From contig LSRY02000023.1 of the NCBI GenBank assembly GCA_001643675.2, positions 186,001 through 250,000 of the forward strand: a DNA stretch of 64,000 bases. The letters are read 5' to 3'. Below, piece by piece: positions 1-64,000 of the stretch. The notes beneath the pieces are model-generated. The model made no database searches. It was not told the origin of the DNA and was given only the letters and a program-made list of their open reading frames with translations. The stretch comes from Monocercomonoides exilis PA203 (Eukaryota; Protista; Preaxostyla). Numbering within the stretch: position 1 is the first letter of the stretch; each line of letters begins with the position of its first letter. A program made the position numbers and the translations under genes.

Positions 1-30
1 CAGTTTTAAAACCTAAGAAACAACACATAA

Positions 31-3000
31 ATGTCTACAAAAGAAGAAAGTTCAGATGATGATGAGGAATCACAACCAATTGAAGAACATGAATACGTAT
101 TGCTTTTGATATTTGATTTTTCTTTAATATGATGGTTTTATACTACAGTATCAGCTATTTCCCACATATATAAATCAGCTTAAAGAAGGAAATGATTTAC
201 TTATCAGAGGAGCTGCTGTTAGTTTGATTGCAATAATTCAGGCTGGTATGATGTTTTTTTAACTAAACATTTTTTCAACACTTAACATGTTCCAATTTAA
301 AAATCATATACAGAGCATAGATTTCTTCCTCTTTTAATTGAAAGTGATATTTTAAAGTTAATTACAGATATTTTACAAACTGATTTAAAAGTGGAAACAA
401 AGGTATTGAATTTTTGAAGATAACCACAAATTAAAAAAAACTTTAAATTTAAAATGATCAATAAGCTGTGCTTAAAAGCACTGCTAATGCATTTAGAGTG
501 TTTTAGTCATCAAGTTCTTGATGATGATAAGACATTTTACGCCTCAGCACTGTCGTCGTGCTCTCAAATGATGGAGGTATGAGAATATTTAATTAATTAA
601 AGCTTGAGATTATTTTTTGACACGTTGCTTCTTATGAAAGTCTCCAAGTGCGGAATTTGCAGAAAAGTCAAAGAATTGTGTGAACAATTTACTGAAAACA
701 CTTATTTCCTCAGATGTTTCACTCGCTCCGAGCGACGAAACGCCTTTCCACAACAAGCTGAGCGACATAGTTGTGGAAAGCGGGCTTATCATCCGTCTGC
801 GCCGCCTTCTGTTCCGCTCGATGCGAGCCAGCAAAGCAGAACAGGCGCCGCTTCCTCTGATTGAGCTCTTGGGGATGGTGATGCTGCTGATACGCGGAGA
901 CATCGATCCTTCGGCGCTGGCGCCGCTGCGCGACCCGCTCAAGGAAATCGAAGAGAAAAGCACAGACTTGGTTGCCCAACCGTATGCGCTCTTCATGCGG
1001 AGGCAGTACCCGGCCCTGAATTCTGACTTGCAGATGGCGGAGCCCACCGCCCCACCGTTTGGCTATTACTCGCAATCAGCTTCTTTTGCAGCACCGCAAT
1101 CACTTCCTCCTTCGTCATCGTCATCTCCATCTCCCTCTCCATCTTCGTCGTCATTGTCTCAACCTCCTCTTCCACAGCTGCAGCACCACAGAGCTGCTTT
1201 AACTTCTCATGCTTCTTCTTCCCCTTCTTCCTCTTCCTCCTCCTCCTCTTCTTCTTCCTCTTCTCTTCCACCACCGCCGTTGTATGCACAGCCGATGAAT
1301 GCGCAGTATGAGCGCTCTCAGAAAAACGAGTCTCAAAGTCGATATCCTCACTCAGCTTCTGACAGAAAGCGGTTCAAACAATCTTTTGCACAAGAACAGG
1401 CAAAGATTGCATCGCCATTCGCTTCTCGACAGTCTGCCGAACAAGCAAATTCTTCTTCCTCTGCTTCTTCTACATCTTCTGCTTCTTCTTCGACTTCTTC
1501 TGCAATGTTGGCAGGACAGACGCCGTTTGTGATGTTTGACAAGAACACCCAAAAGAAGCAGAAGCAGCTGCAGAAAAGACAGCAGCACAAGAGAAAAGCG
1601 CAAAAGGGGGCGAAAGAAGCGAAAACTGGAAAGGAGCAGAAGGCAGAGAAGGATGTTGACAATTTCAGTAACATCAACGATGACTTGTTCGCATTCAACG
1701 AGGCAGACACCACTTCACATACTGGTCGCAATGCTTCTTCGGCGTTTCCTTCATCTTCGTCTTCTTCATCTTCATCTTCTTCTCTTTCAGCTTCTGTTTC
1801 TCCTCCTCTGTCATCCTCTTCCTCCTCCTCCTCTTCTTCCTCTTCTTCCTCCAAAACTCCCTTCTCTTCATCCTCTTTGGACTCTGCATATCGTTCCATT
1901 GCCCGTTCCCTCCGCTTTGTGAAGCCGCCGCGCGAGCAGATTGAGTCTTTTACTGGTCTCCACTGCTTCGAAGTGATCAGCGCCTTCTCAAAGACAGCAG
2001 AAGAGTTCGATGAGGAAGATGAGGAAGAAGAAAGAGAAAGAGAAAGAGAAATAGAAGAAGAAGGAAACAGCACTATAAACAGCATCACAAACAGCCACAA
2101 ATTGAGTTCTGATGCAACTAACCAGAAAGCCAAGCAGCTGACTCTGCCATATTCGTTTGCTGAGCTGCATCTTTCGCTGAAGGCGCTCAGCAACAGTCTG
2201 TCGCAGGCGCCGCTGAGAGTGAGGCGCTCGCTGTTTTCTAACCAGTTCATCACACACTTGGCACGGGTCATTGGAATACTCAATGCGAAGCTGGAGATGC
2301 TGATGGGTGCTGCCAAAGGGAAGGAGGAAGGAGGAAAGAGAGAAGGGAAGGAAGAGAGAAAAGAAGAAGAAGAAGAGAATAGAGAAGAAAGAGGAGAAGG
2401 AAGAAGAGAAGGAAGAGAAGAAAGTGAAGATTCGAAAGAGCAACGGAAGGCGACAGTAGCTGACATTGTGATGGCAGTGGAGATTGTGGCGAATGCTGTG
2501 AAGGAGGACGAGACAGAGACGAGCTGGGAAGAAGCGATCAAGTCTGAGTGCATCCGCTACGTGGCGTCTGCTGTGCGGAAGCTCGATTTCTCCCCTCAGC
2601 TCGCCCATTTGGCGCTGAAGCTGTGTGCCAAAGCGATCCGCCTGGCGACGTCCTTCCACAGCCAGCCAGAGCATGTGAGTCTGCTGGCACAGAGCGGGGC
2701 AGTGGAGATGCTGGTGACGATGATCGATGAACAGCACGTGAAGATGCTCAACTACTCCAAACAGACTGCTGCTGTGTGCGCACTGCAGATGATCCTCACA
2801 GGAGTAGCGAGATATGAGCCACAGCATCTGCCCCACCCGTTCTTCAGCCAAGTTGTAGCACTGAAGGGCGATCAGAGCTTTGCCACGTTCTTCAACATGC
2901 CAGCGGCGACTGTCAGAGACAAGATAAATGCGTCGAATGCGCTGGCGCTGCTGTACCGGAACAAGGAGATTCCGTGGGAATTCCTGCCGATCTTTGCAGA

Positions 3001-3512
3001 GGTGAAGAAGATGGCGAAGGCGTCGACGAATGCAGACTACACGAAGGACCACCTCTTCACGCTGAGGTATCTGGCGCTGAACAGCGGGAACCACGCGTTT
3101 ATTCTGGAAGACCACTTCTTGGAATTCATCGTGACGAAGCTGGACTATGAAGTAGACTCTAAGTTTGGTTACTTAATATTAACTTTTATTTATTTATTTA
3201 TTTATTTATTTATTAATCTTATTGATTCCTTAATGTACTTTTTTCCACATATATATTTCACATATATTGTATTATTTAACAATCTAATATCTTCTTATCT
3301 CCCCTCCCCTCAGAGACACGAATGTGTATGTTGCAGAGGCCGTTCTGAAGATCATGCGCTTTCTGTGCGACAAAGGCGCGGCAGAGACGAAGCAGCAGGT
3401 GAAGGCGGTGCTCACCGAGGCGCTTCTCAACACACTCTCACATGGAGAGAGCAAAGTGCTGTCGCGCGACTCGAATGCGCTGTGGTCGATGCTGTATGCC
3501 CGACAGAAATAA
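31..3512 (+). CDS. ARM/HEAT-repeat-like helical protein with Ser-rich and Glu-rich insertions; 6 exons
   Basis: Manual splicing gives one open frame. Exons are 31-96, 149-245, 314-402, 466-576, 641-3162 and 3314-3512, with GT..AG introns. The protein starts MSTKEESSDDDEESQPIEEHEY and ends ...LWSMLYARQK*. Amphipathic helical segments (e.g. LLAQSGAVEMLVTMI) resemble ARM repeats. Confidence 0.65.
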
Positions 3513-4045
3513 AAGAGAAGATAAGGAGAAGAGAAGGAGAAGAGAAGGAGAAGGAGAGAATGAAGAAGAGAGGAAGAAGAGGGGAAGAAGAGAGAAGACG
3601 AAGAGGAAGAAAGATGAGGAGGAGGGGTGAATGCAGCATATAGAATGGCACACTCTGTTTATATTATAAGTTGTATTTGATACTCTCAATTATTATTCTT
3701 TATTCTGATCTACCCTACTCTTGTTATTTCAGTCTTACTCTATTTTTTTAAAATCGAAAGTGCTTTGATGCTCACTTCATATTGCCATCATCTCATTCGA
3801 TTTGCTATTTATTTTTTTTTTCCCTTCGACTTTTTGAAACCCTGAAGTTGTTGTTGCCTCTCATTTGAGAGAGATCAAGTCTTCGTTCGAAAAGAACAAA
3901 ACAATATGCTTATTTATATCTATGTGAAATGGATGAAATGCTGTGAGTGAAATGCTGCAGGAAATGAGAAGTGAAATTGAACATATGGCTATAAAAGAGA
4001 AATGAATAAATATTGAAATGATGAAGTGGTAATAGAAATACAGTT

Positions 4046-7000
4046 TCAAGTGCTTATCTCTTTCTCTTTCTGCTTGATGTTATCTTTATCTATTCTCTTC
4101 ACTGCAATCCTAACCCGCAGCGGCTTTGTTGTTGGATGAGGAGAAGTCCCAGTGACATCCTTTATCTTTTTGAGCGAAGAGAACAAAGGAGACGAAGGAA
4201 GTACTTTCAATTCACATTCTTGTTTCGATTGCTTCATTTGCTTTGACTGCTGTGTTGGGGATGGAGCTGTTGGCAACTGTACTTTCTCATTTTGTAACTG
4301 CTGTTGCAGAACAGGCTTTTCAGGGTTAATTGAAGTTTTCTTTGGAGTGTTTACTTTTGATCGAGGCGAAGCAAGACGCTTGGACTCAGTTTTCATTCTT
4401 TTCTTTCCAGCAATAAGCGTTTTCTGAAATCTCTTGAAAAGTTTATCATCTCTCGTTGCTTTATATTCTTCGTCATCTTCTTCTTCGTCATCTTCATCAT
4501 CGTCATCGTCATCACTAAAATCATCATCTGACTCATCACGCTTTTTCTTTTTCTTTGCTGCAGTTTTCTTCTTCGAAGGCTCTTCATAATCAGACCCTGA
4601 ATCTGAAACAGGTTCAGCATATTCTGATTCCTCATTTAGATCACTTTCGTCCATCAGCGCCAAATCTGGATCAACAAACTCCTCCTCCTCCTCTTCTCTC
4701 TCTTCCTTTGGTACACTTTTTTGTGGTCTTTTGATCTTCAGCTTGATGATTGTTGAGCGCGGTGTTGGTGTTTGTGACTGAGAAGGAGACAAAGAACGAT
4801 CAGAACTTGATCTTTGTTTGGCTGATTGTTTTGAAGAAGACTTAGCTTTTGCTCCTTTTGTTGGCACAGGAGATTCTGTTTGTGAAGGAGACGGAGACAG
4901 AGAAGGTGATGGAGATGGAGAGAGCGAAGATCGTTTAGCTCTTTTTGGCTTCTCTTTCTTTGGTTTTGATTCGATGTACTCTTCGTTTTCATTGGCCTCA
5001 CACATTTTCAAGAACTCTCTATCGCTCATAACATCTGCATAGCGAACAGCCTTTCTTCTTCTAAGTTCGTGTCCCAGGAATGTGTTCTCATCCTGCTCAA
5101 ATGGATTGCCATACGAAGACGACAAAGCAATGCCATCTCGTATGTACTCTTGTGGCTGTTCAGCAGGCAACTGAAGGAGTGGCTGAAGCCAGTCAGGCAC
5201 TTGTGATGTCTTGACATATAGCCGAGATGGAAGCTTAGATGAATTTCCAGAAGAAGACGAGGAAGAAGGCGAAGTGCTTGTAGTCTGCAAAGAACTTCCC
5301 TTTGAAGCGTCTGAAACAGCAGCTGAACTCAACGATGCAGTTGAAGTGGATGGTGTGATTGAAGTTGTGGTTGATGTTGATGACGAAATTGATGATGCTT
5401 TCATTGACGGAGATTGTCCTGCAACAGAATCTGTTTCTGTTTTATTCTGCATCTTTTCTTCCAAGCACTTCTTTTCCCATTCTGCATATCTTTCTTCATC
5501 CATTTTTGCAAACAGCTCCAGTTCTTCATCCGAGCGTGCAATCATCTTATTGATTTCTGCATCTGAAGGAATGTTAAACCTTTGCATTCTTTCTTCCTCG
5601 TCTTCTTCATCGTCATCGTTCTCGTCATTTGAATGTTCCGTTTGCTTTTTCTCAGAATCATTCGAAGCCTTTTGTGCTTCCTCGCTCTTTTCTTTCCGCA
5701 TAGCTGTCTTTTCATACAAAATCTCAAGCATCGCTTTCTTTCTCTCTTCCGCTGTGTCTGTTGTGTTAAATTTCCCTGCCTGAATAACTTGCCGATCAAC
5801 ATCCAGTTTGTACTGAGCTCTTTCATAAATACGCGCCTCAATTGGCGCAATTGACAGGAGCTTAAGCACAACGACTTCTGCCTGCTGCCCAATACGATGT
5901 GCTCTGTCCTGTGCCTGAAGATCCATAAATGGATTCCAGTCTGAATCAAAAAGGATTACAGTGTCTGCTGCTTGCAGGTTGAGACCCTGCCCACCAGCTC
6001 TTGTAGACAGAAGAAAGATGAAGATAGAAGGATCTGAGTTGAACTGGTTGAGGAGGAGTTCTCTATCCTTTGAGTGTCCATCAAGACGGATGTGGGAAAA
6101 TCCACGCATCGAAAAGAACGATTGCAGAATGTCCATCACATGCGTCATCTGAGAGAAAATGAGGCATCTGTGGTTGCTTGCCTTGAACTTCGGGAGAATA
6201 CGATCCAATAGTTCGAATTTTCCAGAAGATCTCCATATGGAGTCATCAACAGGAGCGCCAGTCAGAAATAGATAAGGATGATTGCACACTTTCCTCAGCT
6301 GCATAATAGTGTTCGATAGGCCTCTCTTCGCAACATGCCCTGATGTCGCAGATATCTCCACTGCTCCTTCACGTTGGGTTCTTTCGTACAATCGGCGCTG
6401 TATCAAAGATAAGTCGCATTTCACAACTCTTTCAAGTTTTGGAGGAAGCTCCTTTTCGACTTCTCGTTTTAATCGTCTCAACAGAAACGGTCGCAGCACC
6501 TGATGCAGCCTGTTAACCACCAAAAGACGCTCTTCTTCTGTTACATCCATCTTTTCGCCTGGAGCCGAGTCAAATGGTGCTGAGAACCACTGCTCAAAGG
6601 ACTCAACTGAATTGAAGATAGTCGGAAGCAGAAAGTTTAGCAGAGACCAAAGCTCAGGCAGGTTGTTCTGAAGAGGTGTTCCAGTCAAAATCAGTCTGTG
6701 CTTTGACTTGAAAGAGCCAAGGGATTGAACAAACTTGCAGCGAGAGTTTTTCATTCTGTGACCTTCATCGACAACAATGTAGTTCCACTTGATTCGCATC
6801 AGTCTTGTTCGATCGCTCATGACGTACTCATAAGTTGTGAGGCAGACATCGAATCGTGTGCCCTTCAGCGCTGACTGCCAGGCATACTGCCTGATCTCCT
6901 TTGGCCCCTTATATGTGATCACTCTGATGCATGGCGCCCACTGTTCAAATTCTCTTTCCCAGTTTGAGATTGTTGATAAAGGCGCAATGATAAGAAACGG

Positions 7001-8335
7001 TCCTCTATTTCCCTTTGATTCGATCAAATAGCACAAAAGAGAAATCGTCTGTATTGTCTTGCCCAACCCCATTTCATCAGCAAGAATTCCATTCAGGTTA
7101 TTGTTGTAAAGTGACACAAGCCATTGAAGGCCTTTCATCTGATACTCTTTTAACACACCTCCTCGAAGAATTTTTGGCTGTGTCAGCACAGATTCATTGA
7201 CTGTGTGTGCAATTGTGTAATAAAAATCCCGCGACTCAAGCAGATGCCTTGCTGTTGAACTCAAATTACTAGAAGAAAGCTCCGGCTGTTGTTCTTCCGC
7301 TTCAATTGGGACGTCTTCAAATCCCATTAACTTTTTCTCTCTTTCTTCCATTTCTTCCTGTGATAGCCCTTCAAATGGAATAAATTCCACTTCTTTTCTT
7401 TCTTTCTTTGCTTCCTTTCTTGTTTCATCTTTATGCTCCATAACTCGAACGCAAACTTGATCAAGAAATTTTTCGGTCTCGCTCAAAATATGCATCAATC
7501 TCGAATTCTTGCTTTCTTGAACATATTCAATGTATTTTTCCATATCATTTTCTTTCAATGCTTTTAGCCTATTTTTCTCTTTCTTTTCTTGTTGAGCACT
7601 TCGTAATTGCTCCTGCTTCTGGAAATGAGTTGAAAGAGAAAATATTAATTTGGCCTGCATCTGCTTTTCTTTATCCCTTTGAATAAATATGTCTCGTATT
7701 TCTTTCGTTGCAGAACGTATGTAAGATCCAAATGCAAGTCTATCCACATCTCGCGGAATTGATCTTTGAATAGATTTGGTTGCGGTTGAAATGTTTTCTC
7801 CATACTTTGCGTTGAAGCGCATTGTGGTTCTTTCTATTCGATCAAGGATTGCTGTTTTCAGCAATTTTTGTGTTCCTTTCAACAAATCTTGACTCTGCAA
7901 TTTTTTAGGAAAGCCATTTTGGAACATTTGCTCACTTGAATATATTGACGCTAATGGAACGGAACGCACAAAAGCAGTAAGATCATTTTTCACAATTTTT
8001 GGAGTTGGAAGAGTTCCGTTCATCCATGCATTTTGAGAACCAAATGAATTTGCAATAAGTTCATGTGAAGGTGGAATTTTTGCATTTTGAAGTTGTAACA
8101 AAGTTTGCTCTGCATGCATTTGTTGATTGCATGGTAATTTTCCAGACCCAAACCTTCTGTCGCATTTGAAATTTGCAGCTATTGCAGAACTTGCAATCAT
8201 TTCTAAAGATGATACTGTAGATGCATCAAATCTCTCTTTATGTGCATTAATATACGACAAATCAGAAAAAATGGCTTTCAACACTTCAGGGTCACGGGTC
8301 CAAGGAGGGGCCTGGAAAGAATTTTGATTTTGCAT
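4046..8335 (-). CDS. SNF2: SWI2/SNF2-family chromatin-remodelling ATPase (BRM/BRG1/Sth1 subfamily), intronless
   Basis: Motifs NGILADEMGLGKTIQT, DEGH, TGTPLQNNL, STRAGGQGLNLQ and QAQDRAHRIGQ are present, plus an HSA-like segment (RLKALKENDMEKY) and a post-ATPase IARSDEELELFAKMDEER segment. Confidence 0.95.
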   Translation of the reverse strand: MQNQNSFQAPPWTRDPEVLKAIFSDLSYINAHKERFDASTVSSLEMIASSAIAANFKCDRRFGSGKLPCNQQMHAEQTLLQLQNAKIPPSHELIANSFGSQNAWMNGTLPTPKIVKNDLTAFVRSVPLASIYSSEQMFQNGFPKKLQSQDLLKGTQKLLKTAILDRIERTTMRFNAKYGENISTATKSIQRSIPRDVDRLAFGSYIRSATKEIRDIFIQRDKEKQMQAKLIFSLSTHFQKQEQLRSAQQEKKEKNRLKALKENDMEKYIEYVQESKNSRLMHILSETEKFLDQVCVRVMEHKDETRKEAKKERKEVEFIPFEGLSQEEMEEREKKLMGFEDVPIEAEEQQPELSSSNLSSTARHLLESRDFYYTIAHTVNESVLTQPKILRGGVLKEYQMKGLQWLVSLYNNNLNGILADEMGLGKTIQTISLLCYLIESKGNRGPFLIIAPLSTISNWEREFEQWAPCIRVITYKGPKEIRQYAWQSALKGTRFDVCLTTYEYVMSDRTRLMRIKWNYIVVDEGHRMKNSRCKFVQSLGSFKSKHRLILTGTPLQNNLPELWSLLNFLLPTIFNSVESFEQWFSAPFDSAPGEKMDVTEEERLLVVNRLHQVLRPFLLRRLKREVEKELPPKLERVVKCDLSLIQRRLYERTQREGAVEISATSGHVAKRGLSNTIMQLRKVCNHPYLFLTGAPVDDSIWRSSGKFELLDRILPKFKASNHRCLIFSQMTHVMDILQSFFSMRGFSHIRLDGHSKDRELLLNQFNSDPSIFIFLLSTRAGGQGLNLQAADTVILFDSDWNPFMDLQAQDRAHRIGQQAEVVVLKLLSIAPIEARIYERAQYKLDVDRQVIQAGKFNTTDTAEERKKAMLEILYEKTAMRKEKSEEAQKASNDSEKKQTEHSNDENDDDEEDEEERMQRFNIPSDAEINKMIARSDEELELFAKMDEERYAEWEKKCLEEKMQNKTETDSVAGQSPSMKASSISSSTSTTTSITPSTSTASLSSAAVSDASKGSSLQTTSTSPSSSSSSGNSSKLPSRLYVKTSQVPDWLQPLLQLPAEQPQEYIRDGIALSSSYGNPFEQDENTFLGHELRRRKAVRYADVMSDREFLKMCEANENEEYIESKPKKEKPKRAKRSSLSPSPSPSLSPSPSQTESPVPTKGAKAKSSSKQSAKQRSSSDRSLSPSQSQTPTPRSTIIKLKIKRPQKSVPKEEREEEEEEFVDPDLALMDESDLNEESEYAEPVSDSGSDYEEPSKKKTAAKKKKKRDESDDDFSDDDDDDEDDEEEDDEEYKATRDDKLFKRFQKTLIAGKKRMKTESKRLASPRSKVNTPKKTSINPEKPVLQQQLQNEKVQLPTAPSPTQQSKQMKQSKQECELKVLPSSPLFSSLKKIKDVTGTSPHPTTKPLRVRIAVKRIDKDNIKQKEKEIST

Positions 8336-8439
8336 CTATTTTTATAATGGTCAAAATATTTTCCTGATTTTAAAAATTTTTAAGGTTCAATTGATTAATT
8401 TTACCATCATAAAAATAATAAAAATTATTTTGTTGAATA

Positions 8440-9319
8440 ATGTCTTTTTATGAGACTTCTGTAGGTTCTTTACCATATATCGATGAAGCTCCAAAAAAAG
8501 AACCTATTAAATCACAGATTGATGCGTTAATAGCCGAGGAATTATCATCAATAAAAAAGAAAGAACCATCTGAGTTATTTTCTCAAACTATCTTTGAAGA
8601 TTTAAAGGTGTGCCTGATAACTTATTTCATTCATGCGTCAGAATATCTTTTTTAAAAGAAATACGACGAGGACATTAAAAATGCTGAGAAAAGAATGGAA
8701 TCAGGCAGCATATGTTCTGAAAGTAATATAGACAACACTGATTTACAAAAATTATCGATTAATGAATTACAGCAAAAGCTTGAAATTACAAATGTGGAAA
8801 TTGAGCATCAACATAACAAGTTTGCTTTGATTTTTTTTCAAATCGTGTTTGCTGAAAAATTGTCTGTTGAAGGCTGATGAATCTCTTCCTATTTTCAAAA
8901 TACGGGAAAAAGAAAATAGAAGTTTCACAGAAATTATATGAAGCAGATATTGAAAAGTTTGCTTTGCAAATTTGCCTTTATTCCAGCAAATATTATTCTA
9001 CCCATTTAATTATAAAAAAAATTTTTTTTTAAAATTTGCAGGAAAGAAGCAGAAGTGAAATCTTTAAATGAAGAAATATCAAGCATACATCGAAACAGAA
9101 AGACAGAGCAACTTGCTACGGGAGAAAAACTTAAAGCGCTTAACGATGAATATTTTGAAACGATAAAGAAAAATTTGGATATTGAAAAAAGTTGTGAAAA
9201 GCTTGAACTTGAGGTATTGTAAAGCTCATTTTTATTCAAAAATTTAATAAATGTGTTTCATTTAGTTGAAGGAGCTTGAAGAAGCTGCTGTTAAACGAGG
9301 CATATCAATCCCTGTTTAA
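8440..9319 (+). CDS. SPF27: Pre-mRNA splicing factor SPF27/BCAS2 (Prp19 complex), multi-exon
   Basis: N-terminal SLPYID motif and IDALIAEE. Coiled-coil exons read EISSIHRNRKTEQLATGEKLKALNDEY...NLDIEKSCEKLE. Several short introns; stop TAA at 9317-9319. Confidence 0.8.
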
Positions 9320-10866
9320 TTTTGAATATCTTCTTCCACAAATAATTCATTTCACATTTCATTTTTTAATGTGTATTTTTTTTCAAATTATTAAAAAGAA
9401 TGAAATTTCAAATTTACTCATTTGCTAGCTTCTTTTTTGATTTATGAGCATGAACTGAGGCAGCTGTGATGAAGAAGCACCAAATCTTTACTCAACAGAA
9501 AATTAGTTTCCACTCCAGCAAAAGAAATAAAGCTGTTTGGGTGCGCATCTGCAATGTTGTTATGAAAGACGGAAATGCTTCACAGAAAACAATAGAATTT
9601 GACGATGTGAACAAGAAACATAATAAAAAAAACGAAGCAAATGCAATGAAAAAAAGAAAGATAATATAAGAACAATGAGGAAAAAGTGAGAAAGAAAGAA
9701 AATGAAAAAGAAATAGAAAAAGCACTTAGAAAGAAGGGTCAAGCATTGTCAGATATTAACTTTGCGATATGAGCTGATTTCCTTCACTCCAGAATCAAAC
9801 CAAAGAGTCAAAGAAACACAGCAATGTTTTAACTTAATTTTTTTAAAGAGAAAATGAAAACAGCAAAAACATTGAAAAAAATAAACAAGAAATGAAAATC
9901 AAAAGCAATACGATACAAGCAGTTATTCATTCTGTATAAATGAGAGATTACAGAAAGGATAAGAAAAGACAGAAACATCAAAGTGAAGAAAATAAAAATA
10001 AATAAATAAAGAAAGAAAGAAAAAAAGAAAAGAAAAGAAAGTACAAAATGAAATAACAGAGCACATTTTATAACGCAATTGTCGCACATTTGGATAGGCG
10101 AACACTCCATTGGACACATCATTCCATCTTTAATGACACAAATGATGATGAATAAAGATTGAAACACTGCATTAACAACAAGGAATAAAAGACAGCAAAT
10201 AAATTGTTGTTTGCACATTGACAATTTTGAAAGGCAGCTGAAAAAATGTCTATAAAATTTGCTGTCTAAAAAAAAAAGGTATCGAAACGTGAGCTGATAT
10301 GAAGACAGTTGTAAAATAGTGAAGCAATTCAAAGAAAAAGATAAAGTTAAAAAAAAAAGAATGGATGGGAAAGAAAGTACGTAGGATAAGAAGAGGGAAA
10401 AGAAGAATCAGAGTTAAAGTTCATTATAATGTCAAGAAGAAAAGATAACGTGAAAAGAGAGAGAGAGAAAGAGAAAGAGAAAGAACCAAAACCAAATCAA
10501 TTTATGCAAAGTAAACTCAACAAAATATACAACCAATCGTTTTATTGAAACCAAAATAATACAAAAACAAGAAGAGAAACTGCTGACGTGTCCAATGAAA
10601 TGCTACAACTTATCGTTTAAAACGTAATTTTGTCTCATTCTTCATTCAATCTTGCCTTTCTTCCTTTTGTCTGATTGCAATCTGAATGTTTTCGTCTGCC
10701 CTCCTTTTGGCCTATCCACTTTTCATTCGCTCTTCACAGCATCGTCCTTTGCTCCCTCACAAATATGACTCTCTCTTCATTCCTCTGCCCTTCTTCTTCA
10801 TTCCTCCATCGCGCTAAATGTTGCCCATGCAACACTTCACGTCTTCTTCATAATTTTCTTCATCGC

Positions 10867-12874
10867 TTACTCTTCCTCCTCTTCCTCCTCCTCTTCCTCC
10901 TCTTCTCCTTCTTCGTATTCTTCTTCCTCTTCTTCCTCCACTGGAATGTCATCTGCTGATATTCCAGTCTCTTCTGCCTCTCTTCTGAGTTCTTCTTCCA
11001 AGTGCTTAATTTCATCCTCCATCTCCTTCGCTTTCGCTTCTGCATCTCTCTTCTCTTTCTCCTGCTCCTCTGCCTCCTTCCTCTTTCTCTTCTCTTCCTT
11101 CTTCTCTTCCTTCTTCTTCTTCTTCTCTTCTTTCTCCTTCTTCCTCTTCTCCTCCTCATCCTCCTCTCCCTCTTTCCCCTCATTCATCTCCTCCTTCGGG
11201 AGCTCTGGCAGCTCTTCTTCAATCTCCGGCAGTTCTGGCGGCTCCTCCAAATCTCCATCGATCTCTGGCAGTTCTGGTGGCGGCTCCATCATCAGCTCTT
11301 CCGGAGGCTCTGGCAGCTCCATCTCATCCAACGCACCCTCCACTGGCCCTTCCACTGGCTCCATCGCAGGCTCTGGTGGTAGCTCCTCATTCTCATTCTC
11401 CTTCTCCTTCTCTTTGTCTTTGTCCTTCTTCCCTTTCTTTTCCTTCTTCCCCTTTTTGTCCTTCTTGTCTTTCTTCTTCTTATCCTCTCCGTCGGTTGTC
11501 TCTTCTTCTCCTTCACTCGCTTTCACAGCATCCACTTCCTCCAATCTTCCTTCGCCTTCCTTCTTTCCTTCTTCCTCACTCTCGCTTCTGCTCTCCGAAT
11601 GCTCCCTCTGCATCTCCTCTTCGCCATCTCCGCTCTTCCCTTTCTTCTTGTCTTTGTCCTTCTTCTTCTTCTTGTCCTTTTCTTTCCCACTTTTTGTCAG
11701 CCCTTCGCCTTCTTCGCTGCCGTTCTCGCTGCCTCCTTCGCCTTCCTCCAGCTCAGGATGGTCCAAGCCGGTGACATCCTCCATCAGTGGTGATGTCTTC
11801 GGCGAAAGCACTTTGTCGTCAACCAGCTGCTTCAGCCGGGAATTCGCAGAGGAAGAAGAGGAAGAGGAAGAAGAAGAAGACGCAGACTCTCCATTGCTGT
11901 TAGTCTCCTCCTCTGAACCATTTGCTTCAGGCAGCGGAGGAGGCTTTAACTCAACTTCGTCTCCTTTCCAAGGAAGATCCATATCATCCAGCTTGGCGCT
12001 GATCCAATTAATCACTTTTTTCAGTCCATTTCCAGTTCGTGCAGAGATTGGTAAAACAATGCTGTTGAATTTGAAAATATAAATAAATAAATAAATAAAA
12101 GAAAAGATAACATTTTCAAATTTAAAAATAATTTGATGAATGTAATTGGTAAATAATTTGCTACAATGATTTGTGGAGTCAATGAAAAAAGTCAGACTGT
12201 GGAGACTTGGTGATTTCTTTCAATTGAAATAAGTCAGAAACTTCATTTGCACTTAATGCGCCTTTCACATCTTGTTTATTTGCTAATAACAAAAACGGTA
12301 AATTAGCAGCTCCTTCAACTTTCATCAACTTCTTTAATTCACAATAGCTACATGTTCCGCACTTATTCTGGCATCTCAAACGTGAAACATTCACAGAATC
12401 AACAACATAAACAATCAAATTGGTCGCTAGTCATTTAATTTGTAAAAAATAAGCAACTCGATAAATGTCATACATTTTATGTAGTAGCTCCATACAGAAC
12501 GATACTATTTACAAAAAAATGAAGATTTTCTAATACTCAATTAAAACTTCAAATAAATACCTTCTGTTGACCCGCTATATCAAAAAATGATAGTTCACAT
12601 CCATCTACAATGATAGTTTCGGTGTTGAATCCAACTATTATTCAGAATAGAAAAAACTTCACTTGAAAAATTCTCGAAAATTCTTTTTGCACACCTGTTG
12701 GAGTTGACTTGGCTGTTTTATTATTTAGCTACAAATTAATTAAATGACATCATCCAATGAAAAATGCAACTCATTAAAAAAATTGCAAACTTTTTTTATA
12801 AAAGTCGTTTTCCCTGAATCATCAATACCAAAAACAGTTGCCCTAGCAACTTTAAGAGAAGCACTGCACCCCAT
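10867..12874 (-). CDS. Arf-like (Arl) small GTPase with ~370-aa acidic/Lys/Pro-rich C-terminal extension; multi-exon
   Basis: Spliced frame reads MGCSAS..., G1 GIDDSGKTT, PTVGFN, G3 FDIAGQ, YVVDS, G4 LANKQD and G5 SARTG. The last exon runs in frame into ORF 10867-12015. Confidence 0.85.
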
Positions 12875-13576
12875 CTAGTTTCAAAATAAACAATTGACAT
12901 CGAAATGTGCATATAAAAATTGGATACACGGAAATTTTTTACACCTTTATTATAAAAACACAAACGATAAATAATAAACAATAAAAACTAAAGGGTCAGA
13001 GCTATAAATTAAGGGAAATCCTTTAATTTAATAAAGTTATTTAATCAATATATTTCTATTATTCTTTATTTATTTTCATCACAAAACATGAATAAATAAT
13101 TTGCTTTAAAAAAATTTTTTTAAAAAATACAAGAAGACCTTCAATTCGATTGAAAACAAGGAAATATTGTGTCTATTCTTTTTCTATAAGCATACATGTG
13201 ATTTAGATACAAATATATATATATTTCAAATCGGGATAACTCTTTCTACAAATAAACATCGTTTCACTTTTCCTTGTCGCAAAAGCTTTATCATAATATT
13301 CAACAAAATAATTGTTTGAAAAATCACGATTAAAAATTCAAATCTTTTAACTTAATAATTAGTGCAAACATTTTCAAATATATTAAACAGAAAAGTTTAA
13401 AGTGTATCTTTCAAATTATTTCTGAATAAATTTTTTTTTATAATTAGAAACGAACAGAAAAAAAAGGAAAGAATAAATTTGCATTTTTCAAAATTTCTCA
13501 AAATAATATGGGCGCGGGAATTTTTCATTTTCGTTTTTATCAACCATCCACTTCATTGGTGGGGTGCTCAGCCAAC

Positions 13577-16500
13577 ATGGAAGCTGCATTCAATATTGTT
13601 GCGTTGATATTGCTTATTGTTAACTGTTGTAATTGCGGAGGTATTTCAGAAAGACAAATCCAACAAAAATGGAACGAGGAGATGCAGAAAGGCAGGATCA
13701 GCGTTGAAGCACACAGCAACAAATATTACAATAATTTTTGCATTTATGTAGCTAAAAGTAAAAATGCAATTGACAATCACGTCTGTTGTATTCAAACTTG
13801 TCTAAATATCATCAACGCCTCTTTGTGCATGAGCCATCTCAATGTCATCCCTCTCAACAGTTGTCCACTTCTCACTTCCCAACGCTTCTCAGCTGCCACC
13901 ATCATCTCCTCCACTTGTCAAGTTCAACCGGCCACAAAATCTCCACTTTTCCTCTCTGCCCATGCCTCCCTCGCCCTCACAAACTTCTCCCTCACCACCC
14001 CCAAACCTGCCATCCTCTCCTTCCCCCTCTTCTCCACCCCAAATAATCTCCTCCCAGATGCACACTTCCCAATCCCTGCCTCCTTCTCCATCTCTCACTC
14101 TTCTTTCTCCTCATTCATCCCCCTCGTCCAGCCCTTCCTTTTTTCTCCTTCTTCCCTCTCTTCCCCATTTCCATTCCCTTCTCCATCTCCTTCCCTTTCC
14201 CCTTCTCCTTCATCTTCCTCATCTTCATCCTCATCCTCATCATCTTCTTTTTCTTTTTCTTCCCCTTCTCCTTCCCCTTCTTACTCCATTTTCTCTTCCT
14301 CTTCCCCTCTCCACATCCATCGCCAATCCCATCCCCACCTCCAAATCCACCTAAATCTCCATCTCTCAAACACCCTCTTCTCCAACATCTCCTCTCCCCA
14401 ATCCCATTCATCTCTTCAATCCATTCCTTCACACTCACTCAATTCATTCATCTCAACCACATCTTCCTTTTCTCTCTCTTCCACTTCCACCAACATCAAC
14501 ACCAATTCAATCCCCTCCTTCTCCCTTCGCTCATCTCTCTCCATCCACTCAACCATCTTCAAATACACTCACAACCCCATCGATGGAACCATTCTCCCCA
14601 ACCTCAACAGCCCATCCACTTCTCTCTCTGCATTTAACACCTCTTTCTTCAGCCAAACACGCTCTTTACCAAATGCTGCAAAGGTCTATGTCGGAACAGA
14701 ATCTCAAAGAAAAACTCCCGGAAGATTAGATTCATTCAACCAGAGTAGCTATCGTTTCGAATGGTGCGAATGGAATGATTCAAGTAGCGGGAGTGATCAT
14801 GGAGGTGCACTTTATGTTGTTTGTCCAGCTGCAAATCTCACAATCACTTCTTGCTCTTTTAACAATTGTTCATGTTCAGAGAATGGAGTGGGTGGAGCTT
14901 TATATTGTGGGCATTTGTTAAAAATTGATATCACAAAATCCAATTTCATAAGTTGTAATGCTTTGCATGGAGGAGCTGCTTTTGTTGGCTGGCCAGAATC
15001 AAATTCTATTTGGTTTTTCTCAGAAAGCAAGGCAGAGAGATGTTCAATAACAAATTGGTGTGGAACTGGCTGGTACTTTTGGCTCAATAACATGACTTCA
15101 AACGGTCAATTCCAATTTTTAAAATGTGATTGTTTTGCAAATTCTGGTGGCGATTCAACAGGTTCTTTGACTATTAATTTGCCTCCAGAAATCAAGTCAA
15201 GTCAATTTTTAGTAAATGAGTGTCAGTTTATAAATAATAAATTGACTGCTTCTTCTTCATATGGAGGTGCTGGATTGTGCTGCACCAGAACATTTACTTG
15301 GATGAATGGATTAAAATTCATATCATTCTGCTTCTTCGATGCCAATACAGCTGAAAATGGCAGAGGAAACGATGTGTTCTTCAATGAAAGTTACATCACT
15401 CAATCTCCATTCACAGAATGTATTTCAACGACCCCAACAAACAGAGTGTGGAATGCCGGAACAGCATCAAACGATGTGTACAACAGTTGGCTTCCTCTTA
15501 TCCCTTCGAGCAAAATAGTTGCGAACAGTGGAACAGATGCTGGCGGCTGTGGCAGAACACAGCAAATGCCATGCGCCACAATTGAGTATGCCCTCAGCGG
15601 ATTCATCCCCCTCCAAATCGCCCATCTCACCCTCCTCAACTCAATATTTGTTCCCACTCAGACTCTCACCTTCAATGCTGCTGAAACAAAAGTCACTGGA
15701 AATGGAACAACTGCCACCACCATCACATCCAGTGGAATTCCCCAACCACAAAACTCATATTCACAGTCATCACAATCAAGATCATCATTTTCTTCATTTT
15801 CATTATCCTCATCATCAACATCATCATCCCCCGATCCATTTGCCTCTTCTGCCCTCTTTGCGCAAACTCAGGGCTCCCTCACAATTTCTGCCCTCGACAT
15901 CGCCCACAACTCCTCAAACCTCATCACACCCATCCTCTTCCACCTCTCCGAAAACTCCCCTTCCCTCAACATCAACACAACCACCATCACTGGAACAACC
16001 CCATCTTCATCATCAATCACAACACCCCTTTTCTTCCTCACTGCTGGCTCCCTCGCCCTCAACCACACAGCAATCACCAGTCTCACCCTCAACAGCCAAA
16101 GCATCTTCCACCTCACCTCCCTCACCGCTCCCCTCACCCTCAACTCCTCCAACATCACCCACATCACCTCCACAGCCACCCCCACCAGCTGTGTCCTCTC
16201 CTCTGCCACCTCCCCTGCCCTCTCCCTCTCCTTCACCAACTGCACCATGACAAACATCGACTCAGCTCCGCAAAACCAACAGACTGCCACAAATGGCGGG
16301 TGCATCTCATTCGCCTCATCTGCCCCTACAAACACATTTTCTGTGAGTGACACCACCTTCTCCACCTGCTCTGTGAGCGAGGATTCAAGTTCTGGAGGAA
16401 GAGGCGGTGCTCTCATGATCGAGTACAAGGATAAGTCACAAGTGTCAGAATCCTCCTTTTCCATCACCAATATCGTGTTTTCAGGCAACAAGGCCAGTGT

Positions 16501-19500
16501 CGGAAGAGATATGTATTTTGTGTGCGAATCCCTTGTCGCTTGTGTGAAAGAGCCCTTGTTCGCCTTCATGAGAAGCATCGATCAAAAGGACAATTCGATT
16601 GTTGGACATGACAGAACAGAGGCATTCGGTGATTGGAATGTCAATTTATTCATATTTTTTGATGGATACTTTGCTGACTCAGTGTATGTTGATGGAGCAT
16701 CTGGTGTCGAAAAGGTGTATTGCGGTCTGGAGAAAGCACCATGCAAGAGCATGAATTATGGGATTGAACATCTGAAGCGAACGCAGAATGTTAAACAAGA
16801 AATTGTTGTAAGTTCAAATTCGTTGATGGTGGGGTGTTTGGATGTTGGAGGAATGTGTATGAAGGCAAAAACTGAGACAATTGTGGAGATTGAATGCCAA
16901 AGTGATATTAGTGGCTCTGAAGGAGAATGTGTTCTGAAATCTACATCTCTGACAGAAATGGAGTTCATTGGGATTGTTGTTCCATCGAGTTTTAGTAGAA
17001 CAATCTCAACAGTGATCGAATCAAGCACTCAAAATGGCGAGCTGCACATGAAGAACTGCGCAATGAGTGTGATTGGAGGGAAACAAAACACGATAGGATT
17101 TTTCTTGATCAAATCAACAGGGAAGATGGTTGAGCTGGACACTGTAAGAATTTCAGATGTGAAATCAACAGTTTCGGTATTTTCATTTTCATTTTCTTCT
17201 GGAAGTGTGAATGAAGGAGAGAGCGAAGGAGAATTTAGAGTGAAACTGTTGAATTGCACAATTGAAAAATGCAACTTTGAGTGTTCATTCGGTGAATCTC
17301 CATTGATGATATCTTCTTCCGTTTTGTTTGAAAACAATAACTTTTCAAATATTGAAAATGCAGGCAGTGGAGAAGGAGGGGTTGCAAATATCGCATTGAA
17401 AGATGATGAGAAAATTGAGATAAAGTCTTCAAATGTATCATCTTGTTCACTGTTAACAACAAATGGAAAAGGAGGATTCCTGTATTTGGATTGCCAAAAT
17501 TGTTTGAAGGAAAAGCCATTTGTTTTTGAAAACGTCTCGTTTGCAAACAACAATGCAGCCATTGGAAAGAATATGTTCATTTTGGGAAAGGATTTTAATT
17601 CTTCTGTGACAAATGCTTCGTTCAAGTTTGATTACTCGTCAATGACAAATGACAAAACTCTGTTTGTTGGAAGTGATTATTTTCATCAAGAAAAGGATTT
17701 GTTCATGTTTCTGATTCCATACTGCTCATTTGAGATATTTATCTCATCAGAAGGATTTGATGTTGCAAGATGTGGAAGTGAGGAAGAGCCTTGTTTCACA
17801 ATGTGGAAAGGGATGAAAAACATGAAAAAGGAAAGTGGAATGAAAACAATTCAGATTGAAGGATCAACCATTATTCGAGATTCATTCAACATGTCCAATT
17901 ATCAGATCAAAAAAGCATCATCGATGGGAGAAGAGAATGCGAATGCAGTATTGAATGTTGAAAAGGCAATTGGAAATCAACTGGAATATTTCATGGAAAA
18001 TGATGATCATCTTGAATTGATGAATATCCAACTGAAACTGTCAACTGGATTTGACAACTCAGTCAAAACGATTATTTCAAGCAGAGCTGGTGAGTTGGCG
18101 ATAACTGGATGTTCATTCCATTCAGAAGCGGGAGTGAACAATGGATTTGATTGTGTGTTTGTGAATGCGATTGGAGGCAGTGTGGACGTGAATGATCTGT
18201 CGATTGAATCTAGCAATATTGGAAACAGTATTTTTGCAATTAATAATACTGGAGTTTCTTGCCAATTGGTGAATGTTCGAGTGGAATCGTTGAATGAAAG
18301 TGGTGGTTGCATTTTATCAATCAAGAAATCTGAGCCAGGATTGAAGAAAAATGGAGAAAATGAAGGAACAAATATTGAGATTGAAAAATCATCATTTTCA
18401 GGAGTGAAGATGAGCGACAATGGAGCGAGTTTTTTGGAGTCAAAGAGTGAGAATAAGATTTGTTTGGTTGTGAATTCGAGCAACATCACAGAAGACAAAG
18501 CAGAAACAAGTGAAAAAGGAGGGGCGATATTCTTCACATTGGGAAAGTTTGGATCAATGAAGATGATTGACTCAACAATCAGCCATTGCAGCAGCAGTAT
18601 TAATTCAGGGAAAGGAGGAGGAGTGTATTTGGCAACAAAGGAAACAGGGGTTTTGAATTTCACATTTGTGGGAATGAAATTCAGCGCAAACACGGCAAAA
18701 GTGGGGAATGACATTTTCATTGAATGCTTCAATATTTCTTCTCAAATAAATGAAAGCCAATTTCGATTTGATCTCAGAGAAGGCCATTATTCACGAATAA
18801 ATGCAATATATGGAAAAGATGAATGTGATTATCCAATCGATACGGATCTGATTGATTTTGTGACGATCCATCAGAGTGACACAATCATTGTGAGCAATGT
18901 TAATGGATCGAATGAGAAGCAATGTGGAACAAATGCTCTTCCATGCTATTCGATTGAGCATGGGTTGGTGCATCTGACATCTGAATATGTGAGCCAAATA
19001 CTCATTGTTGAAGAGAGTGTGATTGGAAAAGAAATAAATCTGGAGGAGATGAGTTTGAGTTCGAAGAGCAGAGTTATATGCAAAGTTGAAGTGAAATCTG
19101 AAATTGAAAGCACAAGAGAGGCATTGGTGACAACAGCTGGAACAGTCTCATTGTTGAGAGTGAGTTTTGTGTTTGATTCGAATTTCATCTCTTCACATGA
19201 AACACTGATATCACCAGAAGGAGGGATTCTAGAAATTATGAATTGTTCATTCACCTCAAAACAATTGATAGAAGAAGGAAATGCAGAATTAGCAAACATT
19301 CCATTTCACATTATTCAAATGTCAAAAGGAGAATTACAACTTGATGGATGCACAATGTCAAATCTCATTCTTCAAAAATCTGCTTTGCATCTTTCATCAC
19401 AACTTCCATCAGAAATTGATTCATTAACGATTTGCAATTCAACAATTTCTCATTCGGTTATTAAAATCATTGGATGTGGTCAATTAACAATTAAGAATTT

Positions 19501-21802
19501 TAACACAGAAAACATAACAGATGAAGGAAATGAAGAATCATTGATATCGTGCCTATCAATGAAAAAGACAATTCAATTGGCAAATTGCACAATAGGTGGA
19601 GTCAGTTCAAAAACTTCAAAAGGAAAATTGATGAAATTGGAGAATAGCTTAGATATTAAAATGGACATCTGCGTGTTTGATGGAGGAACAAAGGAAAGGA
19701 ACGAGCAATATTTGAATGTTGAAGAGGAGATGTGCAGATGGGATGGATCTCTTGTGGATGTTGTGAAGAGTTCTGTGATGATGAAAGACACAACAATATC
19801 AAATTCACCAGATGGTGGAATAACAATGAGTGGAGGAAATGTGATAATTGAAGCAGGGAATTTCTCAAACAATAATCCATCGATTGAAGGATATCCATCA
19901 CTGAGAAGAAACATCATCTGTTCAGATTCTGGAACATTGAATGTGATGAGTTTGAAAGGAGGAGATGGAGTTTTGCCAAATGCATCTCTTTGGATGTTGA
20001 ATGATGGGTGCAGTTTTGAAGGGATTGTTTCTGAGAGGGATTCCTCATTCTTCATTCCTGTTCTGAAGAGTGTGGAAGCAAAAGAAGAAGCAAACAGAAT
20101 GAAGCTGACATTCAAAGGGATGCTTCTTATTCCATGCAATCTGACCTTCTCAGTTGTGAAGAGTCTTGGAGAAGAGAAAGAGATCGAAAAATATGATTTT
20201 GATTCAAATGGATTCTTGTCAGAAAGAGAAGCAGAAGGAAGCGTTGCAAAGGATCTCATCAGCAGTTGTGGAAATGAAATCGAAGTGAGTGTGCATATCT
20301 TATTCGAAGTAAATGATAATCCTTCATCAACGCAATCATTCATTCTGAAAAACAGAAGTGAACCTGAACCAAAAGGAGATGAAAGGACTGTTGAAGGAAA
20401 TAAAGAAGGAAAATCTTCATGGGCATTGGTTGTGATTTTGATATTTGCAGTGCTGTTTGTTATTGCTTTGATTGGATTTATAATATTTGTTGTTCGATGG
20501 AGAAAGCAAAAGAGAAGAACAGAAGAATTGGAGATAATTGTGGAAGACACAGTGAAAAAGGATCCAAAGCTGATTGAGATGGTGACGATGGAGATGTCGC
20601 CAGAGGAGCAGTGGCGAAGAGCAGAAAGAGAGGCAGAGAAGAAGAACGAGGAGAATGCAAAGAGGAGGATGTGTGGAAAGAAGATGGCACATTCGGAGTC
20701 TGAAGAGTATTTGCTGAGCGAGAGTGGATCAACAGAATACATTCTTGGGAAAGATTCAGACAAGATCCCAGAATGGGCACTGGAAAAGGTTGAGGAAGAA
20801 GAGACAAGAAAGAGATCACCATCACCATCAATCTCATCAACTTCCACAACAGATACTTCAGACACAGACACAACATTTGTTCGATCGGAGAGTCTGTGCC
20901 CGACCACCTCATCGATGTCGAATCTGGTGGATGCAATGGCCTGTTCATCGCCTCATGAGAAGCTGATTGTGGACTTAAGGGATTCATTGTTCATGCTACT
21001 GCATGGAAGAAACGAGAAGAAAGAGATGGCTATTGACACTTTGCAGGAGCGGGAGATGACAGCAGCTCAAGTTCTGTTCTGGGTGGCTAACCTCGCGCTG
21101 CACGTCTTCGACGAAATGGAAAACCCGCTCCGATCGCTAGCCAATCTGAGTCCGCATATTGTGCTGTTCTCAGAACACATGGTGATCTGCATTGCCCTCC
21201 ACTCAGACTTTTCATCTGATGATTCAGATTCATCGTCTATTTTTTCGTCGTCGTCCATTGTGACATCTGCGTCTGATTGCTCATGTGCGAATAAGAAAGG
21301 AAGAGTCTCGCCTCCGCCTTCGTCAGCGTTTGAGGATGATGAGGACAACAAATTAGAAAGCTTGAGATGGAAGGCGCCAGAGCTGCTGATGAACAAGAAG
21401 ATGGAAGCTACAAAGGAGTCGGTGGCATTCTCGATTGGGATGATGCTGTGGGAGTGCCTGACGCTGGAGATCCCGTTTGGGGAGTACATGGCAGAGACAG
21501 CAGGAGATAAGATTGTGAATGGGGAGAGGCCTGCAAATGGAGCAGAAAGGGAGTCATCGTTGTTTGAGTGCATGAGGTCGTGCTTGAGCCAAGAAGCAGC
21601 AGATCGGCCGAAGCTGATGGAATTGAAGCGGGAGTTCATCCAGCGATTTCCGGCAGGGGCAGTGGCAGTTACGATTTCAGATGCAGTTGATTATGAATGC
21701 TCTTCGAATTGCGTGGAGGAAAATGAAGAGAGCAAAGAAAGTGATGGATCTGATGGATCTGATGGGAGCAGTTCAAAGACGCTTCTTGTAAAAGAAAAAT
21801 GA
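13577..21802 (+). CDS. Giant type I membrane receptor-like protein: signal peptide, beta-helix (pectin-lyase/Pmp-like) Cys-rich ectodomain, single TM, degenerate kinase-like C-terminal domain
   Basis: MEAAFNIVALILLIVNCC signal-like N-terminus (ATG 13577; ORF open from 13508). Repeated GGA[LI], FxxNxAxxGxD and CGxxxxPC modules. TM WALVVILIFAVLFVIALIGFIIFVV at ~20419-20495. Kinase C-lobe motifs RWKAPE, FSIGMMLWE, IPF and DRP. Confidence 0.85.
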   Translation: MEAAFNIVALILLIVNCCNCGGISERQIQQKWNEEMQKGRISVEAHSNKYYNNFCIYVAKSKNAIDNHVCCIQTCLNIINASLCMSHLNVIPLNSCPLLTSQRFSAATIISSTCQVQPATKSPLFLSAHASLALTNFSLTTPKPAILSFPLFSTPNNLLPDAHFPIPASFSISHSSFSSFIPLVQPFLFSPSSLSSPFPFPSPSPSLSPSPSSSSSSSSSSSSSFSFSSPSPSPSYSIFSSSSPLHIHRQSHPHLQIHLNLHLSNTLFSNISSPQSHSSLQSIPSHSLNSFISTTSSFSLSSTSTNINTNSIPSFSLRSSLSIHSTIFKYTHNPIDGTILPNLNSPSTSLSAFNTSFFSQTRSLPNAAKVYVGTESQRKTPGRLDSFNQSSYRFEWCEWNDSSSGSDHGGALYVVCPAANLTITSCSFNNCSCSENGVGGALYCGHLLKIDITKSNFISCNALHGGAAFVGWPESNSIWFFSESKAERCSITNWCGTGWYFWLNNMTSNGQFQFLKCDCFANSGGDSTGSLTINLPPEIKSSQFLVNECQFINNKLTASSSYGGAGLCCTRTFTWMNGLKFISFCFFDANTAENGRGNDVFFNESYITQSPFTECISTTPTNRVWNAGTASNDVYNSWLPLIPSSKIVANSGTDAGGCGRTQQMPCATIEYALSGFIPLQIAHLTLLNSIFVPTQTLTFNAAETKVTGNGTTATTITSSGIPQPQNSYSQSSQSRSSFSSFSLSSSSTSSSPDPFASSALFAQTQGSLTISALDIAHNSSNLITPILFHLSENSPSLNINTTTITGTTPSSSSITTPLFFLTAGSLALNHTAITSLTLNSQSIFHLTSLTAPLTLNSSNITHITSTATPTSCVLSSATSPALSLSFTNCTMTNIDSAPQNQQTATNGGCISFASSAPTNTFSVSDTTFSTCSVSEDSSSGGRGGALMIEYKDKSQVSESSFSITNIVFSGNKASVGRDMYFVCESLVACVKEPLFAFMRSIDQKDNSIVGHDRTEAFGDWNVNLFIFFDGYFADSVYVDGASGVEKVYCGLEKAPCKSMNYGIEHLKRTQNVKQEIVVSSNSLMVGCLDVGGMCMKAKTETIVEIECQSDISGSEGECVLKSTSLTEMEFIGIVVPSSFSRTISTVIESSTQNGELHMKNCAMSVIGGKQNTIGFFLIKSTGKMVELDTVRISDVKSTVSVFSFSFSSGSVNEGESEGEFRVKLLNCTIEKCNFECSFGESPLMISSSVLFENNNFSNIENAGSGEGGVANIALKDDEKIEIKSSNVSSCSLLTTNGKGGFLYLDCQNCLKEKPFVFENVSFANNNAAIGKNMFILGKDFNSSVTNASFKFDYSSMTNDKTLFVGSDYFHQEKDLFMFLIPYCSFEIFISSEGFDVARCGSEEEPCFTMWKGMKNMKKESGMKTIQIEGSTIIRDSFNMSNYQIKKASSMGEENANAVLNVEKAIGNQLEYFMENDDHLELMNIQLKLSTGFDNSVKTIISSRAGELAITGCSFHSEAGVNNGFDCVFVNAIGGSVDVNDLSIESSNIGNSIFAINNTGVSCQLVNVRVESLNESGGCILSIKKSEPGLKKNGENEGTNIEIEKSSFSGVKMSDNGASFLESKSENKICLVVNSSNITEDKAETSEKGGAIFFTLGKFGSMKMIDSTISHCSSSINSGKGGGVYLATKETGVLNFTFVGMKFSANTAKVGNDIFIECFNISSQINESQFRFDLREGHYSRINAIYGKDECDYPIDTDLIDFVTIHQSDTIIVSNVNGSNEKQCGTNALPCYSIEHGLVHLTSEYVSQILIVEESVIGKEINLEEMSLSSKSRVICKVEVKSEIESTREALVTTAGTVSLLRVSFVFDSNFISSHETLISPEGGILEIMNCSFTSKQLIEEGNAELANIPFHIIQMSKGELQLDGCTMSNLILQKSALHLSSQLPSEIDSLTICNSTISHSVIKIIGCGQLTIKNFNTENITDEGNEESLISCLSMKKTIQLANCTIGGVSSKTSKGKLMKLENSLDIKMDICVFDGGTKERNEQYLNVEEEMCRWDGSLVDVVKSSVMMKDTTISNSPDGGITMSGGNVIIEAGNFSNNNPSIEGYPSLRRNIICSDSGTLNVMSLKGGDGVLPNASLWMLNDGCSFEGIVSERDSSFFIPVLKSVEAKEEANRMKLTFKGMLLIPCNLTFSVVKSLGEEKEIEKYDFDSNGFLSEREAEGSVAKDLISSCGNEIEVSVHILFEVNDNPSSTQSFILKNRSEPEPKGDERTVEGNKEGKSSWALVVILIFAVLFVIALIGFIIFVVRWRKQKRRTEELEIIVEDTVKKDPKLIEMVTMEMSPEEQWRRAEREAEKKNEENAKRRMCGKKMAHSESEEYLLSESGSTEYILGKDSDKIPEWALEKVEEEETRKRSPSPSISSTSTTDTSDTDTTFVRSESLCPTTSSMSNLVDAMACSSPHEKLIVDLRDSLFMLLHGRNEKKEMAIDTLQEREMTAAQVLFWVANLALHVFDEMENPLRSLANLSPHIVLFSEHMVICIALHSDFSSDDSDSSSIFSSSSIVTSASDCSCANKKGRVSPPPSSAFEDDEDNKLESLRWKAPELLMNKKMEATKESVAFSIGMMLWECLTLEIPFGEYMAETAGDKIVNGERPANGAERESSLFECMRSCLSQEAADRPKLMELKREFIQRFPAGAVAVTISDAVDYECSSNCVEENEESKESDGSDGSDGSSSKTLLVKEK

Positions 21803-22191
21803 GATGGTGGAATAAAAAAAAATGCATATTTTTTTTATCTTTTTTATTGAAATGCATTTTGTATTTATTGTTTGCGTGCATGTATATTCAACAAGTTGTT
21901 GTTCGTTTGAAATATATTTTACAATTTTTTTGTTTCAACTTTTTCTTTTTTGATTACAAATCGCCTTTTTTCGTTGATGTTGATGTGTGGTTTACATTAT
22001 ATTATATATTTATATATGTACTTCCAATTACAATTCTTATTCACCCTTCCTGTGACAATTAGCACAAACACACCACCAGTTTGTTGAGTTGAGTAATATT
22101 TCAGTTTTCTTGAAATGAAAATGTTTTTTTCACAATAACCGTAAATTTTTTCTTTTCATCAACAACATGAGAGTTTTCAAGAGAAAAACTA

Positions 22192-24234
22192 GGGTGATTT
22201 TTTTATCCGGACATAATTTTTATTTTTTGATAAAAAAATAAATATTTTGTTATAAATCGCATGTTGAAATTTTCGAAAAAATGCAACATTCAATAGTAAA
22301 TATAATCCCTCAATTCTCTTTTATTAATTCTTCTGGTATTTCTTCGTTCATTAACATCTTCTAAATCATCATCTTTTAAAATTTGGGATTTGGAAATTTT
22401 TCTTTTTTTCGGCTTCTCTTCAGAAAACAAATCTTTTTCAATTTTTCCATCAGTAGAATCATCAATATTCTTCTCCTCTTTCATCTTTTTGTATGCTTTC
22501 CATTCATCCAAAAATGCTTGGTCGGAAATATTTATTCCATGAAAATTGAAACGATGGGATTTTTTTTTTCAGCTGAACTGAAGGAGTGTCAGGTAACTTC
22601 ACCAATACAGAATTGGACTGCCCAGACAACACGCCGCTCTTTTCAAATGCAGAGTGAATTGTTGAAGGAAGCAATGCAGTTTGCAAAGCCTGTGGCAAGG
22701 CATTTGCAACTGCTTTTCGTCTGAGTGCGATCGAAGAGGAAGATGGAACAACATGGTTTGAATTGAAACATCTTTAAAACACAGCAAAAACACCGCAGTC
22801 AAGTGGTTGTGTTAGATGAGTGCTGTGTGGAATAAATGTCACTACGTCAATTGATGTAACTGCAAATTTTTGCCACAGATCTGGCTGTGCTCTTGAAGGA
22901 TGAGAATCCAAGAGAAGCAAGCATCTATCTTCATTCAGATCCAGCAATTTTCTTCTTTGGGCAATTCCAGGTAGTAGTACCTCTTCAGCGTAGCGCGCAA
23001 ATAATGCATCAATCATCCATCCATCATTGTCTGCCCAGGCGTGAAGCTGCGGGCTGAGCAAGACCTTCATTTCTTGTGGCAGTTTTTTGGATGGCCAAAG
23101 AACAAGGCTTGGTAGAGAATAACCATCAGCGGCAACTGCAACCACAAGTGTGGAGTTCGGCATGTTGATTGGTGTTTTGGAAAACCCGACTGGGGCATCT
23201 GACGGATGAACGGCTAGTTGTTTTGTGGTGTCGGAAAGGCGTGAAGAGGATTCGTCGGTGTTGAAGATGAGTGAAGTGGAGTATTTATGAGTGTCATGAA
23301 GTGATTGCAGAAGGGAGAAAAAAGGTTGAAGAGACTGCTTATTGGATACAGATAAACGTTGAATATCAACGTTATGAGGAATGGACGTTTTGAGATCTGG
23401 ATTTCGTTTGACAAAGGAATTTGGTGTTGATTTTGAAATTTTAACTTCTTGATTTTCTTCTTCTCCGCTTCGAATTTTTCTATCAGTTAGCACTGATTCC
23501 ATCTTTAATTATAATCAACAATAAATATTTATTAGAAAGAAATAATAATGCACACAAATCGTTTTGTTTGAGTTGCAGAATAACTAACTCCTGTCATTCT
23601 TTCGATTCTGATGACTCCGGTTATCATTTCTTTGTCTTCTTTGGTGAAAAGCTCTGGTCGACCAACTTTTCCCACAATTCTACCCTTTTCAACGGCAGTT
23701 ACGGCTCTGTTTATCGATGAACGAGAGAATTCATTTAGATTAGCAGCTTTGGTAACACGGCGTTTTCCATCAGCAATTATTGTGGCTATACGTAGTAATC
23801 GATTTTTGATTTGACGATACTGGAAAGATTTCATCAAATCTCCCAATTTAGCCAATCCACTTTCTTTTCTTTGTTTGACAACACTCATACAAATAAAATA
23901 TTGGTTATGATCTTGTTTTTATTTTTTTAAAAAATTTTTATTTTGAAATGAAAAAAAATCAAAAAATTTTTCGATTAAATTCTAACTTAGTCAGCCCCGT
24001 TGCTATTACCTAATCTCTTCAGGGGAGGCACAAATCAGAGATGGAGGAGCAAACCCCCCCATCTTCCCATCCTTCCATCAGAGATTGGGTGTAGTTATTC
24101 AATCTGAAATTCCAATTGCTGACTTTTCCTTATATATCAAAAATATTATAAAATATCCAAAAAGTGGGAAGAAATAATTCATAATTAAAACCTTTGTCCG
24201 GATAAGAAAAAATGTCCGGATAAAAAAACCACCC
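22192..24234 (-). mobile_element. Tc1/mariner-superfamily pogo/Fot1-like DNA transposon, full length, 23-bp TIRs, TA target duplication
   Basis: Left end TA|GGGTGATTTTTTTATCCGGACAT (22192-22214) and right end ATGTCCGGATAAAAAAACCACCC|TA (24212-24234) differ by 1 mismatch. They enclose a DDE_1-type transposase gene. Confidence 0.92.
22290..23888 (-). pseudogene. pogo/Fot1-like DD35D transposase, intron-containing, inactivated by a nonsense codon and a frameshift
   Basis: Exon 1 (23888-23556) is HTH-like, followed by a 53-nt phase-0 intron at 23555-23503. Exon 2 carries NTDES / LLLDSH / QPLD with 35 residues between D2 and D3. An in-frame TAA at 22774-22776 is followed by continued coding (RCFNSN...AFEKSGV), and there is an apparent frameshift in the A-run near 22560. 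Confidence 0.85.
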
Positions 24235-24583
24235 TATTTGACTTTCCTTTTTTGTATTCAATTCTGAAGTTTTTGCATTAAAAATTATATTTCTTTCATA
24301 TATCACATAATTAAAAAGCTTGCGGAATTATATAAACAGCAATTCTCATGTTTCATTTTGAATAGAATCATTAAATTTTTGTCATGTTATCGAAAACAAA
24401 TAAGGCACTATAATTTTGATAAATGAATTTTCTTTCAAAAAAAAGTTATTAATATCCCGCATGAAATTTCACTGGTTTTATATTTATTGCGAAAATACAA
24501 ATGAGTTTGATTTGAACAAAAAATTATTCATATAGGGTTAAAGATCAATAGTAAGTATTTTCGTATTTCTTAACTGCTAATAT

Positions 24584-27500
24584 ATGGAGAAGCCATTGGT
24601 GTATCAACCTCCTGCAAAATTAGCAGAATTAATGCAAAAGAATGATGATAAAGGTTCCGTTGAATATCAACGGTTGCAATGGATGCAACTAAGAAAAGGA
24701 ATTAATGGACTTATTAACAAGGTTAGGCAATTATTAAAATTTTACAAATTTTATTCTTTTTAGGTTAATGTCTCAAATCTAAGGGAAATAGTTAAAATGT
24801 TGTTTACGCAAAATCTGGTTCGAGGAAGAGGTTTGAAAAATGATGAAAGTTATTTTGAAGAAATTTTGAAATTGTAAACACTTATTTTTTTAATAAGGCA
24901 TTTTTTCACGGAGCCTTTTAAAAGCACAGGCAGCTGCTCCCAAATTTACAAATGTTTATGCGGCTGTTGTTGCTGCTGTCAATACTAGACTTCCTGCTGT
25001 TGGGCAGCTGGTTCTTATTCGACTTGTTACAAGTTTTAAAAAATCGTTTGAGCGAAATGATAAACCAGTGTGCCTTGCGACAACCAAGTTTATTGCGCAT
25101 CTAGTGAATCAACTTGTTGCTTCTCCGGTTCTTGCATTGGAAATTATCACGTTGCTGATTACAAAGCCAACAGATAGCTCCATCGAGTTAGGAACAAGCT
25201 TTATGAAAGAAATTGGCAGTCTTCTCACCGAAATTGAGCCAAATGCTGTTGCTAAAATTTTTGATAATTTTCGAGAACTGTTGCACGAAGGAGAGATATC
25301 AGATCGAGTTCAGTTTATGATAGAAAGTCTCATGGCCGTTAGGAAAGAAGGATTCAAAGAATATCCTGCTGTTATTCCAGAATTAAATATTGTGAATTCC
25401 GAAGACCAAATAACTCATGATGACATTCTTCTTGATTCTCCAAATTTAGATCCCCATTCAGAATTAGGTTTGTATTATTTTTTTTTCGACTCCAAATAAA
25501 CTTCTCTTTTCTCTGAATTTTTTAAAAATGAATTTATTGCAATCAACCGAATTTTGATATGATGATTATTTATCCTTATCGCTCCATTTCTCGAACAATA
25601 ATACTGTCTCATCAGACGTGTTTCGCTATGAGCAGAATTTTTTGCAGAACAACGCGAAATATGAGCAAATAAAGAGACGTATTCTGGACGGTGCGGAATT
25701 AGAATCTGAAAGTGGGATGAGCGAAGACGATTCAGACAACGAAAGTGATGAAGAAGCTGACGATGAAGAAGAAGAAGGAGCAGGAAGTGAAGGAGGAAGA
25801 AGAATTGGAGGTGCTTCGAAGACAGGGGGACTCAGCGATTCCAAGCTGGCTACAGAAGTTGAAAGCGCAGAAGAAACCGAGCAGAAGAAAGTTGAATTCC
25901 GCAAGCAGCTTTATCTTCGTATTATGTCATCTGTCACTGCAGACGAGTGCACACACAACATCCTCTCACTTGGTGTGGCAGAAGGAATGGAGATGGAGGT
26001 GGTTCTGATGCTAATTGAATGCTGTGCGCAAGAAAGGACATACAACTCTCTTTTCCACACTGTTGCGCAGAAGCTGTGCTTGTTGGATAGAGTGTACCAG
26101 GAAGCGTTGGATGAATGCTTTGCGCTGCAGTATGGCAATGTGGAGACAGGGCAGCAAGGATTGATTGCGCGCGCAGACACAAAGAAGATCCAGAAGATTG
26201 CAATGTTCTTTGGGAACTTGCTTGCGCTGAATGCGCTTCCATGGTCTGTGTTGGAGTATGTGAAGCTGAGCGAGGCAGACACGACGCCTTCCACCAGAAT
26301 TTTCCTAAAGTACATGTTTCAGACAATGCGATCAGAGATGGGACTGGCAAAACTGCGGAAGCGTCTGGACGATGAAACCATGGCGCAGTTTTTCGTTGGC
26401 CTGTTTCCGATGGACAATCCACGCTCTGAGCGCTTTGCCATTCGGTTCTTCGAGTCTATTGGGCTGCGCCCGCTGAGCCACAAACTGGAGCAGCATCTTC
26501 AGGAGGCAGCGCAGCGGCTGATCAGCGGAGAGGGAAAGGGAGAAGGGGAGAGCGATAGCGATAGCAGCAGCAGCGGAAGTGACAGCAGCGATGAGAGCAG
26601 TAGTGGAAGCACAAGCAGCAGCGGGAGTGGGAGTGGGAGTGGAAGTGATAGTGAGAGTGGAAGTGGGAGTGAAAGCTCAAGTGGCAGTTCTTCGGGCAGC
26701 TGGAGCTCAAGCTACAGCTCCAGTGGAAGTACAACAGGAAGCTCGACTGGGAGCTCGACTGGAAGTGAGAGTGAGAGTGAGAGTGAGAGCACTTCAAGTG
26801 GAACAAGCAGTTCTGAGGGGAGAAGCAGACACAGAGGGAAAAAAGGCAGAAGAAGCGTGTCTAAAGGCAGCTCTGCTTCAGAATCGGATCGGGAAGAGAT
26901 GAAAAGAAGGAAAATGAAAGAAAAAATGATGGAACGAAGGAAGATGTTGGAAAAGAAGAAGCAAAGTGAAGAATTGAAAAAGTCTGGAGCAGAAAAAAGC
27001 ACTAAAAGCACTCACAAAAGAAGTCATGGGAAAAGTGAGAGCGAAAGTGAAAGCGGAAGTGGAAGCGACAGCAGGAGTGGAAGTGAAAGCAGAAGCAGAA
27101 GCAGAAGCAGAAGTCGAAGAAACAGGAATAGAAGAAGCAGAAGCGAGAGTGAGAGTGAGAGTGAGAGCGATAGCAGAAGTGAAACAGATAGTGAGTCGAG
27201 TGATGCATACAGACGGAAGAAGAAGAGGATAACTTCAAGAAAAGAGAGTGAGAGAAGGAGCAGAAGCAGAGGAGAAAGCAGTGAAAGCGAAAGAGAGAGT
27301 AAAAAGAGAAGATTAATAAGGAGTGGGAATGATAAGAAGAAAGAGGAAGAAAGAAAATCAATGAAAGAGAAAGAGAAAGAGAAGGAGAAAGAGAAAGAAA
27401 GAGGAAGAGAAGGAGAAAGACAGAAGGAAAGAGATTATGAAAGAGGGAACAAAACGGAAAAGGAAAAGGAAAAGGGCAAAAAAGACGAGGATAACAGAAA

Positions 27501-27942
27501 AGCAAAGGAAACGGAAACAGAAAGTGAAAGCGAAAGAGAAAAAGATAAGGAAAGAGAGGAAATGAAAAAGAGGAGGAATGAAAGAGATAGAGAAGAAGGG
27601 CACAGAAACGAAGAGAAAGAGAAAAGGGCTGAGGGAGAAAGAGAAAGAGAAAAGGAAAAGGAAAAGGAAAGATACAGAGACAGAGAAAGAGAAAGAGAAA
27701 GGGATAGGGATAGAAAGAGAGAAAATGAAAAAGATAAGGAAAAGAAGACTATGGATGATCATGAAACAAGAAACGAGAAAGAGAAAGAAAAGGGAAGAGA
27801 CAGAGAAAGAGACAGAGACAGAGATAGAAATAGAGATAGAGAAAGAGAAAGAGAAAGAGGAGATGCAAAAGAAAAATCGAGAAGCGAAGGGAAAAGCAGT
27901 CACAGTTCATACGAAAGAGAGCATAGAGATCGAAAGATTTGA
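24584..27942 (+). CDS. CWC22: Pre-mRNA splicing factor CWC22 (MIF4G + MA3 domains) with Ser/Gly and RS/RE/RD-rich tail; multi-exon
   Basis: Motifs VYQPPAKL, EYQRLQW..LRKGINGLINKVN, KFIAHLVNQ, RVQFMIESL, CCAQERTY and FAIRFFESIGL. Short introns, e.g. 24722-24763. Confidence 0.93.
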
Positions 27943-28682
27943 TTTTAAGGAAAGAAAAACATGATCTTTTAAGATTTTCTATTGCATAAAAATTTCTGAA
28001 AGGCAAAAGTTTCAATGAAGCAGGCAGATTTTAAAGTGATTTTCTTCCGGAAACAGAAAGTATTTAAGAATATAATGACAATAAAAATAATTAGTTGTTG
28101 TTAGTAAGTGTTTAAGTAATTTTTGAAATAACAAAAACTTGTTGCATTTGAACTGCTTTTCTGTAACGATTTTTTACAAAGCTTTATTTTTGAAACTCAT
28201 TTCACTGCACATTTCATTCAATTTCTTTTTTATTTTAAAAATAAAAAAAATTTTTTTGCAATCTTCTTGCCAATATCATGATTTATTTTTTTCATAATGC
28301 TCAGTGAGAAATTACAAAATGTGAAGCTTTTTCAACGTGAATGTTATTATTAATGAAATTGAAACTTTGTCATAATTGATTATGAATGTTTCTGAATCAC
28401 GTTCAACTTTTTCATAAGTTCTTTTGAACAACCTACTGAAAGGAGAAAAAATGCAATTAAGGAAAATACTTAATCAAAACTTCTTTCTTCGTCTCACTTT
28501 TGAGAAGTTATTTTATTATTCTTAATTTTATTTATTTATTTATTTTATATTGTTTTCAAAAAGCAGGGAAAAAAATTATTCGGAAACAGCTATTTCTGAA
28601 AACGACAAATCATAAAAAAATAATCTATGGGTTAGAAAAAATATTTTTCCATTGAATCTGGGAAAGTAATTTTTGATATTTG

Positions 28683-29814
28683 ATGAAAGAAAATGAATTA
28701 GAACGGCAATTTATTGTAGAAGGTGCCAATGCAGTTTTGGAGAATAATTTCTCAAATGTGGAAGAAGAAAGCAAAACACAAAATAATTATCCAAATTCTG
28801 TTTCAACTGAAAGGCCCAAAAAACGAAGAAAAAGGCGTCGCCATTTCGATTCAGAAGGCGATGTGGAAATTCATGCAGGAACATTAGCGTCAATCATTGT
28901 GCCAGTCAGTGTGGAAATTCTTACTAATTAATTTCTCAATTTCATATTCACTTCTAAAGGCATTACATTAATTGGAGTAATATTTGTAATTTTATCAATT
29001 GGAACAAATGGTGAATCATATATTTCATTATTTATAACACCAAGTTCTTCTCCGTGTGATTTCGGATAAAATTTATTAATTCCTTATATTTTATTTTCAC
29101 GGAACTCATTTGTTTTAGTCCCGATGGTTATTGTATACCTTTTGGACCAAAAGCAACTGGAAAGCCACCTCCCCCCGAAGATGAAGAAAAGAATAAAAAA
29201 ATAATTATCATTTCAATTATTGTTGCTGCAGTATTTGTTGTCATGATGGTTGCAGTGACATTTTTCATCCTTTGTTGCTACATGAAAGGTTTTACGAAAT
29301 TTATATATGGATGGTTAGTAATTGCAACCGTCATTCTGTTGGGACTTTTTGGTGGTACTATTATGTAGTATGTTTCAGTTTTTTGATATCATGAATGTAT
29401 ACCATTGATTTAATTATGTTTCATAAAACTTCATTAAAAATTCTATGCTGACATAAAATTAAAACTTCATTTTCTTCTTAGCAATCTTGTTATTCGATAT
29501 TCAATTCCTATTGATTGGTTCACATTCTTCTTCTTCTGCCTAAACTTTTCAGTTGCAGGGGTTATTTCTGTGTACATAACATCTCCTCTCTCAATCCAGC
29601 AAGGAATTCTTGTGTTCATTTCCATCTTTATGGCTTGGGCATTGACAAATCTTCCTGAATGGACAACTTGGATCTTGCTTGTCTTGGTGGCTGGTTTGCT
29701 CTTGGAGATGGGAATTTTGTGGTGCTTGAAGAAGATTTTTAATAGAAATCTATTGTTGATTAAAGAGTTTTTTCTTTCAACTTTTCCAAAAAAATTTTTT
29801 TTCAAGCAACATAC

Positions 29815-29849
<35 letters not shown>

Positions 29850-31012
29850 TATCGTATCAATATGATGGCAATACAACAGTGTATGATCTATTTGCTGTGC
29901 TGTGTCCGTGCTGTGCGCTGAACAAGCTGATTGAAATAGCAGACGAGAGAAACGAGCCAATACCTGGCCTGATCTACACAGCAGAGATGGGAGAAGAAAG
30001 GAAAGAGCGCATCAGAGGCGAAGGGAAAACAGAGAAGAAGAAGAAGAAGAAAGAAGAAAAAGGGAAAGAGCAGAAGAATAATAAAAATGATCAAAAAGAA
30101 ATTGAACCCGGGCAGGAAGAAACGCAACCGCTTCTGTCTTCGATTGGGATGAGGGACATTGGCAATGAAAATGAAGGGGTAGAAGAAAGAGGGAAAGGGA
30201 AAGAGAGAGAGAGTATTGTTACTGAAAATGCAAAAGAAAAAAACAAAGCAGTTGAAGCAAAGAAAGAGACAAGACGCGAAAAGAAAAATGACAAAATGAA
30301 AAGAACAGAACAAGAAGACATAATGAAGGAAAAGACGAGTAAGTCTGGGGCATTTCAGAGAGAAGAGAAGCAGAAGGAAAGTGAACGTAATAGCAACAAC
30401 GAAGCAAAGCTTTCCGAAAAGACTCAAAGAGGATCTTCAGAGAAGAGAGAAGGAGATGACGAAGATGCAACTTATATGGGTTTGTGGAAATACAAAATAA
30501 ATTTTTTTGGATAATTTTTGAAAATATTTTTCTTATTAATATTTTGGAATTATTTGGTTTTTAATCGCCGCTCACATTTATATTTAACTGTCTTCACCTG
30601 ATTATTTGTATTTATCAATAATGCTTCCTTTATCAGATGGAACATTGAGCCTTGGGCTTGGCGACTTCATATTCTACTCACTTCTCGTTTCCAGAGCTGT
30701 TCTCACCGACTGGAACACAACATTTGCGTGCTATTTTTCTATTCTATTTGTGTGCTAAAGCTGCTTTTCGTGTTATTTGCAAATAATAATATTTCGTTTT
30801 TTGATATCTCCATACTTTTTTTTTTTCAATATTTTTTATCAAATTTTCCTTTTTAGGGATTATCAATGACTGTTGTGCTTCTGGCTTTGTGGAGAAACGC
30901 TCTTCCTGCTCTTCCCATATCGATTTTCACTGGCACAGCAATCTACTTCGTTTCTCGCTTTCTTATTCATCCTTTTTCTTGTAATCAAGTATACTTAGGG
31001 TTGACTCTCTGA
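28683..31012 (+). CDS. PSEN: Presenilin (gamma-secretase catalytic GxGD aspartyl protease); multi-exon
   Basis: IIVPV, LPEWTTW..L, catalytic [10 protein letters not shown], a large hydrophilic loop, [10 protein letters not shown] and LPALPIS (PAL motif). Stop TGA at 31010-31012. Confidence 0.93.
29815..29849 (+). repeat. (TAT)n microsatellite inside presenilin intron 29694-29879
   Basis: About 11 perfect TAT units are directly visible. Confidence 0.9.
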
Positions 31013-31316
31013 ACATTTCATCAAATTTTTCTGTTCTTTTTGAGAAAATTTAGCTATTTTGTATTATTGTATGTGTTACATATAATTATGAGTTTGAAAT
31101 TTTGCATTTCTTTTAGTTTTATGTTTTGTTTTTCTATTTTTAAGGATATTTTTGTTGAACTTATAAATTTTTATCAAACAAAAACTTGCAAAAAGAGAAA
31201 ATCAAATATTATTGTTTTGAAAAACATTAGCAATCAATTTTCGTTTCGAGGGAAATTTTTTCAAAATTCATTTTCAGTATTATCAACAGTTTAACCCATT
31301 AAATCTCAACTTGAAA

Positions 31317-31632
31317 ATGTCGAAAAGAATCTTTATTGAAGCTTGTGCTTCAGTTTGGGAAATAATATTTTCACTTTTTTTATAAACTTCACTTTGTTAT
31401 TATTCGTTTTATCCCATTTAAGTGACAATCAGCGAGCCATATATTCCGTGCTGAAGCCGAAATAAAAAACAATTTACCAGAATTAGAAATTGTTCAAAAG
31501 CCTGGGCTAGCAAGATCTGGTGCTTTTGAGATCACAACTGAAGACGGGAAAGTCGTTTTCAGCAAGCTCGAAGCTGGGCGCTATCCCAGAGCAGGCGAAC
31601 TTGCGGAAAAACTCCAATCTTTGAAGGATTAA
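31317..31632 (+). CDS. Rdx-family (SelW/SelT/SelH-like) selenoprotein, 81 aa, CxxU motif
   Basis: Exon 1 (31317-31352) encodes MSKRIFIEACAS, followed by intron 31353-31422 (GTTTG..AAG). Exon 2 begins with TGA (31423-31425) and continues QSASHIFRAEAEIKNNLPELEIVQKPGLARSGAFEITTEDGKVVFSKLEAGRYPRAGELAEKLQSLKD*. The Rdx signature G.FEI...G..vFSKL..G.[FY]P is present and a SECIS lies downstream. Confidence 0.9.
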
Positions 31633-31682
31633 AGTTGGAGCAAATGTAACAATACATTTGCAATTTATGCCAATTTCCCCTG

Positions 31683-31755
31683 AAAAGAGATTTTTCATGA
31701 CTCGATTTGCGTAAAGCGTAAGGCCCGCAATTTGACGAATTTTTGAGTCTTTTTT
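31683..31755 (+). promoter_or_regulatory. Eukaryotic SECIS element (type II-like) in the selenoprotein 3' UTR
   Basis: Helix I pairs AAAAGAGAUU with AGUCUUUUUU. The core is AUGA (31697-31700) with GA (31737-31738). Helix II pairs UCGAUUUGCG with CGCAAUUUGA. There is an unpaired AAA (31713-31715) and a GC/GC apical mini-stem. Confidence 0.88.
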
Positions 31756-31862
31756 TGGCATTTTGGCATTTGTGCAAATTCATCATCGTCTTAATTTTTA
31801 ATCGTGCCTAATACTATTTTTTCTTTGTTAATAAAATAATATGTAATTTTTTTTGTTGCTTG

Positions 31863-33939
31863 TTATAGTTCATTTTTGTGAAGTTGTATTCGTTTTTCTT
31901 TCATAATCTTTTCAAACCAAGGTGGCATATGAGAAACTGCCCTAAAGCAAAAGAAACATAAGTCTCCTTTTTTATCATCGTGTAAACCTTCTTTTGGAAC
32001 TTTTGATTGTATTTCTTCAGGACTGAAAAACCATGATGTTGAGGTAATTTTCTGATTTGGACTAAGAAAGAATATGGAGAGGAAATATATAAAAAATGTT
32101 GTAAAAGGAAAGAAATTCTAATAATATTTAAAAAGATACCTCCCGCAAATGGAGCAACGAGAATTCTTCTCCGATGTTTGCTGAGTTTCCACAGTTATTT
32201 TTTTCTCAATTGAAAGGAGGATATCTGATGTTTGGCCGAAGCCTTCTTTCCTAAGATCATTAAACAGATCACTTATTGATGAAGAAAACAATTCTTGCTT
32301 TGTGGGAGGTTGGGTAGAAGGAGCAAAAGTTGTTGTAGAAGCAGAGGAAGTTGATGATAAAGAAGATGAAGGCACAGTGCTTGAAGAAGCAGAAGCTGAA
32401 TCTGACGCTGCAACAGATGCAGACGTTGATGATGCAGCTGTAGAACCACTCTTCTCTTCGAAGACTTGAGAATATTTCAACAGATTAGGATGCTGCGCGA
32501 ACAGCAGCTTATCGTCTTCCTCTTGAAATGGATCTCTCTCTGAATGCTCACAAGCACTGTCTTTTTGGCAGTTCACATCCGATTTTGCATCTTTTCGCTC
32601 ATCCTCTGCAAAATCCATTGTTCCAAACAAAAACTCTTCCGATGCTTCTGATTGAACACAGCCACTTTCTTCATGAGGCTTCTCCTCACAGGAGTTTTGA
32701 CTCAGCTGAGCTTCATCATTTTTCTGCTTGGAATTTGCCATTTCGTTCTTCTTCATCTTCTTCTTTTTCTTTGATAACTCCTCAATCGGAACAAATGATC
32801 TCTGATGAAGATAAAAGCAAAGCTCATGTGTTTGAATTCTTTCAAATGGAAACAGAAACTTGACAGGAAAAGATTGCTTCTTTTCTTCAGATGAAGTTTT
32901 CGAAGTAGAATACACAGCCGAAGAAGCAGAAGAAGCAGTAGAAGCAGAAGAAGGAATTGAATCAGAGCACGATTGAGAAATGGCTGTTGAAGAGCTCTTC
33001 TCTTTGCTATCCTTTCTTTTCACCCGCTTTGTCATTTCCTGATGCTCTTCATCTGCATCTGAGCCAAGTGCTCCTATCGGCTGGCCGAGGCACACTCTTT
33101 GGATCATCTCGAAAGTGTGAGCATTCTCATCCTGTGGATGGATTACAAACGGGATCCTGAAGTTGCAAATATAAACAGTCAAAAAAAAAAAAAAGTGCTT
33201 TAATGCAAAGGATTAAATAAACGGAATTCACACTGTTTTTTGAAGGCAAATTCTTCAATCATTGTTTTTACTACCAAAGAGTAAATAGAACTACGTTGAA
33301 CCATTGATTTGATGCTTGACACAAATTCGTTTTCATAGTCATTCTCTATCTCAGATCCGTCACTATCTACAGAATTTGAATCCGAGAAAAACTGCTGCAA
33401 TGTTATTGTATGAATTGGAATTTCGCAATTCTTGTTAAGTTCTTCCAAAAATAACTCTGATGAACGAAGATCAATTGGATTGTTTAGATGATCAAATGGT
33501 AGTGTTGTTATATTTAAAATTTCAGGAGTAAACGATATCCTTTTTTGATAAAGAGTTGATTTTGCTTCCACACACAAATGAACAAGAGCTCTGATTTTTC
33601 AAAAAAGCACAAAAAGAGGATTATAAAAATCTACCTGCTTGGATTTTTGAAAAAATTAAAAAAATGTACCTTGATGATATTGAATTATCAAAAATTACTA
33701 AAGCTCTATTTGTTCGAGCAAATTTTCTTGAAAGAGATGTATTCGTTCGGAACAAATGTCTAATTCGATTAAAAAAACATTCCCTAATTCCAAAAAACAA
33801 TGAGTTTTAATTTTTAGCGCTTGAAAATTTTTTATGCATACCGGCAGGCATTATCTCTCTCTCTTATATGAATAACAGCTGGCTTTGAATGGCACAAATA
33901 GCAAAGTTCACCACTATTTGGAATATAATCTGGATTCAT
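31863..33939 (-). CDS. CTU2: Cytoplasmic tRNA 2-thiolation protein 2 (CTU2/Ncs2)-like; multi-exon
   Basis: Spliced N-terminus CYLC...CRECFFNRIRHLFR and a degenerate PP-loop LVIFDNSISS. Further motifs RVCLGQ, FPFERIQTHELCFY, SISDLFNDL...FGQT, CSICG and C-terminal LCFFC follow the CTU2 motif order. Confidence 0.7.
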
Positions 33940-34231
33940 GCAATAATGCTGAAGTGCAAGAAAATTAAAAACTTTTTATTTTTATGACAAAATTACAAAA
34001 AAATGAGTGAGATAATTATAAATGTGGGACAATTTCAATTATGAATTTGTTTTGAAATGAGTGGTTATTGTTTTATTTTTATAAATTGAAACACAAAAAA
34101 TTAATGATAATAATCACAACGTTCAACCCATTTGAAGTAAAATTGATAAAAACAAATTAAATTATCAATCTTTTTTTAGAAATTAAAATCTTTCATCTGT
34201 GGAAATTATCAATAAAGCTTGTCCTTTGCGT

Positions 34232-34820
34232 TCACACCAAAATGCGATCATCTTTTTTCTTTCCAACTTCGTATTGTCTTGCTCTCCAGTTACTTTTTCT
34301 CAGACGAACAGGCCTGCTTCCTACATATTTTCCGTTCATTTCCCGAAAGGCTCGCAAATAATCTTCAGAATCTTTAAAACTGAAAATATATAAACATAAA
34401 ACAATCTGTTCAAAGCTTTGAAAGAATTATCCAAACCTCAAAAAACCGTATCCCTTGCTCTTCTTTGTTCGAAAATCACGAATAACTTTTGCTTTTTGAA
34501 ATGATGGATATATGCTAAAGGCTTGAGATAAAGTCTCTTCTGTAACCTCAGGTCCAAGATCCCCACACCACATTCGATAATCATCTATTTTTTAAAAATA
34601 AAAATATTTCATAAATAATATTGCATAATATCATTAACAGCAAACCATCGTCCCATTCAAGCATTGATTTGTCTTCCCAAACTTTTCCACCGGCATATCT
34701 TAATGTTTTCTTTTTAACAGCCTTTTGTTCTTCTAAAACATTTTGTTCACTTGAAACAGTAGATGTTGCACCACGCTCATCCTTTGGTAAATATTTTGAA
34801 GATTGTTTATATGATGACAT
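34232..34820 (-). CDS. RBM42: RRM protein RBM42 (tri-snRNP associated); 3 exons
   Basis: RYAGGKVWEDKSMLEWD, YRMWCGDLGPEVTEE, KSKGYGF (RNP1) and EMNGKYVGSRPVRLRKSNW are characteristic RBM42 segments. Confidence 0.9.
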
Positions 34821-34934
34821 ATTGAGAAAAACAATACCAGTTACGGTAATGCTTAAAGACTGTTCCGAAAAATGATAAAAATTTTTATGGGTGCATAATT
34901 TTCAAATTATGAGCAAAAAAGATCGATTTACGAA

Positions 34935-35430
34935 ATGACACAGAAAAACAATATGTACCAGTACGCAATGTTGCTTAATAGAATTATCTCAATAAACTCT
35001 TTTTATACATTTTTCGCAATTCATATTGACGTTATAGCGTTCTGGAAGAAGAAATGTTAAAGGAAGAGAGTATGTGATTTTTTTCGGCTTCTCTATGTGA
35101 AATGGGGATAATTTTTGTTATTTATCTAATGCTTTTATTTATGTGTTTCGTTTCTCAGAGGCTATGAAGAATAAACCAACAAAGCACATTTCAAGACCAC
35201 GATCCACATCGAATCGTCCATCAGAGCCAAAGGTTGCTAAAGAACCAGTGGTTGAAAAAGAAGAAACAACAAAAAAAGAAAAAGCTCAAAAGCCAAAGAA
35301 AGAAAAAAGAGCTTCGGTCTTTAATAAGCATACTAGAAAATTATGGCTTGGAGCGTTTGGATTGACAATTGCAGCAGCTGGACTTCACTTTTATCCTCAA
35401 ATTAAAAGATTTGTGATGAGCAAATTATAA
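34935..35430 (+). CDS. Small Lys/Glu-rich predicted tail-anchored membrane protein; 3 exons
   Basis: Spliced frame MTQKNNIVLEEEMLKEEKAMKNKPTKH... has a C-terminal hydrophobic segment LWLGAFGLTIAAAGLHFY followed by PQIKRFVMSKL*. Confidence 0.6.
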
Positions 35431-35988
35431 TCATGCGTCTTATAAATCAATTTCCGCAATTGTAATGTTCCATTTCTCACGAATGTCGAAAACAGATTGC
35501 GTGATTTTTTTAAACTTCATCTCTATACAATTCACACTTTCAATTAGCATTGAGTGTATCAAGCATTTGATGTTTTTTTATTCATAATTTTTGCAATTGT
35601 ATTTGGAGATACGTGCATATATTCGAGATAGAAATCGGAAATATTCTTTTAATCATATTCATTACAATATTTCAAAACAAAATATTGTAGAGTTAATGCA
35701 GTTGAACTTTGAAATATTAATGGGTAATGTTTTTGATATTTTATGCGATTTGAGGAACAACTTGTGTAAAATTTTCTTTCGTTATGTTTTTGATGGATTT
35801 GTCGTAAATGTTAAAAACATCGCTATTAAAATATTAATGTTAAAGTGCACAAAACTGAAAATGAGTTGTTATGTTTTTATCAAAGCGAAAAAATAAAAAT
35901 GCATTATTCGAAGATCATTTTCCCATTTTACAGGATTGCTGCAGAATTATTGAAGTGTTGTTTTTGCGTATTTACTGATTAGAAACGG

Positions 35989-38900
35989 ATGATAACTCAA
36001 AGCGCAAACACAGAAAGCAATGTGACACATAACCAAAAACAACAAGAAAGGTACTTACCCGAAATCCGTTTTGTTTTTTGATTTTATCGCATTTTTTTAT
36101 AAATTACAAAATTCAAACAAAGAAATGAGAGCGATTTCGCAGCTACAACAATCAAAAGCGATATGGAATCATCCCAAATCAAATTTTATAGCCCGGAATA
36201 TCATCCAGAACAAAACAGAGATGTGAAAGAAGCTGCATTATCTAAAGCGCATTCTGTTATAAAAAAGGAAGAGGATTCAATTGGCAAAGTTCCACAAGCT
36301 GCAGCAACATCTCAAATAAAGAGCAATAAAAAACCACCTCCAGAATACATTTCTCGCTCTAGAGGAAGGTGGATTTGCAAAGTTGGAGATTGTCATGCGT
36401 CTTACACATCAAAAAGTAATTTATATATTCACTTTAGAAAAAAGCATGAGTTAATATTAGAAGAGGATAACACTCCAAAAATATCTTCTCAAGAGCTTAA
36501 AGGAAAAATGAATGTAAATGATATGAAAAGCGAGAAAAGAGAAAAGAGTAAAAATAATCATAGAATTGAAAATGAAGGCGCAAATGAAGATGAAGAAGAT
36601 GAGGATGAACAAGAAGAGGAAGAGGAAGAGGAGGAAGAGGAAGACGATGAGGAAGAAGAAGAGGAAGAAGACGATGAACCAGAAGTGATAAAGAAGAAAA
36701 GTGGCAAAGAAGGTGAAAGTGGAGAGGAGGTATCAGATGCCATTGAGGTGTTTGAGTGTGCAGCAGAAGGCTGCAACAAGCAGTACACCCGCTTCAGCAA
36801 CTTCCAGCGGCACCAGAAGTCGAAGCAGCACAAGGGATTCACCAGAGTGGTGGTGAGCGAGAAAGCATACAGGGCAAAGCAGCAGAAGGAAAGCAACAGA
36901 GAGTTTTCGATGAAGCTGCGGCCGAACCGGATCTCGCGGACAGACTACGACGAAGACAAGGAATTTGAGGCGGTGAAGAAGCGGATGATGGCAGATGCCA
37001 GTGACTCCAGCACGAAGCAGGAAGAGGAAAAGGAGGAAAAGGAAGAAAAAGAAGAGAAAGAGGAAAAGGAGGGAAGCAAAACAAGTGGGCATAAAAACAC
37101 AGACAGTGCTGATAGGAAGAGCAAGACATCTGATGAAAGGAAAGGATCAAAAGATGCAGAAGAAGAAGAAGAAGAAGACGATGACGATGATGGCGATGAG
37201 GATGAAGAGGAAGAAGACAAGTCACAAAAGGCAAGAACGAGACATCAGCAACAACAACAGCAGCAACAGCGTCAACCAATCAGCAGCCGAAGTCGAAGCA
37301 CACGGAACAGAGCTTCTTCTGCCGGTTCCTCTTCCACTCCTCAGAACGACCCTGTCTCAAAGTCGCGTCCGTATTCGTGTCCGTTCGAAGGGTGCACACG
37401 CACATTCACCAAGCCAAACTACCTCAAAATGCATCAGAAGGCGCAGAACCACTACGTCGATGGAGAGGGAGAGGAGCCAGCAGGAGCACAGAAGGGTGGG
37501 AAGAAAGGGGAAGGGGATGACGCGGCAGAGGCAGAGAGAAGGAAAGAGATGAGGAGGAGAAGGGCGAGCCGGCTGGCACGCACAACACGCTCTGCCAGGT
37601 CTTCCAGACGTCTTCTGAGGAGACCAGCGAATGTTGCACACACTTCAGCCAGCACAGCTAATTCTGTTGGCTCAGTCAGCTCTGCACATTCATCAGCACA
37701 TGCAACACGCACTTCACGTGATTCACGTGATTCACACAGCACTCACAAGCATCCGCACACACGCAGATCATCCAGATCATCCAGATCATCTCGTTCTTCT
37801 CGTTCTTCTCATTCCTCTCGCTCTTCTCATTCGTCTGAGTCTGAATCTGAGAACGAGAGTGAGACTGAGACAGAATCAGGCAATGACGATACATCTGGAA
37901 GCTCAGAAGATGCAGAAGATACAGAGGAGTCAGATAACTCTTCGTCTTCTTCTTCTTCGTCATCATCATCATCTTCTTCTTCTTCTTCTTCTTCCTCCTC
38001 CTCCTCCTCCTCGAGTTCATCATCTTCTTCCTCTTCTTCTTCAAGCTCTTCCTCTTCTTCCTCTTCATCTTCTTCAAAATCTTCCTCCTCCTCCTCCTCT
38101 TCTTCTTCTTCTTCCTCTTCCTCTCATTCTCGAAGAGGCAGAAGTGTCAGCCGTGACAGTTCTCGCAGTTATTATCCATCTTCCTCCTCCTCCTCCTCTT
38201 CTTCTTCCTCTCTTCATTCCACCTCCTCTCCTTCCTACTCTCCCTCTCACTCACACATCTCTTCTCTTTCTCCTTCCTCTTCTCGTTCTCGCTCTCCTTC
38301 CCGTCCTCGTTCCTTTTCCCGCTCTATTTCTCGCTCCCTCTCCACCTCTTCCTCCTCAAAACTTCCTCCTCCTTCCTCTTCTACCTTTACTACCTCTTCT
38401 TCTTCTCCCTCCTCCTCTTCCTCCTCCTCTTCCTCTCCCTCCTCAACCCCCCACCCTCAACCCCGCCCTCACTCCACACTCTCTTCTTCCAGCAGAAAGA
38501 GAACAGAAGACGGCGCATTGATCGTCAGACCTTCGAAATTCACTCCGCCTGTGCCCACATCAACAGAGAAGCAGCTGGCACGCTTTTTGGCGAAGCATTC
38601 ACCAGACACACTGGGAATGATGGAGAAGAAAGGGCAAAATACTATCAATGCTATGAGTACAATGAATACAATGAATTCTATCAATGCAATGAACGCAATG
38701 AATGCACAAAACACACTAAATACATTAAACACACTAAATTCACTGAATTCATTGAATTCCTTGAATCCAATGAACAACCAGAACATTCAGAACATTCAGT
38801 TCAATCAAATCAGCCCACAAAACGCACAACAAAATGCTCAGTTTACGTCTTTCTTCACTCAAAACACTTCACAGACTCACCAGGCTTCATCGCCTTTTCC

Positions 38901-40948
38901 TGTGATATTTCCTCCTTCTTCTTCCTCTTCCTCTTCTCCTTCTACGTCCTCTTCCTCTTCCTCTTCCTCTTCTCCTTCATCTTCTCCTTCTTCCACATTG
39001 CAATCATCATCTTCTTCTTCTTCAGGTACTTCCACTTCTACCAACCCAACTCAAACATCTTCTGTAACTCAACTTTTTCCTTCCTCCTCTCCATCGTCAT
39101 CTTCTCCTTCTCCTTCCTCTTCATCTTCATCTTCTTCACAACAAGCACGCATTTCATTCATCCCTAACTTTACAAATACTGCTGCTCCCATTCCATTGCA
39201 GACATCATCATCTTCTTCTTCTTCTTCTTCACCTTCACAATCTCCATCGCTATCTTCATCATCCTCCTCTTCTTCTTCTTCTTCTCCTTTCCCTCCTCTA
39301 CCCTCTTCCTCTTCTTCTCCCTCCTCCTCTCCTTCTCCTTCTTCCTCTTCTCCCTCCTCTTCTTCTTCCTCTTCCTCTTCCTCTCTCCATTCTTCAATCT
39401 TTCCTCAGACATTGTCATCTTTCACGTCACCTTCTCCTTCCTCTTCACACAATGACCACAAATCTCTTTCACTTCAGCCTTTCCCTCCTGCTGCCAATGC
39501 TAATCCTGCTAATATTCATTCATCATCATCACCTTCCTCTTCCTCTTCCTCCTCCTCCTCTTCTTCTTCTTCTTCTCCCGTTTCTTCTCCCGTTTCTTCT
39601 TCCTCTTCCCCTCACTCTTCCTCCATCTCTGCTCAAATATCTTCCCAAATATCTTCCCAAATAGCGTCTCAAATCTCCTCTTCCATCTCCTCCTCTCCTT
39701 CTCCTCTGAACCGCCCTGCTCTTTTCACTTCTGTCTATTTTTCTCCTTCTCCTTCTTCATCCAAACAGACAAATAAACTGCCTTTGCCTTCTCGCCCTTC
39801 TTTCTTGCCTTCTTCTTCTTCTGCTTCTTCTTCTTCTCCTTCCACTTCTTCTCCTTCTCTGTCATCATCATCATCTTCTTCTTCTTCTTCATCGCCTTCC
39901 TCCTCTCCTTCTTCTCCTTCTTCTTCCTTTTCTTCTTCCTTATTAGCACCATCAGCATCTTCCTTCTCTTCCTTCTCTTCCCAACTTCACTTGCAAACTA
40001 ATTCTCTTTCTTCTTCTTCTTCTTCCTCCTCTTCTTCTTCCTCTTCCTCTTCTTCTTCTTCTTCTTCCTCTTCCTCTTCCTCTTCTCCTTCTCTTTCTCC
40101 TTCTTCTGCTCCTTCTGCGTTCACCTTCTCCTCTGCCATTCCTTCCTCTTTCGCTCCTTCTTCCTCTTCTCCTTCTTCTTCTCCTCCTTTCCCTGCCCTC
40201 ATCTCAACTCCTGCTCATCCACACAAACATTCACATTCACATTCACACACTCATTCACCATCATCATCAGCTTCTTCTTCTTCTTCTTCTTCTTCTTTTT
40301 CTTCTTCCTTCTCCCCTTCTTCCTCTTCTTTATCACCGTCACCTTCACCTTTACCATCATTATCATTGTTTTCATCATCATCTTCTTCTTCTTCTCTTTC
40401 CTCTCCCCTTTTCTCTTCTTCTTCCCCCTCTTCCGCTTTCACCTCTTCTCCTTCTCCTTCTTCATTCTCATCTTCCTCCTCCTCCTCCTCCTCCTCTTCT
40501 TCTTCTTCTTCTTCTTCTTCTTCTCGTGTAAGATATTCTTCTTCTCTTCGCTCTTCTTCTTCAGCAGCTGAGCAACAAACAGACAGTTCTTCATCTCATT
40601 TAAGCAAAAAGCAGCAGAAGAAGAAGGAAAAGAAGAAAGAAAAGAAGAAGGAAAAGAAGGAGAAGAAGGAGAAAGAGAAGAAATATGGCGAAAAGGAAGA
40701 GAAGAAGGAGAGAAAGAAAGGAGAAAAGGAGAAGGAGAAAGAGAAAGAGAAAGAGAAAGAAAGGAAAAGAGGAAAAGAGAAAGAGAAAGAAAGAGAAGAA
40801 GAAAGAGAAGAAAATGAGAAAGGAAAAGACAAAGAAAAAAGAAGAAAGAAATCAAAAGGAACCGAAAAAGAAAGAAAAAGAGAAAAAGAGAAAGAAAAAG
40901 AAAGAAAGAACAAAAAACAAAGAGAACGAGCTATCAAACAAGAGAAGC

Positions 40949-40979
<31 letters not shown>

Positions 40980-41466
40980 AAGAGAAAGAGAAAGCGAAGC
41001 GAAAGGGAAAGGGAAAGAGGCGCTGTATGAAGAATATCCGAGTGAAGAAGAATCAATTGCAGAGGTGTTCTCCATCATAGGCACTTTGGCTTCTTCTCTG
41101 AACACACTCACGCTGCAGCTGGCATTTCTGATCAGCCAGAGCAGAAGAGAAGGGCAAGCCATGGCGCATCCACTGGATGTGCTGTCAAATGCTATGAATG
41201 CTGCTACTGCTGCTAATGCTGCTGCTTCTTTGAATTCTTCTTCTTCTTCTCTTCCTTCTGGTTCTTCTATGAATTCTATGAATCCTTCTTCAGTTAATCC
41301 AGTTAATTCGGTTAATACAGCTAATCCAACTTCTTCTTCTTCTTCTGTTAGAGATGAGATGAAATCAGCCCAAGGCAATCAATCAATGCTGATGATGATG
41401 ACACGGATGAATCAGATGAATCAGATGGGACAGGCATCTTCTTCAAATACTGCTGCTTCTGCTAAT

Positions 41467-41502
<36 letters not shown>

Positions 41503-41529
41503 CTTAACAGTACTTCAACTCATTCTATG

Positions 41530-41560
<31 letters not shown>

Positions 41561-42168
41561 CTTCTTTATCTTCCAACATTTCCTTCCCATCATTTCCACA
41601 GCCATCATCATTAACATCTTCCTCTTCTTCTTCCTCTTCCTCATTGCCTTCATCATCATCATCATCTCCTTCTTCTTCTTCTCTTATTCCTTCATCAGAT
41701 TCAGACATCTCCTCCACTTCCATCTCTTCCACCACATCCAAATCTTCTTCTTCTTCTTCTTCTTCTTCTTCTTCAGACAATTCTCCTTCACCTTCTATCT
41801 CTTCCACTCAACCTTCTTCTTCTTCCTCTTCTCCTTCCTCTTCTTCTTCTTCTCTTTCCTTTCCTCATCTATTTCCTGAAGCCCACCAAACATCTGCTTT
41901 CTTTCCTCGTGTTCCAACTTCTTCTTCTTCTTCCTCTTCTTCATCTCCACCTTCATCATCATCATCATCTTCTTCTTCTTCTTCCACTTCTGTCAATATT
42001 GAAATGTTATCTTCTTCCTCTTCTCTTTCTTCTTCTTCCTCTCCTTCATCTTCTACTTCTGCTTCAGACGCTGATATTCCCTCTGCTTTATGCTCTGCTG
42101 ACAAGAAGAGTGCAAAGCCGGCTGTTGGACATGCGTCTTCAGACACACCGGAACTAATTATAATTTAG
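35989..42168 (+). CDS. C2H2 zinc-finger protein (three dispersed fingers) with extreme poly-Ser, acidic and Lys/Glu low-complexity regions
   Basis: Fingers are CKVGDC..HFRKKH, CAAEGC..HQKSKQH and CPFEGC..HQKAQNH. A probable 5' exon at 35989-36050 splices (intron 36051-36122) in frame into ORF 36163-42168. Confidence 0.75.
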
Positions 42169-43150
42169 TCTTAAGCGAAAAAATAGATAGATAAATAGAT
42201 TGGTTAATAAATAAATAATTAAATTGGAAAGAAAGAAAATATTAATGATGGAGTGAAGTAAAGAGAAATAAAGTGAATTAGAAATAAAATAAAATTGAAA
42301 TAAATAGAAATTTTAAAAAAAAAAATGAAAAAATTAATAATTAAAAATTCGAATAAAATTTTAATAGAATTCAAATATTTAGACAGATATTTTATTTAAA
42401 GGAAATAATTGCGTTATTTTTAGTTATTATTATTATACTTCAAAAGTCGTTTTTTGATTCAAAAATTTTGGAGTAATTTTCATTTCTTTTTGAATGTTTT
42501 TGCAATTTTTTGCCTTCCTGTTTATCACATTTCTTGGAATCTTTTTATATTTTTGAATTCATTGGTACATATTTATTTTTTTATTTATTGGATTATTGTC
42601 TGTTTCATTTTGTTTTGAGCTTATAGTAAAGTAAGTATAAATCGTCAAACTGCGAAATTAGCATGTTGTGCATATTTGCTGAATCATAAATAATACAAAT
42701 GCATTGCTTTGAAATACTGTCGAAACGTAAAAGTAAAAATAAAAAATAATTGTTTAAGTGTGAAGGATTTTTCAAATATTGAACATTTCTCGGTTGATTA
42801 TTATTTTATTTCTTTCCTCACTTTCATAGTTATGCTGTTTTTTCCAAAGGCTCTCATATCAAATAGTTGAAAAATAACCATTTTTATTTAAATGATTTCT
42901 TTTGTTTCTTTCTCAAATTTTATCAAAGAAAAATGAAGAAATTTAATAATCATCCAAATGAATTATTTCTAAAATGTTCGTTCATAAAGATATGAACATT
43001 GATCACAACAAATTCAAATTAAAAATATTCAACTTCAAATTCTGTAACTTTTCATTAAGAATTTTGAAATTATTTTTATCTGAATGTTTTAATATGTCCG
43101 ATCAAAATAAATATAATTAATTTTCATTTCAGTAATTTAATTATTAAATA

Positions 43151-44184
43151 ATGATTCCTTCTGGCTCGGCTGCATTAGCAAGGTATTTTATCTTCTTTTT
43201 GCAATTTTACGTATTTATATTTGTGATTTCTTTCGAAGAATACAGCCAATTCCTTCCACTTCTGGAATCTCAGTTAGAAAATTTCCACTTCCAACATTTG
43301 AATCACTTCGAACAATTTGTCATCATTACGAATTAAAAACCAGTGGAATTGTTTGCCCCAAATGTAGAGCATCGCGGTTTAGAATTTTACATATTTATCA
43401 AACATTTTTCAAAAAAAAAAACCGATTTTTTAGAAACCTTTTTGATATGTCACGTGAAATACAAGATCAGCTTCTGCCATTGATTGAAGAAGAAAAACGG
43501 AGAAATCAACGATTAGAAATGCTTTCAACAACACTTCACGATTGGGAAATGTATTTTGGCCTACCGATAAATGTTTGAATTTTTCTTATAAAAAAAATCA
43601 GCGTGATGATATTTTATGAAAGCTAGACATCTATAGATTCACCATCCATGGCCCCACATTTACAACTTCTTCGAGCTGAAGTTTCACCAATATTAACCCC
43701 AAAAATTATATATGATGAGCTGAAACGTGTTGTAGATTTAAATCAAAAATTGGAAGATGTCATTCAAGCTCACGCAGAATTTGCACGTTTGTGCATTTGT
43801 CCTTACGCAATTTCCTTCACTGTTTTATTTGTTAATTTCTTATATTTTTCACAGAAGAAGAAGAAAGTGCACTTGAAAGGGAATATCACGCTTTAAAACG
43901 AGAAAGATTGGGAAGCGCGTCAACCCTTCTCCACGAAATGAAAAATGAACTAGATGAAGAACGAAAGAAAGATCGTTTGCGCATGAAAGAAGAGTTAAAT
44001 CTAATTAGAAGTAGTTGTGAAAATACTATTAAGGAAATGCAAAATGAAATGGTGTGGATGCAAAACACTTAGTATTAGATAATGAAAATGTTAAAAATCG
44101 ATAATTTGAAAGTTCTTGTTAAAGTATCTATCGGTTTAATCATTGTTTTTGAATTTATCTTAAAGTTTTTTTTTTTTTCTTTTT

Positions 44185-44246
<62 letters not shown>

Positions 44247-44698
44247 GCTTTGTTTTATTAACGCTGTATAATAACATTTTTCTTTTATTATTGAATGAAA
44301 ACTACATCAATCAGGAGGAGCTGAAAAACACATTTGAAGAAGAGCTTGAGAAAGAACAGTCAGAAAGAAATTCAATTGTTCAAAATATCAAAGCTGCAAT
44401 TAAAGAATGGAAAACGAAAGGTGTTTCCCAAGAAGTGGGAATTCAAACATTGGAAAGGTATGGATAGCTTTTGGGAGAATAATTTTGTGATAAATAGAAA
44501 TTTTGAAAGATTTTGAAATCGCATGTTTTTCTTTTTCTTTTTTTTTTTTTTCTTATTTGTTATATGTTTTGTTAACATTAATATTGGATGATTTTTCACG
44601 ATTCTTTTTAAAAAATTGCTGTGCGCATTAGCATTTGTCAACAACTGCTTGGAGATGAAAACGATGAAGACATAAAAAATGAGGAATTATCACACTAG
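43151..44698 (+). CDS. Hypothetical coiled-coil protein, intron-rich
   Basis: A series of short exon-like frames (MIPSGSAALAR; ...RTICHHYELKTSGIVCPK; ...EEEKRRNQRLE; MAPHLQLL...; ...GDENDEDIKNEELSH*) is separated by GT..AG AT-rich introns. The exact model is uncertain. Confidence 0.5.
44166..44247 (+). repeat. Poly-T tract followed by (GTT)n microsatellite (intronic)
   Basis: About 50 nt of nearly pure T followed by about 10 GTT units. Confidence 0.9.
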
Positions 44699-45526
44699 TT
44701 TTATTATAAATGTTTATAATGTTATTTAAAATATACACATGTTTATTTATTTTTGTTTACATATTTATAACTTTAATTTTTGAAAAATTCAACACAGACA
44801 AAAAATGCGAATTTTTCTTGATGTGGTTGATCTTTTTTTGAAAACTCATATTTGTTTGGCTTTTGATCTGGAAATTATTTTCAATAGAAATATTATTTTA
44901 AAATTGAATTGGACACCTTCGAGTTATGTTTGATCAACTGTAAAATGAGAACAGAATTTTCTTAAAAAAAAAAAAAAAAAACCAAATAAGAACAAAACTC
45001 CTATGAATGTGTAACTTCAAAAAGGATCAGTCAAATTTTGATTTTTAAATTTCAAATTCATTTTGAGAATTATTCAAGATAGAAAGACCTCAATGTTTTG
45101 AAGTTTTATTTTTTGATTAAAGTTTTGCTCGTATTCCACGAACAATTGAAACTGAACATTTATTGAATTTCTTTTTTGATTTTTCATTTTGATATTCACA
45201 GTTATATATTAGACTTTTTGAACCTTATTTTTTTCAGCCATATTCACAGCTCACATGTGGGAAAATACGAACTTCAAAGCTTTTTTTCAACTATGTTCAA
45301 AAACTATGTTTCACTTTTAACTTTTTGAAACTTGGGCGAATATTTTTTAAAATCATAACCTCTTTTGGGGGGTGGGGGGGTTGTTTTTTTTATAAAGAAA
45401 ATTTCATTTTCTATATAATTGGAACAAAATATTTGACTTCAGGCATTTTCATAGTAAAATTATGCATCTTCGATGAACTTTTTGTGAACAAAAAATTAGA
45501 TATAAATGGGTTTCTATTTTGAAATT

Positions 45527-45873
45527 CATGTTAGGTCACTGAACATTTTGTTATAACATCAATGATGTTTGTTTACTGTTACGATAATCAAACTTATATT
45601 GAAATCTGAGAAAGTGAAAAAAAAGAAATGAGGAAAACAATTCTTTCATGCTTTGTGCATAAAAAGCTTGAAAGACCGTATTTTCCCCCAATTCAAAAAC
45701 AAATGTCAAATGTTTATCAATTTTTTGAAAAACCAATAGTTGATGCAAACATTTGTGAGAGATATTCTTTATTTAGTGTTATCACTTTTCTGAGTTTTGA
45801 AACAAAAATTCTAAACTGCATAATCGAACCGAATTTTTTGTTCCAAAAAATTTGACTTCAAAAATAATCACCC
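45527..45873 (-). repeat. Diverged copy of an interspersed repeat family ending in ...AAAATAATCACCC
   Basis: Inverted similarity to 52938-53450, with shared blocks GGTCACTGAACATTTTGTTA, AAAGCTTGAAAGACCGTATTTT and AAAATAATCACCC. Confidence 0.65.
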
Positions 45874-47404
45874 ACTTTTTTTGATTAAAAAATTATTTGA
45901 ATTTTTTAATCTGCAAAAAGGAGTTCTGGAAAAGAATAACAAAGAACTGTGTTTTTTGATACGTATTACAAAAAATGAATTCGTTTCGTTCACATTTTTC
46001 GATATCAAAAAGTTCATCCTGTGTGCAATATTTTTCATAGAAAAAGCATAAAGTCACATATTTTTCAACGAATATAAAAAAGAAAAATTTTTGTGAAAAA
46101 TGTTTTTTTAATTTTCAAAGAACAATAAAAATCAGAATATTGTTGAAATCATTTCTATTGGATGCGAAAAATAAAGAGAGATTAAGTTTGAAAAACGATA
46201 TTGAAAAGACGGAGGGTGGAAAATTATTGTTTCTTTTTTGTTGCTGTTGTGCTTTTTAATAATAGCCTTGAGCTTGAAGTGCTCAGTTTCATTTGAGATG
46301 ACAATAACTCACAAAAAAGATTGAAAAAAACTCAACAAAAATAAATTATGAAGCTATTTTTCTTTTCGAATCAATCTTTTTCTCTTTTTGAAATCTTCAA
46401 AATTTAAGTTTTCTAAAATAAACTAATATTTGATCTTTTTTATCATCTGATTTGAGAAATACCATCCAAATCAGAAGTTCAATTTATGGTCATAGTTGAT
46501 TCGTAAAAATGTCACTTTTTGTGAACCCACTTTATTCGATAAAGACATTTAAAAAAGATTGAAAAAAAGCGAAGTTGAAATATTATTAATGCTTCAAGTG
46601 TTTTATAACCTATGGATCAAAACACAAAATGATTGAATTGTTTTTATTCTCATTTCTATTTTCGTTGTTCTTTTTTAAACATCATTTTTATTATTTAATT
46701 GTGGCATAGGTCTATTTTGTACCAGTTTGGAAAGGCTTTTTAAAATATTTTTATTAACATATTATTAATTCTCATAATTATTGCAAACAAACTGCTAATG
46801 GAAAATCGAGTAATTCTTCCATCAAAAACTTGATATTTTTTCTTTTTTTCTCAACCCATAATTTTATCTTTTTGATCATGATCTATTTAAAAAGATTTCA
46901 TTACAATGCCATTTTAATGAAATGATACTTGATCATATTTGACATTGTTGCATTGACAATTTCCTTGTTTTTATTTGAAGGAATACAGACCGATGAATGT
47001 TTGAATGTAGAGTATATGAAAAAATACACATTTGAATGTTTTGTTCGCCTTAACAAATTTTTTTACTGATATGACGCAAGCAGAAATATGTTGTTCCCCT
47101 TTAATGATCAGATTTATAGTATGTTTATTAATTTGCATTGATAATATATGAATTTTTACATGTTTTTTCTTTCTTTTTTTGTTTATCGTTTTTTTGATGA
47201 TTCAGCAATTGTGTGTTTAAGTGAATGACATTTTCATATTATCTTTTTGTTAGCATCACTTTATATTTCTCCATTCAGAGGAGGATAAAAGGATTTCAGC
47301 AATTACCTTTTTCTGTGCAAAATATGGATCAATTGTTTGTTTTTTATTCATCATCATCGAATATCGTTAAGTTGTGTTTTAACAAAAAGCTTACACAACT
47401 TTTC

Positions 47405-47880
47405 AATATGATTTATTGTCGTTTCCCTTTCTTCCACGGATGCAAATGCTCAGCCGATTCTCCACTTGGCCACGATGCGAATTATGTCGATTATAACAAT
47501 GTCTTTTTGAATTCAGACAATCCAATTTATGAATGCTACACAACAAACGCAGATGATAAGAGAGTGTGCTATGTGTATAATTATTCGAGTTCAGGGAGTT
47601 GGGTGTATGATCAAACATCAAAAAAGGATTGGCTGAAAGACAAGACGATATATGTTTCAATGAATGGAAATGATTCATATGAGCTGTGTGGGGCTAATAC
47701 AACAAATCCGTGCGAAACAGTGAAGAAAGCATTTGAGATGTGTGAGGTGCAGATAAGCTTGGCAATCACGCTGATGGATGGGAATCACATAAGCGAGACA
47801 ACAACAATTGAGATTGGATCAAAGAAGATTTCAGTTATTGGAATGGGCAAAGAGAAGAACGTGATTGGAACAGGAGCTGT
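47405..47880 (+). pseudogene. Captured internal fragment of a beta-helix receptor-family gene (copy A)
   Basis: FFHGCKCS...NPIYECYTTNADDKRVC...IYVSMNGND..LCGANTTNPCETVKKA is the same module type as in the two giant receptors. No signal peptide, TM or tail is present. Confidence 0.75.
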
Positions 47881-48699
47881 TTTGCTTTTATTCTCTGCTC
47901 TGCAGTATTTTTATTCTCTTCCTTTTATTTTTTTCATCTCCTTCAGACTCGTCTTCTTCGTCTTCTTCGTCTTCTTCATCTTCATTTATATCTTCTATTT
48001 CTGTTTTGTTATCTTCTATTACATTTCCATCATCGTCTATTTTTAATATTTTGGCTGTTGGAATTATTTGGCTGGAAGCTATGCTGAGAAAAGGAAATAA
48101 ACAAAATTTGGAAGCAGAAGAGGACCAATTTCATTGGCCGTGAGATAGAAAGCGGAGATGGAGAAGAAGGGTTTTGAGATTGAAATTGGAGGGATGAAGA
48201 AATACTAGTCGGAGGAGGAGAAGAAACGACGAGGAAGAAAAAGTGTGTGAAGAAAACTCAAAATAAAAAGGTTTGCTGTATAATTTGTTTTGTTTTTCTT
48301 GTACAAAATTAATCCTTTGATGTTTCTGTAATATTTTTTTCATATTTTTCTTTGAATAATTTTATATCATTTATTTTTTATAATTATTTTATTTCAATAA
48401 GGATTTTTGGGTAATTATTGAAAAGGGATGAAAGTGAATGGAGTTTTTAAAAGAAGACATCAGATTATAGTGGCAGAAAAAGAGAATTTGTTGAAGATGG
48501 ATAATGAAGAATGTTTGAATGTTGTTTCTATTCAGAAGCATTGAAGAATAAAGATGCTTTTCTGCTTTTAATGGGAGCTCATCGTCTTCAGCAGAAGAGG
48601 CGGGGAAAGAATCTGACTTTAGAAAATATTCTGCTACATGGCGCGGAGATGCAAAACAGGTATATAATCAAAAAATTAAAAGAGAAGGAAGCGTTTCAG

Positions 48700-50150
48700 T
48701 ATGCGAATCTCTCATCTCATCTTCTGCCCCGTTCCTTTCATCGCCTTCCATCCCTTTTGTATCCTTCTCTCATCTGATATTTTTCAATATTTCAACAGCA
48801 AATGAGGCATGTTCAACTCCGACCACATCCTTTCACCGAATCGCATGTTTTATAAGCAGCTGCTCATTCTCATCAGTGTGTGACTCATATGATGGCGGGA
48901 TTGTTCATTCCCTCAACAACCCCTTGGCCTCTCTGACTGCCTCAAACACCTCGTTTGTTGGGTGTTGTCGGACAAGAAATGTTGAATGCAATGGAACTGC
49001 AGATAATAAGAAACAGCTAGGGAGGCAGAACATACCGGAAAATGGAGATAATTCATTTATTTGGTGCGAGTGGAATGAATCAAGGACGACTGGAAGCAAA
49101 GATGATTACACTGATGATGCTTCCAATGGTGGAGCAATTCGAATGTGTTATCTCAATTCAGGAGAACTTTCAGTTTCTCATTGTTCATTCAATGATTGCT
49201 ATGCTCATTATGCTGGAGGAGGTGTCATGTGCTATGGAATCAGTTCGGTTGAGATTGAACACAGTTTTTTTAATTCTTGTGAAGGACAAAATCGCTTTGG
49301 AGGAGGAATGTTTATCAGATCAATTTTGAAATGCTTCGTGATGAGCGGTTGTGAATTCTTTAAATGCAAAGCAAGAAACGGAGGAGGAGCAATGCTAATT
49401 TATGATTTCAATGAGTCAAAATCTGATTGTACCGCAACTGTAAGTGGTACTGCGGAGAGCGCTTGTGTGTTTGAGTGCTCTTTTTCCACATGTTCTCTGA
49501 CAGGTTCACATGGTGGAGGAATGTATTGCGCAAAGGTTCCAGCTGGATTCAAAATGTCGAGCATCCAGTTCCTTTTTTGCTCCGCTTTTCAAGAAGGAGG
49601 AGGAATGGAATTGAATCCGAGTCAATCAGAAGCTCCAAGCAACAATCATTATTGTTATTTCATCTTCTTCCACGATTGAAGTTGCAGTAATTCCACTTCA
49701 TCTGGCCGCGATGTGTATTTTTCTGATGGAAACAATCTTTTTTCTTCGAACAATCCGTTCTACGAATCGTACACAACGAATAGTAATGATAAGAGAGTGT
49801 GCTATTTGGTAAATGGAGCATATCAGCATACAGAAAAGATGTGGTGGCTGAAGGAAGGGATGAAGGATCGGTATGTTGGAGTGAGTGGGAATGACTCGAG
49901 CAATCTGTGTGGGATGAGTGAGGCAGCACCTTGCAAGACAGTGGAGCATGCGGTGGGGCCAATCATGGCGCAGCTGAGCTCTTCGATCACAGCGCTTGGT
50001 GGAAAGCATATGAACGAAGAGAAGACGATCAGTGTTGGGGAAAAGAAGATTAATGTTTTGGGGAAATGAAAGGAGACGAGCGTGATTGGAACAAAATCAC
50101 TTTCATTATCTTCAACAACGCTGTTCAGTGTGACGGGTGGGCAGTTGGAG
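48700..50150 (+). pseudogene. Captured fragment of a beta-helix receptor-family gene (copy B) with in-frame stop and frameshifts
   Basis: DGGIVHSLNNPLASLTASNTSF..FIWCEWN..GGAI matches receptor 1 (DGTILPNLNSPSTSLSAFNTSF..FEWCEWN..GGAL). There is an in-frame TGA at 49677-49679, and the frame breaks near 50065. Confidence 0.8.
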
Positions 50151-50259
50151 TCGAAATATTTTTGCTGGCTGAAATAACAGAAAATCCCAGGTTAAAAGAC
50201 AGTCAACTAAAAAAAGACCATTCGTATTTGTGCTGGCTCGGATACAGCTGCCAATAACT

Positions 50260-50800
50260 GCCTTTGAGGTGTTTTAACAAAATTCTACTGCATCCTCTCG
50301 TCTCCAAGCTGCACTCCTCCCAATCTCCGTTTCCATTGCTCCCATCGCATCCCCAGCTGTTTTGGCCCATCCAGACACCAGGATCATCGAAAAATTCTTC
50401 TGTTGCGAAACATCTCCAGCTGCGCCCTGCCGAGAAATAAAAAACGAAAAAAAAAAAAGAAATAAAAAAGGTGCAACACATTAATAGCTCCCTCGTGAGG
50501 CAAACAAAATGACACACCTCCACCAGGATGGCTGAAAAGATAACTGCGTGAAAGGAAACAACGCCACCCACCGACACCAGACTGCCCCAAGCCTGCTCAT
50601 ACGGCCAATTCACTACATTTTGCAATGACAGCAAAAAGAAAGAAGCATCACAAACATGTTCCATGTGCTGACACAGCCCTCATACAGACAAATCGCTGCC
50701 CCATTTCCCAGTCAGCCCAGAGGCTCAGCAGCAGTACCACCTCAAGGATCGAATCACACCCCTCAGAGAGTCCAGTGCATTATGTCTGCTCCACGTTACA
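50260..50800 (-). pseudogene. Degenerate papain/cathepsin B-like cysteine protease fragment (with an intron remnant)
   Basis: VNWPYEQA...WMGQNSWG..GSNG...EECSLE resembles the C1A C-terminal GP.E.A / W...NSWG..WG.NG / NEC.IE pattern. A T-rich intron-like segment lies at ~50427-50479, and there are multiple stops upstream. Confidence 0.45.
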
Positions 50801-52937
50801 AATTCTTTTTCAACACGCTTTTCGTTTTTCATTTCAAATAACATATGTGCGCAATTCATTCATTGAACTTTTCCTGATCTCTTTTTAAAACAATATATTC
50901 TTCAATAATTGAGAAATGAAAGTTTTTCAAAGGCAAAACAAAAAAAAGAAATGCCTTGTATTTGTCGAGTTTTCTGTAAACTTACAGCAAAATGCAGAAT
51001 CTGAAAAACTTGAGATGAATAAGATGAGTTCTGATTAGATAAGAACATAAAAAGAAGATGGAATGAAAAAAGAAATAAATGAAGTGAATTAAAAATTAGA
51101 GAAAACAGATTTTGAAAGTCATCCACAAAAAAACTTGACGATTTTTGTGGATTTTTGAGTTGATTGCCATCCGTCCCAACGTCGCATCTTTCAAATGATC
51201 GTTTTCCTTCTCTTTCCATCTTTTCTTCCTCCTCTTCTTTCTCTCGAACCAACAGACTTCACACTTCCAATCCTTTATATCTCCTTTGATTATTATTTCT
51301 CGCTTTTCCAAAATAAATTGCCCCTGCTCTCTCGTATATTTCGTCTTCGACTCCATCTGCTGCTCCATGAGGCTTGTGCTCTTAAAAAATATCCTCATCT
51401 TTGTTTGCTGACTTTAAAAGTGCATTCTCTTTCATCGATTTCACTCCCTATAAACTCCGGCTCATCATTCTCTCTTTTCTTTTCGTTCTGCCTGCTTTTT
51501 CTGTTGTCTCTACTCCGAAATGAGCAGCTTCTTCCACTTCCTCCATCGCCAACAGGCTCGCCGAAGGTTAAACCAACATTTCTGCAGAATACGGATTTTT
51601 CACACTCAAGCACATCACGACTCCTATCATTCGCTCATCACATCTCTTTCTTCTCTTATATTTCTTATTTTTTCTTTCACAAAACATTCCTTCAAAATTC
51701 AACACAAAAACAAAGCTCAAAAATACATAACCTCATTTTCCCAATGCATTGAATGTTCCTCCTTCCTTCCTTCTGCGCTGCCATTCTTTCTTCCTAGAAA
51801 AACTACACATGAAAAGATCTGCTTTACTGGTTTCCTGCTTTCCTTCTTCCAACGAGACGTCTTGAAGCCGAATTCCAGCTGTTCATCTCTTCTTCTTCTT
51901 TTATTTCCTCTTTTATTCCACTATCTTGTCGAATAGATCCATTCCTTAAATATCTTCTCTCAACGTGTTCCTCTCTTCCATTCTCTTCATCTTTTCTTGA
52001 AAAGTTCCAATTTCGCCATTCTCACTCTCCCATTGCAAACAATTAACTTCTGTCAAAAGCAGCAATTATATCTATCTTTTATATAAATTCAATGTTTATC
52101 ACAGAATGAAAAAACAAAAATGATAAATGTTCCAATAATTTTTAATTCATTGTCAACTGTTTTTCACAATTAATAAAACATTTACCTTTATAAATGGTGT
52201 CTTTCGATAAATAATAAAAAGTAACATCTATTATTTTGCTAAGACTATTGAATAATTAAAGTAATAATTTAGTTAAGAATTTCTTCATAACAAACAATGA
52301 ATGTGAAAGTTCGATTATCCAAACAATAAAAATATTATTCTCTCTTTGAACATTGAATTGTGAAGTTGTCCTGAACTTTGCTAAGTCGAAAAATTGTGCT
52401 TTCAATTCTTTGTGATCTAAAAGTTAGAATTATGGGTTGAGAAAAAAAGAAAAAATATCAAGTTTTTGATGGAAGAATTACTCGATTTTCCATTAGCAGT
52501 TTGTTTGCAATAATTATGAGAATTAATAATATGTTAATAAAAATATTTTAAAAAGCCTTTCCAAACTGGTACAAAATAGACCTATGCCTTAATTGTTTAT
52601 AATCCACCCAAATAATTGCATATCGACCTAATACACAAATTCAAAAACAAAAAAATATCATTTTGTTATAATAAAATTAATTTCACAAAATAATATGTGA
52701 AATTCTTTTTGATTTCAGATTTTTTTCAATCACAATTTTCAAATTAACAATTTGTCGCAAATATTTAGAAATCAATCAAATGTTTTTTCAAATGTCATAA
52801 ATGAATTTCACTGTCTTTTTATGACAACACACATTTAAGGACAACAACTTTTAAGAATGAAACGCTTTTTTGAAAAAAATTTTTGAAAATAACTGTGTAT
52901 AAGAAAATTATTCACCCCACGAAAAAATATATGATTT

Positions 52938-53586
52938 GGGTGATTATTTTAGAAATTATATTTTTTCTGTAAAAAATTTTTGGTTGAATATGAGTTTAAA
53001 ATATTGGTTGATGAACATAGAAAAATAAAGACGATGTTGAATTTCATATCTTCTTTTTGCATTCATATCAAACTTTGGCTTTTGAAAATTTTCTGAAACA
53101 ATTATCATAAGGAAAAAAATTATTTCTGAATTGACGAAAAACTATTTTTAAAACAATTTTTCAAAAAATATTAAAATTTGGGTGATTATAATTGAAAAAA
53201 TAACTTATTACGGAGTGTTGTTTCTTTTGATATTTCGTTTTGAAGGATATGAATTTTTTATTCAAAAGAAAAAAAACTTGACAATTAGGGTAAAATACGG
53301 TCTTTCAAGCTTTTTTTTGCACAAGGCATAGAAAAAATTGTTACACTTATCACATTATTGAACTTTTTCAGATTTTAAAATAAATTAGATTATCAAAATT
53401 GAAAACGAACATCATTGATGAAATAACAAAATGTTCAGTGACCGCATATGCATTTCGGTGAAAGTGCAGACTTTCAAGCTTTTTTTGCACAAAGCACGAA
53501 AAAAATGTTTCACTTATAACATTTTTACACTTTGCCAGATTTCAAAATAAAAATTTCTTTCATTTCTGCAAACAAACATCATTGAT
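52938..53586 (+). repeat. Cluster of diverged GGGTGATTA-family repeat copies, including a tandem duplicated ~115-bp block
   Basis: GGGTGATTA starts occur at 52938 and ~53180. The block CTTTCAAGCTTTTTTTTGCACAA...AACATCATTGAT appears at ~53301-53419 and ~53471-53586. Confidence 0.6.
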
Positions 53587-53588
53587 AT

Positions 53589-53844
53589 GGGTGATTATTT
53601 TTGAAATCATATTTTTTCACACAAAAATTACTGTGCAAAAATATTTCTTGAATTTCAATGAAAAAAAATAAAAAAGTGAAAAGGCTTATTTATTTTTTAT
53701 TAATCTTTGATTGGGAAAAACAGTTGGTTTTTTAAAACAAAAATCATACTTCTTTTCTTTTGAAATAATAATTTCTTTAGAAAAACTTTCAATTTTGAAA
53801 AATCAATACTCCGAAAAAATATATGATTTCAAAAATAATCACCC
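53589..53844. mobile_element. MITE-like element (~256 bp) with 24-bp perfect TIRs
   Basis: GGGTGATTATTTTTGAAATCATAT (53589-53612) and ATATGATTTCAAAAATAATCACCC (53821-53844) are exact reverse complements. AT lies on both flanks and the interior is non-coding. Confidence 0.7.
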
Positions 53845-54142
53845 ATTTCAAAAATAATCACACATGTACTAAAAAATTGATAAGGGGATAGTTGTTTTTG
53901 AGAAAGAAATCTATTTTAAATATCAAAATGATAAATAAATTATAAATCAACATCAATGAGTGATGATGAAAGATAGCTTGCAAACATCAACATTTTTATA
54001 AGCATATTTTCAATTTTTGTGATACCCCAAAAGAAACATGATGCTGTGCCTTCATTTTTGATCTTTGTTTTTTTTTGAAAGCATTTTTTTGTTTTCGTCA
54101 TTGATCATAAATACCAATACAAATGCTTTGATTCATAAATAA

Positions 54143-57100
54143 ATGCTCCTATTTTCCATCTGCAAGATTATTTTGATTTTTTCGTTTTTCTCATGCGCAG
54201 ACTCATATAATCTGCAACTAAAAACTTATTTACAGAGTACTAAAAGTCTCAATGGTGCAAACAACGATTACTGGGATAATTGGCCGACTATCCAAGATAA
54301 TGACAAAACTCCGACAGTTAAGAATAAAAATTATGAAAACATAAGCGGAAAACGATCTTTAATTGAAGTTTCAGATTTCTCTCATTCGTTTACAATTATT
54401 GATTGCTCGTGGACAAATATCATTCAAGACGATAGATTTATTGTTGGGCAAAATGGAAATATTACAATACAAGATTGCAAATTCAATAAAATAACTATGA
54501 TTTCTGATAGGCCTGTGATTGAACTGAAAGGTATTCAAAGAGTTATTATTGAAGACACGCAATTTTCTGAAACATCAAGATTGTCAGATGGCTCAGTTAT
54601 TGACTTTGACATTGGAACCGATGAATCAACGCTTGACATTACCAAATGCAATTTCACGAATTGCAAATCAACAGCTGGTTGCGGTGGTGCAATTTCTGGA
54701 ACTGTTGGTAGGGGAAAATTAACAATTACTGGATGTTGGTTTTCCGAATGCACTTCCAAAAAAGAAGGAGGTGCTATTTATTTAAGGTCCGGCAATGCAT
54801 TTGAAAATCAATTTATATTGAAATGCTTAACATTTGACAGGTGCTCAACAGATTCTTCACGAGGAGGGCACTGCTTACTTATAACAAACTGGAATCGAGA
54901 AAAATATCCTATCACTGTTGAAAATTTTGCTTCCTTGAAAGGAGTTACAGACAATCCAAAAAGTATTCTCTTTACTGATTATGATGACATTATTGATACT
55001 TCTTTCTCTGTTTCTGAGATCCCTTCGTCAAAAGAATGCATCATTTCTGTTTACGTTGATGACTCAGGAAACGACGCAAATGATGGCTCAGAAGAAAAAC
55101 CAAAGAAAACTTTAGATGGCGCAGTTTCTGTTTTGGGTGATGATGACATTGTGTTGGTGATTGAATCAGTTGAATTGACTGAAGAATGGAAAATTTGCTG
55201 GAAAAAACTAGAGATCTGCCCATCTAAAAATAATTCCCTAATATATGTGAAAATATCTGGAACAGGCTCACTTGTAAATGATGAAGGTGTAGGCGCATAT
55301 AAGCTTTTATCATTCTCAAGCTCAATATTTCATTGGGAAACAAGTGTAACTCAAATATCTTCTTTTGCTTCACTTTCATTGGGATCGCTTTCATTTGAAT
55401 CGTGCAACTTCGTCTTTGAAAATACAGATATTTCGACGACTTATTCTGATGCCATGTTTTCTCTTCTCAACAAAGGCGAAGGAAAAAATGGAGGAAAGCT
55501 TTTATTAAACACAGTTTCTGTTACAGGATTTGATTGGAGCTCAAATTCTTTCATCAAGACAACAACTGGGCAGCTTGCGCTGACATACGTAGAGTTCAAT
55601 TTTGAAGGGGATATACTCAAAAAATCGTCTTTCATTTGCTGTGAGAGAGGAACTCAGATTTTTTCAATGAAAAATTGTAAGTTTGAAGATGTGTCAATTC
55701 ACATAGGAAGCGGTGCTAAAAAAAATTCAATGGCTTCATTTTTCTCTTCTTCATCGTCTTCTTCATATTCTTCTGTTATAAGAAAATCTTCATTCTTTTC
55801 AAGCACATCTTCTTCTTATTCTTCTTTGAATGCTGGCACAGAAGTTTCAAACGACGCATCGAATTCTCCTTTTATTGCAATCAATGCAGCAGATTCTGTT
55901 TCCATTGAAGGCTGCACATTTTCAGCTATTTCTTCTTCCACTTCTTTGAGTGGAGGAGCACTTTCTATCACAATTCCTTCATCACCATCATCTTCTCCTT
56001 TTCCCTTTTTGGCGATTCACAACTCCTCTTTCTCTTCTTGCGAAGCATCAGAAGCCAATGGCAGAGGAGGTGCCATCTTCTTGTCGCTTACAGGCTCTTC
56101 AGAAATCGGTGCAAATGCTATCGAACTGACTCAACTGATTTTCTCAGGCAACAAAGCAGCTAAGGGAACAGATGTTTATATTCTATATGATCATTTGAAG
56201 AATTGTATATCTGATTGGGATTTGAGCAAGACAACAAAACCTAAAATGTCACTGAACGCATTGTATGGTTGCGAAACCTCTTCTCCTTCTGGGCCAAGTG
56301 ATGAGTTCTCTCTGTATCCGTTTTTCTATTCATTTACTGACAATTCTGTGTATGTTGATTCGTCAAGTGGCGTCAATGAAGATGAAGACGATGCGTGTGG
56401 TTATTCTCAATGGCCTTGTTCAACTCTTCTGAAGGCAATGAATCACCTCAGCTCAGATGTTAATATTGTCAAAATTGTAACTTCACTTTCTGTGAATGCA
56501 GTTGTTGGTTTAAGCGGAAAATCATTTTCTTTCCAATCTTCTTCTTCTTCAAAATCTTCAGTTGAAGTCGCTATTAACTCTGGATTTACATGCAACACTG
56601 CATCTGCTTCTAATTCTGATTCTATCGCATTTAACAATCTGATTTTTAATCTTCCAAGCGAAGGTACTCCTTCTGCTGTGAAAGCATTGTTTGCTCAATC
56701 AGCAGAGCAGATAACTGTTTCCAGCTGCAATTTTGGCAAGGCAAATGCTCAAACAAAGAAGAACTGTGTTGTCAATCTTGCTGTTTTGACAGGAGGGATA
56801 TTTACTCTACAACAGACATCCATTCAAAGCATGTCTTTTTCTTCAGCACAAGAAGGAGGTGTTATTCAAGCTTCATCAGGCGCTGTACTGAAAATTGACA
56901 GATCCACATTTTCTTCTGTTGTTTTGGGAAGTGATGTGCTTATAAACTCAAATGAATGCAATTCACTGTCAATTGAAGGATCAACCTTCAATGATATTTC
57001 ATCAACTAGCCCAACAGGAACAGTGGGATTTGTGAAAATGAAACAAGGAAATGCTTTCTCTGTGAAAAGTACATCATTTTCAAAGTGCAGCGGATCTTCG

Positions 57101-60100
57101 GGCACAGCCTCTGCTTCGCTGTATCTTCAATTAGATAATTCAATTGATCCATCTTCTTTAACTGACAGTCCGTTACACGTTGAGAAGCTGACATTCACGA
57201 AAGCCGATGGACTAACAGAAGAAAAAGAGACTTTTATCTTTGTCGATGCGAAGAACCTGAAAAATATTGTTTCTTCTTCTTCATTCGTTTTTGACCCACT
57301 ACCAACAGACTTGAATGCAATGATGGGCAGAGAACGCTCGACAACTAATGAGGAATTGGATATTCCGCTGCTCGTCTATTTGTGGAGCAATTTCACTTCC
57401 ACTGGATTTGTGAGTGATAAAAATGGAGGTGATTTCAGTGGCTGTGGGTTTTCTGAAGCACCTTGCAAGACAATCAAACATATTCTCGACCTGAGATTCA
57501 ATGCATTTACACTAGATAAATCAACTGTGAAGGTTAAAACGTCATTTTCGATTGATGAGCCGTTGCTTCTGAGTTCTTCGAATAAGAAGTTAAGTCTTGA
57601 AAGCTCAGAAGGAGAGAGCACTGTGCGTATAACAGACACAGACGCCAGCAACACCCAACAATGTTTTTTTTTAGTTGGAATGGACTTTTCAATAAGCAAA
57701 ATCACTTTGTCAATTCCCGAGAATTTGAACAACTCAAGATCATCTCTGCTCACTTGCTCAGCTCAAATACTGTCTTTTCAGAATAGCAAAATTGCATTGG
57801 CTCAATCTGTTATTCGTGTTTCTTATGATGTTATTGTGGCTGAAGGAGCAGGATGTCTAAATGTGGATCATCTTTCAATGGATAATGTGTATACAGTTAG
57901 TGGAAAACATTTCATTGCATATCGAGCAATAGATGAATCGAGCGTTTCTGGAGTGATTTCTTTTCTTACTGGAACTTTCATCCACCAAGGTGAAAGTGGA
58001 ATAATTCTGATTGAAGGCAAATCAAAATGCGAGATTAAAAATGCCACTCTGTCTCATGAAAGTGATCGCGATTCATCAGCTCTTAAAGTCAAAAGCGGCA
58101 AGAGTTTAACAATTGATAATTGTACATTCCAGAAATGTAAAGTTAATTCCGCAAATGGAGGTGCAATCTTAATTGAAGAGTCAAAATCGCCAGATTTTGT
58201 TTCTGAAATCCATATTAACAACTGCATATTTGATCAATGTGAAACATTAGCTCAATACGGGGATGGCGGAGGCATTTACGCACACCCAGTTGCAAGCACG
58301 AACTTGGTTATAAGTTCATGCATATTCAAGTTATGCAAAGCTTCAGCTGAACCCACAGTGACAGGCTATGGAGGAGGTATTTATCTCGATTTGACAGCTA
58401 ATTCCAACAATTTTATCATCAGTTCTCCAACTTTTGGTGAAGGCGATAAAGTCAATTCTGCTTCATTTGGAAAAGATTTGTTTGCAAGTTCTGCCTCGCT
58501 CAAAGACAGCATCAAAGAGCAAACTCTTCCATTTGCCAAACAGATTCCAATAGAAAATGTTAATTCGATGAGAGGGTTTGATGGAAACGATAAAGACAAT
58601 GCGATTCCGCTTGTTTGTTTCTTCCATTCTTATGGCGATGTTCCATATGTGGGAGAAGATGGTGCTGATGTTAATGTGTGCGGATTTACGGTATATCCGT
58701 GCAAAACTGTTCAAAAAGCGCTGGGAAAGATAGAAAGTACTGAAAAAAGGCAAGTGTTTGTAATGGAAGGAGCGAAAATTGAGGGAGAATTGGCTGTCGA
58801 AGATATTGAGCATTTGATCATTGGAAATAGTGTCAGCCAGCAGGCCAAGCCAGTTCCAATTAAGCAAAAACTGATTATTGTGAACGGCGGAACAAACACA
58901 AAGGGAATTATAAATGCGAAAGTTAAATGCACGTTTGAGTATGTTTCATTGAACATCCCTCCCTCTTTTGGATATCATACTTCATTAATTGAGCTTTCAG
59001 TACCTGAATCTAATCTCATTCTGAACAATGACGACTTTGTTTTTTCAAGCGAATGCAATACACTCATCATAAACGCACTCCAAGGATCAGTGAGCATCAC
59101 AAGCTGTGACTTGATCAATCAGAATTTGAAATCGTCTATTCTTGAAATATCGTCTTCTGCTGTGTCTGGAACGATCGATAACTTAATAGTTGATGGAATC
59201 ACAGTTTTAAATTCACCACTAATAATTATTTCACCTGCTTCTTCTGCTTCTGTTTCTTTTTCGAATACACAATTTTCAGTCGAGAATAATCATCGTACCA
59301 ACGACGAATGCATTGTCAGCATCACAAACAGCAACTTTACGAATATTGAGCTCAGTCAAAATGCAGGTGGATGTGTTATTTCTCCGAAGCCTCAATCAAA
59401 CTTCGATGCAATTAACTGTATTGTTAATGGAACACAGTTTAGCAGCGGTACCTCGTCTTCAGACAAAGGCGGGGAGATGCTATTTACTCTTCCAGCACCA
59501 GATGGATCTTTGATGATCGAAGATTGCTCATTCATTTTGTGTTGCACTTCATCAAATGGAAGAGGAGGTGGCTTGTATCTTGATTGTATTCCGAATCAAC
59601 ATCCCGATGAAGCAAAATCTCCTGTTTTAAATTTTCATATGAAATCAGTAAATTTCTCAATGAACAACGCTTTTTATGGTAAGGATTTCTTTATCTTTTG
59701 CGACAATATCAATGAGCAAGTTACGAATGAGCTGTTTAGTTTGGATTATTCTCAGACCACATTTAAAGATGACAAAGCATTTTGTGGTACAGATGCATCT
59801 CAAACAGACATTAATCTCTTGTCGTTGATACGTTTCTACCGCTCAGAACAGATCTTTGTGTCGTCTTCAGCTCAAGAGGAAGACAGTATGTGCGGTACAG
59901 AAAACGTACCATGCAGGTCAGTTTCTGAAGGAATGAAGCATATTAACGAAGGTTATATGCGCTTTCTATGCATTATTGCTCAGGCTGACCTTGGCGGAGA
60001 AACGGTGATGAATGCTTTAAGTGTCAGGCCGTTCAGAAATGAAAATTACAAGATAAACATGATGAGAGAATATGCTAACACGACCGCTGATTCTTCGTTG

Positions 60101-62746
60101 ATTCAGACAGCAGATGAAGTTACAATAACTTTGTGTGATTTTGCCTTTGGCTCAGGCTTCGAATCAAAGCATGTTTCTGTGTTCAATCAGATCAATGGAA
60201 CAACTTCTATAACACAATGCACATTCACTGGCGAAGATGAAACAGTGACGATACATTCTGCTCTGTTTAGCATTCAAAAGGGAAGATTAGATATTTTGAA
60301 GATAAGCATCTCTTCTCTAACTGTTAGTAGCTCTCTCATAAGAACCGAACAAGAAGGAAATGTACTTTTGAGCAACTCAACTGTTTCGAATATCAACGCA
60401 AATAATGGAGTATTGGATGGCAAACAAGGGAATGTTTCTCTTGAGCGGGTGAACATCACAAACTGCAATTCAAATTTCAGCATTTTTGCCTTCTCATCAC
60501 AATCTTGCGGTTCTTTGCTGAAAGTGAAAATTTCAACAATTGAGATCAAAGATGGCGCTGTCATTTTGATAAATACAGACAAAAATCCTGATGATATTTC
60601 ATCACATTCTTCATTTTCTGCTTTGCAATTGCCAAAACAGGAAGTAATCAACCATATGCTAGCGGTCAACGCTTTGACTGTTGAACACGTCAAAAGAACC
60701 ACAAATGGTGCCTGCGTTATTTCTGCCTCTGGCAAATCAACTCTTCTTTCTTCCTCATCTTTACCTTATTCTTCTCTTTCTGCTTCAACTCCATTCACTT
60801 TGCAGTTTACGAATTGCACGTTCATCGATTGCAATTCTCCGTCCACAAAAGGCAGCATTGCTTCATTCTTCTCTTGCCCAGACATTCAACTGCATGACTG
60901 TCTCTTTGACGGCTCAACAGTTTCGGAAACAGCAAGCAATATGAAAGCAGCAGTCAACGATGACAAACATAAGCGAATGGCAAATGCTCAATTGGATGAT
61001 CCAGAAATCTGCACATGGCAAGGTTCTCTTCTTCATTTGGAGCAAAGCAGTGCTGCGATAGAAATGTCCACGCTTGCCAATTCGGCAAAGGGAGGCATAT
61101 CAATAACAAAAAGCAATGCAACTCTTTTAAAAAGCGACTTCGAAGGAAACAAGCCGAACATACCTGGCTTTGAATCGATGAGCCGTAACATTCACTGCGT
61201 TGGACAGGAATCGACGTTAAATGTGGAAGGCATTGTTGGCAGCAGGTACGAGACAGATGCAACAACATCTTCTTTGTGGATTCTGAATGAAGAATGCAAG
61301 CTTTCTGGTGCTGCTGCTGATAGACAATCACCTTTCTTCATTCCTTCGCTGAAGAGAGCGACCAACAGAACTACTGGAGACAATCGAGAAATCGCCATGA
61401 GCGGTTCTCTGCTGATTCCGTGTGATCTATCATTCAGAATTATTTACGATCATAGTTCATCAAGCGAGATTGTCAACCACGAATTCTTTTCGTTTGTCTC
61501 AGAAACAGAAGCAATTGCAACTGTTCCAGAAGCAGAAATAGCAGAAAAGGGAGATAAGAGTGTAATATCAGTTCAACTCGTATTCAATGAGAAAAGTTCA
61601 GGAAATCCAAGCTATTCGACAATCCTCATGCTTCAGAATTTATCAAAGGACGACTCTTCTTCATTAAACGATATAATTTCACAGTCCGATGCAGGTGGAA
61701 ACACAGCATGGATGATTGCCTGCATTGTGTGTGCAGCTTTTCTTGTGCTGTTTGTTATTATGACAATAATCCTGATAGTTTTCCATCGAAACTTTTTAAC
61801 ACGCTCCGAAGTGAAAATCACCGAGATGAAAGATGATATAAAAAATTTGGAAGAAAAACTTAGTCGGACCAACAAAGAAAAAGACAACCGCTTCAAAAGC
61901 GAAGAGATGCCATCAACTCTGCTGGAAGGAATGACAAGTCAAATTCCTCTACTTGTTGAAGAAGAGCTTGAGGAATTACCTCCGCTTCCAGAATTTGAAG
62001 GATTTACAGGAGATGAAAGTAATTCCACGGAACATTTGGATCAGCCTTCTGTCTCCTCTGTAGAATCCGTCAAACATTCAGCGGTTGAACAACAGATTAA
62101 AATGCTTTCAACAAAAAAGCCATTTAGAGAAAGGAAGATTAGCGATGCTCAGACATTGCACTCGATTATTCATTCTGTTCAAGGAGATTTAACTTTGGGG
62201 ACGAGATCGATGGATGTCGTAGATGAGAAGGAAACAGTGCTTGCAGTCGCAAAGCTGTTTGCGCATCTGCTTAAGACTGGAGATGAGCGTGTGCAGATGA
62301 TGGAAGCAAATCTGTGTCCATTCACAATTTTTATAAAAAAGAGGGAAGAAGGAGAAAATGAAGTTTTTGTAATGGCAGAGGAAATAGAAGATGATACGAT
62401 AAAGAATGCAATGAAGCGATGGAAAGCACCCGAAGAAAATAATGAAAATGCTAATGAAGAAAATGAACGAGAAACAGATAGAATAGAAAAATCAGTTGTG
62501 TTCACTCTTGGATTAACGCTATATGAAATGATTGCAGGAGAGGAGCCTTTGAGCGAGTGCAACACAGAAGAAGCGCAGGAAATGATGAGAGATGGCGTTC
62601 GGCCACTAACAGAAGGAATTGAAGGAGAAGAAATGGTTGAGCTGATGGAGAAGATGTGGGCAGATGAGCCAAATGACAGACCATTTCTGGATGAAGTGAT
62701 TAGATCGTTAACAAGCTTGATACAAAGCAGAGAAGACGAGAATTGA
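54143..62746 (+). CDS. Giant type I membrane receptor-like protein 2: signal peptide, beta-helix ectodomain, TM, coiled coil, degenerate kinase-like domain
   Basis: MLLFSICKIILIFSFFSCA signal peptide. Repeated GGAI/GGGIY, FSxNxAxxGxD and CGxxxxPCxT modules. TM WMIACIVCAAFLVLFVIMTIILIVF at ~61708-61782. Kinase C-lobe motifs RWKAPE, VFTLGLTLYEM and DRP. Confidence 0.85.
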   Translation: MLLFSICKIILIFSFFSCADSYNLQLKTYLQSTKSLNGANNDYWDNWPTIQDNDKTPTVKNKNYENISGKRSLIEVSDFSHSFTIIDCSWTNIIQDDRFIVGQNGNITIQDCKFNKITMISDRPVIELKGIQRVIIEDTQFSETSRLSDGSVIDFDIGTDESTLDITKCNFTNCKSTAGCGGAISGTVGRGKLTITGCWFSECTSKKEGGAIYLRSGNAFENQFILKCLTFDRCSTDSSRGGHCLLITNWNREKYPITVENFASLKGVTDNPKSILFTDYDDIIDTSFSVSEIPSSKECIISVYVDDSGNDANDGSEEKPKKTLDGAVSVLGDDDIVLVIESVELTEEWKICWKKLEICPSKNNSLIYVKISGTGSLVNDEGVGAYKLLSFSSSIFHWETSVTQISSFASLSLGSLSFESCNFVFENTDISTTYSDAMFSLLNKGEGKNGGKLLLNTVSVTGFDWSSNSFIKTTTGQLALTYVEFNFEGDILKKSSFICCERGTQIFSMKNCKFEDVSIHIGSGAKKNSMASFFSSSSSSSYSSVIRKSSFFSSTSSSYSSLNAGTEVSNDASNSPFIAINAADSVSIEGCTFSAISSSTSLSGGALSITIPSSPSSSPFPFLAIHNSSFSSCEASEANGRGGAIFLSLTGSSEIGANAIELTQLIFSGNKAAKGTDVYILYDHLKNCISDWDLSKTTKPKMSLNALYGCETSSPSGPSDEFSLYPFFYSFTDNSVYVDSSSGVNEDEDDACGYSQWPCSTLLKAMNHLSSDVNIVKIVTSLSVNAVVGLSGKSFSFQSSSSSKSSVEVAINSGFTCNTASASNSDSIAFNNLIFNLPSEGTPSAVKALFAQSAEQITVSSCNFGKANAQTKKNCVVNLAVLTGGIFTLQQTSIQSMSFSSAQEGGVIQASSGAVLKIDRSTFSSVVLGSDVLINSNECNSLSIEGSTFNDISSTSPTGTVGFVKMKQGNAFSVKSTSFSKCSGSSGTASASLYLQLDNSIDPSSLTDSPLHVEKLTFTKADGLTEEKETFIFVDAKNLKNIVSSSSFVFDPLPTDLNAMMGRERSTTNEELDIPLLVYLWSNFTSTGFVSDKNGGDFSGCGFSEAPCKTIKHILDLRFNAFTLDKSTVKVKTSFSIDEPLLLSSSNKKLSLESSEGESTVRITDTDASNTQQCFFLVGMDFSISKITLSIPENLNNSRSSLLTCSAQILSFQNSKIALAQSVIRVSYDVIVAEGAGCLNVDHLSMDNVYTVSGKHFIAYRAIDESSVSGVISFLTGTFIHQGESGIILIEGKSKCEIKNATLSHESDRDSSALKVKSGKSLTIDNCTFQKCKVNSANGGAILIEESKSPDFVSEIHINNCIFDQCETLAQYGDGGGIYAHPVASTNLVISSCIFKLCKASAEPTVTGYGGGIYLDLTANSNNFIISSPTFGEGDKVNSASFGKDLFASSASLKDSIKEQTLPFAKQIPIENVNSMRGFDGNDKDNAIPLVCFFHSYGDVPYVGEDGADVNVCGFTVYPCKTVQKALGKIESTEKRQVFVMEGAKIEGELAVEDIEHLIIGNSVSQQAKPVPIKQKLIIVNGGTNTKGIINAKVKCTFEYVSLNIPPSFGYHTSLIELSVPESNLILNNDDFVFSSECNTLIINALQGSVSITSCDLINQNLKSSILEISSSAVSGTIDNLIVDGITVLNSPLIIISPASSASVSFSNTQFSVENNHRTNDECIVSITNSNFTNIELSQNAGGCVISPKPQSNFDAINCIVNGTQFSSGTSSSDKGGEMLFTLPAPDGSLMIEDCSFILCCTSSNGRGGGLYLDCIPNQHPDEAKSPVLNFHMKSVNFSMNNAFYGKDFFIFCDNINEQVTNELFSLDYSQTTFKDDKAFCGTDASQTDINLLSLIRFYRSEQIFVSSSAQEEDSMCGTENVPCRSVSEGMKHINEGYMRFLCIIAQADLGGETVMNALSVRPFRNENYKINMMREYANTTADSSLIQTADEVTITLCDFAFGSGFESKHVSVFNQINGTTSITQCTFTGEDETVTIHSALFSIQKGRLDILKISISSLTVSSSLIRTEQEGNVLLSNSTVSNINANNGVLDGKQGNVSLERVNITNCNSNFSIFAFSSQSCGSLLKVKISTIEIKDGAVILINTDKNPDDISSHSSFSALQLPKQEVINHMLAVNALTVEHVKRTTNGACVISASGKSTLLSSSSLPYSSLSASTPFTLQFTNCTFIDCNSPSTKGSIASFFSCPDIQLHDCLFDGSTVSETASNMKAAVNDDKHKRMANAQLDDPEICTWQGSLLHLEQSSAAIEMSTLANSAKGGISITKSNATLLKSDFEGNKPNIPGFESMSRNIHCVGQESTLNVEGIVGSRYETDATTSSLWILNEECKLSGAAADRQSPFFIPSLKRATNRTTGDNREIAMSGSLLIPCDLSFRIIYDHSSSSEIVNHEFFSFVSETEAIATVPEAEIAEKGDKSVISVQLVFNEKSSGNPSYSTILMLQNLSKDDSSSLNDIISQSDAGGNTAWMIACIVCAAFLVLFVIMTIILIVFHRNFLTRSEVKITEMKDDIKNLEEKLSRTNKEKDNRFKSEEMPSTLLEGMTSQIPLLVEEELEELPPLPEFEGFTGDESNSTEHLDQPSVSSVESVKHSAVEQQIKMLSTKKPFRERKISDAQTLHSIIHSVQGDLTLGTRSMDVVDEKETVLAVAKLFAHLLKTGDERVQMMEANLCPFTIFIKKREEGENEVFVMAEEIEDDTIKNAMKRWKAPEENNENANEENERETDRIEKSVVFTLGLTLYEMIAGEEPLSECNTEEAQEMMRDGVRPLTEGIEGEEMVELMEKMWADEPNDRPFLDEVIRSLTSLIQSREDEN

Positions 62747-63720
62747 TTGTCATTTTACAAATAATTTTATTTATCAATTATTATATTAGACTTAAAATTT
62801 TACAACTTTATTTGTTTAATAAAAGATATATTATGTGTATTGTTTGAGTTATTATTGCATTTCATTTTTTTCCCCCACTATTGTATGCAACTAGTTTTTT
62901 TATAAGCACATCAAAATTTTTATATATGTTTTTATAAAAATTTTTACAATAATAACCTTATTTATCGAAGAACTGCATCTGAATATTCAAAATTATCTTT
63001 TTGTTGCATTCTTTTTTCATTGTTGTTCAGTTATATGTCATCATTTTAATAATTTCATATTTTTATCTTCTTTTTCATTTTATGCCTTATTTTTATTTTA
63101 AAATTTCAAAAATCGTTTTAAATTCGAAAATGCAATACTTTTTGAGCTCTCCTCTAGTTGAATTTTTTTCTTTCTTTGTTTAATGCATTTTTGTAGTGAA
63201 GTAAGTAATGTATTTTGGCCTGTTTTTTCTGTTTGTTTTTTTATCGCATCTTGATTTTCTTTCTATAAACAACAATTTTGAGATTGATTTTTCGTGAATG
63301 AAGTCGCTTTACATTCAACATTTTTTCATCCTTTGTGTAAAGTGTATTGATGAACTTTGAATCTCTTTTGAAAGATAATCAAATAATTCATGCATTTATT
63401 CGATCAAGAGGAGTTGAAAAATAAAATAAAAAGAAAAATTAAAAAAACTCACCAAATTATCACCTCAATTCTCTCTATTGTTTTTCTGGCAGATTGGAAA
63501 TATTTCACAGTTCAATTTAAAATATGATTGCTAAATAATACGGGCATGTTCTATATTCACAAAAAAATTGAACAAGGTCCGAAAAATAAACTATATCATG
63601 CATAACTTACAAAATAAACGAATTGTCTTCACAAAAAAAGTGAAAACCTTTTATCATCAACAACAAAGAAAGAAAATATATCAAAAATATATTGACACAC
63701 AAAAAAAAAACATATTCCAT

Positions 63721-64000
63721 TCATAAATATCGAAGTATCTCCACATTCTCCTCTCCAATCAGTCGCGCCAGTATCTCTTCGCCACTGTGCCTCCTTTTTT
63801 GCCTCCGAAGTGAAGACTCAGTTGGCTGCAGATACGACTTATCTGGCGAGACAGATTTAACAGACGAACTTACACGAGTAGATGCAGACATTCCACAAGA
63901 TGAATAATTTCTTCCAGAATCTGCTGTTAAACTGTTGACTTCATTGCTATTCTCAGCACATACATCACCAGCAGACTGCTCGGAATTAACACACGAAACA
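63721..64000 (-). CDS. 3' end of an unidentified gene running off the window
   Basis: GC-richer exon-like frame QILEENYSSCGMSAST...LARLIGEENVEILRYL*, preceded by a GTATGT..ACAG intron and an upstream open frame. Confidence 0.4.
   Translation of the reverse strand, partial: VSCVNSEQSAGDVCAENSNEVNSLTADSGRNYSSCGMSASTRVSSSVKSVSPDKSYLQPTESSLRRQKRRHSGEEILARLIGEENVEILRYL

Follow-up and report, generated by a model that had tools for sequence, protein, structure and literature searches.

The window analyzed here is a stretch of 64 kb of contig LSRY02000023.1 from the nanopore assembly GCA_001643675.2 (101 contigs) of the oxymonad Monocercomonoides exilis PA203 (PMC8767320). It contains on the forward strand a short two-exon gene, termed the SelW gene below, which starts with an ATG at position 31317 and ends with a TAA at 31630-32, comprising 81 codons in total. 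Its features are listed in Table 1.

Directly upstream of the SelW gene lies a presenilin gene (28680-31012) with a long charged loop and an RNA-verified intron (30750-30856), whose terminal TGA is located 305 nt before the SelW ATG. On the other side, an expressed, serine-rich multi-exon gene is encoded convergently on the minus strand (31863-33800). It has no Pfam match, and its RNA-verified intron (32062-32139) is flanked by two C-x-x-C pairs, which suggests a zinc-binding motif. Further genes in the window include a CWC22-like gene with an MA3 domain (25200-27942), a paralogue of which on contig LSRY02000024.1 (83% identical) is split by the annotation into three models (830, 660, and 126 aa); a single-exon gene for an SNF2-family helicase of 1429 aa (4046-8335, minus strand), which is annotated at NCBI and adjoins a BCAS2 gene; and, judged from the ORF translations, an RRM-like RNA-binding gene with short introns (34190-34830, minus strand). 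A DDE_1 transposase-like frame is located at 22774-23888 on the minus strand, with the match in 22774-23502, and a second frame just upstream may represent its N-terminal part. No tRNA genes were found in the window.

Table 1. Features of the M. exilis SelW gene (positions refer to the 64-kb window).
Feature	Position	Strand	Description
5′ UTR (short)	31310..31316	+	RNA contigs begin at 31310-31312, the apparent start
Exon 1, coding part	31317..31352	+	12 codons encoding the first beta strand and the C-A-S part of the CxxU
Intron	31353..31422	+	70 nt, GT..AG, phase 0, 23% G+C, directly before the putative Sec codon
In-frame TGA	31423..31425	+	first codon of exon 2; putative selenocysteine, residue 13
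Exon 2, coding part	31423..31632	+	ends with TAA at 31630-32
Rdx / SelT-SelW-SelH domain match	31453..31617	+	in exon 2; PF10262, TIGR02174, folds 2fa8, 2npb, 2ljk
SECIS, type-2-like	31682..31756	+	pattern search and folds; covered by RNA contigs
SECIS helix I	31682-93 with 31745-56	+	12 bp
SECIS AUGA	31697-700	+	starts 65 nt after the stop codon
SECIS helix II	31702-11 with 31726-35	+	9 of 10 pairs, one U.U
SECIS AAA	31713-15	+	12 nt after AUGA
SECIS 3′ GA	31737-38	+	opposite AUGA
Poly(A) signals, AATAAA and AAATAA overlapping	31830..31839	+	first ones beyond the stop codon; 3′ of the SECIS

Splicing and reading frame

A sequence-only reading of this DNA had proposed that a CxxU motif is assembled across a splice junction, and the coordinates given there were all exact. 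Three RNA samples had contigs with the joint 31352^31423, which brings C-A-S directly in front of TGA, and the DNA run lacked it; neither another acceptor nor any other splice joint at the SelW gene occurred in the contigs of these samples. Since the joint was seen in RNA and the RNA contigs showed no letter differences from the window at this gene, the TGA cannot be put down to an assembly error and is retained in the spliced RNA. The SelW transcript was found in four RNA runs, all from one study, whose contigs are unstranded and drop rare forms. The ATG at 31317 is the only one within 31250-31360 and precedes the Cys codon by nine codons. Past the TGA, exon 2 runs on for 68 codons without a stop and keeps its resemblance to the family.

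Among all donor/acceptor pairs tested, only 31352^31423 put a C-x-x-TGA into the reading frame of the domain. A few other pairs left the frame open but lost the motif, the longest being 31345/31432 with 75 codons and no C/U. The earlier statement that only the UGA form makes sense was thus slightly too strict with respect to open frames, whereas at the level of RNA it was the UGA form alone that appeared. It could still be argued that the working mRNA is spliced from donor 31345 to acceptor 31432 and encodes a 75-aa Rdx-fold protein without Cys/Sec, with the UGA form as a by-product, because this frame is open in silico and rare forms are dropped from the contigs. However, the three RNA samples showed exclusively the joint 31352^31423, the alternative splice would delete the CxxU motif together with part of helix 1, and the homologous locus L002 described below has its intron at the same place. 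We consider this explanation extremely unlikely.

Protein family, fold and annotation

All family searches and the fold model were performed with exon 2 alone; exon 1, with its 12 aa, is too short for a search and was compared solely by setting it beside the homologues. The Rdx/thioredoxin-like fold signature noted earlier was borne out by exon 2 alone, which scored 28.7 bits with the Pfam model Rdx (PF10262, curated cut-off 22.6) and 40.8 with the SelT/SelW/SelH model TIGR02174 (curated cut-off 34.2). Among solved structures, MIEN1/Rdx12 (2ljk) was the best sequence match (E 3e-4), and an Atlas search returned Rdx clusters only. The predicted structure of exon 2 (pLDDT 86) had its top fold match in the bacterial SelW-related protein 2fa8 (Z 8.5, rmsd 1.7, 65 aligned), followed by mouse SelW 2npb (Z 6.4), MIEN1/Rdx12 (Z 6.0), and then thioredoxins. 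Foldseek also placed the SelW/Rdx family first, yet with E > 0.1. The core motifs GAFEI and FSKL are retained, and the putative CxxU follows the first beta strand, as expected for the family.

SelT contains a signal peptide and a helical insertion, and SelH and SelV an N-terminal extension. The M. exilis product is a short single domain of 81 aa without leader, because the sole ATG at the start of the transcript is that at 31317 and no ATG lies upstream of it on the transcript. Judged from its sequence, the protein has the build of SelW and not that of SelT, SelH, or SelV. A 70-column tree without vertebrate references did not assign the protein to SelW1 or to SelW2/Rdx12; it placed the protein outside both bacterial groups, a position which gives no sign of gene transfer.

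Where the Rdx family has Tyr/Phe before Cys and Gly-Tyr after Sec, the active site of the M. exilis protein shows Ala and Gln-Ser, respectively. In a set of relatives drawn mostly from one marine bacterial-type group, Tyr or Phe preceded Cys in 112/112 sequences, and Tyr stood two positions after Sec in 111/112. The homologous loci that were fetched share the flanks of these relatives, the SelT-like L010 excepted. The unusual flanks may alter the targets or the redox potential of the protein, or may be due to drift in a fast-evolving lineage.

The supposition that standard annotation had missed this gene was supported indirectly: no protein containing exon 2 was found in two very large collections, although other proteins of M. 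exilis, both NCBI and EukProt entries, are among the sequences searched. The word index, which covers 37-119 aa, returned nothing for exon 2 alone, and relatives were found by profile and full HMMER searches; long multi-hit proteins that topped the profile search were set aside as repeat noise. The SelW gene thus is apparently missing from public protein sets, which is explained by an exon 2 without methionine and an exon 1 that ends at a TGA.

The 3′ UTR and homologous loci

The hairpin downstream of the TAA had been described as a SECIS element on the basis of its AUGA, GA, helix II, and AAA, and all of these were recovered in a pattern search and in folds. In its core, UGAC (31698-701) stands opposite CGAA (31736-39), forming an internal loop between the two helices, and the apical ministem has 2 bp. 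With at least nine helix-II pairs required, the SECIS pattern matched this site and no other across both strands of the 64 kb, and of 20,000 UTR sequences shuffled with dinucleotides preserved, 0.035% contained it; the pattern was derived from the textbook consensus and written after the element had been seen. The folding energy is ordinary (z -1.2), and the G+C content of the element is 47%, compared to 24-33% in the flanks. Helix I, the internal loop, the AUGA/GA quartet, the 10-bp helix II, the AAA left unpaired 12 nt past the core, and the apical ministem are features shared with eukaryotic type 2 SECIS elements. The shortness of the ministem places the element between type 1 and type 2, and no SECIS model of Rfam scored it at E values up to 10.

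RNA contigs carrying the joint 31352^31423 extend to 31756-31836, and in each run one contig contained both the joint and the hairpin. The motifs of the poly(A) signals follow the definition given for M. exilis (PMC8767320). An mRNA reaching 31830 carries the SECIS element. If a further AATAAA/AAATAA within exon 2 (31460-31466) served as an early poly(A) site, the transcript would end before the SECIS; no sign of such use was seen. The stop codon of the convergent gene (31865-31863) lies about 25 nt past the SelW poly(A) signal, and this gene has no exact AATAAA/AAATAA on its own strand until 31332. The 3′ UTRs of the two genes therefore probably overlap, possibly across the SECIS. In one run, the RNA contigs of SelW and its neighbour abut at 31836. 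As the contigs are unstranded, part of the RNA coverage of the SECIS could come from the convergent gene.

A TGA three codons after Cys was found in seven homologous loci from unrelated samples (L002, L003, L010, L011, L015, L016, L019), in which the preceding strand lines up with exon 1; four others (L004, L009, L012, L013) had no usable motif. In all seven, the TGA falls in the same column as in M. exilis, in accordance with the Cys/Sec alignment on which the sequence-only reading depended. The most similar arrangement was seen in L002 (573-1010), from Logan SRR13490892, a eukaryote, which represents a SelW gene lacking annotation. Its short first exon ends with C-x-x and is followed by a GTTTG donor, and the acceptor AG is directly followed by TGA. 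It shares 36% identity with the M. exilis gene over exon 2 and 60% over the core, and differs from it by an aromatic residue before Cys and a Tyr two after Sec. The other six loci have no intron before the TGA, indicating that the intron position is common to some members only.

SECIS-shaped elements with unrelated letters are located behind the genes at L002, L003, L015, and L019. That of L002 is of type 2, at position 966 and 69 nt after the stop codon; three of the four lie 52-69 nt after the stop, compared to 65 nt in M. exilis. A MAFFT alignment of the elements did not bring the structures into register.

Database homologues often show W at the TGA column or start past the TGA, and wherever this was checked the W corresponded to TGA. 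For example, L002 is represented in the database by P0011, a wrong gene call in which the intron was read through and TGA taken as W. A large group of Rdx proteins of 73-75 aa from short metagenome contigs (P0019, P0026-P0139) is likewise called C-x-x-W; these are probably bacterial-type selenoproteins with UGA mistranslated as Trp.

These observations bear on the question whether a near-cognate tRNA might, independently of the hairpin, read the UGA as Cys or Trp, so that the product would be of the CxxC or CxxW type. Cys forms do occur in the family, namely in Rdx12 (PMC3316567) and Giardia (PMC2874811). A canonical SECIS at the usual place, the presence of SBP2 and eEFSec (PMC10703272), the pairing of TGA with SECIS-shaped elements in the homologues, and the mis-called TGA behind the W residues that were checked all argue against such read-through, which we regard as barely plausible.

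Decoding, function, and comparison with known systems

We consider it very probable that the two-exon gene of M. exilis encodes an 81-aa CxxU selenoprotein of the SelW/Rdx type, with Sec incorporated by ordinary SECIS/SBP2 recoding. Removal of the 70-nt intron places the TGA in frame as codon 13 behind C-A-S, and the mRNA in all likelihood reaches as far as the poly(A) signal at 31830, so that it carries the SECIS. Following the eukaryotic mechanism and the published machinery, SBP2 would bind the tandem G.A core and recruit eEFSec with Sec-tRNA; UGA would then be read as Sec and translation would stop at UAA, whereas without selenium it would end after 12 residues.

Of the components expected for this process, supplementary file 5 of PMC10703272 gives SPS, SepSecS, eEFSec, and two SBP2 genes for M. 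exilis, and it lists no such machinery for Blattamonas. Contrary to what had been implied, UGA recoding in M. exilis is no novelty: enzymes of Sec-tRNA synthesis and the elongation factor were published in 2019 (PMC6759080). A SelW or a SECIS described for an oxymonad was not found in the papers searched, with a listing in table S1 of PMC6759080 being possible. Apparently new are the SelW gene of M. exilis and its SECIS; known are the Sec machinery of this organism and the SelW of Spironucleus.

The gene might instead be a decaying selenoprotein gene, still spliced but with the UGA mostly acting as a stop, so that a 12-residue peptide is formed and a second copy elsewhere does the work. This would fit the divergent flanks around the CxxU motif and the TGA of the upstream presenilin gene, apparently a normal stop. 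It is difficult to reconcile with an intact frame, retained core motifs, an intact SECIS of raised G+C content, a transcript in four RNA runs, and the published machinery, and we judge it very unlikely.

As a SelW selenoprotein, the product would adopt the Rdx fold, in which Cys10-x-x-Sec13 opens helix 1, and is probably cytosolic, because it has no N-terminal extension. Provided that Sec is incorporated, it likely acts as a small thiol/selenol redox switch, reducing cysteines of partner proteins or transiently bonding to them; mammalian SELENOW binds 14-3-3 through Sec (PMC13437758). The switch could be recharged by the thioredoxin system and form part of the oxygen defence of this anaerobe. 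This last role is the simplest guess and the weakest step of the proposal. It is based on the thioredoxin and peroxiredoxins of M. exilis and on cysteine, which is thought to be its small thiol, and it is weakened by the two SelW genes of Spironucleus, which were not induced by oxygen (PMC6397501).

A further idea concerns the intron before the Sec codon, which might be kept for control in the SelW lineage represented by M. exilis and L002, marking a high-priority selenoprotein with its own targets. The last exon opens with the UGA, which therefore has no exon junction behind it. If the idea were correct, selenium scarcity would not expose the mRNA to junction-dependent decay, in contrast to that of mammalian SELENOW, which undergoes nonsense-mediated decay at low selenium (PMC13437758), and the changed active-site flanks would go along with own targets in a mitochondrion-free cell. 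We consider this unlikely.

In the SelW gene, the selenium machinery already published for M. exilis, the first eukaryote known to lack mitochondria, gains a concrete client with its SECIS, which may also serve as a seed for a genome-wide search for the oxymonad selenoproteome. The gene is a clear case of an expressed gene apparently lost from annotation, its second exon opening with TGA and containing no methionine. General knowledge of selenoproteins is unchanged by it, and specialists will not be surprised.

With the vertebrate SELENOW/Rdx family, the M. exilis protein shares the thioredoxin-like fold, the N-terminal CxxU, GAFEI, and FSKL (PMC13437758), as well as a length of about 80-90 aa and a SECIS in the 3′ UTR. 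Vertebrate SelW genes have six exons (PMC3316567), whereas that of M. exilis has two, with the intron directly before the UGA and the Sec codon in the last exon. SelW2/Rdx12 (MIEN1, 2ljk) differs by Cys in place of Sec (PMC3316567) and by an N-terminus longer than that of the M. exilis protein. The SelW genes of Spironucleus salmonicida and S. barkhanus resemble the M. exilis gene in having an in-frame UGA and in belonging to anaerobic metamonads with Sec machinery (PMC2874811, PMC6397501). In S. barkhanus, the sole earlier search for such an element in a metamonad, no canonical SECIS was detected (PMC2874811); by comparison with the published description, M. exilis SelW possesses one, and SBP2 in addition, which points to the ordinary eukaryotic SECIS/SBP2 route of presumed Sec insertion in a metamonad.

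Follow-up and report, generated by a model that had tools for sequence, protein, structure and literature searches.

A non-autonomous, probably Merlin-like transposon in Monocercomonoides exilis carries receptor-family fragments in which tracts appear to have been replaced by paralogues

What inserted at this locus, and where did its gene-like content come from? In the 64,000 nucleotides of Monocercomonoides exilis PA203 DNA that were analysed (the window), a 5.9-kb segment with terminal inverted repeats (TIRs) occupies positions 46703-52588 between 8-bp duplications. A sequence-only reading had described it as a probably recently inserted element with 161-bp perfect TIRs, an exact 8-bp duplication and no transposase, its interior being a mosaic of pieces of several captured host genes. 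The inverted-repeat arms were first detected at 46697-46891 and 52400-52594 (195 nt, 94% identity). Read from the true ends at 46703 and 52588, the arms were identical over 161 nt and agreed at 173 of 176 positions (98.3%). The left TIR (46703-46891, plus strand) starts with GGCATAGGTCTATTTTGTACCAG and is up to about 189-195 nt long, and the right TIR (52400-52588, minus strand) is its inverted-repeat match. The octamer TTAATTGT is exact on both sides of the element (46695-46702 and 52589-52596). The exact duplication and the near-identical termini bear out a recent insertion as a single unit, and no interior ORF matched any transposase family. What inserted here, recently and as one unit, is thus a cut-and-paste DNA transposon of the non-autonomous kind, without its own transposase.

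The 30-nt terminus occurred 28 times in the 82-Mb genome and its reversed control not once, which excludes a chance origin of the termini. A genome-wide search for GGCATAGGT-N6-TGTACCA gave 164 termini, against 0-1 for the control, and thus a lineage of about 80 copies, the terminus of which is GGCATAGG and starts with GGCAT. The termini proved to be paired and not solitary repeats; among those listed, the spacing of the pairs was consistent and the copies were mostly 3.3-4.8 kb. TIR length in the lineage is 172-227 bp and element size 3.4-5.9 kb. All seven fetched copies had an 8-bp duplication of their own, which was perfect in all but one, where a single base differed (TTAATTGT, AAAATATT, TTCAAATT, the imperfect GAATGTAT/GAATATAT, CGTGAGCA, CGCAATAT and CACCTTCG). 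Within an element the left and right TIRs show 98-100% identity, against differences of 10-25% between subfamilies, so some homogenisation of TIRs occurs. The 5.9-kb composite was present at three sites (the window, C80 and C91), and at two of these the duplications were intact and differed from each other. As the three copies sit in unrelated flanks, the composite was mobilised as a unit after it had gained its cargo.

The interior begins with the subterminal part of a left end of 'type II' (46892-47410, plus strand), which is 83% identical to element L038 on C27. Cargo fragment A (47411-47877, plus strand) comprises the linker and the beginning of the beta-helix module of a receptor-kinase ectodomain family; it lies inside the ORF 47225-48046 and is the positional homologue, with 65-70% identity, of the fragment in the 3.7-kb elements. 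A low-complexity spacer (47878-48550, plus strand) separates it from fragment B of the same gene family (48551-50174, plus strand), a 541-codon open frame with two in-frame TGA codons. The last 240 codons of fragment B have 65% protein and about 75% DNA identity to the fragment of all 3.7-kb members. The segment at 50452-50830 (plus strand) is conserved: C42 and C80 hold dozens of inverted-pair units in which it likewise comes after the beta-helix ORF. The right interior and subterminal region (50831-52399, no strand assigned) is 83% identical to element L037 on C23 and occurs in family-C copies as well; no coding family was recognisable in it. Two different paralogous plus-strand fragments of one receptor family were therefore present, as had been claimed. 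The rest of the proposed mosaic was not supported. The minus-strand ORF 50203-50664, taken earlier for a cathepsin B-like fragment, falls at the conserved segment; minus-strand interior ORFs matched no Pfam family at E values up to 1, and in other copies the same stretch is conserved DNA with frame breaks. A second minus-strand fragment with exon/intron-like structure was not identifiable in searches of the interior ORFs, and no gene other than the receptor family was identified in the remaining 2.2 kb of the interior.

Judged by its sequence, the cargo is a piece of a species-specific family of receptor-like tyrosine-kinase ectodomains, and this ectodomain is probably built of beta-helix repeats. 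The family comprised more than 2000 first-look candidate loci, with frames of 2000 up to 4494 aa. Giant ORFs of the window, whose terminal domain is a Tyr-kinase domain, match the cargo at 25%. The relatives of the cargo in protein databases were all M. exilis entries named 'uncharacterized protein'. The predicted structure had a pLDDT of 57.7, and a Foldseek search with this model gave no match below E 0.09; the weak matches were nearly all right-handed beta-helices. The 3' breakpoint of the main fragment was the same in every family member examined, which points to inheritance from an ancestral element. The cargo was evidently captured once, in that ancestor, and not by the window copy. With this shared breakpoint and all readable cargo coming from one gene family, the idea of a multi-gene capture was given up. 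Of the loci on C33, C37, C9, C12 and C40 that were considered as TIR-less parental loci, those on C33, C9, C12 and C40 were rejected, as they adjoin or sit within family-C termini.

Spliced transcripts contain parts of the element interior. Two RNA-supported GT..AG introns were present, at 47335-47389 in the left subterminal region and at 48271-48401 in the spacer, and both joints were found in RNA only. Exact RNA contigs covered 50955-51314 and 51811-51964 in the right interior; over 51758-52048 the sole contig had 9 mismatches. No RNA contigs lay over the TIRs, in contrast to the exact contigs over the interior. The RNA came from metatranscriptome runs kept as contigs, which give neither strand nor transcript ends.

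Comparison with other members shows the 5.9-kb variant to be a recombinant of two members of the lineage. An L038-like element contributed the left 1.2 kb and an L037-like element the right 3.1 kb, with about 1.6 kb more between the two parts, of which roughly the last 0.9 kb is upstream gene sequence. This recombination accounts for two paralogous fragments in one element. An ancestral element gained a truncated piece of receptor ectodomain, the 3' breakpoint of which the descendants examined retain, and the recombinant, mobilised as a unit, then reached at least three sites.

The three 5.9-kb copies differ from each other in an uneven manner. Their backbones diverge by 0.1-1.2%, whereas cargo tracts with sharp boundaries diverge by 11-31%, with dN/dS of 0.24-0.46 and dS of 0.6-1.3. 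The first tract (48781-49481, 701 nt) lies in fragment B and differs from the C80 copy by 31% without a gap; the second (50481-50977) overlaps the conserved segment. The divergent tracts of the other two copies lie at C80:675978-676678 and C91:287450-290044, and the three copies hold three different versions of one tract. A short-read contig (49362-49594) crosses one tract boundary exactly. This combination of nearly uniform backbones with bounded, divergent tracts of low dN/dS indicates that cargo tracts were replaced by paralogous coding sequence after, or during, the moves, while the backbone stayed 99-100% identical. The parental gene family had been sought, and it was found; a donor with at least 80% identity to the divergent tracts of the window copy was absent from the assembly, where the best match was not above 78%.

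A different explanation is that the beta-helix ORF is a working passenger gene, a small secreted or surface beta-helix protein being spread and varied along with the lineage, and that selection explains the low dN/dS. Several copies keep an open ORF (267 codons in the window and C80, about 380-540 codons in C29, C1 and C7), dN/dS among copies is 0.3-0.55, spliced RNA contigs match the window copy exactly, and the gene models MONOS_10306 and MONOS_16430 are annotated on the cargo. However, in-frame stops or frameshifts interrupt the ORF in most family-A copies, and neither end of the parent gene is present in the fragment. Divergence in place cannot give backbones that differ by 0.1-1% beside tracts with dS of 0.6-1.3, and tracts taken over from working paralogues would show a low dN/dS in any case. 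We therefore regard a working passenger gene as unlikely.

The superfamily had been left between Merlin and Mutator. At least 575 Merlin candidates with PF12762 (DDE_Tnp_IS1595) were found in the genome, and a six-frame search of the whole genome with PF10551, the sole Mutator model used, gave no MULE candidate, for which reason Mutator was rejected. The GGCAT end of the lineage is the exact start of four of the seven published resident Merlin families (F1, F2, F4 and F6; PMC8101967), only 5-6 terminal bases being common to the lineage and resident Merlin TIRs. Because the MULE domain is absent, Merlin is abundant and the GGCAT end matches resident families, Merlin is supported as the better fit than Mutator. 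The 8-bp duplications of the seven fetched copies agree with the 8 or 9 bp expected of Merlin, and the 5'-GG start and the TIR length lie within the Merlin range (24-462 bp; PMC8101967). Merlin is the most likely superfamily, and on balance a resident Merlin transposase (of the IS1595-type DDE) would have mobilised the element in trans.

The search for a cognate autonomous partner with an IS1595-type or MULE transposase found none among the copies read and the Merlin candidates listed. The transposase was absent from every lineage copy read; larger lineage members, beyond this set, lie at C34:618706-627800, C12:1113710-1122699, C21:186551-194386, C40:833747-840620, C7:1247970-1254323, C13:808102-815119 and C74:69871-81348. 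A scan for the Merlin catalytic-block motif in 320 kb of sequence was negative. No PF12762 match lay inside a lineage member among the 150 candidates listed out of at least 575; among the matches listed, Merlin matches adjoin three lineage copies (C10, C58 and C74) but do not lie within them. A beta-helix fragment at C27:193556 is a candidate, as an intact Merlin ORF of 643 aa is found at a distance of 2 kb. Two larger copies were rejected as sources of a transposase. The C59 copy owes 14.5 of its 17.9 kb to another transposon that inserted into the right TIR. This second element is flanked by a 4-bp ATAT duplication, ends in GGGTGATT termini of its own and encodes a USP/UCH protein whose family has at least 3004 candidates. 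The 513-aa DDE_1 ORF in the C7 copy belongs to a pogo-type element that is nested there; it has a TA duplication, CAGT termini and at least 85 relatives elsewhere.

Movement by the transposase of another superfamily with 8-bp duplications (hAT, P or a relative of Mutator) would fit some of these results. The genome contains 41 hAT dimerisation domains in ORFs of about 900 aa, and an 8-bp duplication by itself does not discriminate between hAT and Merlin. A TIR length of about 200 bp is typical of Mutator, whereas the TIRs of resident Merlin elements have 23-29 bp (PMC8101967), and among the copies read no Merlin ORF was found between lineage termini. The missing MULE domain and the shared GGCAT start nevertheless speak for Merlin. 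The TIRs of hAT elements are expected to be short and start with YARNG; those of the lineage are about 200 bp long and start with GGCAT, so that only the duplication length fits hAT. Another superfamily thus appears rather improbable.

A likely route of cargo-tract replacement is ectopic gene conversion, or else template switching in the repair of the double-strand gap left by excision, with the more than 2000 genomic paralogues acting as templates and sequence passing from paralogue to element. The mosaic pattern alone is silent on which part was converted. The copies could instead be old, with backbones homogenised by gene conversion among transposon copies and cargo that kept its original divergence; the close TIR identity within elements, despite the differences between subfamilies, is in line with this. 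The duplications are intact, however, and the tract boundaries are sharp and confined to coding cargo. Neutral divergence in place would also lead to dN/dS near 1 instead of 0.24-0.46, and old copies do not explain one tract in three versions across three copies. We consider this explanation very unlikely. Replacement of tracts by paralogues supports the proposed remixing of receptor modules indirectly, and for element cargo only. It is a speculative extension, with little probability in our view, that the lineage forms a standing exchange hub for receptor ectodomains. Each mobile copy has a conserved module between stretches of family-wide homology; excision and repair would, time and again, load it with the sequence of another paralogue and carry this to other sites, and conversion in the opposite direction could write transposon-borne variants into working receptor genes.

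A segmental duplication or an assembly artefact is a practically negligible explanation: although the assembly is Nanopore-based and repeat-rich, the 164 termini are paired at consistent spacing, seven different 8-bp duplications and unrelated flanks were found, and both junctions between TIR and interior recur without any mismatch in independent short-read DNA contigs (46798-47548 and 51002-52455). The whole account, a non-autonomous and probably Merlin-like element with a single capture, a recombinant origin and replacement of cargo tracts, has in our estimate a probability of roughly 80%.

In M. exilis, 'unclassified repeat' makes up about 35% of the genome and overlaps with the tyrosine-kinase family (PMC8767320). 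The lineage accounts for part of this overlap, and annotated 'genes' such as MONOS_10306 and MONOS_16430 are transposon cargo. Near-identical copies with paralogue-level difference confined to the cargo provide an unusually clean record of cargo change, the least understood step in Pack-type biology. An exchange hub, if it existed, would mean transposon-driven diversification of the largest surface-receptor family of this protist.

Merlin elements are known from the same strain with more than 100 copies, seven or more families, 8-bp duplications and GG-starting TIRs (PMC8101967). The lineage shares with families F1-F7 the genome, the duplication length and the GG start. Those families measure about 1.4-1.5 kb and have 23-29-bp TIRs and a DDE_Tnp_IS1595 transposase, while the lineage has 3.4-5.9 kb, TIRs of 170-230 bp, no transposase and host-gene cargo. 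Non-autonomous MITE-like Merlin elements, as summarised in PMC8101967 after Feschotte (2004), have TIRs of 24-462 bp, 5'-GG ends and 8-9-bp duplications. They resemble the lineage in the 5'-GG, the TIR length range, the 8-bp duplication and the lack of a transposase; in that summary they are short and without host coding sequence, which the lineage carries. Animal Pack-TIR elements (PMC8277862) are likewise TIR transposons with gene fragments outside plants; Merlin is not in the text of that study, and a search for comparable tract replacement in near-identical copies is not known from it. Plant Pack-MULE, Pack-CACTA and Pack-TYPE elements (PMC8903248, PMC6379663) are also non-autonomous TIR elements with duplications and host gene fragments. 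They are transcribable, and their gain of DNA is thought to occur in gap repair. The word 'Merlin' has no occurrence in PMC8903248, and Merlin-like elements and oxymonad hosts lie outside both surveys. The window element shares with Pack-TYPE elements the TIRs and duplication without a transposase, interior fragments of non-transposon host genes and, with three copies of the composite, mobilisation after cargo gain. It does not merge several different genes, its two fragments belonging to one gene family, and the genome lacks the MULE transposase family (PF10551) that a Pack-MULE calls for. In plants the fragments usually differ between copies and often come from several genes, whereas in this lineage the fragment of one family was apparently inherited and then overwritten. 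Gene-carrying TIR transposons are known from plants and animals, and a Merlin-like one in a metamonad would extend this range.

The window element is a real transposon, non-autonomous and recently mobile, whose inherited receptor-gene cargo is undergoing paralogue swaps. Inverted-repeat comparison placed its arms at 46703-46891 and 52400-52588; 161 nt were identical between them, 173 of 176 positions agreed, and similarity could be traced to about 195 nt. TTAATTGT was found at both flanks, so that the inverted termini and exact 8-bp duplication claimed by the sequence-only reading were confirmed. Contigs from an independent short-read DNA run corresponded to 46798-47548 and 51002-52455 with zero differences, and both junctions between terminal inverted repeat (TIR) and interior are therefore real. 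The GC content was 33-44% in the element and 24-26% in the surrounding intergenic DNA.

The element lies between a giant C2H2 zinc-finger ORF (36163-42168, 2001 aa) and a giant receptor-kinase ORF (54143-62746, 2867 aa). A further giant ORF (13508-21802, 2764 aa) is, like the receptor-kinase ORF, a single exon with a C-terminal tyrosine-kinase domain. The window also contains an SNF2 helicase (4046-8335, minus strand), an MA3-domain protein (25618-27942) and a presenilin (29570-30514). Immediately right of the element, at 52866-53202, short direct and inverted repeats were present (52922-52960/53164-53202 and 52866-52891/53143-53168). They include TTTGGGTGATTAT, reminiscent of the GGGTGATT termini of a USP-type transposon described below, and may represent a small relative of it.

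The genome-wide TIR search that had been proposed from the sequence was run on the Nanopore assembly of M. exilis PA203 (82.3 Mb, 101 contigs; PMC8767320). The 189-nt arm gave 30 matches and the 30-nt terminus 28, compared with 0 for the control. Among eleven loci fetched, seven elements had their own 8-bp target-site duplication (TSD), one with a single mismatch: those on contigs C18 (TTAATTGT), C91 (AAAATATT), C21 (TTCAAATT), C17 (GAATGTAT/GAATATAT), C46 (CGTGAGCA), C13 (CGCAATAT) and C59 (CACCTTCG). Copies with the window-type terminus (family A) typically measured 3.4-3.85 kb. Sister subfamily B, with 18 termini, was reached via a related terminus on a contig published with the Merlin survey of this strain (PMC8101967). 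The core common to A and B, GGCATAGGT-N6-TGTACCA-N-TTTG, had 81 forward and 83 reverse matches (control, 0 and 1), which corresponds to a lineage of about 80 elements; these fall into at least four TIR subfamilies, and most measure 3.3-4.8 kb. In the window element and five fetched loci (L032-L036), left and right TIRs were 98-100% identical over 170-230 nt, while TIRs of different subfamilies differed by 10-25%; the two ends of one element thus evolve in concert.

The first 1175 bp of the 5.9-kb element matched an element on C27 (L038) at 83%, and element positions 2766-5886 matched one on C23 (L037), also at 83%. The 5.9-kb variant is therefore a recombinant with two paralogous cargo fragments, A (47411-47877) and B (48551-50174). 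Of the roughly 1.6 kb in the middle, about 0.9 kb continues fragment B in the upstream direction, so that its frame reaches 541 codons and contains two TGA codons. Two further copies of this type were found, one complete with its own TSD (C91:285849-291724) and one truncated at a CTT repeat (C80:673900-679121). As the flanks of the three copies are unrelated, the composite transposed as a unit, in agreement with the earlier claim that the segment had inserted as one piece.

Consecutive stretches of the window and C80 copies differed at 4 of 2060, 219 of 701, 1 of 979, 70 of 495 and 8 of 878 nt, and the divergent 701-nt stretch had no gap. The backbones of the window and C91 copies were mostly 0.3-1.2% different (3.3% over 4875-5270), with 11% across fragment A, 11% in the right subterminal region and 24% across 2.6 kb comprising fragment B and its downstream part. 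Likewise, the C21 and C17 elements were 96-100% identical, but only 74-88% over the cargo. In the window copy, one of the tract boundaries lay within a short-read contig that matched exactly (49362-49594). The tracts had dN/dS values of 0.24-0.46 and an open frame in two of the three copies, indicating that their versions diverged as constrained coding sequence of paralogous genes instead of in place. Most economically, the tracts would have been replaced via ectopic conversion or template switching during repair; a repair-based mechanism of this type has been proposed for Pack-CACTA (PMC6379663). No donor more than 78% identical to the tracts of the window copy was found in the genome; either this copy retains the older state or its donor has disappeared.

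A first look gave more than 2000 genomic candidates for the 240-codon fragment carried by the 3.7-kb elements; many of them lie within open frames of 2000-4500 aa, and one of the two kinase-bearing giant ORFs of the window matched the cargo at 25% identity. All protein-database relatives were M. exilis proteins that are uncharacterised and have no Pfam domain, and one entry was 100% identical to an ORF of a sister element. These three observations identify the cargo family as the species-specific receptor-like kinase family that overlaps 'unclassified repeats' in M. exilis (PMC8767320). A beta-helix is plausible for the cargo: the fold model was moderate (pLDDT 57.7) and gave no significant structural match, and the weak ones were nearly all right-handed beta-helices.

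The sequence-only reading had described a mosaic of fragments from several genes, which was not supported. Cargo homology stops at one common point in all family-A copies (...QLESK, then a common tail), and fragments are also present within copies of subfamilies B and C, which argues for one old capture instead of a fresh multi-gene mosaic. Most family-A copies have stop codons in the cargo. Public annotation places genes on transposon cargo (L038:1718-3484, L032:1542-2264 and others), namely MONOS_10306, MONOS_16430, MONOS_11755, MONOS_8923 and MONOS_4898. Separately, the entire contig C42 and C80:1.79-1.96 Mb contained dozens of inverted pairs of 430-750-aa beta-helix ORFs at 4-11 kb spacing, each followed by the same 380-bp segment as window 50452-50830. 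No GGCATAGGT-type termini occurred there among the matches listed, and the pairs could form arrays of a different cassette family.

Contigs of four sequencing runs were compared with the element; the RNA evidence consists of metatranscriptome contigs, which carry no level, end or strand information. Contigs of two RNA libraries were identical to 47390-47599, 48035-48270, 49417-49654, 50505-50717 and 50955-51314, and matched 48399-48560 with one mismatch; none in the two libraries covered the TIRs. Two joints, 47334>47390 and 48270>48402, were present only in RNA, both GT..AG in plus-strand reading.

No ORF of the window element matched a transposase family, and two candidate autonomous copies were rejected. 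In the C7 copy (L036), the DDE_1 ORF belongs to a 2.56-kb pogo/Tc1-type element nested within the cargo ORF (L036:1948-4503), with a TA duplication and perfect TIRs, about 25-35 bp long, that begin CAGTCGGTGCC (CAGTCGG...); this ORF is intact (513 aa), with at least 85 relatives in the genome, one 98% identical. The excess length of the 17.9-kb C59 copy is a separate 14.5-kb transposon nested at position 60-63 of the right TIR (L049:4373-10000 plus L050:101-8963; C59:394472-408962); this transposon is bounded by a 4-bp duplication (ATAT) and by imperfect termini of its own, which begin GGGTGATT. It encodes a protein of 1092 aa (L050:2381-5656) with a UCH/USP deubiquitinase domain in residues 169-466, and no transposase domain was recognised in the C-terminal 626 aa. 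A first look gave at least 3004 candidates for this protein family, most of them intact ORFs about 1000 aa long.

A Merlin or MULE partner had been suggested. The MULE domain PF10551 had no match in the genome; hAT (PF05699) had 41 matches, and the Merlin domain PF12762 at least 575 candidates. PA203 is known to harbour over 100 Merlin copies from at least seven families, all with 8-bp TSDs and GG-starting TIRs of 23-29 bp (PMC8101967). In the published alignments the termini are GGCATGATCC (F1 and F2), GGTATAAGGG (F3), GGCATATTGT (F4), GGCAAGACCT (F5), GGCATGAGCA (F6) and GGTAAGTGGG (F7); that of the window lineage is GGCATAGGTC. TSD length, GG start, TIR length range and first five bases are thus all compatible with Merlin. 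Among the matches listed, no Merlin match lay inside a lineage copy, three copies (C10, C58, C74) had adjoining ones, and no transposase-bearing element with lineage termini was found. Merlin would therefore be the most likely driver (probability roughly 0.6). A candidate transposase-bearing relative is the locus C27:193556-196634. There, a plus-strand beta-helix fragment in an open frame of 428 codons is separated by 2 kb from a minus-strand ORF (643 aa, intact) that carries a full Merlin DDE domain; this Merlin has near-identical copies at C38:48471 and C63:215678.

The window element behaves like a Pack-TYPE transposon and has the core features of that group, apart from combining pieces of different genes. 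The Pack-element surveys of plants (PMC8903248) and animals (PMC8277862) do not mention Merlin. By structure the element fits the Merlin superfamily, without the defining transposase link, and its driver is probably Merlin. The PA203 Merlin survey covers only autonomous families of 1.4-1.5 kb (PMC8101967).
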